From: Macrostomum lignano
Lineage: Eukaryota
Direction of reading: 5' to 3'
NCBI GenBank assembly: GCA_002269645.1
Contig: NIVC01003120.1
Location: 1-49,060, forward strand
DNA: 49,060 nt
Part shown: positions 1-49,060 of the stretch, in pieces
How positions within the stretch are numbered: the first letter of the stretch is position 1
Layout of the letters: every line of letters begins with the position of its first letter
Made by a program: the position numbers and the translations under genes
The notes under the pieces: generated by a model
The model's input: the letters and a program-made list of their open reading frames with translations, nothing else
What the model was told of the DNA's origin: nothing
The model's database searches: none

Positions 1-735
1 GATGTCACCTGTTAGATATGGATTCACCTGTTAGATATGGATGTCACCTGTTAGATATGGATGTCACCTGTTAGATATGGATGTCACCTGTTAGATATGG
101 ATGTCACCTGTTAGATATGGATGTCACCTGTTAGACATGGATGTCACCTGTGAGACAGGGGTGTCACCTGTGAGACAGGAGTCACCTGTGAGACTGGGGT
201 GTCACCTGTGAGACTGGGTGTCACCTGTGAGACTGGGTGTCACCTGTGAGACAGGGGAGTCACCTGTGAGACTGGGGTGTCACCTGTGAGACTGGGGTGT
301 CACCTGTGAGACAGGGAGTCACCTGTGAGACTGGGGTGTCACCTGTGAGACTGGGGTGTCACCTGTGAGACTGGGGTGTCACCTGTGAGAGACTGGGGTG
401 TCACCTGTGAGACTAGTCATCTGTGAGACTGGGTGTCATCTGTGAGACTGGGGTGTCACCTGTGAGACTGGGGTGTCACCTCTGTGAGACTGGGGGTGTC
501 ACCTGTGAGACTGGGGTGTCACCTGTGAGACTGGACGGAGTCTCCCTGTGAGACTGGGTGTCATCTGTGAGACTTGGGTGTCATCTGTGAGACTTGGGTG
601 TCATCTGTGAGACTTGGGTGTCATCTGTGAGACTTGGGTGTCATCTGTGAGACTTGGGTGTCATCTGTGAGACTTGGGTGTCATCTGTGAGATAGGGGAG
701 TCATCTATGAGACTTGGGTTCATCTGTGAGACAAG
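1..735. repeat. Minisatellite array, ~20-bp unit drifting from GATGTCACCTGTTAGATATG to GGGTGTCACCTGTGAGACTG to GGGTGTCATCTGTGAGACTT
   Basis: Visible tandem periodicity; ends just before the acceptor at 755-756, so it is probably intronic. Confidence 0.95.
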
Positions 736-756
736 CCCGATATTCATCCATTTCAG

Positions 757-1337
757 CCGATTTCACCAAAACGAAGGCGGCCTTCATCATCGGTCTGATG
801 GCGTCCGCAGCCTCCTGGGCATCGGCATCGTGAGAATGAGGCTGGACAGTTTGCGCCGGAAGCAAAACCCTGTGAATGATGTTTGTGAGCAGTCTGCTGG
901 CCTCCTGTGAGTCGGGGACTTGGGTTCGGGGTTTGGGATTCTCGATAGATCTGGATTCGAGTCTCGGACCTTCCCTCCGCTCCCCACAGTCCTATGGCCT
1001 GCTGGTGACCGTGGCAGTCTGGGGCGACTTCATCAATCACGGCGAGCGCAACGCACTGCACCGCAACGTGCTGCCCTGGTCCTACTGGGTGGCCGTGGCG
1101 GCGGCTGTCCTGCAGTTCCTGGCCTTCCTGTTGTACATCATCCGATCCGACTTCAAGGACTCGCCTGGCGCCGCCGCTGCGGAGGCGCCGCCACTGCCAC
1201 ACTTGCAGGCGCCGGTGGAAGCCGCCAACTGCAGAGCTTCACGGCTGACGCGCACGACGACAACGCCGAAGCCGGGGGTCGAGTTTTTGTTTAACTGCCT
1301 CAAGCATTCCTACGAGCTAGAACCTTGGAGTTGTTGA
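757..1337 (+). CDS. 3' exons of a PMP22/EMP/claudin-superfamily tetraspan membrane protein, reading frame disrupted
   Basis: Exon 757-906 (TTTCAG acceptor, GTGAGT donor) and last exon 990-1337. The last exon encodes GLLVTVAVWGDF...LPWSYWVAVAAAVLQFLAFLLYII (TM3, short loop, WSY, TM4, typical of the family). The upstream exon gives hydrophobic pieces (KAAFIIGLMASAA / LLGIGI / MMFVSSLLAS) only by switching frame. Confidence 0.5.
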
Positions 1338-1489
1338 CGAAATTGAAGAAAGCGCCGACATGTTGTGTAAATAACTTATTCAAGTATGCAGCCAAATATA
1401 ACCATGCTGTAGCTCTGTCTACGGTATAGCAAAGGAGTCAAAACAGCTTCTGAAACACCATGCGTTCGCGAAGCAATAATTTTCTGAAA

Positions 1490-4400
1490 TTACATGTATT
1501 CCCAAATCAGTGAAATTTGAGATCGGCACGACAATTTATATTTTGGTGCATCACTAAAATTAAAAAAGTTTAAATGAAATTCCCGTAGCAATTCAATCAC
1601 AAAAATGACTTGACTGTTATTTTTGCTTTCGATCAAAATTCGATTCTCATTTGTTTGTTGCTCCGTCGAGTCCCTGATGACGGCCTTGGACGTCGCAGGT
1701 CTGGTTGCGGAGAACACCGCTGTGTACACTGTGTGGCTGGAGGAAAGAGGACGGGCGGCAATGTGACTTGCATGAGCTTACACTGGTTTACGGATACCAT
1801 GTGCCCACTCAGCTGAATCCAAATCACATACAGGATGTGTATCTGTGCGCTCACTTCAGGCCTTGGGAGCTGACGGTCGTGAGCGTGGATCGCACAAGTC
1901 ACAGGCCCATTCTCATACTACGTTATCCATAGAATTTAGCACAGCAAATGCTTTTCACGGTAACTGAAGTACTGTCTACACTGGTTGAGTCGCAAAAAAA
2001 ATGAGTTTAATGAAATTCTCACTTGTTGTTTACCGGTGGCACGGACAGCACATTAAAGAGTCCCTCAAGGCTCAACCTGGCCTGACCCAGGCTATTCATG
2101 GCCTTGATTGCCGGGTCGCTGCAATGACAACGAAGTTCAACGCTGACGCATATGGTTGTGTTGGAAGCATCAGTACACTTTCAGAAAGCCATCTTACCGT
2201 CTGTCATCACCTGGCGGTGGCGGCATCCATGGGTCATAGTTGGTTTCAACAATGAACCACCTGTGCAATCAGGAGGGATTTTTACTTCATTAGCCTTTTC
2301 GATTGCTGAGATTTCGAGTTCATGTGCAGTGTGCGAACTACTCACTTGCCAGACTTCTGGTCCAGCTGGTTTGTGCCAAGCGTTTTGTACTGCGTGCGCA
2401 CCAGCACGATGCCCTGGTCGGTCTGGTTGCCAGAGATGATGTAATACACCGGGGCGATCAGCTGAGCGGATGACAGGCGGCTCACCACACTGGCAAAGTC
2501 CGTGTCCTGCTCGAAGGCCTGGGAAAAATAAAGTGAAAAGTAAATGCATGTTAAAGTACATGGCATTCGAGACCGTCCTTCTCTACATCGCTGAGGCGTG
2601 GACTCCGACGAGGCACCTTCAAACTTGGCGAACTCCATCCACATGGAGTTTTACTGCCCACAACCAGATGCTGATGATGATGACGTACGCAGTTTGCACT
2701 GCCAGCAAGGGGAAGCGCAGTCAAACTGCTTTAAGCAAAAAATTTATGCAGTGCCATTTGCTGCATCAGGCGCTGTTTACCTGCAGCAGAAAATTGCTCC
2801 CTTGAAAACCCTGTCTCAAAAGCTGCGAGAAAACGAGATAGAAAGACAGTTATTTTGGATGGATGGAAGCACAATGTCCCGCCATGTGCTCCAGGCAGAC
2901 GATGCATCTGCAATCTGCATAAACAAAAGCGGAGACCTGCACTGCCGCATCAGATGGCTGAGAGACAATAAGCCAGCATCGGGCTGCCTAGCAGGGCTCG
3001 AGTTACGGCCTGGTGAATTCCATTACTACCGGCGCATCCGGCTCTCGACAGCAACGATTAGGCTTTCAATAAGCTATCCATCGTCACAATCAGTAGAACT
3101 GCGAACGTGGCTTGCAATTGCTTTATGCAGAGCATTGTGTGAGTATCCTTCCGCAACGGCTTGGGCAACCTTCCAAAGTCAGTGACTGTATGCGCATACA
3201 CCTTTTCCCGTTCAATTTCAACAAATATGCAATACAATTCAGACAACTCGAAATTCATTTTCGATAATCTTTTTTTATACTTTCAATTGGACTTTCAAAT
3301 TAGACAAAGCAAACCTCGATTTAGACACCAGACATTCATTTTAGACAGCGGATATTCCATTTTTAAACAGTTTCTCAGTCAGAGCAATTTGTCTATGGTA
3401 AAAATTTAAGTCCTAAGGCAAAGCTCACATTCAATTTCGACAACTGTAATGCAATTTAGACACACTCATCTTAAGTACAGGGATGCCCACCTGTACTGGC
3501 GGCGAACTTTGCGTCCAAAGTTAAAGCTAAAGTGAAGTGAAAGTGAAGCTTTGCGTCCACACCAAGCTGATCGCAATCGACCACTTGTGGGACCAGGCGA
3601 TTAGAAACATTTATACGCCACATCCGGGTCACTCTAGGATCGGATTTACTTTAGGCTCGATTCTCTAGAATTCCTTTACTCCATGGAAGCGCGAGGAAAG
3701 CACCTGGATGAGATGCCTCGGTGTTTCTAGTCGAACGTGTTCGCCAAGTTTGCACTCTGCATCTGCAAAGGCAATAATCGCAAAACAGTACCTTATTGAA
3801 GTCAATTTGGAGATCCGATAGGTCGTCACGTCAGGCTGATGATGAAAAAGAAATCTGTTGGATTTTTGTACCTCGAAACAGCTTAGAAAGCAGCTTATTC
3901 AGGTGTAGTAGTATAGTAGTAGCGACGCGCAGAGGCCTCAAAGACACTAGCGCACAAGCGCTCGCAAAAAACCTAGGAGGGAAAGCGCATGGCCTCGCTG
4001 GAAGTCAGGTACAGGACGCGCAGATCGTCAATAAAAGTGCCAAGGAGGGTCACGCTGCCGGCTCGTCCTCGGCAAATCCCTCCTGAGCTGGGTCGGCAAC
4101 AGCGGCTGCCAGCGGGTTGTCTTCTCCCCGTCTGTGCCTCCAGGTGTAGTTGTGAAGAACTTCCTGACGGAATCGTTGATCTAGAACCTGCTTTGGTGGC
4201 CTCCGTCAGGAACTATTTCGACGTCTTCCAAATGGAACTATTTTGACCGTTCATTTGCTTTTTTATATACTAGTCTGCGCAATGAGTTGCTTTGGAATGA
4301 CGACCTGCATCAAGCCAATGCGACATACGAAAATCAGCGGGGCTTACCAAGCGGGTCATCATTGTCACAGGGTAGAGCTTGCCTCCGTTCAGCAGTTCCT

Positions 4401-6508
4401 GCAGAGCCGACACGATGTTGTTGATGAAGTTTCCTTTGTCTGCAAAGACGCAGTGCAGTGAATGTGTTGAGACTACCCGAAAAAGCTTAGAACTACATGC
4501 CTGAGAATGTTAGAGTGGCAGCTTGGAACATAGTGACGGTTTAGAACCAAGTCACTAAGATTGAAGATTTACAGTCAAACTCAAAAGAGAAAACTTAGAA
4601 TACGGAGATATTTTTAGAACACGGCGAGTGAAATTATAGCGCTTTTAATGTGGATGAACTACTGCGAGTAGTGCTGTGAAAATGTGGAAAACAATTTAAA
4701 AAGTCATCACTACGCGCCTCTCTCGTTGACGGTAATGGCGAACTGGTGCGGCTTCCAGCCGGTGAGGATGCCCGCATAGCCCGCAAAGGAGACGGCGGAA
4801 TAAAGCAGCTGAAATGGCGGGTATTTTCTGTACGCGATATTTATTTATGATATCGGGGTTCTTGCTTGAGCAACACCAGTGGTTACCTTGCCTCTTCTAT
4901 AAAAGTCGACCCTGATGGTGACCTTCTCCAGCATGTCAGTCTGGGGCATCGTGTTGCCGTAGTCCAAATTTCTTCCGTGCCAGAGGCCGCCGTTCCGGTC
5001 GTTGGCGATGATGCCGGTGCAGAAGCTGCAGCAAAAAGGGCAGATTTGATTGCTGGAAGAACTTTCTGGCTGCGGTTGCCTGACGAGTTTGCTAGCTGGT
5101 TTCTAGGAAACTAAGACTGGGTTCAAGCAATGCGTGTACAGTTGGTTTTATACTGGTATTTAATGCTTATTTCGGGTTTGCGTGTCTCCAGGAGTGACAA
5201 ACTGATCCAGCATCCATTTAGAAGAGGCAAAAGCCTACGCGGTGACATCGTAGATCAGATTGAGCAGCACGATGTCTCCGAGTGACGCATTCACCGTCTT
5301 CGAAATGCCTAAAAAGTGCATTAGTTATTGGGATCATCTAATTTGGTTGAGGCAGGGTTGAACTGCTAAACAGGGTATTTTACATTGGTGCATTCGAAGG
5401 TTCCTCTCACCTAACAACTCCGCTCCATAGTCGGCCGGCAGGTGGGTGTCCAAATCTGCAGCAATTACGTCTGCCAGGTACTTCAACTCCAGAGGTACTG
5501 ATCTGAAAATTTTCTGTGTTATCTTCGTGGGCGAATACACATTATAATCCTATAAATGGGCGAATTTTGTTTTAAATGCGTTTCCATAGCACCCAACACG
5601 ACCATTCCTTTGCCCCAACCCCTAATGATCTGAAAACTGAGCCTCCAATGTACACTCACTATTCACTGAAACCTCTGCCCCGAAACTCACTATTCACTGA
5701 AACCTCTGCCCCGAATGTACACTCACTATTCACTGAAACCTCTGCCCCGAATGTACACTCACTATTCACTGAAACCTCTGCCCCGAATGTACACTCACTA
5801 TTCACTGAAACCTCTGCCCCGAATGTACACTCACTATTCACTGAAACCTCTGCCCCGAATGTACACTCACTATTTACTGAAACAAACCTCTGCCCCGAAT
5901 TTACACTCACTATTCACTGACTCTGCCCCGAATGTACACTCACTATTTACTGAAACATCTGGGCCTCGAATGTACACTCACTGCTTACTGAAGCTTCTGC
6001 CCCAATGCACACTCACAATTTACGGAAACCCTTGCCCCAATGCACTCTCACTATTTACTGAAACCCTTGCCCCAATGTACACTTTCTATTTGCTGAAACC
6101 TCTGCCCCCGATGTATAGTGAGGCCAACCCTATCCTCCGGCCGTCCCGTACATTGAGGACAGAACTCTATCTCACTTCACTGACGGTATTAAGAAACCGT
6201 TTCATCCCTCTCTACTAGAGTTTTTGTATTGCAGAACTCCACAACGGCAATGGTGTAGTAACTCACCCCAGAAACGCTTTGATCAACTGCTGCGTGTCGG
6301 CTTTGAAGTCGGCCACCACCGCGGCCCACCTGGTGGCTGGGTCCTGGTCCAGGTCAACCCGGTAGAGCGGAGGGGCCCGGCCAGCGCCGCGGGGGACCGG
6401 CTGAGCCTGGCCAATGAGGGCCAGCGGGACAGCGAGCCCGGAGGTCCCAGCAGCCACCAGCGCCAGCAGAACCGCCGCCCCAGTTACGGCGCGCCAGTTT
6501 GTCCACAT
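1490..6508 (-). CDS. NAAA: N-acylethanolamine acid amidase / acid ceramidase-like Ntn hydrolase, 10 exons
   Basis: Exons (minus): 6508-6267, 5502-5411, 5308-5239, 5025-4887, 4808-4718, 4439-4348, 2518-2346, 2260-2198, 2118-2023, 1736-1490; phases are consistent. Signal peptide, PPLYRVDLDQDPATRW, catalytic Cys in AFCTGIIA, HGRNLDY, NERDKG, LIAPVYYIISG, WFIVETNYD, PPVNNNHTVYT. Confidence 0.93.
2560..3000 (+). mobile_element. Degenerate 3' fragment of an RTE-like non-LTR retrotransposon inside a NAAA intron
   Basis: FETVLLYIAEAWT resembles the RTE post-RT motif (S/T)VLLYGxE(T/S)WT. EFYCPQP and LSQKLRE pieces occur in other frames. No RT core or TSD seen. Confidence 0.4.
5630..6110. repeat. 36-bp minisatellite (CCCCGAATGTACACTCACTATTCACTGAAACCTCTG) in NAAA intron 1
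   Basis: Tandem periodicity; 12-aa repeating translations. Confidence 0.95.
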
Positions 6509-7056
6509 TTTTAGCTTCAAGCAACTCTGGAAATTCTGCTAAAGCAAAAGCAACTCAGCAAACTTGATCGCATAAGGTTACTTTAAGAGCTTTAGCTAAC
6601 TAAATAAGGCAGATAAGCCGGGCCCCAGTTCAGTATCAAACAGAAGGACTTGCATTGCAGCGCTCAAAGCAGATCTATTTTTAGATGCTTCGCAAGCCTG
6701 CAAAAGTGCGGCTCAGTTATAACAAACTGCTAATGTCGTTTTTTTTTGTATCTGCGGGCGGAGTTGAAGGCGAGATACAAGAGCTGGCTAGGCTTAGAAA
6801 CACAAGCCCGAGCCGCCGGTCTCCATGGTCGCGGAGCAGCTGCCCTCTAGCCGCAGTGTGTGCAACGCAGGCTCGTACATTGGATAATTGGCTACACAAG
6901 ACTCGAATAATAGGAGGCGCAGGGGTGAGAGACGGGCACAGCGAAGTGTGGAGGGCAGGTGAGCGTATAATAAAGCTTAAGCTGCCACCTCAGACAGCCC
7001 TGTCTGTTGCTGCTTTGTGTCTTCCTACTGAAATTGTTTCGAGTTATCAACCAGAG
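6509..7056. promoter_or_regulatory. Probable bidirectional promoter between head-to-head NAAA and calmodulin-like genes
   Basis: About 550 bp between divergent ATGs at 6508 (-) and 7057 (+), repeat-free. Inference from gene geometry only. Confidence 0.45.
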
Positions 7057-8542
7057 ATGGCAGCGGTGTCCGCGGTTCCTGAGCAGTACTACGCTGCTCT
7101 GCAAGAGGCCGGCGTGTCAGTTGAGGAGGCCAGCAGGCACTACTTGGTGTTCAAGATGTTCGACAAGGACAACTCAGACACCATGGACGCTGGAGAGTTA
7201 TTTGCCTGCCTGCAGGTATGTTCAATTAATCTGCTCTTCTCGCCGTAATACTCGTAAAATCCGTTCCTGCCGGCGGGTTTGGCAGGGCTGGCCATAGAAT
7301 ATCGCTGCCCAAGTTCAACACTCCGCTCAGGAATCTGATGGCTCCTCATACGCTCGTATTGTCAAGCGTTGCTGACCAATACTCGGCCGGAACTCTCTGA
7401 GAACTTGTCTCACCCATAGACTAAAACTTGATCTCTTCAGAGCAAACTCCCACCTCACGCCCTCCCCCAACGCCTCCCTCAGCAGACTTCCACCTCACCC
7501 CCTGCCCCAACCCCCTCAGTAGACACCCACCTCACGCCCTCCCCTAACCCCTCGCTCAGCAGACACCCACCTCACGCCCTGCCCCAACGCCTCCCTCAGC
7601 AGACTTCCACCTCACCCCCTGCCCCAACCCCCTCAGTAGACACCCACCTCACGCCCTCCCCTAACCCCTCGCCCTATCCCCAATCACAGGTGATGGGCCA
7701 GGCTCCAAAGTCGAAAGAGGAGGTCGAAGAACTGCTTAAATTGTACGACAAGGACGCCAGCGGTTCCATGAACTTTGTGGAATTTTCCCAGTTGATGGGT
7801 CAGGTGTGCAAGCCGCCTCAGGCTGTCCGCGACGATTTGATGGCGAGCTTCCAGAAGCTGGATAAAGACAACAGCGGCTACATCGAGCGAGACGAACTGC
7901 ACGATGCGATCTTCGGCTCGGGGAATTCCGCCCTCACCGAGAAGGAGTTCGACAAGCTCATGCGAGAGGCGGATGCCAACGGGGATGGCAAGATCGACTA
8001 CTCCGGTGAGGGCTGGGTGCAGGGTTGGGTGCAGGGTTGGGTGTAGGGTTGGGTGCAGGGGTGGGTGCAGGGTTGGATGCAGGGTTGGGTGCAGGGTTGG
8101 GTGTGGGTTTTGGCGCAGGTTTGGGTGCAGGGTTGGGTGCAGGATCAGGGTTACCCCTTTACCCATCCAAACCTGCACTAAGTTGCCATGAGCAGACAAA
8201 AGCTGTCAGTTACATGTACTTCGCACCAGTTATCAATCTTACATCTGAAAGATTTAACAGCCAACCAAACAAGCTGAGCTCCGAATTTCCTTCCCGGCCG
8301 CAACTCAAACCAAACTTCTCCGATCCGCAGAGTTTCTGAGCACTCTGATGACGGACATCACGAAGATGATTGAGACTAAAAAGCAGAAAGTCCACGACAA
8401 AGGCTCCGGTGGCGGCGATGGGGACAAGAAGAAGGGGGGCCACGGCCACAAGCAGCGAAGCCACAGCCGTGGCAGCCGCGGCAGCAGATCGCGGAGCAGC
8501 AGCCGAGGCAGTCACAGATCCCGGCACTCGAAGTCGTCTTAA
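7057..8542 (+). CDS. Calmodulin-like four-EF-hand protein with C-terminal Lys/Gly/His and Arg/Ser-rich tail, 3 exons
   Basis: Exons 7057-7215, 7690-8005, 8331-8542 (GT-AG, phases 0 and 1 match). EF loops DKDNSDTMDAGE, DKDASGSMNFVE, DKDNSGYIERDE, DANGDGKIDYSE. Confidence 0.9.
7440..7680. repeat. C-rich ~39-bp repeat (117-bp higher-order period) in intron
   Basis: CAGCAGACTTCCACCTCACC recurs 117 bp apart. Confidence 0.85.
8010..8145. repeat. 12-bp G-rich repeat (GGGTGCAGGGTT) in intron
   Basis: Direct reading; starts just after the GTGAG donor. Confidence 0.9.
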
Positions 8543-8689
8543 CTGCTTCGATAATTAAAGACTGGTTTTCAGCCACCGCCCCTCGCTTCTCAGTAAATAT
8601 ATATTGGGGGATTAATTATATACTTTTGGTAAACTTCTGCTGATCGTTTTAATTGTTTTCACAAACGATGTCTCTCACTGTCCTCACCT

Positions 8690-9075
8690 CACCTCACCGA
8701 TATAGACTATAGACTGTACACAGGAATGTACATTGGCATAGCAGCTCTGACCTCACCGATATAGACTATAGACTGTACACAGGGAATGTACATTGGCATA
8801 GCAGCTCTGACCTCACCGATATAGACTATAGACTGTACACAGGGAATGTACATTGGCATAGCAGCTCTGACCTCACCGATATAGACTATAGACTGTACAC
8901 AGGGAATGTACATTGGCATAGCAGCTCTGACCTCACCGATATAGACTATAGACTGTACACAGGGAATGTACATTGGCATAGCAGCTCTGACCACACCGAT
9001 ATAGACTATAGACTGTACACAGGGAATGTACATTGGCATAGCAGCTCTGACCACACCGATATAGACTATAGACTG
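8690..9075. repeat. 60-bp tandem repeat, about 6 near-identical copies
   Basis: Successive 60-nt lines are essentially identical. Confidence 0.97.
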
Positions 9076-9606
9076 AATCTACAGTGTACACAGGAAGTTT
9101 CCACGGAGATTTACCTGTTTCATATTTGAAGTTCTGAGGTATATGTTACCTTTAATGTACACGTCAGATGTTAATAGTATAAAATATTTGCAGCACAAAT
9201 TTTTATTTGAATCAATAAACCAGTGAAAGCAGACGCTGATTTCACACGGGATGTGTCAAGAGTTGATACTCAATTATCAACTTCTGAATACATAAATCAG
9301 GTGGTTTGAAAACAGACAAAATTGAAATTGGAAAGAAGAGAATACAGAAAAACTAATTTCATAATTATCCGGTGAACAATTTTTTTGCTATTAGTAAAGC
9401 TAGCAAAGCAACTGGAGAAAGCAGGGTGACGACGGCAGCTAAATACGAGCAAATACCGACAAGCAGCCCTGCTTCTAAGAGAAAACAGAGATGTAATAAC
9501 CAAATAGAAATCTGAATAAGTGATGAAATTTGTGGCACTTTTTAATTTATAGCACTGAATCCAGGCAACCAGGCCAATCAGATATCATTTTGCACCTCTG
9601 TCTAAT

Positions 9607-9862
9607 ACCAGCTCCCCAGTGTCTAACGGCAGCTCCCCAGTGTCTAATGGCAGCTCCCCAGTGCCTAATGGCAGCTCCCCAGTGCCTAATGGCAGCTCCC
9701 CAGTGTCTAATGGCAGCTCCCCAGTGCCTAATGGCAGCTCCCCAGTGTCTAATGGCAGCTCCCCAGTGTCTAATGGCAGCTCCCCAGTGTCTAATGGCAG
9801 CTCCCTGTGTCTAATGGCAGCTCCCTATGTCTAATGGCAGCTCCCTATGTCTAATGGCAGTT
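9607..9862. repeat. 21-bp minisatellite (CCAGTGTCTAATGGCAGCTCC) overlapping the RBCK1 stop codon and 3' UTR
   Basis: Tandem periodicity. Confidence 0.93.
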
Positions 9863-12800
9863 CATGCAGTTCGGGTGGCACCTCTTGTTGTTCACCCGGC
9901 AGCGGCAGCCGCCAGAGGTGTCACCCTGGCCGCCGGGTCCCCAGCGCGGGCCGCGGGTGGCCCAGCAGATCTCGGTGCGGCACACGGAGCACATCAGCCA
10001 GTCGCAGCCTTCGCGCTTGGAGAGAAACACCTGGCATTTGGGGCACTTCATGGCCTCTCCGGACTGCAGCATGTCCTGCACGATTCGGGAGTGACATTGG
10101 GAAACCAGTTGCAGTTAGTCTGCTATCCTATAAACTTTACACATGGTGTCACTCAATCAGTCAGTGTCACTCAATCAGCCAAGGCTGTCACTCCATCAGC
10201 CAAGGCTGTCACTCCATCAGCCAAGGCTGTCACTCCATCAGCCAAGGCTGTCACTCAATCAGCCAATAGTGTCAATCAATCAGCCAATAGTGTCAATCAA
10301 TCAGCCAATAGTGTCACTCAATCAGCCAATAGTGTCAATCAATCAGCCAATAGTGTCACTCAATCAGCCAATAGTGTCACTTAATCAGCCAAGGTGTCAC
10401 TCAATCAGCCAAGGTGTCACTCAATCAGCCAAGGTGTCACTCAATCAGCCAAGGTGTCACTCAATCAGCCAAGGCTGTCATTCCATCAGCCAAGGCTGTC
10501 ACTCAATCAGCCAAGGCTGTCACTCAATCAGCCAATAGTGTCATTCCATCAGCCAAGGCTGTCACTCAATCAGCCAAGGCTGTCACTCAATCAGCCAAGG
10601 TGTCACTCAATCAGCCAATAGTGTCAATCAATCAGCCAATAGTGTCAATCAATCAGCCAATAGTGTCACTCAATCAGCCAATAGTGTCACTTAATCAGCC
10701 AAGGTGTCACTCAATCAGCCAAGGTGTCACTCAATCAGCCAAGGCTGTCATTCCATCAGCCAAGGCTGTCACTCAATCAGCCAAGGCTCTCACTCAATCA
10801 GCCAATAGTGTCATTCCATCAGCCAAGGCTGTCACTCAATCAGCCAAGGCTGTCACTCAATCAGCCAATAGTGTCACTCAATCAGCCAATAGTGTCACTC
10901 AATCAGCCAAGGCTGTCACTCAATCAGCCAAGGCTGTCACTCAATCAGCCAATAGTGTCATTCCATCAGCCAAGGCTGTCACTCAATCAGCCAAGGCTGT
11001 CACTCAATCAGCCAATAGTGTCACTCAATCAGCCAATAGTATCACTCAATCAGCCAAGGCTGTCACTCAATCAGCCAAGGCTGTCACTCAATCAGCCAAG
11101 GCTGTCACTCAATCAGCCAAGGCTGTCACTCAATCAGCCAAGGTGTCACTCAATCAGCCAAGGTGTCACTCAATCAGCCAAGGCTGTCACTCAATCACTC
11201 ACCTCCAGTTTCTGCAGTCCCAGCTTGGCATTCTCGTCGTTCTCAGCGCGCCTGCGCAGGTCGTCCTGGTATTGCTGGCAGGTGAGGTCCTTGTGGGAGG
11301 CCCTGCAGGTGACGCAGTTGTGCTCCTGGCACACCTCGCACTCAAACTCGTTAACATTGTCCACCAGTTCAACGAATGCCTCGCAGTTTGGCGTCACGCA
11401 GTGGAAGGCGTTGGTGATGACGGCCTCGGCCTGGCGGAGCCCCAGCCGCTGCAGCCTGGCCAGCTGCTCATCGGTGAGCAGCTCCTTGAGCTCGGCCTCG
11501 GTGACAGTCTGCTGGCACGGCTCGCACGGGCAGATGACGGGCAGCCGGTCGGAGTTGAGCGCGTGGTCCCTCAGGCAGTTCTCGCAGACCTCGTGGCCGC
11601 ACTCGCGCAGCCGCAGGCCCCGGATGCCGTCGCCGTCGTCATCGTCGCCGCCAACGTCGCAGAGGCAGATCGGGCACTCGAAGCCCTGCTGCGCCGGCAC
11701 GGGGATCAGCGAGCCCTGCGTCAGGTTCATGAGCTCGCGGAAGTTGCGCTCGCGCTCCCGCTCGGTCTGCAGATTGCGCAACAGGGGGGGGGGCAGTTCT
11801 GATTGATGAGGATTCCGGCTTCTCACCGTGCGACTGCCCGCAGGTGTACTTTAGGCCCAACCCCAGTGCCGCATTAATGTAAACTAAGCCAGCGGGCTTC
11901 CAGTCTTTCCTGCCCTTCAGGCACACTTTCGGCATTTAAATAGCGGTCACTGTGTCCCTGGAAATTCACTCTTGTCACTGTGTTCCTGGAAAGTCACTCC
12001 GTCACTGTGTCTCTGGAAAGTCACTCCGTCACTGTGTCTCTGGAAAGTCACTCCGTCACTGTGTCTCTGGAAAGTCACTCCGTCACTGTGTCTCTGGAAA
12101 GTCACTCCGTCACTGTGTCTCTGGAAATTCACTCCATCACTGTTTCTCTGGAAAGTCACTCCATCACTGTGTCCCTGGAAATTCACTCCCTCACTGTGTC
12201 TCTGGAAAGTCACTCTTGTCACTGTGTCTCTGGAAAGTCACTCCGTCACTATGTCTCTGTAAATTCACTCCCTCACTGTGTCCCTGGAAAGTCACTCCGT
12301 CACGTGTGTGGAAAGTCACTCTGTCACGTGTGTGGAAAGTCACTCCGTCACTGTGTCTCTGGAAAGTCGCTCCGAGCGTATTCCGAGAGGTCAATCAGCA
12401 AGATTCCTGGTAACGGTGCAATATTGGAAATTCACACCATCAGTCCAACTGATAAAGGCAAATTTGAGAAGTCAGCCAGCCTGCTTAGATCTGTGCAGTC
12501 AGCCGTTCATTGTCAAATAATAAATTAATGCCTGTGAAGAATAGCAGAGGTTTCGTATTAGGTATTTTTTGAGAGAAAAATTTCTTAGACCAAAAAAATC
12601 TGTTTTATATTTCACGGATTACCAAACGTGTCTGAACTTTGTGCTAGGAAATTAGGCAGCTATTGGCCAAGTGGGGACAATATCCACTTTGGAGAGTAAT
12701 AAAAACACTGGATAACCGCATGGCAAGCAAAGAAAATGATAAGAGATAATAGCAAAAAGATTCGAAAAAAGTGTACACGAATTACAGTTACAGAGGCAGA

Positions 12801-15800
12801 TTTACAGAAACAGAAACAGGGGATCTCAGCGCTATCAGGACACCGGTGAACAGGTGATCTCAGATGTCAGGACACCGGTGAACAGGTGATCTCAGATATC
12901 AGGACACCGGTGAATAGGTGATCTCAGATGTCAGGACACCGGTGAACAGTTGATCTTAGATATGAGGATACCGGTAAACAAGTGATGTCAGATATGAGGA
13001 CACCGGTGAACAGGTGATGTCAGATATCAGGACACCGGTGAACAGGTGATCTCAGATATCAGGACAACGGTGAATAGGTGATCTCAGATATGAGGATACC
13101 GGTGAATAGGTGATTTCAGATATCAGGACACCGGTGAAAAGGTGATCTCAGATATGAGGATACCGGTGAATAGGTGATTTCAGATATCAGGACACCGGTG
13201 AACAGGTGATCTCAGATATCAGGACAACGGTGAATAGGTGATCTCAGATATGAGGATACCGGTGAATAGGTGATTTCAGATATCAGGACACCGGTGAATA
13301 GGTGATCTCAGATATGAGGACACCGGTGAACAAGTGATATTAGATATGAGGACACCGGTGAACAGGTGACCTCAGATATCAGGACACAGGTGAATAGGTA
13401 ATCGCAGATATCAGGACACCGGTGAACAGGGGATCTCAGCGCTATCAGGACACCGGTGACAGGTGATCGCAGATATCAGGACACCAGTGACAGGTGATAT
13501 CAGATATTAAGATACCGGTGAACAGGTGATCTCAGATATCAGAACACCTGTAAACAGGTGATCTCAGATATCAGAACACCGGTGACAGGGAATCGGAACG
13601 CATCTTAGGGCATATTGTCACAGTGCTATCACAATGCCATTTGTAAAAGAAGTTCAATAAGATTCCAATGAGGTAGTGGAACACTATGGGTCAGCAGCTT
13701 CGCGAGGTTCATCCGCCTTGTTCTCTTCATCATCCGAGTCGCTGCTGCTGGAATCCGCGGCGGCGGCGGTCATCGGGTTTCTCAGAGCCCGGCGTCTCAA
13801 TGTAGCTCTCTGTGGGATCGGTTGCGCTGGTCTGAGGACTTGGCCCCGCATTTGCCTTGCTTAAAAAAACATTTCCACTTTTTAAAAGCGCATGTACAAA
13901 ACAGTGCAGTTCTGCCGCTCGGCTCTCAGCTTAGTCGCGGAGCTCGATCGCTGATTGGCTGTCAATCTAGCTTTTCAGGCTTCTGATTGGCTGCTTGGGT
14001 CACTACCCCTGCCCCAGGTAATCTAACCCTGCCCCAGCTAATCTACCCCTGCCACAGCTAATCTACCCCTGCCACAGCTAATCTACCCCTGCCACAGCTA
14101 ATCTATCCCTGCCACAGCTAATTTACCCCTGCCACAGCTAATCTACCCCTGCCACAGCTATTCTACCCCTGCCACAGCTAATCAACCCTTGCCACAGCAA
14201 TTCTACCCCTGCCACAGCAATTCTACCCCTGCCACAGCTATTCTACCCCTGCCCCAGCTAATCTACCCCTGCCACAGCTATTCTACCCCTGTCCCAGCTA
14301 ATCTACCCCTGCCACAGCAATTCTACCCCTGCCACAGCTAATCTACCCCTGCCACAGCTATTCTACCCCTGCCACAGCTAATCTACCCCTGCCGCAGCTA
14401 TTCTACCCCTGCCACAGCTAATCTACCCCTGCCACAGCTAATCTACCCCTGCCACAGCTATTCTACCCCTGCCCCAGCTAATCTACCCCTGCCACAGCAA
14501 TTCTACCCCTGCCACAGCTAATCCACCCCTGCCACAGCTATTCTACCCCTGTCCCAGCTAATCTACCCCTGCCACAGCAATTCTACCCCTGCCACAGCTA
14601 TTCTACCCCTGCCACAGCTAATCTACCCCTGCCACAGCTATTCTACTCCTGCCACAGCTATTCTACCCCTGCCCCAGCTATTCTACCCTTGCCCCGGCTT
14701 AAAAATTGTTCACCTGCAGCAAGAAATCAGCCCCTAGAACAGTCAGGCAAAGCAGGGACTCGCAACTCACGAATTTAAGAAATTCGCCGTGCAGCTTCAG
14801 CTGCCGCTGCTCCTCTTCTGCCTGCAGCTCCGCCGGCACCTCGTAGTCGGGCGGCCGCGCCCCACCGCACATCTGGCAGCCGGGCCGCACCGGCTCGTTG
14901 CGGAAGGTGCACTGGGGACAGCTCCAGCCCGGCTGCGGGGCGGAGAGGGCGGAGAAGGCGACGGTAACGTGACGCATTAAAGGATGCAAATTCTGAGATG
15001 ATGGCACACATTAAAGGATTCTAAAATGGCGGCACACATCAAATGATTCTTCTAAAATGGCGGCACAGATCAAAGGATTCTAAAATGGCGGCACATATCA
15101 AATGATTCTAAAATCGCGCACACAAAAAAGGATTCTAAAATTGCGGCACACATCAAAGGATGCAAATCGAGATAGCGGCACGCATCAAAGGATGCGACGA
15201 ATCGAGATGGCGGCACACATCAAAGGGTGCAAATCGAGACGGCGGCACACATCAAAGAATCCTGAATGGTGACATGCATCAAATCATACAAATCGAGATG
15301 GCGGCACACTTCAAAGGATGCAAATCGAGACGGCGGCACACTTCAAAGGATGCAAATCGAGATGGCGGCACACATCAAAGGATGTAAATCGAGACGGCGG
15401 CACACATCAAAGAATCCTGAAATGGTGACATGCATCAAATCATACAAATCGAGATGGCGGCACACTTCAAAGGATGCAAATCGAGACGGCGGCACACTTC
15501 AAAGGATGCAAATCGAGATGACGGCACACATCAAAGGATGTAAATCGAGACGGCGGCACACATCAAAGAATCCTGAAATGGTGACATGCATCAAATCATA
15601 CAAATCGAGATGGCGGCACACTTCAAAGGATGCAAATCGAGACGGCGGCACACATCAAAGAATCCTGAATGGTGACATGCATCAAATCATACAAATCGAG
15701 ATGGCGGCACACTTCAAAGGATGCAAATCGAGATGGCGGCACACTTCAAAGGATGCAAATCGAGATGACGGCACACATCAAAGGATGCAAATCGAGATGG

Positions 15801-17702
15801 CGGCACACATCAAAGGATGCAAATCGAGATGGCGGCACACTTCAAAGGATGCAAATCGAGATGACGGCACACATCAAAGGATGCAAATCGAGATGACGGC
15901 ACACATCAAAGGATGCAAATCGAGATGGTGGCACACATCAAAGGATGCAAATCGAGATGGCGGCACACTTCAAAGGATGCAAATCGAGATGGTGGCACAC
16001 TTCAAAGGATGCAAATCGAGATGACGGCACACATCAAAGAATCCTGAATGGTGACATGCATCAAATCATGCAAATCGAGATGGCGGCACACTTCAAAGGA
16101 TGCAAATCGAGATGACGGCACACATCAAAGGATGCAAATCGAGATGGCGGCACACATCAAAGGATGCAAATCGAGATGGCGGCACACTTCAAAGGATGCA
16201 AATCGAGATGACGGCACACATCAAAGGATGCAAATCGAGATGGCGGCACACTTCAAAGGATGCAAATCGAGATGACGGCACACATCAAAGGATGCAAATC
16301 GAGATGACGGCACACATCAAAGGATGCAAATCGAGATGGTGGCACACATCAAAGGATGCAAATCGAGATGGCGGCACACTTCAAAGGATGCAAATCGAGA
16401 TGACGGCACACATCAAAGGATGCAAATCGAGATGGTGGCACACTTCAAAGGATGCAAATCGAGATGGCGGCACACTTCAAAGGATGCAAATCGAGATGAC
16501 GGCACACATCAAAGGATGCAAATCGAGATGGTGGCACACATCAAAGGATGCAAATCGAGATGGCGGCATACATTAAAGGATGTGAATTCTGAGAGTTAAT
16601 GAAGTGAGCTATTTGAGTCACTCACTTCTTCTTCAACCTCAGGCTGCTGCGGCTGCGACGGCCCTACAGATCCTGCAGAGCCTTCATCGTATTCGGAATC
16701 CTCCCGGCGGATGACCTGCCGGTCCCGCTCGGCCCGTACAGCCGCCTTCAGCTGCTCGAGGTGATCCTTCTTTGGTGGCCAGTGCTCAGGATTCGATGTA
16801 ACCAGGTAGGTCAGCACCTGAGAGATTGGGGAATAAACAGATTTGGCATGCTCCAGGTCCACTTTGAGGACAAACACTCCGCATCATCATGGGATCGCAT
16901 ACTGAGCATCATGGGATCACACACTGAGCATCATCATGGGATCACACACATCAGCATCATCATGGGATCACACACACCAGCATCATCATGAGAACACACA
17001 TCAGCATCATCATGGGATCACACAGCCAGCATCATCATGGGATCACACAGCCAGCATCATCATGGGATCACACAGCCAGCATCATCATGGGATCAGTCAG
17101 CCAGCATCATCATGGGATCACACAGCCAGCATCATCATGGGATCACACAGCCAGCATCATCATGGGATCACACAGCCAGCATCATCATGGGATCACACAG
17201 CCAGCATCATCATGGGATCACACAGCCAGCATCATCATGGGATCACACAGCCAGCATCATCATGGGATCAGTCAGCTTTAGCAGTTCCGCAGTCCCCAAC
17301 CTTGAGCTCCTTAGTCTTGGTGAGCTCATCAAAAATCCTCTCATTGCCCAGCAGCTGGCCATCAGCCATGCACCGCTGAATCGCGGGCGGCAGGCCGAAA
17401 ACCAACAGCGTCTCGTCCTTCAGGTCGGCGATGCAGGCGGTCCGCGGCATGACGAGGCGCAGCGGGCCGCAGGAGCGAGAGCCACCAGCCTGCAGCGTCA
17501 GCGACACCAGCAGGCTCTCCTCAGGCAGGGCGCCACCGGAGGAGGTCGCGGCGCCCTCGGGTTCGGCGTAGGCGCGCAGGCTGAACAGCCGGGAGTTGGC
17601 GAGCTCCGCCGCCAGGCGCTGCGCCTTGTCTACGTTGCGCTCCGACAGAGCGGCGTTGAAGCTCTCAGAGAGGCGCCGGACACCGGCGGGCACCGTCGAC
17701 AT
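9851..17702 (-). CDS. RBCK1: HOIL-1L/RBCK1-like RBR E3 ligase (LTM-UBL-NZF-RING1-IBR-RING2), LUBAC subunit
   Basis: Exons (minus, all phase 0): 17702-17301, 16817-16626, 14932-14771 (3' boundary slightly uncertain), 11766-11203, 10075-9851. [27 protein letters not shown]; [17 protein letters not shown]...VLTYLV; [23 protein letters not shown]; RING1 [13 protein letters not shown]; [21 protein letters not shown]; RING2 [42 protein letters not shown], the diagnostic HOIL-1 C-terminus with the catalytic Cys intact. Confidence 0.95.
10145..11200. repeat. 20-21-bp minisatellite (GTCACTCAATCAGCCAAGGCT) in last RBCK1 intron
   Basis: Tandem periodicity. Confidence 0.96.
11945..12370. repeat. 27-bp minisatellite (GTCACTGTGTCTCTGGAAAGTCACTCC)
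   Basis: Tandem periodicity; 9-aa repeating translations. Confidence 0.95.
12825..13590. repeat. ~32-bp minisatellite (CAGGACACCGGTGAACAGGTGATCTCAGATAT)
   Basis: Tandem periodicity. Confidence 0.95.
14000..14698. repeat. 20-bp minisatellite (CTACCCCTGCCACAGCTAAT)
   Basis: Column-aligned 20-nt periodicity. Confidence 0.97.
14975..16585. repeat. ~32-bp minisatellite (AAAGGATGCAAATCGAGATGGCGGCACACATC)
   Basis: Tandem periodicity with interspersed variant units. Confidence 0.96.
16880..17275. repeat. 25-bp minisatellite (CATCATCATGGGATCACACAGCCAG)
   Basis: Tandem periodicity. Confidence 0.95.
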
Positions 17703-17774
17703 GGCGAGGCGGAGATCAGCATGCAATAAATGCGGTTTTCCTGCTGCATTCTGACCTGCTTCTCGTTTTGGAGC

Positions 17775-19110
17775 AGTTCTCAGGATTTCTGGGCGGTCTT
17801 GGGGTTTCTGGGCGGTTCTCAGGGTTTTTTTGGCGGTTCTCAGGGTTTTTTGGCGGTTCTCAGGGGGGTTCTCAGGGCGGTTCTCGGGGTTTCTTGGCGG
17901 TTCTCAGCGTTTCTTGGCGGTTCTCAGGGTTTCTTGGTGGTTTTCAGGGTTTCTTAGTGGTTCTCAGGGTTTCTTGGTGGTTCTCAGGGTTTCTTGGTGG
18001 TTCTCAGGGTTTCTTGGTGGTTCTCAGGGTTTCTTGGTGGTTCTCAGGGTTTCTGGGCGGTTCTCAGGGTTTCTGGGCGGTTCTCAGGGTTTCTTGGTGG
18101 TTCTCAGGGTTTCTTGGCGGTTCTCAGGGTTTCTTGGTGGTTCTCAGGGTTTCTTGGTGGTTCTCAGGGTTTCTGGGCGGTTCTCGGGGTGGTTTCTGAG
18201 TGATTCTCAGGGTGGTTTCTGAGTGATTCTCAGGGTGGTTTCTGAGTGATTCTCAGGGTGGTTTCTGAGTGATTCTCAGGGTGGTTTCTGAGTGATTCTC
18301 AGGGTGGTTTCTGAGTGATTCTCAGGGTGGTTTCTGAGTGATTCTCAGGGTGGTTTCTGAGTGATTCTCAGGGTGGTTTCTGAGTGATTCTCAGGGTGGT
18401 TTCTGAGTGATTCTCAGGGTGGTTTCTGAGTGATTCTCAGGGTGGTTTCTGAGTGATTCTCAGGGTGGTTTCTGAGTGATTCTCAGAGTGGTTTCTTATT
18501 GATTCTCAGGGTGGTTTCTGAGTGATTCTCAGGGTGGTTTCTGAGTGATTCTCAGGGTGGTTTCTGAGTGATTCTCAGGGTGGTTTCTGAGTGATTCTCA
18601 GGGTGGTTTCTGAGTGATTCTCAGAGTGGTTTCTTATTGATTCTCAGGGTGGTTTCTGAGTGATTCTCAGGGTGGTTTCTGAGTGATTCTCAGGGTGGTT
18701 TCTGAGTGATTCTCAGGGTGGTTTCTGAGTGATTCTCAGGGTGGTTTCTGAGTGATTCTCAGGGTGGTTTCTGAGTGATTCTCAGGGTGGTTTCTTATTG
18801 ATTCTCAGGGTGGTTTCTGAGTGATTCTCAGGGTGGTTTCTGAGTGATTCTCAGAGTGGTTTCTTATTGATTCTCAGGGTGGTTTCTGAGTGATTCTCAG
18901 GGTGGTTTCTGAGTGATTCTCAGGGTGGTTTCTGAGTGATTCTCAGGGTGGTTTCTGAGTGATTCTCAGGGTGGTTTCTGAGTGATTCTCAGAGTGGTTT
19001 CTTATTGATTCTCAGGGTGGTTTCTGAGTGATTCTCAGGGTGGTTTCTGAGTGATTCTCAGGGTGGTTTCTGAGTGATTCTCAGGGTGGTTTCTGAGTGA
19101 TTCTCAGGGT
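17775..19110. repeat. Compound array: 20-bp TTCTCAGGGTTTCTTGGTGG (to ~18185), then 23-bp TTCTCAGGGTGGTTTCTGAGTGA
   Basis: Tandem periodicity with an abrupt unit switch. Confidence 0.96.
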
Positions 19111-19449
19111 GGACAAAATAAAAAGTATGCCGTTTTTAGCTTTGTTAGTTATAAAAGATTATGTATATAAAATTTATTTACTACACTGGATGTGCGATGC
19201 AACATTGTTTAAAGTAGGTTACCTTAACCTCAATAAAATATCTGGCTAAAATAGCACGAGCAAGGCGATAAAAAACGCGATGAGATTTGGACTGTCAGAT
19301 GACACGAAATCATGTTCAAGGATGTTATTTATGGATGAATAGATCAAAACACCAGCGCACCTTTCTACCTGGCATTCAATAATTGGGGAGGCTGTGCATA
19401 CGGCTGCTGTTATAGGCGAACAGGCGTTACAGTAACAGCTTATTCTGTC

Positions 19450-20210
19450 AAGCAGGTGTTACAGGGGTTATGTCTAACAGGTGTTACAGGGGTTATATCT
19501 AACAGGTGTTACAGAGTTTCTGGGAGATGTGTCTAACAGGTGTTACAGGGGTTATATCTAACAGGTGTTACAGAGTTTCTGGGAGATGTGTCTAACAGGT
19601 GTTACAGGGGTTATATCTAACAAGTGTTACAGAGTTTCTGGGAGATGTGTCTAACAGGTGTTACAGGGGTTATATCTAACAGGTGTTACAGAGTTTCTGG
19701 GAGATGTGTCTAACAGGTGTTACAGGGGTTATATCTAACAGGTGTTACAGAGTTTCTAGGAGATGTGTCCAACAGGTGTTACAGAGTTTCTAGGAGATGT
19801 GTCTAACAGGTGTTACAGAGTTTCTAGGAGATGTGTCTAACAGGTGTTACAGAGTTTCTGGCAGATGTGTCTAACAGGTGTTACAGAGTTTCTGGCAGAT
19901 GTGTATAACAGGTGTTACAGAGTTTCTGGTAGATGTGTCTAACAGGTGTTACAGAGTTTCTGGCAGATGTGTCTAACAGGTGTCACAGAGTTCCTGGCAG
20001 ATGTGTTTAACAGGTGTTACAGAGTTTCTAGGAGATGTGTCTAACAGGTGTTACAGAGTTTCTGGCAGATGTGTCTAACAGGTGTTACAGAGTTTCTGGC
20101 AGATGTGTCTAACAGGTGTTACAGAGTTTCTGGCAGATGTGTCTAACAGGTGTTACAGAGTTTCTGGCAGATGTGTCTAACAGGTGTTACAGAGGCATTC
20201 TGTCTAACTG
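19450..20210. repeat. ~34-bp minisatellite (TCTAACAGGTGTTACAGAGTTTCTGGCAGATGTG)
   Basis: Tandem periodicity. Confidence 0.95.
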
Positions 20211-20489
20211 GTACAAAAGCGGCACCAGAGCAGCGTCCATCTGCTAAAATTTTTGAAAATAATAATAAAAAACTAGGAAATAAGAAAAATAAGAAATTGT
20301 AATTATTTACACTACAAATCAAGCATTAAAAATGGCAAATCGCAGAGGTGAAAAAAATCAAAGTGAATAAGAACTGGAATTGCGAATCGCAGTTGACAAG
20401 CGGCTGTTCCTCGTGTGCCATCAGTCCTGCAATTTCAGGTGGGACAACACAAATATGATAAATTACTCTGAGTCCGAGACTTCGAATGG

Positions 20490-21690
20490 ACTAGCAATCC
20501 ACTGTGACTAGACTAGCAATCCACTGAGACTAGACTAGCAATCCACTGTGACTAGACTAGCAATCCACTGTGACTAGACTAGCAATCCACTGAGACTAGA
20601 CTAGCAATCCACTGTGACTAGACTAGCAATCCACTGTGACTAGACTAGCAATCCACTGAGACTAGACTAGCAATCCACTGAGACTAGACTAGCAATCCAC
20701 TGTGACTAGACTAGCAATCCACTGTGACTAGACTAGCAATCCACTGTGAATAGACTAGCAATCCACTGTGAATAGACTAGCAATCCACTGTGACTAGACT
20801 AGCAATCCACTGTGACTAGACTAGCAATCCACTATGACTAGACTAGCAATCCACTGTGACTAGACTAGCAATCCACTGTGAATAGACTAGCAATCCACTG
20901 TGACTAGACTAGCAATCCACTGTGAATAGACTAGCAATCCACTGTGACTAGACTAGCAATCCACTGTGAATAGACTAGCAATCCACTATGACTAGACTAG
21001 CAATCCACTGTGACTAGACTAGCAATCCACTGTGAATAGACTAGCAATCCACTGTGACTAGACTAGCAATCCACTGTGAATAGACTAGCAATCCACTGTG
21101 AATAGACTAGCAATCCACTGTGAATAGACTAGCAATCCACTATGACTAGACTAGCAATCCACTGTGAATAGACTAGCATTCCTCTGTGAATAGACTAGCA
21201 ATCCACTGTGACTAGACTAGCAATCCACTGTGAATAGACTAGCAATCCACTGTGAATAGACTAGCAATCCACTGTGAATAGACTAGCAATCCACTGTGAC
21301 TAGACTAGCAATCCACTGTGAATAGACTAGCAATCCACTGTGAATAGACTAGCAATCCACTGTGAATAGACTAGCAATCCACTATGACTAGACTAGCAAT
21401 CCACTGTGAATAGACTAGCAATCCACTGTGACTAGACTAGCAATCCACTGTGACTAGACTAGCAATCCACTGTGAATAGACTAGCAATCCACTGTGACTA
21501 GACTAGCAATCCACTGTGACTAGACTAGCAATCCACTGTGAATAGACTAGCATTCCTCTGTGAATAGACTAGCAATCCACTATGACTAGACTAGCAATCC
21601 ACTGTGACTAGACTAGCAATCCACTGAGACTAGACTAGCAATCCACTGTGAATAAACTAGCAATCCACTGTGACTAGACTAGCAATCCAC
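20490..21690. repeat. 22-bp minisatellite (GACTAGACTAGCAATCCACTGT)
   Basis: Tandem periodicity. Confidence 0.97.
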
Positions 21691-21700
21691 TATCACTCAC

Positions 21701-24207
21701 AGACGAAGAGCTGCCGTCCTGAACGAGCTGCAAACACGGAGGAGGCTGCGCCGGTCTCCTGTGCCCGACTGTCTGCTTTGCGCCCGACCGTGATGCAACC
21801 AGGCCGCGGGGCGGGCGCTTTCTGGCCGCAAATGGCAGCTGGAGAGGCGGCTGCGCATAATTCATCTGGCTGGTGACTCCCGCCACTGGGAGCCTGGGAG
21901 GCTTCTGCCAAAGGAGTAAAGGGAGGCTGATTGGCAACTTTTGAAAGTAGGTATTGACTGAGCACTCCTCACATCGATACAGGATTGACTGAGCACTCCT
22001 CACATCAATACAGCACTGACTCAGCACTCCTCACAGCAATACAGGATTGACTGAGCACTCCTCACATCGATACAGGATTGACTGAGCACTCCTCACATCA
22101 ATACAGGATTGACTCAGCACTCCTCACATCAATACAGGATTGACTGAGCACTCCTCACATCAATACAGCACTGACTGAGCACTCCTCACATCAATACAGC
22201 ACTGACTGAGCACTCCTCACATCAATACAGGATTGACTGAGCACTCCTCACATCAATACAGCACTGACTGAGCACTCCTCACATCAATACAGGATTGACT
22301 GAGCACTCCTCACATCAATACAGGATTGACTCAGCACTCCTCACATCAATACAGGATTGACTGAGCACTCCTCACATCAATACAGCACTGACTGAGCACT
22401 CCTCACATCAATACAGGATTGACTGAGCACTCCTCACATCAATACAGCACTGACTGAGCACTCCTCACATCAATACAGGATTGACTGAGCACTCCTCACA
22501 TCAATACAGCACTGACTGAGCACTCCTCACATCAATACAGGATTGACTGAGCACTCCTCACATCAATACAGCACTGACTCAGCACTCCTCACACCAATAC
22601 AGGATTGACTGAGCCTACAGTCCTCCTGCGAATATTATCAATAGTTTGATATTTTTACTTCAACTCGCACCTGCGATCGCAGCAACTCGCGCGGCAGGTC
22701 CCCGGGCTTCCCGGCGGCCAGCGGGCAGTTCTGCAGGGACAGCAGGAAATCCCGACTGTAGCAGATTCTCCTGCCGCCGCTGCCCGTCTGCTGCTGCCGC
22801 TGCTGCTGCCGCTGTTTCGCAGCCGGCACCGGCCGAAGCACTCGGAACAGCCCCCCAATGTGGCCTCTGCGCCGCTGTCCAGGCGACTCTCTGCTCTGCA
22901 AGCCGCTGCCTTTTTCGTCCGAAGACGCCCCGGACGAGGGCGCCGATTCGGGCCGCTCAGTGGCGCACATTTCGCAGCCGGGTCGGCGCCACCTGTTCCT
23001 GAAGGTGCACACCGGGCAGTCCCAGGTGCGCTGCGGCTGCTCGGCCTGTCATGGGGGTGGTGGGTACCAGAATCAATCAATTGTAGTCGATCGCCTACTG
23101 AAGAGTAGTAAGAACAGAATGTAAAGCGAATCTCTTATTGCTTGCCTAGTCAGGCATGCAGGCCTTACACTGTGCATATCTAGCCAGTACTAATACGCTC
23201 AACTGCTTTTCCATCCACTTACCACAGGCTCCATGGCAACGGGCACCGTTGCCGCGGGCACAGCTGGACTTGGCTCAGCATCCTCTTCTGCTGGTGGAGC
23301 TTCTGGCGCCGCTGCGGGCTGCGGATCGCCGAGCACGTACAGGTGCACCGGCTGAGTCTCGCTGACCGCCCCGAGATCTTTTAAGCACCTGGGAAGCAAC
23401 GATGATGACGGAGTTTTGCGTGGTTGGAATCAAAAAATGAAGCGTGGCCCAGCAACTGAGGATCTGGGAGGCTGGCCCAGCAACTGAGGATCTGGGAGGC
23501 TGGCCCAGCAACTGAGGATCTGGGGGGCTGGCCCAGCAACTGAGGATCTGGGAGGCTGGCCCAGCAACTGAGGATCTGGGAGGCTGGCCCTGCAAATGAG
23601 GATCTGGGAGGCTGGCTCAGCAGCTGAGGATCTGGGAGGCTGGCCCAGCAACTGATGATCTGGGAGGCTGGCCCAGCAGCTGAGGATCTGGGAGGCTGGC
23701 CCTGCAAATGAGGATCTGGGAGGCTGGCCCAGCAACTGAGGACCTAGAAGGGTAGCAGCAGGCGAGAAAAAATCACCTGTCGTCAGAAGCCAGCAGCCCG
23801 CCTGCGATCCAGCACTGCCGTCCGGGCGGTAGGTCCCGAGCTCGAGCCGCCACCCGGGCCCGCAGCTCGCCAATCCGAGTGTCGCCGCGCGCCATCAAGC
23901 GGAGCAGCTGGCGCGGCCGGCCGCGGCCCTCCAGGGCTACCGGCAGGGCGAACCAGCCGTCATCCAGCAGCGACCGCCGCGCGACCACTGGCGATTCTTC
24001 CTGCTGCTGCGGCATCGCCAGCGGAGGCGGCGCAGGCCGGATGTCCAGCTGGACGCGCCGTTCGCAGAGCAGCCGCGCTTGGCGAGCTGCCTCCTCGGCG
24101 TCGCCTGACTTGATGGCAGCTTCAAGGCGGGCCGCGGCCGATGAGACAGCTGGCCACCAGTCAGCAGCAACGCCCTTGGAAGCTGCGGTGGGACTGGGAG
24201 GCTCCAG
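21701..24207 (-). CDS. SHARPIN-like protein (LTM-UBL-NZF, no RBR seen) with a C-terminal eIF4E-binding-type motif; 5' and 3' ends uncertain
   Basis: Exons (minus): 24207-23777, 23388-23223, 23045-22671, 21904-21701; phases 2, 0, 0 match. LTM ARLEAAIKSGDAEEAARQARLLCERRVQLDI; UBL LPPGRQCWIAGGLLASDDRCLKDLG..VHLYVLG; NZF WDCPVCTFRNRWRRPGCEMCATERP; then RRICYSRDFLLSLQNCPLAAGKPGDLP. Confidence 0.85.
21952..22615. repeat. 31-bp minisatellite (GACTGAGCACTCCTCACATCAATACAGGATT)
   Basis: Tandem periodicity. Confidence 0.96.
23438..23745. repeat. 28-bp minisatellite (GATCTGGGAGGCTGGCCCAGCAACTGAG)
   Basis: Tandem periodicity, in the intron splitting the UBL. Confidence 0.95.
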
Positions 24208-27087
24208 CTGTAAAATAGAAGACTAGACTAGATGGCTGAATTCCAGAAAAGCCAATGCACAGTCCATAAAAAGATGGTCTTTTAACATGCAGATGCAGGC
24301 CACCTTTTAAAGTGGCAAATAGTTAGTAGTAATGCAACTAGGCCATAGGCCATAGCTAACCTATGTTTTATTTAAACTCAGGAAAATTGATTAATGGCTT
24401 GCTAATAGAATAATTAAAAGCCCAAAGCAATGTCTACAAAATATATATGCTAGCTAATGTAGTCTATTAGTATTAATTATTTAAAATGATTTAATTAAAA
24501 AAGAATGCAAATAGTAATTAGTTAGACTTATTAGTTATAAGTTAACCACCAGATTATTTTTTGTGTATTATTTTTTACACATGCCCCCCCAACATCATGT
24601 ATGTATTTCTACCAGATTGGAAACATAGTGTATACCTAAAAATGAAAAATATGAATATGAAAAAAGAGATAATTCAAAGGCACAATAAATGCTTTATAGT
24701 GAAGCAAAAATTGTTGAAAGGTATAATATGCTAAGTTAACATTTAATACCATAGCATAGACAAAAATATTTTTAAAAACTATTTATTAAAAGTTTTTTTT
24801 ATTTAAAAATATCTTGCTTCTAGTTCTCTTACATAGTCTACTATTTATTTCTTAATTTATAATTGTTATTTTATTCTTTTTAAAATGTTCATACAAATTT
24901 TGACTTGCTTTTTAGATAAATTTATTCAATTATTGTGTATATTAATTATGATCATAGTCCTTATAGTTATACGAAAATATACTACAAAAGTTAAAGAAAT
25001 TGTGACAATAAAATGGTCCAAACCTTTTTTTGCCTAGTCTGATTTTCATGAACTAAATTTATTTGAAAACCTTTCAATAAGATCTACACAATAGAATGCA
25101 AACATTTCCATATTTTTCAAATAAAAAAATCTTAGGACCCCTCTTATTATAATAAGTATAACTATAATATAAGTGGATTGATTCTTAAAATAATTTTTTT
25201 TTATACTGGATTAACAAATTAGTTGTTTGTTATTGTTATATTCTGAAATATAAATAATTACTCATAATTAAAAGATATACTTGTTTTAATATTAATATTA
25301 TACATTATATAAAATTAAATACAAGACTGCGACTGCGAGTGGTACATAGTAAAGGGGATAGGGAAGAAAGTAGATGTACCCACATATACTTGATAAGTCA
25401 GATTAACTTTAATGATAACCATTAACAAGACCATGGATCTTTCAAAGAGGCATGCTACCTACCTACTTCATCTCTTAGAAGTTAGATAGACTAGATATAA
25501 GATATCCCTCCTAAAAATATATAATTATGGCTATGCTATAAAAATTATGATATTGGGATTAAAAAGTTAGCATAAAAATACTTTCTTAGTAAGACTATTA
25601 GGTTACTTTGTAAGATTATCCTAAAAAATCGAGTTATCTTTTATTTTAATAGGCCTAACTCAGCATCCAAATATGAAAAAAACAACTTCAACGGCTTTTC
25701 AGCTTATTTTATAAAACATAATAGCTGATCTTTTCGCTATTTTATTAGCAAACATTGTGTTTTTTATCTAAATACTATGTGAGTCGGACCCATTTGGATG
25801 ATTTTTGAAAATCACCTGCTGTCCCTGCAATTTGAAAGCGAAAATAAATTCTGATTTCTAAACAAGGCATCAACTTGAAAAATATCATTAATGACATCTG
25901 ATCGGGAAAATTAGTTTTTAGTTAATAATTTGAGTTTCAAGCAGAAACGTAACTTTATGAAATTATGATTATGTTTTAAATGCTCTATTACTCTGTTTTA
26001 TTAGTAAATCTTATTACTCTCACGTTGTTATAACGATAAACGACGACATCTAACGGTGTGTAAAACAGTCATTTTAGCTAAAATTTACTCTTGTGGCGAT
26101 CGGACAGCTTCTTGTCTAAATAAGACCGTGCTTAAGGCACTGCAAAAAACAAGTCCTCCGCGAAATCTGTTCGGAAAACACAGTTTTCGTGTTGCCTAAC
26201 AATTGTCAACGACAATTATCTTAACAGCTGCAGAGGCAGGTCCCAGAATTTTTGTGTCGTCGGTCTCCATCCAGCTTTTAAAACCTCTTTAATCTCGGAT
26301 GAAAATATATACGTGTAGCTCGTAATTTCCTAACATGCAATGTCAGAAGAGAAAAACGCTTCTATCAGGACAAAGCTACATGTATATGTTACATGTACAT
26401 GTACATTGTATGGTTATACACCATGTCAATGTGTGTACTAGCTGTACATGTATACCCGTACATATAAGTATGTTTAGCCCTAGATTGTCAGGCTGAAAAG
26501 TACCTGATACATTCCAACCACGTCTTGTGGTGCTTGCATCTTTGATTGCAGTAACGTACAACTGCAAATATACGCAGGAATTTAAATTTGGAGGGGGCAA
26601 TTCCCCAACCCTATAATTGTGCAATTATTTGGTATCTTGGTACGTTAATTGGACGCCCTACGCTCGTAATGTACATGTACATGTATTGCTGAGATGTCAA
26701 GGGAATCATGGGGGGAATTCCTGAGATTTCATGGTTGAAGTCATGCTGAATCCATACGTAGTTTATTCAAAAAAATTATTCCATTCTTTGTTGGCTCCCA
26801 ACGGGGGCACAGCTAATTGCTAGTGTATCTCCTAAATGTGGGTAGGTTTAATCCCCCTGTCACTTGGTGGGCGCCCGGCGGTGTCTTGGTTGGCATTGGC
26901 ACCGATCTCTCTCTTTTCTTATGGTGGTCTCCCCACTTGGTAGGCGCCCCCTGACTCTCGCTGGGCGCGCCCCCTTCATTTCCAGGTCAGTGCCCTTCAC
27001 CCCCATATACATGTATCTTCTAGGCAATAGATATGGTACTCCTGTCTCGCTAAACTCGCTTAAACTAAATATCTTTTTGCGATCTAC

Positions 27088-28861
27088 CTTAGTGTATTCA
27101 AAAAGTTCTTAGACACCCCTCATATCTCTGCATCTGTTCGACCGATTTTGATGAGAATTTATACAAACATGGGTCTATATTTTGATGAATTCAGTGCTAG
27201 AGTTTCAGCTTGGTCGTATAGACAGAACGAAAGCAATCGATCATTTACTGACGAACCTACGAAATTAGCAATACGATTTTAAGCACATAACAAAACGTAC
27301 AAGCAAAAGGGGCAAACGGTTCAAGTTGGCAAGTTCCCAAACTTCAAAAATCAGATCACCAATCATGAAAATCTTCGAAGTAATCACCGTTCCGTTGAAT
27401 GCACTTGTCATACCGCATCGGCAGCTCTTCGATCCATCCTAACCACGTGTCTCTAGGAGTCGCTCTGATGAGCCCCTCAACAGCCGTTTGCAGCTCGGGG
27501 AAGCTAGCGAACCTCTTGCCTCTCAGCTGCGCCTTGACGTGTCCAAAAAGACCATAGTCAGACGGTGCCAAATCAGGCGAGTAGGGCGGATGCTGCCACT
27601 GCTGGAATCTGAGGCTGTCGATGTGAGAGCGAGTGAGGGCTGCCGAGTGCGGCCGGGCATTGTCGCAGTGCAGCAGGACGCCCTCGCGCACGATCCGACG
27701 CCGTTGCAGTAGCTCCTGTCTCAGCCTCGTGAGCTCGTCACAAAACCGCTCGCTGTTCTGTGTCTGGCCCTGGCCGTACCACGTGAACATGAGGGGCCCG
27801 CTCGCATCCCAAAAAACACTTAACATGATCTTCTTGGGATAGGTGCCTGCGCTTTCGACGTCACCGCCGCCGCCGCCCCTCGGAAGCCAGGCCCTCGACT
27901 CCCGCCGGGAGAGTGGGTCGTACAGGGCAAACATGGACTCATCTTGAGTTACAAATCTGCTTTTGAACTCGTCTCCCAGAGCTGAAATTGCCGCCCTTTG
28001 TTGCAAGCAGACTTCGTATCGGCGATTTTTCTGCTCGGCAGTTAGCAGTCTTGGCACCCATCGAGAGACCAGCTTTGACAGACCAAGATGCTCGTGCAGA
28101 ATTTGGAAGACCGAGCCACACGAAATCCCGGCGGCATTGGCCAACTCGTCAATAGTGATGTGGCCGTTTTCACTTACCAGCTCTTCGATCAGGATGGCAC
28201 TGCTGTCGTTGACTGCAGTAGCTGGTCGGCCTGAGCGTGGCTTGTCCTGCACGCTCATTTCGCCGTCCTTTCTCTTCCGGACCCAGTTCGCGACGGTTGC
28301 TCGACAGCAGGCATCATTTCCAAAACGGCTGACTAATCTCTGGTGGATAGTGTTCACGGACATGCCTTCGTCCGCAAAAGCAAAAACGATCAGGCGCTGC
28401 GAAACTTTATCGCGATATGCACTAGCCATTCTTAAACCATCTGAGGTTGGTTCTGCATCTCAGCATTTCAATCTGACGTTCATTCTGCGCACTCAGTCTA
28501 ATGCTGCCTACTGTTTTGTTCTATCTTTTTTGTCTATGGCTAAACCCTCGCAGCTTGAAAGTAATGATTAATCAATACTCACCGAAAGCTTTTATTCCTC
28601 TAAAAACAAACTGCGATTTCACAACCCCCCCGGGCCAGTTTAGAGTGAGGTCCAGATCCGATGCTGTTCAAAATCGTATTGCTAATTTCGTAGGTTCGTC
28701 AGTAAATGATCGATTGCTTTCGTTCTGTCTATACGACCAAGCTGAAACTCTAGCACTGAATTCATCAAATATAGACCCATGTTTGTATAAATTCTCATCA
28801 AAATCGGTCAAACAGATGCAGAGATATGAGGGGTGTCTAAGAACTTTTTGAATGCACTAAG
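27088..28861 (-). mobile_element. Full-length Tc1/mariner DNA transposon with ~190-bp terminal inverted repeats
   Basis: Left TIR ~27088-27280 is the reverse complement of ~28670-28861 (2 substitutions and one 1-nt homopolymer indel seen). TA dinucleotides at 27090-91 and 28858-59 are candidate TSDs, which would put the ends at 27092 and 28857. Encloses an intact transposase. Confidence 0.95.
27356..28429 (-). CDS. Mariner (DD34D) transposase, 357 aa, intact
   Basis: N-terminal HTH region, SGRP, WVPRLL linker, TQDES (D1), HCDNARPH (D2), YSPDLAPSDY (D3); 34 residues counted between D2 and D3. Confidence 0.97.
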   Translation of the reverse strand: MASAYRDKVSQRLIVFAFADEGMSVNTIHQRLVSRFGNDACCRATVANWVRKRKDGEMSVQDKPRSGRPATAVNDSSAILIEELVSENGHITIDELANAAGISCGSVFQILHEHLGLSKLVSRWVPRLLTAEQKNRRYEVCLQQRAAISALGDEFKSRFVTQDESMFALYDPLSRRESRAWLPRGGGGGDVESAGTYPKKIMLSVFWDASGPLMFTWYGQGQTQNSERFCDELTRLRQELLQRRRIVREGVLLHCDNARPHSAALTRSHIDSLRFQQWQHPPYSPDLAPSDYGLFGHVKAQLRGKRFASFPELQTAVEGLIRATPRDTWLGWIEELPMRYDKCIQRNGDYFEDFHDW

Positions 28862-29186
28862 TATGTTCTTGTGCATTCATATTTGATTTTGCGTGCAGAA
28901 TTGGCTACAATCTTGCACGCTCAAGCATGAAGTTGGAAGTATAAGGTCCAATGCATTAAAAGGTACAAGATTGAAATCTATTTTTAGAAATGGAAAACCC
29001 TCTTTTTCTCACCCCTGATCTCCCACCCTCTTCAACGTGCAGGATTGATTTTTCTATGGTCTAACTTCATGTATTGTCTCTGATTAAAATATAGAATCAA
29101 GTAAGAATGAGATTTTTAGCTAATTTTATGAGTTTATAAGTACTCAGTAGCTCTCGACAAACAAGGTAAGGCAAACACCAGCTACA

Positions 29187-29678
29187 ATGGCGCTAGAGCA
29201 AATTCTGTTGGTCCTGACTGTGTCCATCATTGCCGTGTGCGTCATCATCGGCTGGGCGTTGGCGGCAGTCTTTGTCCGCATCCTGTACTCCTCCCCTGGG
29301 GCCGACAGCGCCATTTCTCTTCGTCGCGGCGTCTTCACCCTGCCGCGCTCGAACTACAGGCCGCCGCCAGCGCTGCTGCGCCTGCGAAAGCCCGCCTCAG
29401 GCGACGATGCCACCCTGGAGCAGCGGTCTAAGGACAATCAGCAGGTGAACTGGTGCAACCACCGGCTACCCTACTGGCCCCTCGGACAGGATTGGCACCG
29501 ATTGGAGTCGCAAGTCAATTCCAGACTGCAAGTGCTGCGAGATTCAACTACTGTTAGTATTAATAGCAACTGCAATACAAACAACACCTGCATTGATTCG
29601 GTTGGATTGTCGTCCGGATTGCCTTCAGAGCCTGAGGCCATTCTCCTTCAGTACACCTTCCTGTACGATATGGTGTGA
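29187..29678 (+). CDS. Putative single-pass membrane protein, no family recognised
   Basis: 163-aa ORF with an N-terminal hydrophobic segment (ILLVLTVSIIAVCVIIGWALAAVFVRIL) and GC-rich exon-like codon usage to ~29445, where a possible CAG/GTGAAC donor lies. Confidence 0.5.
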   Translation: MALEQILLVLTVSIIAVCVIIGWALAAVFVRILYSSPGADSAISLRRGVFTLPRSNYRPPPALLRLRKPASGDDATLEQRSKDNQQVNWCNHRLPYWPLGQDWHRLESQVNSRLQVLRDSTTVSINSNCNTNNTCIDSVGLSSGLPSEPEAILLQYTFLYDMV

Positions 29679-30641
29679 CAAACTGCAGATACGTACGTAG
29701 ATAAAGGCTCGTAATTTCTAAATACACTTTGCGGCGTTCTTTTTACTTTGTTAAAACTTTACGGGCATGTAACAGTGGTTTGGTCGACAAAATGCTTGCA
29801 ATTGTGTTAAAAAGTCTGTTTTTATTTCCTGAATTCGATTTTAGAATGACTGCTTAATAGTTATGGTTGCATCATAGCATCAGAATTATGTACGCGAGAG
29901 ACGCTAGACTTGCTAGATCGGGCATACAGAAATTTTAGCGGCGAATTGACTTCGCATCCATCCCAGCATCAGTTTCACAAGCCGAGGGCATGGTTGCTGC
30001 GAACAATAAAAGCTACAATGGATTCGGGTCTTTAGTTTCACTCCCTTCACTCCCTTTCTCCCTGGCCTCCACCCCCTTCCTTCAACAGTCACAGAGCCCA
30101 GCCTACCCTGCCGTGGCTAGAAGCCATGCAAACGCGCAATTGGACGTTGAGGCCGGCAGAAACTGGGGTTGAGAGGGAGACAAGAGGGGCTAAAACAGAT
30201 CGATTTTTCTGTCCCCGCCTGGACTCCCACCCCTCGCCTCTGACCCGCCGCTTCGCGCTAATTCTCGGTTGTGAGGGAGGCATGCAGAGCAGCTGCTGAG
30301 TACAGTCCTAACCCAAGCAGGAGAGCGTGGCTTTTTACCTTCTCATGATACTCAGCCCCGAGAGTACGCTCTCACCTCTGTAGCATCGCTTGCTCTGAAC
30401 TTCCTCCTCCACTGCCTCTGTCGGAGCCTCCTTACCTGAGCGGCTGTAGGCACGCCTCCCTCCCTGCGTACCCCACAGTTCCTACCCTGCTGTATCACTA
30501 GGCCCGTTTAATTTGTGAGTCAGTCAGCCTCCGCCTGCAGCCTCGCTTTCTCCTTGCGGCATTGAGACCGGAAATTCGGCGAACCAGTTCGCGAGTCTAG
30601 CTTTACAGAGCTCCGCATCAGCCGCGAGCAGGGTCGGAGCC

Positions 30642-33600
30642 ATGGCTCCCGTGCACATGGAGTACGAAGAGGTTCTGGAACACATCGGCAGCCTTGGCCG
30701 CTACCAGATCGTGCTGTTCAACCTCCTCGCCTCGCTGTCGTGGAAGGCCGCTGCAAACATGGTCATTACGGTGTTCCACGTGGTCCGACCGGCGTTCGTG
30801 TGCCAGCAGGCCTACCCGAACTGGCTGGAGAGTCCCCCCACCTGGGCACAGATCGCTAACGCTTCAGCCACAGGCGGTCAGGACAGCCAGTGCTGGTTCA
30901 CGCCGCCACGAAATGGCACTTCCGGGGAGCAGCAACAGCAGCAGTGCACCCTGTTTGCCTACGATAAAAGCGAGTGGAAGGAGACAATTACAACGCAGGT
31001 AAACAGTCACATTCTGAGATAAAGACTTGGCTTTCAGGTGTTTATTAACGATCTATTTCCATTCACGCTCACACGCAGTGGGATCTTGTCTGTCAGCGCC
31101 AAGGCCTGGAGCCGCTTGTGTTCGGCAGCTACGCCCTCGGCTACGGCTTCGGCGTCGTGCTGGGCATCTTTGCCGACAAGTGAGCAGTTCAATTAGGCGG
31201 GCTTAAGTACCCACTTCAAATCAGAATACGGCTTAAAAACTAGATCGAACGACTAGTTAAAGAATAACAGCGCAAACTTTATTGATTGTGCCGTCAAACT
31301 AAACCTGGCATGCACCAAGACTCACCCTGACCCATCTAAATCAACCACTACTCATCCTGCCAGCTCACTCCGAGTGCAACCCACGCTGCCCCACCGCAGG
31401 TTCGGTCGTCGACCAGTGCTGCTGGTGAGCTGCGCGATGGAGGCCCTGTTCACTCTGCTGGAGAGCGTCTCTCCGAACTTCCTCTCCTACCTGGGGCTGC
31501 ACTTTGCCACGGCATCTTTGCCACAGTTAATCTGCTGTCCACTGTGTGCATCACCGAGTTTGTCGGCTGCAAGCACAGAGCTTTGGTCGCCAATTTACTG
31601 TGGCTGTACTATTGTCTAGGCTACATGTCTGTGGCCGGTATGGCTTACCTAGTGAGACAGTGGCGGTGGCTGCAACTGCTCACCTGCCTGCCCTGCCTTT
31701 TTTACATTGCCTGCTACTTGTGAGTGCAGAAGCGAATCTACGATAACTTTGGCTTGGTTGGACTTTTGCCAGACTAAAAACTACAGACGTGAAGACGTGT
31801 ACTTTATTATTAAGACCTAGATTCCAAGCTTTGAAAAGCAAGAGCTAACTTAAGATGTATGCAACTCTAACTCTTATACAATAGGTCAATGATCAATGAT
31901 CAAAAGAAAAAAACTGAATGAATTCAACGCCCAGTTGCAAACCGTTGCAGTCTCCTGCAGGAATCGCCGCGCTGGCTGATCGCCCACGGCCGGTACACCG
32001 ACGCCCTCTACGTGTGCGAAAACATCGCCAGAGTGAACGGCCGGACCATCCCGACCGCTGCCAAGGAGTTGCTGGTGAGTCCAGCGAGACCTACGATGAG
32101 TTACTCAGTTTAAAGTTAACCCCGTACTGAAGTAAAATTCCACCCATCCCTCAACCCGCAGACCTACGGCTTTCAGACCTCGCAGCCACCTGAGCACAGT
32201 CGCGAAGGCAACGTCTCGGAAATGTTCAGGACCCGGATAATGCTAAAAAAGTCCCTCATTTTGTTCTGTGCCTGGTGAGTCTAGTATGGAAAATGTATCG
32301 CGATGGATAAGATTTTGTAGCTTTTGTTGAACAAAAGATTTATTCTTATACTACTTCAGGGGTGTCGCAAAACGACCATCCTCCCGATTAAAAGTTTTGG
32401 GAACATGCTAATGCTTAGTTTCCTTAGGCTTAGGCTTGCTTCACGAAATAATTACTGGCTCTAACAACGAAAAAGTCTTGCACCTGCACATACTATGTAC
32501 ATTTATTACAACTTTTAGTCCCATCCGTCTTTAGGGACTTTAGGGACTTTAGGATCTTTAATCTTTAGGGATCTTTAGGTATCGCCTGTTACGCTCGTAT
32601 GGCGTAAAAAGTTCTACATTTACTGAAAAATGGTTGCTATGCTCAGTATGAAATGCTAATTATAGTTATAAGGCTCTGTGTCCCCTTCGATAAAGTCCAT
32701 GGGGACATTCTGCTTACAAAATAAAAGAAGCGAATTAGAGAATTTTGCCTCCTACTTCCTCACGCCTGCGCAGGTTCGCAATCAGTTTAAACTACAACAG
32801 CATATCCCTGGACTCTGATTTTCTGGCCAGCGACGTCTTCATAAACACCGTCCTGTCCGGTCTGATCGAGGTCCCGGCCTACGTCACGGCCTGGATTGTG
32901 GCCGAGAAAGTCGGACGCAGAATTCCCATTGCCGTCTTATACACGATGCTTAGCGCCTGCCTAATCTCGGTGGCTGTGCTCACTCCAGGTGAGCAATCCT
33001 GCCAGTAGGGTTCAATGACCTTCAAGATACTTTTCGATATAATTAGATTGTTGCAAAATGTGAAGTGAATCATATCGCATCTCGACATCGGTAACAGATA
33101 GGATAGACCGCTGCATCCGTGCGGATCTTTCTTGTCTTTTCTGTAGTCTATATAACTAAATCTCAAAAGTTTTTATGTACTAAATAAGGACGCGTCCAAC
33201 TCAGTGTTGGGCTATATCCCGTCTTGAACAATGATTTTTTTGCCCGCCAGCCGCACGCGGTCAAAAAAGGAGGCTGCGTCACCTTAAGGCGAGGTCACTA
33301 TATGACGTAACCACTCCCGCGTCCTTGTCAACGTCTGCGCAGTCCCTGCATGCACAGGCTCAGGGCAGCAGGCCTCCAATCCGATCACTTGCCCAGCCGG
33401 CATCTAACAACTCAGCAGGACATCGTGAGGCCGGGTCAGTCATGCTCTCTGGACAAGGCGTCAGTCAGCTCGTAGCCAAGGTCCCACAGCACTATAAAGC
33501 TACAGTATCAAAAAAGTCTTAGCTATTCTAGAAAAATTTACATCGGGCCGTGTAACATCCATATTTTTGCTCTCTTCTGCTCTGCTTCATCAAATATTGA

Positions 33601-34793
33601 AATATTTATCGGACTCTTCTTTCACAGGCAGCGTCTCTCACACCGTTCTCGCCCTTCTGGCCAAGCTGTCAGCTACTTGCGCTTTCTCAATCATCACAAA
33701 CTACACAGCAGAGGTCTACCCGACCTCGATCCGGAACACTGGTATCTTCTTCTGCAGCGCCATCGGCCGCATCTCCTCCCTGCTGGCCCCTTCATCCTGG
33801 CCGTCAACAGCGGCGGCTCCTACGGCGCCCGGATGGCCGCCCCAATCGCATTCGCTTGCCTGGGCATTCTTGCCGGCGCCGCGCTCTACTACCTGCCAGA
33901 GACCAAGGGCATCCCGCTGCCGCAGACTGTGAGGGAGGCCAACATCATCACACCGTGAGCTGGGGCCTCTTGACTGCTGTCCCGCCTCCCCTGTCACTCT
34001 TCACCCGCCTCCCTGTCACTCTCCTCCCGCCTCCCTGTCACTCTCCTCCCGCCTTCCCGTCCCTCTCCTCCCGCCTCCCCTGTCACTCCTCCCGCCTCCC
34101 CTATCATTCTCCTCCCGCCTCCCCTGTCATTCTCCTCCCGCCTCCCCTGTCATTCTCCTCCCGCCTCCCCTGTCATTCTCCTCCCGCCTCCCCTGCCATT
34201 CTCCTCCCGCCTCCCCTGCCACTCTCCTCCCACCTCCCCTGCCATTCTCCTCCCGCCTCCCCTGCCACTCTCCTCCCACCTCCCCTGCCATTCTCCTCCC
34301 GCCTCCCCTGCCACTCTCCTCCCACCTTCCCTGTCACTCTCTGGGAGGCCCTAAACTCCCCTGACCAATTTTTAATTAGACTGCAGTCGGATTAAATGCT
34401 CTCTCAACTCGTCTCAAACAAACGAATTACATAAACTTGAACCCCATCAAATTCTCCAACAGCGGCAAGGAGCCGGCATTCATCAGCTTGGTGCAGAAAC
34501 GCCGCCAAGAGATCGCCGTGTACTTTGTTGGCAGAGGAGAGTCCGCCACCGTGTCCTTCGGGAACTCGGTTGCTGACGCGGCAAGTCAACAGCAGACGGC
34601 TGCGGCGGCGCAAGACCAGCAGCCCGTGCAGATCAGACTAGAAGGAGTCGCTGCAAATGCCGAAACGGCTACGGAAGATCTGCCAGACGCCAAAGCAGCT
34701 GAAACAGTTAACAGCTCGCAACCAGCTTCCGAAGAAGACGTGCAGGTTGGTTTTGGGACCAACAACTACCTAATTGATCCTTACGACGGATGA
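30642..34793 (+). CDS. SLC22: SLC22-family organic cation/anion transporter (MFS), 8 exons, two apparent 1-nt frameshifts
   Basis: Exons 30642-30998, 31079-31179, 31400-31719, 31951-32074, 32162-32274, 32774-32988, 33628-33954, 34463-34793. Motifs YEEVLEHIGSLGRYQ, WDLVC, ADKFGRRPV, TEFVG, RQWRWLQ, ESPRWL, GLIEVPAY, AEVYPTSIRNTG, LPETKGIPLPQT. Confidence 0.92.
33975..34340. repeat. ~23-bp pyrimidine-rich minisatellite (CTCCTCCCGCCTCCCCTGTCATT)
   Basis: Tandem periodicity in the last SLC22 intron. Confidence 0.92.
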
Positions 34794-35873
34794 GCTGTGA
34801 AGAAAAGTTTATTGAATTTTTAACTGGACGTAGAGTTTGCTTTTTATTGGCTTTTTATTTTTCACTTGGTGCGAAGCAAAGTAGAAAACTTATTGAGTAG
34901 TATGAGTGGCAGTTTTTGTTATTATTTGTCTGCTACAGAAGGTGACATCTCCAGCGAAGAAAGCGTGTGTACCATTTCTCTATTCTTAAAAAGTCTTTGA
35001 ATTCGTATTTTTTCTGAGCTCCTACCGGAATTTTCTCGTATCACATTCCATTTCTACCCGATACCATGGCCAAAAGTGCAAGCAGCAACCCAGCACATTC
35101 GTCTTTCACTCTACGTTTCAACTCGGGATCTGCCATATCCTGCTTACGAATTATCGCGACTGTTATACCTGTAATTTTACTGTAATTTTGTCTCTGGCCT
35201 TACAGAGAGCACCACCAGATAACCATAACCAGGAATATTGTTTTAATGTATACTAAAATAAATAATTTATTTGATTTAGTGCCTTAGAAGAAATAGGAAG
35301 TATTAGACACCTTACATTGGCGCCCCCAACAGGCACTGCAGATTGGCGCATTTTTCAGGTTCGTCCATTTTGAAGATCTAGGCCGGCCCATACATGTACA
35401 TGTACTGCGCTCCACTAAATTAATGCAAACTTGATATTTTTCTTTTAACGGAATGCTTTCCTTAAATTACCTTGCGCACTTAAAAACCATAACAGATTCA
35501 ATCTTTGAGGTCACAAAATAGTGTGTACAGTGTCAAAATGAACAAACTGCACCTGCAGGCATCAAAAGTTTACTCCTCTGATTTTCAGCTGCCGACTCGG
35601 TCCATGATTTGTTTTTTAAAGCGGGCAGTAATTGTGATATTATTAGCTTGATTTGTGATTTACTTTTGTTTTATTTCAATTATTATACTTTATACTATTC
35701 GGATCGGATCATGTAAATTATGTTTAGATACCATTTATTAACGTTTGTTGTAATACATATTGATATCAAAATTCTTATTGTGCAAATTACGGGAGTTTTT
35801 TTAAAAATAAAACGCTGTTTGAACTGTTAGTCAACTTAATTTATTGCCTTGCACTGCAATGGATAAATAATCT

Positions 35874-35937
35874 GCGGTCCCAGTGCGTGACAACGATTGT
35901 CTTCCATAGACAAATCGTTGTCACGTGCTGCGACCGC
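35874..35937. other. Near-perfect inverted repeat / hairpin (~29-bp stem, 5-nt loop)
   Basis: GCGGTCCCAGTGCGTGACAACGATTGTCT-TCCAT-AGACAAATCGTTGTCACGTGCTGCGACCGC. Confidence 0.85.
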
Positions 35938-37160
35938 TGATTCTTTGCATTGTTTTTCTGTTTGACGATCCTACAGACAATGCATTATTTGTAGTAATGG
36001 ATTGTTCTGCATTAAAAATGTGAATAATGATCGTCAAATTGCTAAACAATGATGGCTGATGAAAGGTGCTGCACTTAATTAAAGTCCAATTTTGCTACAT
36101 AAAATTTCTTAAACAAAACAGAAGCTGCAGGTGCAACTTGCAACTTGCCAGCGCAATTTTGAATTAGCTAACGAGAAACGGGTGGCACTAGAAGAAAACC
36201 AGAAAAGATTGCACGTTGATTTTCTTTCTTGACGTGCCACTTGGTCAGATTTCCTGCCGGCAATCTCGCGGTTGCTAAGAAGGACAAGGTAATGAATCCA
36301 CTACACTAAAATTACTATCGGATTTTTTTAGATTTTGGTCTTTGGACGACCTGATCTTAAACTGGTTTTGGTGCGGAAAATTTGCAGAAAAAACTGGAAT
36401 ATTCCATTACCACTCACTGGCTGGCTGGCTGGCTTTAACTACTAACTACTTTACCTAGTTTGTGCCAGACATGCATGCAACGCATGCTAAAATAGAATGA
36501 AACATTGTTAACTGCAGAGACTTGATCGAAAAGTGCAAAGTTTTCAGATAAGTTAACAAATAGTACAACCAACCAATCAAAACAGCTATTTAAATTTTCA
36601 TAAGCTTCTGGGCTTTACTATCTACGTCAGACAGTACAGTAGTCACAGGGACAGATAACACTCATGCATTACGAACGCGATAAGATAAGGACGAAATAAA
36701 AGGAAGCGACACGTCCTGTCTTTACTAATTGTGTGTCATTTGCCACGTTGCTCCAATGTTAGGAAGGCCTTGAATGTACGCTGGCTAAGGGGAAGGGGTG
36801 GGGGTGGCGCATGAATGTACGGAGAATGGGACAAGCCCGCCCTCCCTCAAGTTCACAAACCCCCCAAAATTCCTCGGGCAATTCTAATTCTAGCCCAAAT
36901 CCAGTCTGTCTGTCCAGTCCAAGCGCACGTGATCGTGGCCACGCTTCCTCGTCCCCCCGCAGCGCCCCACCCCCAAAGGGCAAACCCCAAATTGTGAGGA
37001 CCCACGTGATCTTCCCTCAATAAATAAGAAGAAACACTGGTTCGCCACCTTCTTACTTTGCTTTATTTTCCTACCAGGGTCAAACGGATTGAATCCAAGC
37101 TCTTGTTTGCTAAGCTCGCCGTTGAACCAAATAGACAGAATTATATTATCTACTACAGTC

Positions 37161-40100
37161 ATGGGCGGAACTGTTAGCACACTGTCCAATGCTCGCAGCA
37201 ACTCTTATTGTCCCAAGGATGGCGCTTGCGGTTCCAGCAACGAAGTTTTGAAGTCCAATTTAGTAGAGGTAAGGTTTTGTGTGCGCAGTGTTGGTTGAAG
37301 GAATCCAATCGAATTTGAGTTTATCAGGCCAACTTCTAGTATGAATTTTGCACCTTTTTTGAAACCTAATTTTAATATTGAAAATGATATTAATCAGAAA
37401 TTATAGTTCAACTCAACTCATAGGTCACTGCTTTTTGAGCTGTGTTTGCATATCACTTAAACTGTCAAAAAATCTTTTAAAATATTGACTAGTATAAATT
37501 ATAGATGTTTTATAATATTAAGATTGGTTAAGTATATTATATAGCCATAAGCATAATGAATTATTTACTAAACATCTATAAAGCTACTATTTGTTGTTTG
37601 TTATAGTAAAGTGACAAAAGCAATAACTATAACACATATGACAAGCCACATCAATGTAAGATTTTCCATAGGCCATGGTCATATGATCTATTATATTTTT
37701 TAGGCTTAGATAAAAATTGTCACTTGTATTTTCCCATATTTATAGCTATAGTATTCTATAGTTGCAGTATCAAACATGCACACCCCCCCCCTGATTTACA
37801 CTGGCCTTGCAACTTACCTGTGAAAGAAAACCTAAAGTAAAATTAACACTTTTGGGTAAACGGCAGGTGTAACTATAACTGTCTTATTAAGGCTAAATGC
37901 CTTGTCATCTAATTAGTACTACATCTGTATTTTGGATGGGCATTTTTGCAACTTACCCCTGGTCTACCACAATTTACGGTGGCCAGATCAGCCAGGTCGG
38001 CCAGCATTTGCGGATGTATGTGCAGTATCTACACAAGCATTTAGTTTAGTAGTAAATTGCTATAAAGTCAAAGATCTGTTTTTTATCAAACATAACAGTG
38101 ACACAAGCTCCTCATTCCATTACTGACATTCCTTTCCCCAAATCGTTTTGTCCCATAGCAGCAGAGCGGCGGAAAACAGCAGCAGCAGAAAGCCCTGGCA
38201 GAAGCTCGCGTGGCATTCGACCTGTTTCTTGCTGGCCTGGAGGCGGCCAGCCATGATGGGCCCTGCCTGGGCACCCGCCAGACAGCCAGTGCTCCATTTG
38301 TATACAGTACCTATGGCGAGGTGAGGCTGTGACATGCTAATTAACAGTTTCTTCCTTGCTGTTTCTAATTATAGTACATTCCGTTGTAGTATCAGCACCA
38401 GTTGGTATTAAATCGTCAGTTCGACTTTCAGTGGAATTGATTTTTCTTCTGCAAGATTCTGTTAATGCTGCTTCAAGTGCCAGTTTGCTTATTCCAGTGT
38501 AAACAGCAATCGAAGTTTCGATTTTATAAACTTCTTTCCCACGGCTGCACTGCATCTCCAGGAGTGAAAAGCACTTCTGTTCTCTAGAAGTTAGCTTCAG
38601 GTGCCAGTCAGTGCACATCCTTGATCAAATTCCTAACATTTGCCAAAAAACCTCAGATTTAAGTGATCAATTGTCCCGTTGTCTGCTTTTATCCCATATA
38701 ATGATCCTTTCTCCATCTTCCTCCGTTCCTCTCCTCCCCCCTCTTCCCTTCCCCTCCTCTCCCCTCCTCTCCCCTCTCCCCCTCCTCTCCCTCCTCTCCC
38801 CTCTCCCCTCTCCCCTCCTCTCCCCTCTCCTCCTCCTCTCCCCCTCCTCCCCCTCTCCCCTCCTCTCCCCTCTCCCCTCTCCCCCTCCTCTCCCCTCTCC
38901 CCCTCCTCTCCCCCTCCTCTCCCCTCCTCTCCCCTCTCCCCCTCCTCTCCCCTCCTCTCCCCTCTCCCCCTCCTCTCCCCCTCCTCCCCCTCTCCCCCTC
39001 CTCTCCCATCTCCCCTCTCCCCCTCCTCTCCCCTCTCCCCCTCCTCTCCCTTCCTCTCCCATCTCCCCTTTACTCTTCCCTCTCCCTTTCCTCTCCCCTT
39101 TCCCCTTCCTATCCCCTCTCTCTACCTCTCCCCTTCCTCTCCCCTTTCCTCTCCCCTTCCTCTCCCCTTTCCTCTCCCCTTCCTCTCCCCTCCTCTCCCC
39201 CCTCCCCTCTCCCCTTCCTCTCCCATCTCCCCTTTACTCTTCCCTCTCCCCTTCCTCTCCCATCTCCCCTTCCTCTCCCCTTTCCCCTTCCTCTCCCCTT
39301 TCCCCTTCCTCTCCACTCTCTCTCTCCCTCTCCGCTTTCCTCTCCTTTTTCTCTCCCTTCCCCCCTCTTCTCTGAGTCTCACATCTATTCCTAGTTATAT
39401 TCCTAAAATGTTTTTTCTTCCGAAAGTACTTCGCTTACCATTTTCATTCGTAAAGCAAAATTTGCGCGGTCTAATAATTGAACCGCCTCTCCTCCTTTTC
39501 TCTGTTTCTGTTCTCTTAGCATCCGAATCTGTGGCTTTTCAAAGCGTGATGTCGGTTCGGCCAGTTTCGCAAGAAACTGGCACAGCTGCTGCTGCCTGCA
39601 TCACCCTGCCACACAGTGCAAGTTCAAGCGACGAAGTCAATCAAAGCATTGTGTTGCCAAGTGCAGGGGGCGCTAATAGTCGGTAGTCGGATCCCTGCAT
39701 GCCAATCAGTAACCATGCCGAGTCTGGATCCCATCTGGACGGCTAGAGACAGACGGGCAACCCAGTCAATCCTCAATCTTCATTTAATGACGAGGCCCCT
39801 GGATATCAAACGATAGGCAAAGTTACTCTCACCGTTTACCTTACGCAGGTGCTTCAAGAAGTGCGCGCAATGGCGGCCTACCTGACCGGGCCGCTGGGCC
39901 TGACCAGGGGCAGTTTTGTTGGCACCTTCTCCAGCAACAGCGCCAGCCTGGTTGTCCTGGAGCTTGCCTGCTACTCCAGCGGCCTGGTCATTGTGCCGCT
40001 GTACGACACCTTGGGCCGGGAGGCCTGCAGCCACATTCTGCAGGTGAGAAATGGCCTCGGATTTGATGAATTATTTAACTGACCATTTTCTATGTACTCT

Positions 40101-43100
40101 ACTTGTCAATAAGTAGTCTTTCACGGTTTTAAGCCACTTAGCCACTGGTCCTACAGGCCACCTCAGCCTTGATCCTTCAGGCCACCTCAGCCCTGATCCT
40201 TCAGGCCACCTCAGCTCTGATCCTTCAGGCCACCTCAGCCCCTGATCCTTCAGGCCACCTCAGCCCCTGATCCTTTAGGCCACCTCAGCCCTGATCCTTT
40301 AGGCCACCTCAGCCCCTGATCCTTTAGGCCACCTCAGCCCCTGATCCTTCAGGCCACCTCAGCCCTGATCCTTCGCACCACCTCAGCCCTGATCCTTCAG
40401 GCCACCTCAGCCCTGATCCTTCAGGCCACCTCAGCCCTGATCCTTCAGGCCACCTCAGCCCTGATTTTCAGGCCACCTCAGCCCTGATTTTTCAGGCCAC
40501 CTCAGCCCTGATCCTTCAGGCCACCTCAGCCCTGATCCTTCAGGCCACCTCAGCCCTGATTTTTCAGGCCACCTCAGCCCTGATTTTTTAGGCCACCTCA
40601 GCCCTGATTTTTCAGGCCACCTCAGCCCTGATTTTTCAGGCCACCTCAGCCCTGATCCTTCAGGCCACCTCAGCCCTGATCCTTCAGGCCACCTCAGCCC
40701 TGATTTTTCAGGCCACCTCAGCCCTGATCCTTCAGGCCACCTCAGCCCTGATTTTTCAGGCCACCTCAGCCCTGATTTTTCAGGCCACCTCAGCCCTGAT
40801 TTTTCAGGCCACCTCAGCCCTGATTTTTCAGGCCACCTCAGCCCTGATTTTTCAGGCCACCTCAGCCCTGATTTTTCAGGCCACATCAGCCCTGATTTTT
40901 CAGGCCACCTCAGCCCTGATTTTTCAGGCCACATCAGCCCTGATTTTTCAGGCCACCTCAGCCCTGATTTTTCAGGCCACCTCAGCCCTGATTTTTCAGG
41001 CCACCTCAGCCCTGATTTTTCAGGCCACCTCAGCCCTGATTTTTCAGGCCACCTCAGCCCTGATTTTTCAGGCCACCTCAGCCCTGATCCTTTAGCCCCC
41101 CTCAGTCTATCCCAGGCCGGTTCCCCCAGCAACTAAACCAGTTCCTTCTGCCCCTGCCTGCCGTAGGAGACGCAGCTCAGCGTGGCGTTCTGCCGCTCGG
41201 ACAAGCAGGCCGCCACAGTGTCCGAGCTGGGGTCGGCCGAACAGGCCATCCGGCTGATTGTGGCCGAGCCGTCGGAGGCGGAGCAGCCGGCCGGTGCGGC
41301 GGTTATCAGCTACGTTGATGCGATTGCCAAGGGCCGGGAGTTGCTTCAGCAGCGGCGGGAGCAGAAGGAGAACAGCGGTGATGGGCAGCAGCAGGAGGAC
41401 GCTGACGCCAACAGGAGGCCGCAGCCCAGCGACTTGGCTGTGATCTGCTACACCAGCGGCACCACTGGTCTGTTGGGAACGAGGGGCTTAAGTCGGAATT
41501 CGTATAGTCAAATGCTTTAATCCAATGATTTGCTAATTTATTTTTAACGTTATTTTTTTCGTTTTCAATCAAGGCCAACCCAAAGGCGTCATGCTGACAA
41601 ATGACAACCTTGTCAAGGGCGTGCACCTGGTCACGGATACTATTAAAGAGGACACTTTTAAGGTGAAAACACGATAAAATTTGACCCCATCCCAACATCA
41701 AAATTCCCATCCCCAACATCACAATCCCCATCATCGGAATCCCCATTCCCAGCATCAGAATCCCCACCCCCAACATCAGAATCCCCACCACCAGCATCAG
41801 AATCCCCATCCCCAGCATCAGAATCCCCACCACCAGCATCAGAATCCCCACCCCCAACATCAGAATCCCCACCACCAGCATCAGAATCCCCACCCCCAAC
41901 ATCAGAATCCCCACCACCAACATCAGAATCCCCACCCCCAACATCAGAATCCCCATCCCCAGCATCAGAATCCCCATCCCCAGCATCAGAATCCCCATCC
42001 CCAGCATCAGAATCCCCACCACCAGCATCAGAATCCCCATCACCAGCATCAGAATCCCCACCACCAGATCAGAATCCCCACCCCCAACATCAGAATCCCC
42101 ACCACCAACATCAGAATCCCCACCCCCAGCATCAGAATCCCCACCACCAGCATCAGAATCCCCATCCCCAGCATCAGAATCCCCATCCCCAGCATCAGAA
42201 TCCCCACCACCAGCATCAGAATCCCCATCACCAGCATCAGAATCCCCATCACCAGCATCAGAATCCCCATCCCCAGCATCAGAATCCCCACCACCAGCAT
42301 CAGAATCCCCATCCCCAGCATCAGAATCCCCACCACCAGCATCAGAATCCCCATCCCCAGCATCAGAATCCCCACCACCAGCATCAGAATCCCCATCCCC
42401 AGCATCAGAATCCCACCACCAGCATCAGAATCCCCATCCCCAGCATCAGAATCCCCATCCCCAGCATCAGAATCCCTATCCACAGTGTCAGAATCTCCAT
42501 CCCCTATTCCCCAATTCGCAGCACCCGGTGGAGTTGAACAGCTCGGACCGCTACTTCAGCTACCTGCCGATGGCGCACATCCTGGAGCGAATGTGCCAGC
42601 TGTTCGCCTTCGCCCACGGCCTGTCCATGGGATTCTTTCGCGGCGATCGGGCCGGCCTCATGGACGACCTGCGCGAGTGTCAGCCCACCTTCATGGCTGC
42701 CGTGCCTAAGGTGGGCGGCTGCGGGATCGGGCGGATGGATCAAGGAGGAGAGAGAGGCGGATCAGGGAGGGAGAGAGGGGCAGATCAGGGAGGGAGAGAG
42801 GGGCGGATCAGGGAGGGACAGAGGAACGGATCAGGGAGGGACAGAGGGGCGGATCAGGGAGGGACAGAGGGGCGGATCAGGGAGGGACAGAGGGGCGGAT
42901 CAGGGAGGGAAAGAGGGGCGGATCAGGGAGGGACAGAGGGGCGGATCAGGGAGGGACAGAGGGGCGGATCAGGGAGGGAAAGAGGGGCGGATCAGGGAGG
43001 GAAAGAGGGGCGGATCAGGGAGGAACAGAGGGGCGGATCAGGGAGGGACAGAGGGGCGGATCAGGGAGGGACAGAGGGCGGATCAGGGAGGGACAGAGGG

Positions 43101-46100
43101 GCGGATCAGGGAGGGACAGAGGGGCGGATCAGGGAGGGACAGAGGGCGGATCAGGGAGGGAAAGAGGGGCGGATCAGGGAGGGACAGAGGGGCGGATCAG
43201 GGAGGGAAAGAGGGGCGGATCAGGGAGGGACAGAGGGGCGGATCAGGGAGGGACAGAGGGGCGGATCAGGGAGGGACAGAGGGGCGGATCAGGGAGGGAT
43301 AGGGGCGGATCAGGGAGGGATAGGGGCGGATCAGGGAGGGATAGGGGCAAATCAGGGTGGGATAGGGGCAGATCAGGAAGGGAGATGGTTGATTCAGCAG
43401 TGTAGAGAGACAGGAGTAAAGTTTCCAATCATCATCCAATCAGCTGTCACTGGCCGCCGCCCGCAGGTCCTGAGCCGCATTCGCGAGCGCGCCCTGACAG
43501 CGGTGTCGGGCAGCCGGCTGAAGTCGGCCATCCTTGACACGGCGCTGTCCCGCAAGAGCCGCCGGCTGTCGCAGCTCCGGGTTGACAAGGACACGCTGTG
43601 GGATCGGCTGGTGTTCCGCCGCGTCCAGGAAGGCCTGGGCGGCCGCGTCCGCTTTGTAGCCGTTGGCGGGGCGCCGATTTCTGCGGACACGCTGAACTTT
43701 GTGAAGGCCGCGCTGGGCTGCCCGGTGGTGCAGGTGAGAGAGCTGGGCGAACTTTTGGAGGACCAGCGCTGCACTTCTTGTGTTGAAGAATTCGGCGACT
43801 TAATAGGGGGGACAGTGCTTTGGGGCTGACGTTTTTAAACTACTGGTGCACTTCTCTACAGTCTTCCGTAACTCTACTTCTTCCTCTCCCTCGCCTACTT
43901 TTCCCTACCTATATCCTCCCTCTACTTCTCCCGCTCCCTCTCCATCCTCCCTCTACTTCTCCCGCTCCCTCTCCATCCTCCCTCTACTTCTCCCGCTCCC
44001 TCTCCATCCTCCCTCTACTTCTCCCGCTCCCTCTCCATCCTCCCTCTACTTCTCCCGCTCCCTCTCCATCCTCCCTCTACTTCTCCCGCTCCCTCTCCAT
44101 CCTCCCTCTACTTCTCCCGCTCCTCTCCATCCTCCCTCTACTTCTCCCGCTCCCTCTCCATCCTCCCTCTACTTCTCCCGCTCCCTCTCCATCCTTCCTC
44201 TACTTCTCCCGCTCCCTCTCCATCCTTCCTGTCGCTCCCATTTTGATCTCCCCTTTACTCCTTTTAACTCCCGTCTCTCACCCCTCGCTCCCACTCTTCC
44301 TGCAACCTCTCTGCTATCGATCCATCCGAGCGTCCCTCACCTCCCCGACCCCCGCAGGGTTTCGGCCAGACGGAAACCTGCGGCCTCGGCCTGTGCCAGC
44401 GGCCCGGCGACCCGGCCAGCAACCACACCGGCCGGCCGATGCTGGGCATTGAAGTCCGCCTCGCTGACGCCCCCGACGCCGACTGTCCGAATGCGGAGGC
44501 TGACGGTCGCGGCGAGTTGTGCATCCGCGGCCCGACCTGCTTCGCTGGCTACTTCAAGCAGCCGGAGCGCTCGGCCGAGACTCTTGACTCCGACGGCTGG
44601 GTGCACACCGGCGACATCGCCCAGCTGCTCCCCGGCGGCTCCTACCGCATCGTTGACCGGGTCAAGCACCTGTTCAAGCTGGCCCAGGGCGAGTACATCG
44701 CGCCGGAGAAGATCGAGCTGGTGTACTGCCTGAACCCGGCCATCGATCAGGTCTTTGTTGATGGCCGCAGCGAGCGCTCCTGCCTGCTCGGCGTCGTGGT
44801 GCCAACGTTGGACGCCGCCAAGGCCTGGCTGGCCAAGAATCCCGCGGACACGGCGGCTGCGGCTGGCGATTCGCCTCCAGAGCTGCTGGCCGCGGCCTGC
44901 GGCAGCGCCGGATTCAAGGCGCACCTGCTGGGCGAGCTGCAGCAGCTGGGCAAGCAGAAGGGGCTGCAGAGCTTCGAGCAGGTTGGTTGCTGGATTTGCT
45001 GGCTGACTGGGCTGCCGCTTCCAGTAGCTTGGACTGACGGGTGATATCATGTGGTCTAAAGTGATGATCTTAGGTGACCTTGAATGGTGATCTGAGGTAA
45101 CCTTGAATGGTGATCTGAGTTGATCTTGAATGATGATCTGAGGTGACCTTGAATGGTGATCTGAGGTGACCTTGAATGGTGATCTGAGGTGACCTTGAAT
45201 GGTGATCTGAGGTGACCTTGAATGGTGATCTTAGGTGACCTTGAATGGTGATCTTAGGTGACCTTGAATGGTGATCTGAGGTGACCTTGAATGGTGATCT
45301 GAGGTGACCTTGAATGGTGATCTTAGGTGACCTTGAATGGTGATCTGAGGTGACCTTGAATGGTGATCTTAGGTGACCTTGAATGGTGATCTGAGGTGAC
45401 CTTGAATGGTGATCTGAGGTGACCTTGAATGGTGATCTGAGGTGACCTTGAATGGTGATCTGAGGTGACCTTAGGTTTTCTCCGATAACCTTCAGTGTTC
45501 ACAGGGTGGCTGGCTTTCGGTGATCTGATAAGTTTAACCCTATCGAACCCGGTACCATGGCCCACAGCTTTGCCGGCTTGCTATCATAGACAACTTTTTT
45601 AAGCCTGCAGAAATCTTAGCCGCAAGAACACAGACTTACAGGTGACGGATTTGAATCGTAGTCTAAAAAAAGTATAAAAACACGAGAAAGGTAACCATTT
45701 TTTGCAGGAGGTATGGAAAAAAGAACTGATATTTGACGTTTTGAAGAATTTGTTTCCTGTGTTTCGACCCCATCTGACATTGGAACGAGAAGAAGAAACG
45801 GATACGTACTCAAATTTCGTACACTGCACAGGATAAGTTGCGCAAACTTGTGCAAACTCTGAACACTGGCTGAGGAGTCACAGGGAACAGGGAGTGCACT
45901 TAAACAAATAAACTGCATGGCCATATTGGATACCAAAAGCTCTAATTTAAATAACTTGTAATGTAACAGCGATACAAAATAAAGCCTAATAAAGCCTTAC
46001 AAACAGGATATATACACAAATGGAAAGCGTACTAAAATGTATAATACACAAAATAGTATATAAGGTAACACAGAAAAAGAAAAAAATAACGGCAATAAAG

Positions 46101-46489
46101 AAACACACAAACCAGGCGGTCAATCGGTGGAGCTGTGAATTAAAGAAGAACGAAATGAAGCAATTATAAACGCTGTAAAATAAGAAGCGTGAGTGAGACC
46201 CAAAGGCATCAAGTCTCAGTTAACTTTGAGACCATTTTAGGTTTCCGTTGAGATATCTTGAGTGATTCTGAGTGTCTTAACTTCAATTCATGCCTAAGCT
46301 TTTTAAAATATAAACTCAACATCGCCTCCACCTCAACAACCCTCGCCAGGTGAAGGCCATCCTGCTGCACCCGAGCCTTTCAGCGCCGAGAACGACCTGA
46401 TGACGCCCACGATGAAGCTGAAGCGGCCGCAGTTGCGCAAGCGGTTCGCCGACGCCTTCGACGCCATGTACGCAGAGGTGGAGCCGTGA
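37161..46489 (+). CDS. ACSL: Long-chain fatty acid-CoA ligase (ACSL1/5/6-like), 9 exons, one apparent 1-nt frameshift in the last exon
   Basis: Exons 37161-37268 (less certain), 38159-38320, 39849-40043, 41167-41467, 41574-41662, 42522-42710, 43467-43733, 44358-44981, 46350-46489. Motifs GPCLGTR, VPLYDTLG, ICYTSGTTGQPKGVML, YFSYLPMAHILER, GFGQTET, DGWVHTGDI, IVDRVKHLFKLAQGEYIAPEKIE, LMTPTMKLKR. Confidence 0.94.
38700..39375. repeat. Polypyrimidine (CCTCT-type) low-complexity tract
   Basis: Almost purely C/T on the + strand for ~670 bp. Confidence 0.95.
40150..41100. repeat. 24-bp minisatellite (CAGGCCACCTCAGCCCTGATTTTT)
   Basis: Tandem periodicity in an ACSL intron. Confidence 0.96.
41685..42510. 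repeat. 21-bp minisatellite (CAGCATCAGAATCCCCATCCC)
   Basis: Tandem periodicity in an ACSL intron. Confidence 0.96.
42730..43385. repeat. 23-24-bp G-rich minisatellite (GGGAGGGACAGAGGGGCGGATCA)
   Basis: Tandem periodicity in an ACSL intron. Confidence 0.95.
43880..44230. repeat. 31-bp pyrimidine-rich minisatellite (CTCTACTTCTCCCGCTCCCTCTCCATCCTCC)
   Basis: Tandem periodicity in an ACSL intron. Confidence 0.94.
45060..45475. repeat. 23-bp minisatellite (TGAGGTGACCTTGAATGGTGATC)
   Basis: Tandem periodicity in the last ACSL intron. Confidence 0.95.
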
Positions 46490-46677
46490 GGCGCCGTGTC
46501 GCCTGATCACCCCATTGCCTCATTAATCAGAGGAGATTATTTAAAAACTCCCTAAACTTCCCACTAGATATCCTGTTGACTCTACTGTTAGTAGCGTGCA
46601 AAGTCTGTCATTTTTTGCAGTTGATGGACAATCAAAGTAGAAAGACGCTGCACTCACAAATCCTGCAACATTCGACA

Positions 46678-47477
46678 GTATGATGATGAGAAAGACGCTG
46701 CACTCACAAATCCTGCAACATTCGACAGTATGATGATGATGGTGATGATCATGATGATGATGGTGATGATCATGATGATGATGGTGATGATCATGATGAT
46801 GATGGTGATGATCATGATGATGATGGTGATGATCATGATGATGATGGTGATGATGATCATGATGATGGTGATCATGATGATGATGGTGATGATGATCATG
46901 ATGATGATGGTGATGATGATCATGATGATGGTGATCATGGTGATGATGGTGATGATGATAATGATGATCATGATGATGATGGTGATCATGATGATGATGG
47001 TGATGATGATCATGATGATGGTGATCATGATGATGATGGTGATGATGATCATGATGATGATGGTGATGATGATCATGATCATGGTGATCATGGTGATGAT
47101 GATCATGATGATGATGGTGATGATGATCATGATGATGGTGATCATGATGATGATGGTGATGATGATCATGATGATGGTGATCATGATGATGATGGTGATG
47201 ATGATCATGATGATGATGGTGATAATGATAATGATGATCATGATGATGATGGTGATCATGATGATGATGGTGATGATGATGATGATGATGATGGTGATCA
47301 TGATGATGATGGTGATGATGATCATGATGATGGTGATCATGATGATGATGGTGATGATGATCATGATGATGGTGATCATGATGATGATGGTGATGATGAT
47401 CATGATGATGATGGTGATGATGATCATGATGATGGTGATCATGGTGATGATGATGATGATGATGGTGATCATGATGG

Positions 47478-47510
<33 letters not shown>
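46678..47510. repeat. Imperfect (ATG/GAT)n trinucleotide microsatellite, ~830 bp
   Basis: Direct reading. Confidence 0.97.
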
Positions 47511-48074
47511 GGACTCAGCCTCCGAACTCGCAATTGAAGTTCAGTAAATAATAAAGTTTAAAAAATGGTGATTAGAGATCATATCTGAAGTTAAATGTAT
47601 TTTTTGAAACTAATGCTAGACTTGCGAGTGCAGCGTCCCTGTACTTTAGAGTTGTCCGTGATGCAGTGTTGTGGAAACTTGAGTTTATTCCCCTACCAAA
47701 AAAGGCTCGCTGCGCATTAATTCCGTTTTTTGTTTCTTAGAAAAGCCGCGCAAGTTCCTGCCGAGCATTTACCGTATTCCGCTGTTTGCAATATTCGGCT
47801 CTATAAACATTTTAAACAACTTCCAAATCATTAAAATTGGTTGTTTTGCTAATATTAATTAGACACTTTGACCGCTTGGAGCTGTTCATCGAATGCTTTA
47901 ATAACAATGTGTAAGAAATATTATATAATACTAGCACAATACACTTTTTGCTATCCAGTCTGATCGAACTGCCGCTTCTGTGGATTGAAAGTACCGTTTC
48001 GAATTTTGTTTCGTTTGGGCTGGCGTTTTTATTATTTCCGGCCCTTTAAACAGATCCCGGCTGAAGCACATGTA

Positions 48075-49000
48075 GCTCCCGAAATTCGGAATCCCACAAT
48101 CCTGAATTCTTGAATCCTATCCTGCATTTCTGAATCCAATCCCAAATTTCCGAATTATACAATCCCGAATTTCCGAATCCTATAATACTTAATTTCCGAA
48201 TCCTACAATTCTGAATTTCGGAATCCACCCCGAATTTTCGAATTATACAATCCCGAATTTCTGATCCTACAATCCTGAATTTCCGAATCCAATCCTGAAT
48301 TTCTGAATCCAATCCCGAATTTTCAAATGCAATCCTGAATTTTGGAATTCAATTCCGAATTTCCGAATTATACGATCCTTAATTTCCGAATCCTAAATCC
48401 GGAATTTCCAAATCCTACAATCCTGCAATCTGCAGTACTGCAATCATGAATTTCGGAATCCTGCAATCCAGAATTTCTGAATCAGACATGTAAAATTCTG
48501 AATTTCCAAATCCCACAATCCTGAATTTCCGAATCCTAAAATCCTGAATTTCCGAATCCCACAATCCTGAATTTCGAATCCCACAATCCTGAATTTCCGA
48601 ATCCTACAATCCTGAATTTCCGAATCCTACAATCCTAAATTTCCGAATCCTACAATCCTGAATTTCGAATCCCACAATCCTGAATTTCCGAATCCTACAA
48701 TCCTGAATTTCCGAATCCTACAATCCTGAATTTCCGAATCCTACAATCCTGAATTTCCGAATCCTACAATCCTGAATTTCGAATCCTACAATCCTGAATT
48801 TCCGATCCCACAATCCGAGTTTCCGAATCCTACAATCCCGAGTTTCCGAATCCTACAATCCCGAGTTTCCGAATCCTACAATCCCGAGTTTCCGAATCCT
48901 ACGAGTACAATCCCGAGTTTCCGAATCCCACAATCCGAGTTTCGCGAATCCTACAATCCTGAATTTCCGAATCTCACAATCCTGAGTCTCCGTATCCCGA
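48075..49000. repeat. ~23-bp minisatellite (GAATCCTACAATCCTGAATTTCC)
   Basis: Tandem periodicity, more degenerate toward the left edge. Confidence 0.93.
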
Positions 49001-49060
49001 ATATCTGACTGTGTTTTTGGGGGTTTCCCACCGCAGAATTCTCAATCCGGGCCGAGATCT

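Follow-up and report, generated by a model that had tools for sequence, protein, structure and literature searches.

A SHARPIN-like gene with a 4E-BP-type tail beside a HOIL-1L/RBCK1 orthologue in the flatworm Macrostomum lignano

Introduction

Vertebrate SHARPIN combines an N-terminal PH domain with an LTM, a UBL and an NZF, in that order, and lacks both an RBR and the tail helix found after the NZF of HOIL-1L (RBCK1). The human genes for SHARPIN and HOIL-1L lie on different chromosomes. To our knowledge, the LTM and the UBL of HOIL-1L/SHARPIN type have been assigned roles only inside LUBAC. Two unrelated systems offer partial parallels to the gene described below: in GIGYF2-4EHP-ZNF598 an adaptor associated with an E3 ligase uses a YxxxxL-type motif to hold a cap-binding protein, and in the ANKHD1-EIF4EBP3 read-through a 4E-BP module is joined to an unrelated upstream protein, although both differ in domains and ancestry and have no link to a LUBAC component. 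Among invertebrates, RNF31 is reported to be widely conserved across metazoans, Spiralia included (PMC12778051). In the mollusc Aplysia no stand-alone SHARPIN gene was found, and an RBR-less isoform of HOIL-1 (XP_035825204.1) has been proposed as a functional stand-in, which sets a spiralian precedent (PMC9334734).

The window analysed here is a complete contig of 49,060 nucleotides from the flatworm Macrostomum lignano, with two genes arranged head to tail on the minus strand. The downstream gene B is a full-length HOIL-1L/RBCK1 orthologue, and the upstream gene A is SHARPIN-like in architecture. We assign a probability of about 0.55 to the joint reading in which gene A, standing beside the HOIL-1L gene B, is an RBCK1-derived, SHARPIN-like gene that takes its start codon from the spliced leader, may be expressed together with B, and has a LUBAC-like function as well as a 4E-BP-type tail that tethers eIF4E.

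Organization of the locus

Hand-built models of both genes use canonical GT-AG introns (Table 1), and the deposited M. lignano models match them at 100% identity (P0001 for gene A, P0004 for gene B). They agree with a preliminary description of this DNA, in which two LTM-UBL-NZF modules lay head to tail on the minus strand about 4 kb apart: from the gene B ATG to the last large coding exon of gene A there are 4.0 kb, and to the gene A stop codon 2.7 kb, the terminal coding piece of gene A having been placed with reference to where the gene annotated on a second contig, NIVC01004658.1 (L002), ends. Most of the spacer consists of minisatellites; the 3′ UTR of gene A is unique sequence down to about 20200, and between it and the gene B ATG the unique sequence amounts to only about 0.5 kb. 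A six-frame scan of the window returned exactly two NZF motifs, both on the minus strand and both keeping the CTF and RPGC(E/Q)MC motifs, as had been noticed at the outset; the RBR, likewise as first described, belongs to the downstream gene only.

The order A-then-B recurs on L002, where the locus is colinear with that of the window at 92-98% identity and the spacer measures 1.66 kb. The coding sequence of gene A is nucleotide-identical on both contigs and therefore gives no dN/dS signal. Another assembly yields gene models in which A and B are fused (P0003, P0030 and P0099). An assembly duplication was rejected, since genes A and B share only about 30% identity and the tandem is found again on NIVC01004658.1. 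That gene A might be a partial duplicate in decay, or an artefact of the assembly, without any function is scarcely credible: its annotation goes no further than a partial hypothetical protein and it has no genomic ATG ahead of its LTM, but its reading frame is intact over five exons with canonical splice sites, its LTM, UBL and NZF are confidently predicted with the ubiquitin-contact residues retained, the colinear second copy carries the same coding sequence, and such divergence between A and B speaks against a collapsed or duplicated assembly.

Table 1. Features of the locus, in window coordinates (a slash marks an exon-intron boundary)
Feature	Position	Strand	Description	Basis
Gene A	24207 to about 20421	-	5 exons, upstream of gene B	
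Gene A first known exon	23777-24207	-	After acceptor ttttacag/ and in-frame TAG; LTM (about 24135-24028) and first two thirds of UBL; phase 2 end at donor GACGACAG/gtgatt	
Gene A exon 2	23223-23388	-	UBL end (…CLKDLGAVSETQPVHLYVLG) and Pro/Ala-rich linker	
Gene A exon 3	22671-23045	-	NZF, disordered spacer, 4E-BP-type eIF4E-binding region; donor CAG/gtgcgagt	
NZF of gene A	23024-22965	-	WDCPVCTFRNRWRRPGCEMC	six-frame scan
4E-BP-type region of gene A	22772-22674	-	In exon 3; canonical YSRDFLL at 22760-22740	
Gene A exon 4	21701-21904	-	KPPRLPVAGVTSQMNY…, LPVAGVTS stretch, then low-complexity tail	P0001 sequence
Gene A terminal coding piece	20421-20426	-	GAC TGA after acceptor aaattgcag/; stop codon 20423-20421	
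Most of A-B spacer	17776-20194	.	Three minisatellite arrays, periods 20, 23 and 34	
CATTTATTGCATG	17720-17732	-	12/13 terminal bases of the M. lignano spliced leader; also on L002	
Gene B	17702-9851	-	5 coding exons, 514 aa	
Gene B exon 1	17301-17702	-	ATG, degenerate LTM, most of UBL	
Gene B exon 2	16626-16817	-	Last UBL strand (VLTYLVTS) and acidic linker	
Gene B exon 3	14771-14932	-	NZF and start of HOIL-1L-type NZF tail	Pfam Zn_ribbon_RanBP E=7.8e-7
NZF of gene B	14926-14867	-		six-frame scan
Gene B exon 4	11203-11766	-	RING1 and IBR	Pfam IBR and RING matches
Gene B exon 5	9851-10075	-	RING2, catalytic-Cys context EGCDWLMC, C-terminal motif …CH, TAG stop	

The HOIL-1L orthologue and the SHARPIN-like module

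Gene B is 37% identical to fish RBCK1 over 98% of its length (E about 1e-102) and possesses every invariant Cys/His column of a 22-protein RBCK1 alignment, in which the catalytic-Cys context and the C-terminal motif of exon 5 are also invariant. Pfam matches its NZF and IBR, and RING1, RING2 and the C-terminal end are recognised as well. In its AlphaFold2 model, two helices at the N-terminus are followed by a UBL and an NZF, then by a long tail helix and the RBR. The N-terminal part is the weak one: the Pfam LTM model finds no match in gene B, and with profiles made from non-Macrostomum sequences only, its UBL and LTM reach 9.9 and 8.6 bits, which is weak yet above all 1000 shuffles. With the same profiles gene A scores 22.8 bits for the UBL and 20.2 bits for the LTM, again exceeding every one of 1000 shuffles. 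Gene A keeps the Trp that is conserved in the QRW motif, where gene B and P0007, the second M. lignano RBCK1 paralogue, both have a Cys.

The architecture of gene A is SHARPIN-like because its product is an LTM-UBL-NZF protein without an RBR. Pfam recognises the LTM (E=3.4e-6) and the NZF (E=1e-5), and AlphaFold2 predicts the three elements with high pLDDT (about 93 for the LTM, 81-96 for the UBL, 83-94 for the NZF), followed by a disordered tail. The top Foldseek matches of the model are HOIL-1L/SHARPIN LTM-UBL and UBL structures (5y3t, 4dbg, 5x0w), the best being the HOIL-1L LTM-UBL 5y3t_A, and the UBL superimposes on that of HOIL-1L (4dbg_A, TM 0.89) and on that of SHARPIN (5x0w, TM 0.83-0.86). 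Sequence comparison with the PDB retrieves the HOIL-1L NZF, the LTM-UBL of SHARPIN (chain 5y3t_C, E=9.6e-4) and of HOIL-1L, and 4E-BP1. As in SHARPIN, no HOIL-1L-type tail helix follows the NZF; unlike in SHARPIN, no PH domain was found in gene A, Pfam included.

A proposed start codon from the spliced leader

The mRNA model of gene A, P0001, starts precisely at the splice acceptor at 24207, a start point shared by the independent model P0099. Exon 1 opens in phase 0 directly behind this acceptor, which an in-frame stop precedes, and the first in-frame genomic ATG falls downstream of the LTM. The M. lignano spliced leader ends at its 3′ side in ATG, and exon 1 is in frame with this terminal AUG. 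The gene A mRNA would accordingly undergo trans-splicing at 24207, and its translation would begin at the leader AUG, giving M+LEPPSP…, a product that lacks a PH domain and folds first into the LTM at its N-terminal side. A flatworm spliced-leader AUG acting as initiator has a precedent (PMC9851317). The leader-like CATTTATTGCATG sits 18 nt upstream of the gene B ATG. As the spacer is short once its repeats are discounted, genes A and B may be co-expressed. Trans-splicing, the isoforms of gene A and co-transcription of A and B are all predictions.

A 4E-BP-type tail

The disordered tail of gene A, overlooked like the putative leader-borne start codon in the preliminary description, contains a 4E-BP-type eIF4E-binding region, RRICYSRDFLLSLQNCPLAAGKPGDLP, and then LPVAGVTS, which we take to resemble the non-canonical LPTIPGVTS of 4E-BP1. 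Exon 3 alone matches Pfam eIF_4EBP (PF05456) with E=3.8e-5 and 24.0 bits, exactly at the cut-off of 24, and the whole protein falls slightly below it, with 21.9 bits. The tail also aligns with the 4E-BP1 residues seen in the eIF4E complex 5bxv (chain 5bxv_B, E=0.014) and, in a library of 1.84 billion proteins, with the true 4E-BPs P0197 and P0200 (E=3.4e-4), being 57% identical to both motifs of the latter over 28-30 aa. Gene A thus shares with 4E-BP1/2/3 the YxRxFLL core, the following NxPL…P.DLP, a PGVTS-like element and predicted disorder, but it lacks the RAIP and TOS motifs as well as the TTPGGT or SP phosphorylation sites typical of true 4E-BPs, and its motif is joined to a 230-aa LTM-UBL-NZF module.

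It could be argued that the 4E-BP-like part is a separate product, made from an internal trans-splice acceptor in exon 3 with the leader AUG, in which case the deposited fusion model would be just one isoform or a chimera. In-frame AG sites do occur between the NZF and the motif, for instance ttgcag/AGCAGAGAG, the leader would provide the AUG, and the product, of about 140 aa, would be 4E-BP-sized. On the other hand, the stretch from NZF to motif runs through one exon without stop codon or UTR, the deposited model joins the two, and the N-terminal hallmarks of 4E-BPs are missing, all of which makes this explanation rather improbable.

Origin of gene A

The UBL-NZF regions of A and B are 29.5% identical over 122 aa, and the introns inside their UBLs differ in codon and phase, in keeping with the initial view of divergent UBLs, different introns and an old duplication. 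In neighbour-joining trees gene A joins gene B and P0007 in 79-87% of bootstraps, Dayhoff-6 recoding included, although these trees use about 158 columns and simple distance corrections, and all three Macrostomum sequences are long branches that may attract each other. Raw similarity speaks against this grouping, placing gene A no nearer to gene B (46.6 bits) than to sheep RBCK1 (63.5) or fish SHARPIN (55.5). Grouping with vertebrate SHARPIN, which had been named as the outcome contrary to the original proposal, occurs in at most 0.7% of bootstraps; once B and P0007 are removed, the share is still no higher than 16%. Vertebrate SHARPIN and RBCK1, about 40% identical, form a clade that leaves all invertebrate sequences outside in 60-78% of replicates.

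Gene A might instead be an ordinary SHARPIN orthologue whose adjacency to HOIL-1L preserves the original duplication arrangement. Its RBR-less domain order and its NZF without tail helix match SHARPIN, and in an exhaustive search vertebrate SHARPINs scored 53 bits against 40 for vertebrate RBCK1s. Nevertheless, the bootstrap values above, the vertebrate clade of SHARPIN and RBCK1, the missing PH domain and the lack of a reported stand-alone SHARPIN gene in Aplysia render orthology highly improbable; the 4E-BP-type tail and the HOIL-1L neighbour further set gene A apart from SHARPIN.

Since gene A groups with the M. lignano RBCK1 pair and almost never with SHARPIN, it appears to be an old SHARPIN-like offshoot of HOIL-1L, specific to its lineage, rather than a SHARPIN orthologue; it lacks RING1-IBR-RING2 and the NZF tail helix. 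Its ancestor would have been an RBCK1-type gene within the Macrostomum lineage, at a time before the two current RBCK1 paralogues separated, which would make gene A a convergent counterpart of vertebrate SHARPIN. Of the two origins first envisaged, re-invention in an invertebrate lineage therefore fits best, and retained ancestral linkage finds no support. Local duplication as a simple recent copy of B is not what the tree shows either, because gene A branches outside the B/P0007 pair and no A-like neighbour occurs within 10 kb upstream of the P0007 locus. A close parallel is the Aplysia HOIL-1 isoform, recovered as match P0178 in the library of 1.84 billion proteins: it is also a spiralian LTM-UBL-NZF product without RBR, but it is a splice isoform of a single HOIL-1 gene, whereas gene A is a gene of its own, strongly diverged and extended by an eIF4E-binding tail.

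Implications for LUBAC and translation

By analogy with mammalian LUBAC, the LTM of gene A would co-fold with that of a HOIL-1L (gene B or P0007), its UBL would dock on a HOIP-type UBA and its NZF would bind ubiquitin. No flatworm HOIP appeared among 132 matches to a human HOIP RING2-LDD query, a weak search in which 326 candidates were scored and mostly short fragments listed; the LUBAC partner, and with it the window as a 'LUBAC locus', is thus unproven. The same result can be read as a flatworm with neither HOIP nor LUBAC, where gene A, alone or with gene B, acts essentially as a 4E-BP-like regulator of translation that binds ubiquitin and may draw on the RBR activity of HOIL-1L itself. The complete RBR of gene B, with its catalytic-Cys context, and the eIF4E-binding core of gene A are in line with this possibility; however, such a search cannot show that HOIP is absent, RNF31 is reported to be conserved in Spiralia, and both LTM and UBL are well preserved in gene A. 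We hold it to be unlikely, though the strongest competitor of the joint reading.

For the RBCK1-derived, SHARPIN-like gene A beside HOIL-1L, we infer eIF4E tethering and a LUBAC-like function. Its YSRDFLL…LPVAGVTS tail would bind eIF4E in the manner of 4E-BPs, on both the dorsal and the lateral surface. If so, a ubiquitin-binding and ligase module would be brought to cap-bound mRNPs or, alternatively, eIF4E would be placed under ubiquitin-dependent control.

A HOIL-1L gene beside a SHARPIN-like gene

The locus is best read as a HOIL-1L gene next to an old, lineage-specific SHARPIN-like paralogue, which carries a 4E-BP-type tail predicted to bind eIF4E; the interpretation in the preliminary description is partly supported. 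The preliminary description had reported two head-to-tail LTM-UBL-NZF modules with an RBR in the downstream one only, an arrangement borne out by the gene models and the domain evidence, with the LTM and UBL of the downstream module weakly recognized, and the CTF and RPGC(E/Q)MC motifs are indeed kept in both NZFs.

Exons of the SHARPIN-like gene (gene A) and of the HOIL-1L gene (gene B), with the neighbouring genes
Feature	Position	Strand	Remark
Gene A exon 1	24207-23777	minus	
Gene A exon 2	23388-23223	minus	
Gene A exon 3	23045-22671	minus	
Gene A exon 4	21904-21701	minus	
Gene A terminal piece GAC TGA	20426-20421	minus	
Gene B exon 1	17702-17301	minus	splice sites read from sequence
Gene B exon 2	16817-16626	minus	splice sites read from sequence
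Gene B exon 3	14932-14771	minus	splice sites read from sequence
Gene B exon 4	11766-11203	minus	splice sites read from sequence
Gene B exon 5	10075-9851	minus	splice sites read from sequence
EF-hand gene and NAAA-like exon			
SLC22/MFS-type transporter gene			divergent from gene A
Acyl-CoA-synthetase-like gene			
Mariner/Tc1-type transposase ORF	28429-27356	minus	intact, 357 aa; Pfam Transposase_1, DDE_3, HTH

The five-exon model of gene B was built by hand from splice sites seen in the DNA, with GT-AG introns that are all in phase 0, and its 514-aa product equals the deposited P0004 (BOX15_Mlig014046g1, the 100%-identical protein of the free-living flatworm Macrostomum lignano that is its best database match) except for three N-terminal residues. 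Fish RBCK1 is 37% identical to it across 98% of its length (E ~1e-102). The RING1-IBR-RING2 region is recognized by Pfam IBR and RING matches and adopts an RBR fold in the AlphaFold2 model, RING2 contains the catalytic-Cys context EGCDWLMC, the C-terminus has the conserved GPRWGP…GDTSGGCRC zinc motif, and every invariant Cys/His/Trp column of a 22-protein RBCK1 alignment is found in the gene. Moreover, the NZF is followed by an RBCK1-type tail (RPPDYEVP…, of the pattern RP..Y.VP…), modelled as a helix at residues 229-266. The N-terminus is far more diverged than the rest of the protein. LTM and UBL profiles made without any Macrostomum sequence, from the SHARPINs and RBCK1s of other species, give it 8.6 and 9.9 bits, respectively, low values that nonetheless exceed all 1000 shuffles; the Pfam LTM model finds no match in gene B, and a PDB search with the N-terminal exon alone gave insignificant matches only. 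The AlphaFold2 model comprises two N-terminal helices (pLDDT 74-88), a UBL fold, the NZF, the long tail helix and the RBR. An exon-like ORF ended by a TAG (13687-13812, minus strand) lies behind the acceptor cccacag between the NZF and RING1 exons; it is included in ab initio models of other copies (P0005, P0003, P0011) and absent from the NCBI-deposited P0004. If this ORF is used in the present copy, the protein would end before the RBR, as a HOIL-1L isoform that resembles SHARPIN, like the one of Aplysia.

The exons of gene A reproduce the deposited 393-aa model P0001, and the best database match is a 100%-identical M. lignano protein. Pfam identifies the LTM (E=3.4e-6) and the NZF (E=1e-5), and the profiles from outside Macrostomum give 20.2 bits for the LTM and 22.8 bits for the UBL. 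Sequence matches in the PDB are the HOIL-1L NZF (2.5e-7) and the LTM-UBL parts of SHARPIN (5y3t_C, 9.6e-4) and HOIL-1L (5y3t_A, 0.021). All three domains are confidently modelled by AlphaFold2 (pLDDT ~93 for the LTM at residues 17-58, 81-96 for the UBL at 85-165 and 83-94 for the NZF at 205-232), with 5y3t_A, 4dbg_A (TM 0.89) and the SHARPIN UBL 5x0w as nearest structures. No RBR is present in gene A, which in this regard resembles SHARPIN, another LTM, UBL and NZF protein without RBR; SHARPIN, however, has an N-terminal PH domain that gene A seems to lack.

The start of the SHARPIN-like gene

Exon 1 of gene A begins directly after ttttacag, the preceding in-frame codon run begins with TAG, and the genome offers no in-frame ATG before codon 70, which lies beyond the LTM. 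Between exon 1 and the divergent transporter gene lies AT-rich or transposon DNA; no Pfam PH match was found for the gene, and tblastn of SHARPIN N-termini against 24208-30700 returned noise only. About 30% of the genes of M. lignano receive the spliced leader CGGTCTCTTACTGCGAAGACTCAATTTATTGCATG (PMC8629364), and when this leader is joined at 24207 the junction reads …ATG/CTG GAG…, in frame with the LTM. The use of the terminal AUG of a flatworm leader as initiator has a precedent in Cheng et al. 2006, as that work is cited in PMC9851317. P0007, the second M. lignano RBCK1, likewise carries the label partial, its model beginning directly behind a ctgcag acceptor, and the independent model P0099, from another assembly, starts at the same residue as gene A. 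The acceptor at 24207 with the TAG before it, the in-frame leader AUG, the precedent and the starts of P0007 and P0099 together argue that, most likely, the start codon is donated by the spliced leader and there is no PH domain. Gene A would in that case show how a leader-donated start codon gets a complete gene filed as partial.

Origin of the SHARPIN-like gene

P0007 (locus L001 on NIVC01000837.1, gene 10001-19087) is 46% identical to B, with 57-75% identity in the RBR and just ~28% in the LTM-UBL-NZF part. Its coding sequence is spread over four exons, with no intron in the UBL, and no A-like sequence lies within 10 kb upstream of its locus. The LTM, UBL and NZF of 28 proteins, namely vertebrate SHARPINs, vertebrate and invertebrate RBCK1s, hagfish short forms, A, B and P0007, were aligned for neighbour-joining trees with bootstraps, from either plain distances or Dayhoff-6 recoding. 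A joined the pair of B and P0007 in 86-87% of bootstraps with plain distances, 79% with Dayhoff-6 recoding and 86% on the LTM+UBL columns only, and B joined P0007 in 92-94% (plain distances) and 48% (Dayhoff-6). The alternative weighed in the preliminary description, in which A groups with vertebrate SHARPIN, had next to no support, appearing in 0-0.7% of bootstraps, a neighbour-joining value that is not final, and in 3-16% once B and P0007 were removed; vertebrate SHARPIN grouped with vertebrate RBCK1, all invertebrates outside, in 60-78%. This pattern favours independent origins, of SHARPIN on the vertebrate stem and of A in the flatworm lineage before the B/P0007 split, on a simple method in which all three flatworm sequences are long branches. 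Of the earlier reading, a clustered LUBAC locus of HOIL-1L and SHARPIN-like genes from local partial duplication, the HOIL-1L gene with an adjacent old SHARPIN-like paralogue stands. Orthology of the latter to SHARPIN is disfavoured by the neighbour-joining tree.

B does not stand out by raw similarity: A scores 46.6 bits with B, 63.5 with sheep RBCK1 and 55.5 with eel SHARPIN. An intron just before the NZF is common to A, B and P0007, whereas the UBL introns of A and B fall at different codons and phases, so that gene structure is compatible with a common origin of the flatworm genes and not decisive. A Cys instead of the conserved Trp in the QRW motif of the UBL unites B and P0007 only; its extension to A was dropped, as a second alignment shows the Trp in A (Q131-C132-W133). 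In the hagfish Myxine glutinosa, two RBCK1-like proteins (P0195 and P0229, 231-243 aa) consist of LTM-UBL-NZF only, without PH or RBR, and show a loose affinity to vertebrate SHARPINs, with bootstraps that vary from 22 to 67% between analyses. Neither Pfam nor BLAST supports a PH-like nature of the N-termini of cnidarian and rotifer RBCK1, under which SHARPIN and HOIL-1L would be two halves of a single ancestor.

A 4E-BP-type tail

Beyond the NZF, exon 3 of gene A continues through a stop-free spacer into RRICYSRDFLLSLQNCPLAAGKPGDLPRELLRSQ, and exon 4 goes on with KPPRLPVAGVTSQ…, so that the tail contains a canonical YxxxxLΦ eIF4E-binding motif in 4E-BP context, RRICYSRDFLLSLQNCPLAAGKPGDLP, followed by the non-canonical element LPVAGVTS. 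Pfam eIF_4EBP (PF05456) recognizes the tail with E=3.8e-5; the exon reaches 24.0 bits, exactly the cut-off of 24, and the whole protein 21.9 bits, under that gathering score. An exhaustive HMMER search of 1.84 billion representatives matched P0197 and P0200 through the gene A tail alone (E ~3.4e-4), and Pfam confirms both as true 4E-BPs (71.6 and 116 bits). By BLAST the tail is 57% identical over 28-30 residues to each of the two P0200 motifs, and its residues 286-318 can be aligned with human 4E-BP1 as found in complex with eIF4E in 5bxv. Like the 4E-BPs, which are disordered, the tail is predicted by AlphaFold2 to be so. True 4E-BPs, however, have RAIP, TOS and mTOR phosphorylation sites, and no RAIP, TTPGGT or FEMDI-like TOS motif is found in P0001, which argues that the tail is a borrowed core, predicted to bind eIF4E, and not a full 4E-BP. 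In the search of 1.84 billion proteins, a 4E-BP core combined with LTM-UBL-NZF occurs in M. lignano alone, and we know of no described fusion of this kind. The closest relatives of the tail, P0200 (locus L003, from a metatranscriptome) and P0197 (from a Logan assembly), have two tandem eIF4E-binding motifs each.

The tandem and its surroundings

That the tandem could be an assembly duplication, as the preliminary description had considered, is excluded by its recurrence and by the identity of A and B, which is only ~30%. On a second contig, NIVC01004658.1 (L002), the transporter gene, A and B (here 516 aa) follow one another as they do in the window, and the models P0003, P0030 and P0099 of another assembly run from the A tail into B, showing the A-then-B order again. 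Both contigs are colinear at 92-98% identity, with different minisatellite lengths, and the mariner element is absent from L002. The gene A coding sequence is identical between the two, which makes dN/dS impossible to obtain from them, and B differs at 6 synonymous and 4 non-synonymous codons.

Operons in M. lignano are defined by same-strand genes, a repeat-adjusted spacer of <1 kb and a trans-spliced downstream gene (PMC8629364). A and B share a strand, and the ~0.5 kb of unique sequence that separates the A 3' UTR from the B ATG once minisatellites are removed falls within that 1 kb. No good acceptor lies just upstream of the B ATG in the window sequence. The stretch CATTTATTGCATG at 17720-17732 (minus strand, also at 14893-14903 of L002), 18 nt upstream of this ATG, equals 12 of the last 13 spliced-leader bases, and its next base is not directly preceded by an AG acceptor. 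A trans-spliced cDNA may have left this stretch behind, or it may be due to chance, given that 11 of 100 shuffles of the window contained a one-mismatch match to the leader.

Every intron and spacer of genes A and B (8000-24000) contains a minisatellite of 20-34 bp period, with up to 55 copies at 83-99% matches, and differing array lengths account for most of the size difference from L002. GC content varies widely among the 2-kb blocks of the window. The mariner insertion, a stretch of ~1.9 kb missing from the otherwise colinear L002, is recent or polymorphic. A long imperfect trinucleotide-type repeat at 46541-47533, whose frames read His/Asp-rich, Ile/Thr-rich or Met/Val-rich, is probably non-coding simple sequence, and Rfam gave no matches in the window.

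A possible link between LUBAC and translation

It is established for mammals that HOIL-1L and SHARPIN co-fold through their LTMs and bind the UBAs of HOIP through their UBLs (PMC6044281; structure 5y3t). By analogy, gene A would pair with HOIL-1L, be it B or P0007, as well as with HOIP, and would bind ubiquitin through its TF/Met NZF; its 4E-BP core suggests that it could also hold eIF4E. The mollusc Aplysia yielded no SHARPIN gene, and a HOIL-1 isoform without an RBR has been proposed as its stand-in there (PMC9334734), so that the need for such an RBR-less partner of HOIL-1L seems general; this isoform, P0178, is among the matches of gene A. No flatworm HOIP appeared among the 132 relatives retrieved with human HOIP RING2-LDD (326 candidates scored), a search that reached arthropod, mite and crinoid (echinoderm) proteins and is too shallow to indicate absence. 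A literature search for RNF31 in flatworms found nothing. Wide conservation of RNF31 among metazoans, Spiralia included, has been reported (PMC12778051).

Gene A is of interest because it appears to have converged on a SHARPIN-like subunit and because of its unexpected predicted link to eIF4E. The boldest reading, a doubtful one to which we would give about one chance in five, is that of a SHARPIN-like subunit that a flatworm made independently, assembled from HOIL-1L and a 4E-BP module, started from the leader AUG and perhaps co-expressed with its LTM partner from a single transcription unit, which would physically couple a LUBAC-type ligase and ubiquitin reader to eIF4E. If true, Met1- or ester-linked ubiquitination would be tied directly to cap-dependent translation control, in an organism whose mRNAs carry two kinds of cap. 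The fusion offers a hypothesis linking ubiquitin-chain reading or writing to eIF4E that can be tested directly, since RNAi and transgenesis exist for M. lignano. Moreover, should the tree hold, HOIL-1L acquired LTM-UBL-NZF partners without an RBR more than once, as vertebrate SHARPIN, as the Aplysia splice isoform and as the separate Macrostomum gene, and such a repeated origin would suggest recurrent selection for a LUBAC architecture with two LTMs, and not a vertebrate accident.

Follow-up and report, generated by a model that had tools for sequence, protein, structure and literature searches.

Does an adaptor of the SHARPIN/HOIL-1L type in the flatworm Macrostomum lignano carry, in the same polypeptide, a docking site for eIF4E? 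The initial annotation of the locus proposed such a combination, and we followed it up in the whole stretch of DNA available to us (the window), which spans positions 1 to 49,060 of contig NIVC01003120.1 (assembly GCA_002269645.1). The gene in question is BOX15_Mlig006084g1, a GenBank model derived from RNA-seq. It encodes a protein of about 393 amino acids in which a LUBAC tethering motif (LTM) is followed by a UBL, an NZF and a tail. The coding sequence is distributed over these exons:

23777..24207, minus strand: coding exon A, which starts at an AG acceptor after a polypyrimidine tract and covers the LTM and the start of the UBL
23223..23388, minus strand: coding exon B, with the C-terminal part of the UBL (23328-23388, to about residue 164) and then a Pro/Ala-rich linker
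22671..23045, minus strand: coding exon C, with the NZF, a linker of ~60 residues and the whole of the eIF4E-binding-type segment, all within a single open frame
21701..21904, minus strand: coding exon D, which encodes the Pro/Arg-rich end of the tail (KPPRLPVAGVTSQMNY...SSSS)
20421..20426, minus strand: last exon, which opens with GAC TGA (Asp and stop) ahead of the 3' UTR

The exons have AG/GT borders and their translation, which ends in ...VQDGSSSSD, is identical to PAA53162.1/PAA46902.1. GenBank annotation of the M. lignano assembly used RNA-seq only, via StringTie, TACO, TBONE and TransDecoder (PMC5730564). A second contig carries the same annotated model. The earlier proposal that the exon with the motif is spliced to the UBL exons is therefore borne out by an RNA-seq-derived model with proper splice borders on two contigs. 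The second copy in the Mlig_3_7 assembly (L001) is identical to the NIVC01003120.1 gene through exons and introns and is, therefore, uninformative about selection.

The 5' end of the mRNA is probably a spliced-leader (SL) acceptor at position 24207, where we infer trans-splicing. The M. lignano SL sequence ends in ATG (PMC8629364), and this terminal ATG would be in frame with the first codon of exon A. We also considered an ATG exon farther upstream, near 26504-26539 (MQAPQDVVGMYQ), but it lacked support from annotation or homologues. As the transcript models begin at the 24207 acceptor, this exon was dropped in favor of SL trans-splicing. The 3 kb upstream of the acceptor showed no coding exon and consist of an AT-rich block and then a mariner element.

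The adaptor module has the following features:

24028..24135, minus strand: LTM (LUBAC tethering motif), residues 25-60, Pfam PF25393
23777..23955, minus strand: N-terminal part of the UBL, residues about 85-144, from Sharpin and BLASTP matches
22950..23030, minus strand: NZF (RanBP2-type zinc finger), residues 205-231, Pfam PF00641 (E 8.5e-6)

The LTM matches its Pfam profile with an E value of 2.8e-6 and 27.3-27.6 bits (cut-off, 27.5). In an AlphaFold2 single-sequence model that is poor over the whole protein (mean pLDDT 45), pLDDT exceeds 90 in the LTM, which is modeled as a helical hairpin. The Pfam ubiquitin match of the UBL is weak (E 0.19); residues 25-173, which cover the LTM and UBL, match the Sharpin structure 5Y3T_C in phmmer (E 9.6e-4). 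The NZF sequence in exon C (WDCPVCTFRNRWRRPGCEMC) has its best PDB matches among the NZF structures of HOIL-1L/RBCK1 (3B08, 8IM5 and 2CRC; E 2.5e-7). It has T213, F214 and Met225, the ubiquitin-contact residues of Npl4-type NZFs, where the T-F-M residues function in ubiquitin binding. The flatworm NZF may bind linear ubiquitin chains; this activity and any linkage specificity are hypothetical.

The initial annotation called the protein SHARPIN-like, and this identity stands in part. The LTM, UBL and a C-terminal-type NZF are present in the same order as in SHARPIN, and both proteins lack an RBR. Furthermore, the N-terminal half matches vertebrate SHARPINs in BLASTP with E values of 1e-12 to 1e-14, slightly better than it matches the neighboring HOIL-1L gene. 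SHARPIN, however, has an N-terminal PH domain, and Pfam identified none in the flatworm protein, whose mRNA apparently begins just before the LTM (the coding sequence starts 24 residues ahead of it). SHARPIN orthology stays unproven because this domain is missing. The flatworm protein also has a 160-residue C-terminal extension with the 4E-BP core that is absent from every SHARPIN found in the search. HOIL-1L/RBCK1 shares the LTM-UBL-NZF module, and its solved NZFs are the closest to the flatworm finger, but it has a C-terminal RING1-IBR-RING2 catalytic part that the flatworm protein lacks and the adjacent gene has. This neighbor, an RBCK1 (HOIL-1L) orthologue, is encoded on the same strand, 2.7 kb farther downstream (PDB 8EAZ, E 3e-68; IBR, E 5e-7). 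Its annotated model on NIVC01003120.1 is a 5'-partial protein of 511 amino acids, and the products of 516 and 514 amino acids that we reconstructed had no exact match in the protein collection. We rejected the idea that our gene arose by recent tandem duplication of the neighbor's N terminus: the UBL-NZF regions of the two are only about 33% identical, no closer than to vertebrate SHARPIN. Thus, 'SHARPIN-like' is a reasonable label for the gene that stops short of choosing between orthology and independent origin. The protein may belong to a LUBAC, assuming that M. lignano has one.

The segment that sets this protein apart lies in exon C, downstream of the NZF:

22692..22772, minus strand: 4E-BP-type core (RRICYSRDFLLSLQNCPLAAGKPGDLP), residues 291-317, a homologue of the core through which 4E-BPs bind eIF4E
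22740..22760, minus strand: canonical eIF4E-binding motif YSRDFLL, Y295-L301, from sequence alignment

Translation of 22690-22772 on the minus strand gives exactly RRICYSRDFLLSLQNCPLAAGKPGDLP, the precise codon range being 22692-22772. The stretch RRICYSRDFLL aligns column for column with 4E-BP1 and with the M. lignano 4E-BP, and AlphaFold2 places a short helix of low confidence at residues 297-304. A six-frame translation of the window contains the canonical 7-mer (YxxxxL-phi) 40 times, which makes it meaningless alone. The extended pattern [RK]xxYx[RK]xxL-phi occurs once in that translation, at the 4E-BP-type core.

The frequency of the 7-mer would suit a chance resemblance within a low-complexity, disordered tail, as would the score of the full-length protein against the Pfam eIF_4EBP profile (PF05456), which at 21.9-22.4 bits is just below the curated gathering cut-off of 24 bits. 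The Pfam check suggested earlier thus gave a divided answer. The isolated tail scored above the cut-off (24.4-25.2 bits), a 65-amino-acid fragment had an E value of 1.6e-5, and the match covers positions 42-74 only of the 117 in the profile. More direct comparisons argue against chance. BLASTP against the M. lignano 4E-BP (P0151) aligned 30 positions, 18 of them identical, with an E value of 3e-9. The Smith-Waterman score for the same pair was 111, about 10 standard deviations above that of 2000 shuffles (37 +/- 7; maximum, 65), none of which reached 60% of the real score. A phmmer search of 1.84 billion representatives retrieved 4E-BP-family proteins on residues 282-320 (matches to E 3.4e-4), and the only PDB matches of the tail were 4E-BP1 and Thor chains, peptides from eIF4E complexes. 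Chance resemblance is effectively refuted by the BLASTP and shuffling results, together with a lineage-specific cysteine shared with the flatworm's own 4E-BPs. The claim that the likeness extends well beyond the 7-mer has thus proved correct: by alignment, the tail segment is a true homologue of 4E-BPs, far beyond chance.

The shared cysteine also points to the source of the segment. As noted initially, the NSP of 4E-BPs is replaced by NCP in the adaptor, so that a cysteine occupies the position of Ser65. This residue is found only in the flatworm adaptor and two M. lignano 4E-BPs, and the other 31 cores compared have serine. Because the cysteine is shared at this position, the core derives from the flatworm's own 4E-BP, and the segment of ~33 residues is, on sequence grounds, a descendant of it. 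The homologous core spans 30-33 residues in 4E-BP1-3, Thor and the M. lignano 4E-BP (PAA68211.1 / PAA64169.1). The flatworm segment keeps the YxRxFLL helix, the N-x-P-L-A elbow, which reads N-C-P-L-A in the adaptor, and the Pro-rich linker ending in LP. The 4E-BPs are small, stand-alone disordered proteins of about 100-160 amino acids, whereas the flatworm core occupies residues 288-323 of a multidomain protein of 393 amino acids.

The location of the core within this larger protein agrees with the initial reading that motif and NZF share an exon and a frame. The NZF lies about 64 residues upstream in the same exon C (22671-23045), which is open and has no stop codon between the two. This arrangement bears on whether the locus might yield two products, an internal trans-splice acceptor or alternative splice in exon C releasing a separate small 4E-BP-like protein. 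The stretch from NZF to motif has no internal methionine and, therefore, a stand-alone product would need an SL-donated AUG as its start. About 30-39% of M. lignano genes are trans-spliced (PMC5730564), the SL ends in the required ATG (PMC8629364), and an in-frame TTGCAG|AGC lies between NZF and motif. This candidate acceptor, however, lacks a polypyrimidine tract, and the NZF is in one exon and one reading frame with the motif. Furthermore, TBONE splits models wherever a trans-splice site has been detected experimentally (PMC5730564), and it left this model uncut on both contigs. We consider separate products very improbable.

What the segment has lost is as informative as what it has kept. 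The sequence QQTGSGGRRICYSRDFLLSLQNCPLAAGKPGDLP has no S/T-P at all, and the equivalents of Thr37, Thr46, Ser65 and Thr70 are missing; the M. lignano 4E-BP retains QTPGG, TTPGG and RTPP. Neither the raptor-docking TOS (FEMDI), which 4E-BPs have at the C terminus, nor their N-terminal RAIP motif is present in the adaptor protein, whereas the C terminus of P0151 is FEMDI. The initial observation that RAIP and TOS are lacking was confirmed and extends to proline-directed sites beside the motif. Without the TP sites, Ser65/Thr70, RAIP and TOS that characterize 4E-BPs, control by mTORC1 is not expected.

In 4E-BPs, a non-canonical motif 15-29 residues downstream of the canonical one contacts the lateral surface of eIF4E. 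This second contact may, by contrast, have been retained at the end of exon C:

22674..22694, minus strand: candidate non-canonical (lateral-surface) motif PRELLRS, residues 317-323, aligned with Thor

This motif aligns without gaps to PSCLLRG of Drosophila Thor (phmmer, PDB 4UE8_B), so that L320 and L321 correspond to Thor L79 and L80. In Thor, Cys78, Leu79 and Leu80 have been shown experimentally to form the non-canonical motif, with L79 and L80 needed for eIF4E binding (PMC4164784). The hydrophobic LL at this position in the flatworm segment, as in Thor, makes PRELLRS a candidate non-canonical eIF4E-binding motif. The vertebrate-type IPGVT is absent at the homologous position. The exon D sequence KPPRLPVAGVTSQ was evaluated as a displaced IPGVT motif or duplicated linker and rejected. 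Exon D does not resemble 4E-BP significantly (score 27 versus a shuffle mean of 30), VAGVTS within it is not significant, and the in-register, Thor-type LL in exon C explains the region better.

These losses raise the question of whether the tail is a decaying relic, that is, all or part of a 4E-BP copy that became joined to the adaptor gene at its 3' end, its core recognizable because the event is recent and the tail otherwise functionless and disordered. The fusion has been seen in a single species, exon D is Pro/Arg-rich and otherwise featureless, and the TP sites, TOS and RAIP of 4E-BPs have disappeared along with all similarity in the flanks of the core. The loss is, however, selective. 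The contact positions (Y, R, F/L, LL, the P-L-A elbow, LP and the LL) all survive although the surrounding 4E-BP sequence is unrecognizable. The 30-residue core is 60% identical in protein versus 66% in DNA (59 of 90 nucleotides shared with the 4E-BP gene), and codon families have switched at conserved residues. For example, serine is encoded by AGC in one gene and TCC in the other, one of 6 codon differences among the 18 conserved core residues.

The core peptide is also kept in diverged paralogous copies, a conservation that reflects comparisons between paralogues within M. lignano, some of them from an error-prone assembly. In the older ML2 assembly, RRICYSRDFLLS is intact in P0006 and otherwise readable in a shifted frame; the single visible change, in frames decoded by hand, is synonymous for the FLL residues. 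The ML2/UniProt protein models of the paralogues (P0002, P0003, P0004, P0006 and P0131) are frameshifted or merged, and a word-based search with the 134-amino-acid tail retrieved P0003 only. With this evidence on both sides, we regard a decaying relic as unlikely, and BOX15_Mlig006084g1 as most likely a lineage-specific domain fusion that encodes an mTOR-independent, eIF4E-docking ubiquitin adaptor.

No other protein found combines these modules. The initial annotation knew of no such motif in vertebrate SHARPIN or HOIL-1L, and this held more widely: among 128 hits from the 1.84 billion representatives, no other SHARPIN/RBCK1 relative has a 4E-BP-type tail. Searches of the literature on the pairing of SHARPIN or LUBAC with eIF4E or 4E-BP1 found no protein that joins them. 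The closest parallels in design are Mextli, 4E-T, Cup and GIGYF, in which a bipartite canonical and non-canonical region also lies inside a larger protein (PMC4164784; PMC4573856). These proteins have in common with the flatworm protein the principle that specificity comes from other domains and that regulation is independent of mTOR. Their eIF4E-binding region is an independent motif, whereas that of the flatworm protein comes from a classical 4E-BP. We know of none among them that is paired with a ubiquitin-binding or LUBAC-type module.

Docking of the tail on eIF4E is itself a hypothesis, and the helix could have been re-used for another partner, such as 4EHP/eIF4E2, an unrelated protein, or another eIF4E paralogue specialized for trans-spliced mRNAs with a trimethylguanosine cap. 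Two types of cap occur on flatworm mRNAs (PMC8629364). Residues that differ from 4E-BPs are concentrated in the linker (AAGKPGD versus ARTPPAG) and before the tyrosine (Cys versus Ile/Val), as might be expected from a change of partner. Binders of 4EHP, however, have the signature YxYxxxxL-phi. The flatworm motif lacks it and nothing in the data points to any alternative partner, which makes a switch of this kind improbable.

The best explanation, which we consider probable, is a fusion adaptor with an eIF4E-docking tail free of mTOR control and with ubiquitin/LUBAC-type tethering. In the proposed mechanism, the tail would dock constitutively on eIF4E, contacting both its dorsal and its lateral surface and competing with eIF4G. 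Ubiquitin chains would be bound by the NZF, and through its LTM and UBL the protein would be anchored to a HOIP-type ligase and to the HOIL-1L encoded by the adjacent gene. Where ubiquitin signaling takes place, cap-bound mRNA would then be repressed or sequestered; alternatively, the protein would offer eIF4E as a substrate to the RBR ligases. Ubiquitin or the assembly of the complex, rather than mTOR, would determine how active the protein is. The architecture suggests a direct link between ubiquitin signaling and cap-dependent translation, and a coupling of innate-immune signaling to translation can be hypothesized. More tentatively, the gene could be a 'Rosetta-stone' fusion that exposes a general coupling of the HOIL-1L/SHARPIN module to the cap-binding complex. 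The protein would then be a ubiquitin-chain-responsive, mTOR-independent 4E-BP that silences eIF4E-bound mRNPs or passes them to ubiquitination at LUBAC-type chains, a possibility that we rate as rather doubtful. Mammalian HOIL-1 has recently been reported to bind PABPC1 and to protect ribosomes during stress (PMC13179138), which fits the idea of a HOIL-1L/SHARPIN module acting on the translation machinery.

The flatworm gene joins two well-studied modules, the SHARPIN/HOIL-1L-type adaptor and 4E-BP, that were previously unconnected. Adaptors of this type recognize ubiquitin chains and contribute to their assembly in immune, cell-death and stress signaling, and 4E-BPs are the classic mTOR-controlled brake on cap-dependent translation. 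A fusion without the mTOR handles predicts direct gating of eIF4E by ubiquitin signaling. RNAi and transgenesis are possible in M. lignano (PMC5730564), so the prediction is testable in this organism. If the tail does not bind eIF4E, the gene would merely be a lineage-specific fusion in a hypothetical protein. The gene illustrates that the 4E-BP core may be recruited as a portable module. Furthermore, a non-vertebrate LTM-UBL-NZF protein encoded beside a HOIL-1L orthologue bears on the origin of SHARPIN.

Five minus-strand exons of the window, which is the entire 49,060-bp contig NIVC01003120.1 of the Macrostomum lignano assembly Mlig_3_7 (GCA_002269645.1), reproduce PAA53162.1 exactly (BOX15_Mlig006084g1, 392 aa, 5'-partial). 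The same gene is present on a second contig, NIVC01004658.1.

Coding exons of the adaptor gene
23777-24207, minus strand, exon A
23223-23388, minus strand, exon B
22671-23045, minus strand, exon C (AG and GT borders, single open frame)
21701-21904, minus strand, exon D
20421-20426, minus strand, exon E (GAC TGA)

Exon C is stop-free and encodes the NZF (WDCPVCTFRNRWRRPGCEMC), a 60-residue linker and the eIF4E-binding-type motif, in that order. Minus-strand positions 22690-22772 translate to exactly the peptide of the initial annotation, RRICYSRDFLLSLQNCPLAAGKPGDLP. The Mlig_3_7 GenBank annotation was built purely from RNA-seq (StringTie/TACO, TBONE and TransDecoder), with a TBONE step that cuts at mapped trans-splice and poly(A) sites (PMC5730564). 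Therefore, as far as existing transcript models allow, NZF and motif share one frame and one exon, as had been proposed; separate products generated by internal trans-splicing are very unlikely. The CDS, which has no upstream exon, begins right at a strong acceptor (ttctattttacag, followed by CTGGAG). The M. lignano spliced leader (SL) has 35 nt and ends in ATG at its 3' end (PMC8629364). Because this ATG would be in frame with the CDS start, we infer SL trans-splicing at the acceptor, with the SL AUG as the initiator. Flatworms are known to use the SL AUG in this way.

Pfam identified LTM (E 2.8e-6) and RanBP2/NZF finger (E 8.5e-6) domains in the protein, along with a weak ubiquitin-like (UBL) match and an eIF_4EBP match. 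In the PDB, residues 25-173 match the LTM-UBL chains of Sharpin and RBCK1 (5Y3T), the NZF matches solved HOIL-1L/RBCK1 NZFs (E 2.5e-7) and residues 286-318 match 4E-BP1; neither a PH domain nor an RBR was found in these Pfam and PDB domain searches. By BLASTP, the N-terminal 245 residues are closest to vertebrate SHARPIN-type proteins (E 1e-12 to 1e-14), followed by the N terminus of the neighbouring HOIL-1L gene (3e-11) and RBCK1s (1e-8 to 1e-10). Thus, the protein is SHARPIN-like in its LTM/UBL/NZF architecture, as initially labelled, but without the PH domain of SHARPIN, and it differs from HOIL-1L/RBCK1 in lacking the RBR. It is not a proven SHARPIN orthologue, nor is it a 4E-BP in the strict sense by membership tests. 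The BLASTP ranking also ruled out a recent copy of the neighbouring gene.

Translated in six frames, the window contains the bare YxxxxL-phi motif 40 times, and the 7-mer carries no meaning by itself; the extended form, [RK]xxYx[RK]xxL-phi, occurs once. Pfam eIF_4EBP (profile positions 42-74) scored 21.9-22.4 bits with the whole protein, below the 24-bit cut-off, and 24.4-25.2 bits with the tail, above it. In the PDB, the tail matches nothing but peptides of 4E-BP1 and Thor from eIF4E co-crystal structures (5BXV, 4UED, 4UE8, 1WKW and 3HXG). An exhaustive phmmer search (1.84 billion representatives) matched residues 282-320 to two 4E-BP-family proteins, P0099 and P0102 (E 3.4e-4), the remaining matches being M. 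lignano copies, SHARPIN/RBCK1-type proteins and other NZF-containing proteins. A search from P0102 recovered the canonical 4E-BP of M. lignano in two copies (P0151 and P0156); the gene has a single exon, scores 114 bits in Pfam and carries QTPGG/TTPGG, RTPP, IPGVT and a C-terminal FEMDI. The window protein aligns to P0151 by BLASTP (GGRRICYSRDFLLSLQNCPLAAGKPGDLPR, 18/30 identical, E 3e-9) with a Smith-Waterman score of 111, versus 37 +/- 7 for 2000 shuffles. The resemblance thus extends beyond the 7-mer, as first noted, and is almost certainly not due to chance. P0102, P0132-P0135 and P0099 form a small family of 4E-BPs of 123-165 aa (metagenome/Logan, eukaryotic) with two tandem complete eIF4E-binding cores, most ending in a TOS-like motif. 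Outside Macrostomum, the second of these cores is the tail's closest relative.

An NZF is recognisable in 111 of the 128 significant phmmer hits, but NZF and extended motif occur together only in M. lignano proteins, which agrees with the initial remark that no such motif is known in vertebrate SHARPIN or HOIL-1L. In full-text literature searches, no paper connected an eIF4E-binding motif with SHARPIN or LUBAC, and none dealt with the 4E-BPs of M. lignano.

The canonical helix corresponds to Y295-L301 (AlphaFold2 gives a low-confidence short helix at 297-304). It is followed by an elbow (N-C-P-L-A) and a linker ending in D-L-P, after which R-E-L-L-R-S aligns ungapped to S-C-L-L-R-G of Thor. 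The non-canonical motif of Thor (residues 76-84, specifically Cys78, Leu79 and Leu80) is required for binding to the lateral surface of eIF4E and for eIF4G displacement (Igreja et al., 2014, PMC4164784). Together, the alignment and the Thor data place a predicted bipartite eIF4E-binding region complete within exon C. The 30 residues flanking the motif on each side contain no S/T-P, and the protein lacks RAIP and TOS; the earlier suggestion of a role outside mTOR control therefore follows from the sequence.

The position of 4E-BP1 Ser65 is Ser in 31 of 33 collected eIF4E-binding cores; the two with Cys are those of the window protein and of M. lignano 4E-BP, whose second copy has Cys as well. 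This common Cys shows that the tail comes from the 4E-BP of its own lineage and arose once Ser had changed to Cys. The capture was not recent: the 30-codon core and the 4E-BP gene share only 59/90 nt, and 6/18 conserved residues use different codons (e.g., Ser AGC versus TCC, Arg CGN versus AGR). Smith-Waterman comparisons against shuffles detected no trace of the N- and C-terminal thirds of 4E-BP in the window protein. That the eIF4E-contact residues were selectively retained is the chief reason to regard the segment as constrained; a non-functional relic of the 4E-BP core is the less probable reading, with a modest chance of being correct. UniProt models of diverged copies derive from the older, error-prone ML2 assembly and differ from the window (e.g., HIGG versus HNEG/QQEG). 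The peptide RRICYSRDFLLS is intact in A0A1I8FJB6 (P0006) and visible in a shifted frame (ESATVGIFCCP) in A0A1I8FQK2 (P0002) and A0A1I8FNP4 (P0003), where manual decoding renders the Ser-to-Phe change as a synonymous one in the Phe299/Leu300 codons. With an error-prone assembly and hand-decoded frames, these copies provide a second, weaker argument for constraint. These models, A0A1I8IIQ7 (P0131) and A0A1I8FFL3 (P0004), which represent this locus and its paralogues, are all ML2-derived, frameshifted or merged, and unsuitable for domain analysis. P0131 adds ~990 residues, some of them identical to parts of minus-strand ORFs at 29-34 kb that overlap the plus-strand transporter gene region; in P0002, P0004 and P0006, adaptor and HOIL-1L gene are fused into one model.

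A HOIL-1L/RBCK1 orthologue (9851-17708, minus strand) lies 2.7 kb downstream on the same strand, across a spacer of mostly minisatellites. It encodes a UBL region, an NZF and RING1-IBR-RING2 (PDB 8EAZ, E 3e-68), and its C terminus falls inside the match to the RBCK1 structures 8EAZ and 9EGV.

Exons of the HOIL-1L gene
17301-17708, minus strand, exon
16626-16817, minus strand, exon
14771-14932, minus strand, exon
11203-11766, minus strand, exon
9851-10075, minus strand, exon

The two genes, both of the LUBAC-accessory type, thus stand in tandem and may form a single transcriptional unit. Drosophila is missing both accessory subunits (PMC5090701), and the side-by-side flatworm pair is therefore itself notable. 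An exact 12-nt copy of the SL 3' end (ATTTATTGCATG) at 17720-17731 (minus strand), 18 nt upstream of the HOIL-1L-like ATG, just precedes the annotated 5' ends of HOIL-1L-like transcripts (chance expectation, 0.01 per window). It could be a relic of an SL-bearing 5' end that was retro-copied or gene-converted, or a coincidence.

Long, very regular minisatellite arrays between 17002 and 23742 (28 bp x 11, 31 bp x 21, 22 bp x 55, 34 bp x 22, 23 bp x 41, 20 bp x 20 and 25 bp x 11 among them) fill the intergenic spacer and three of the four adaptor-gene introns, the 177-bp B-C intron excepted. Similar arrays occur throughout the window, and the two assembled copies have arrays of different length. 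The first coding exon is immediately preceded by a 1.9-kb block (24240-26100) of ~31% G+C, versus 45-58% elsewhere, with no long ORFs. The alignment of NIVC01004658.1 to the window reaches 24836 from both sides, but ~1.6 kb of this contig (7723-9345) has no match of at least 300 nt to the window, which suggests a difference between the copies immediately upstream of the gene. We also identified a mariner/Tc1-type transposase ORF ~3 kb upstream of the adaptor gene (27359-28459, minus strand, 367 uninterrupted codons; Transposase_1 E 1.8e-12, DDE_3 and HTH_32), an MFS/sugar-transporter gene (31625-33932, plus strand) and AMP-binding enzyme exons of the acyl-CoA-synthetase type (39747-45041, plus strand; PF00501 E 3e-13, 3e-8 and 3e-12) broken up by long Pro/Ser- and Gly/Asp-rich repeat ORFs.

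The transcript-supported gene fuses an LTM-UBL-NZF adaptor to a 4E-BP-derived core without mTOR elements and is most aptly classed as a new domain architecture from two known modules. Its tail is predicted, with somewhat better than even confidence, to bind eIF4E constitutively; binding to some other partner instead, for example another member of the eIF4E family, is unlikely. The LTM and UBL would assemble with HOIL-1L/HOIP and the NZF would bind ubiquitin chains, hence the outcome may be ubiquitin-dependent sequestration or ubiquitination of eIF4E.
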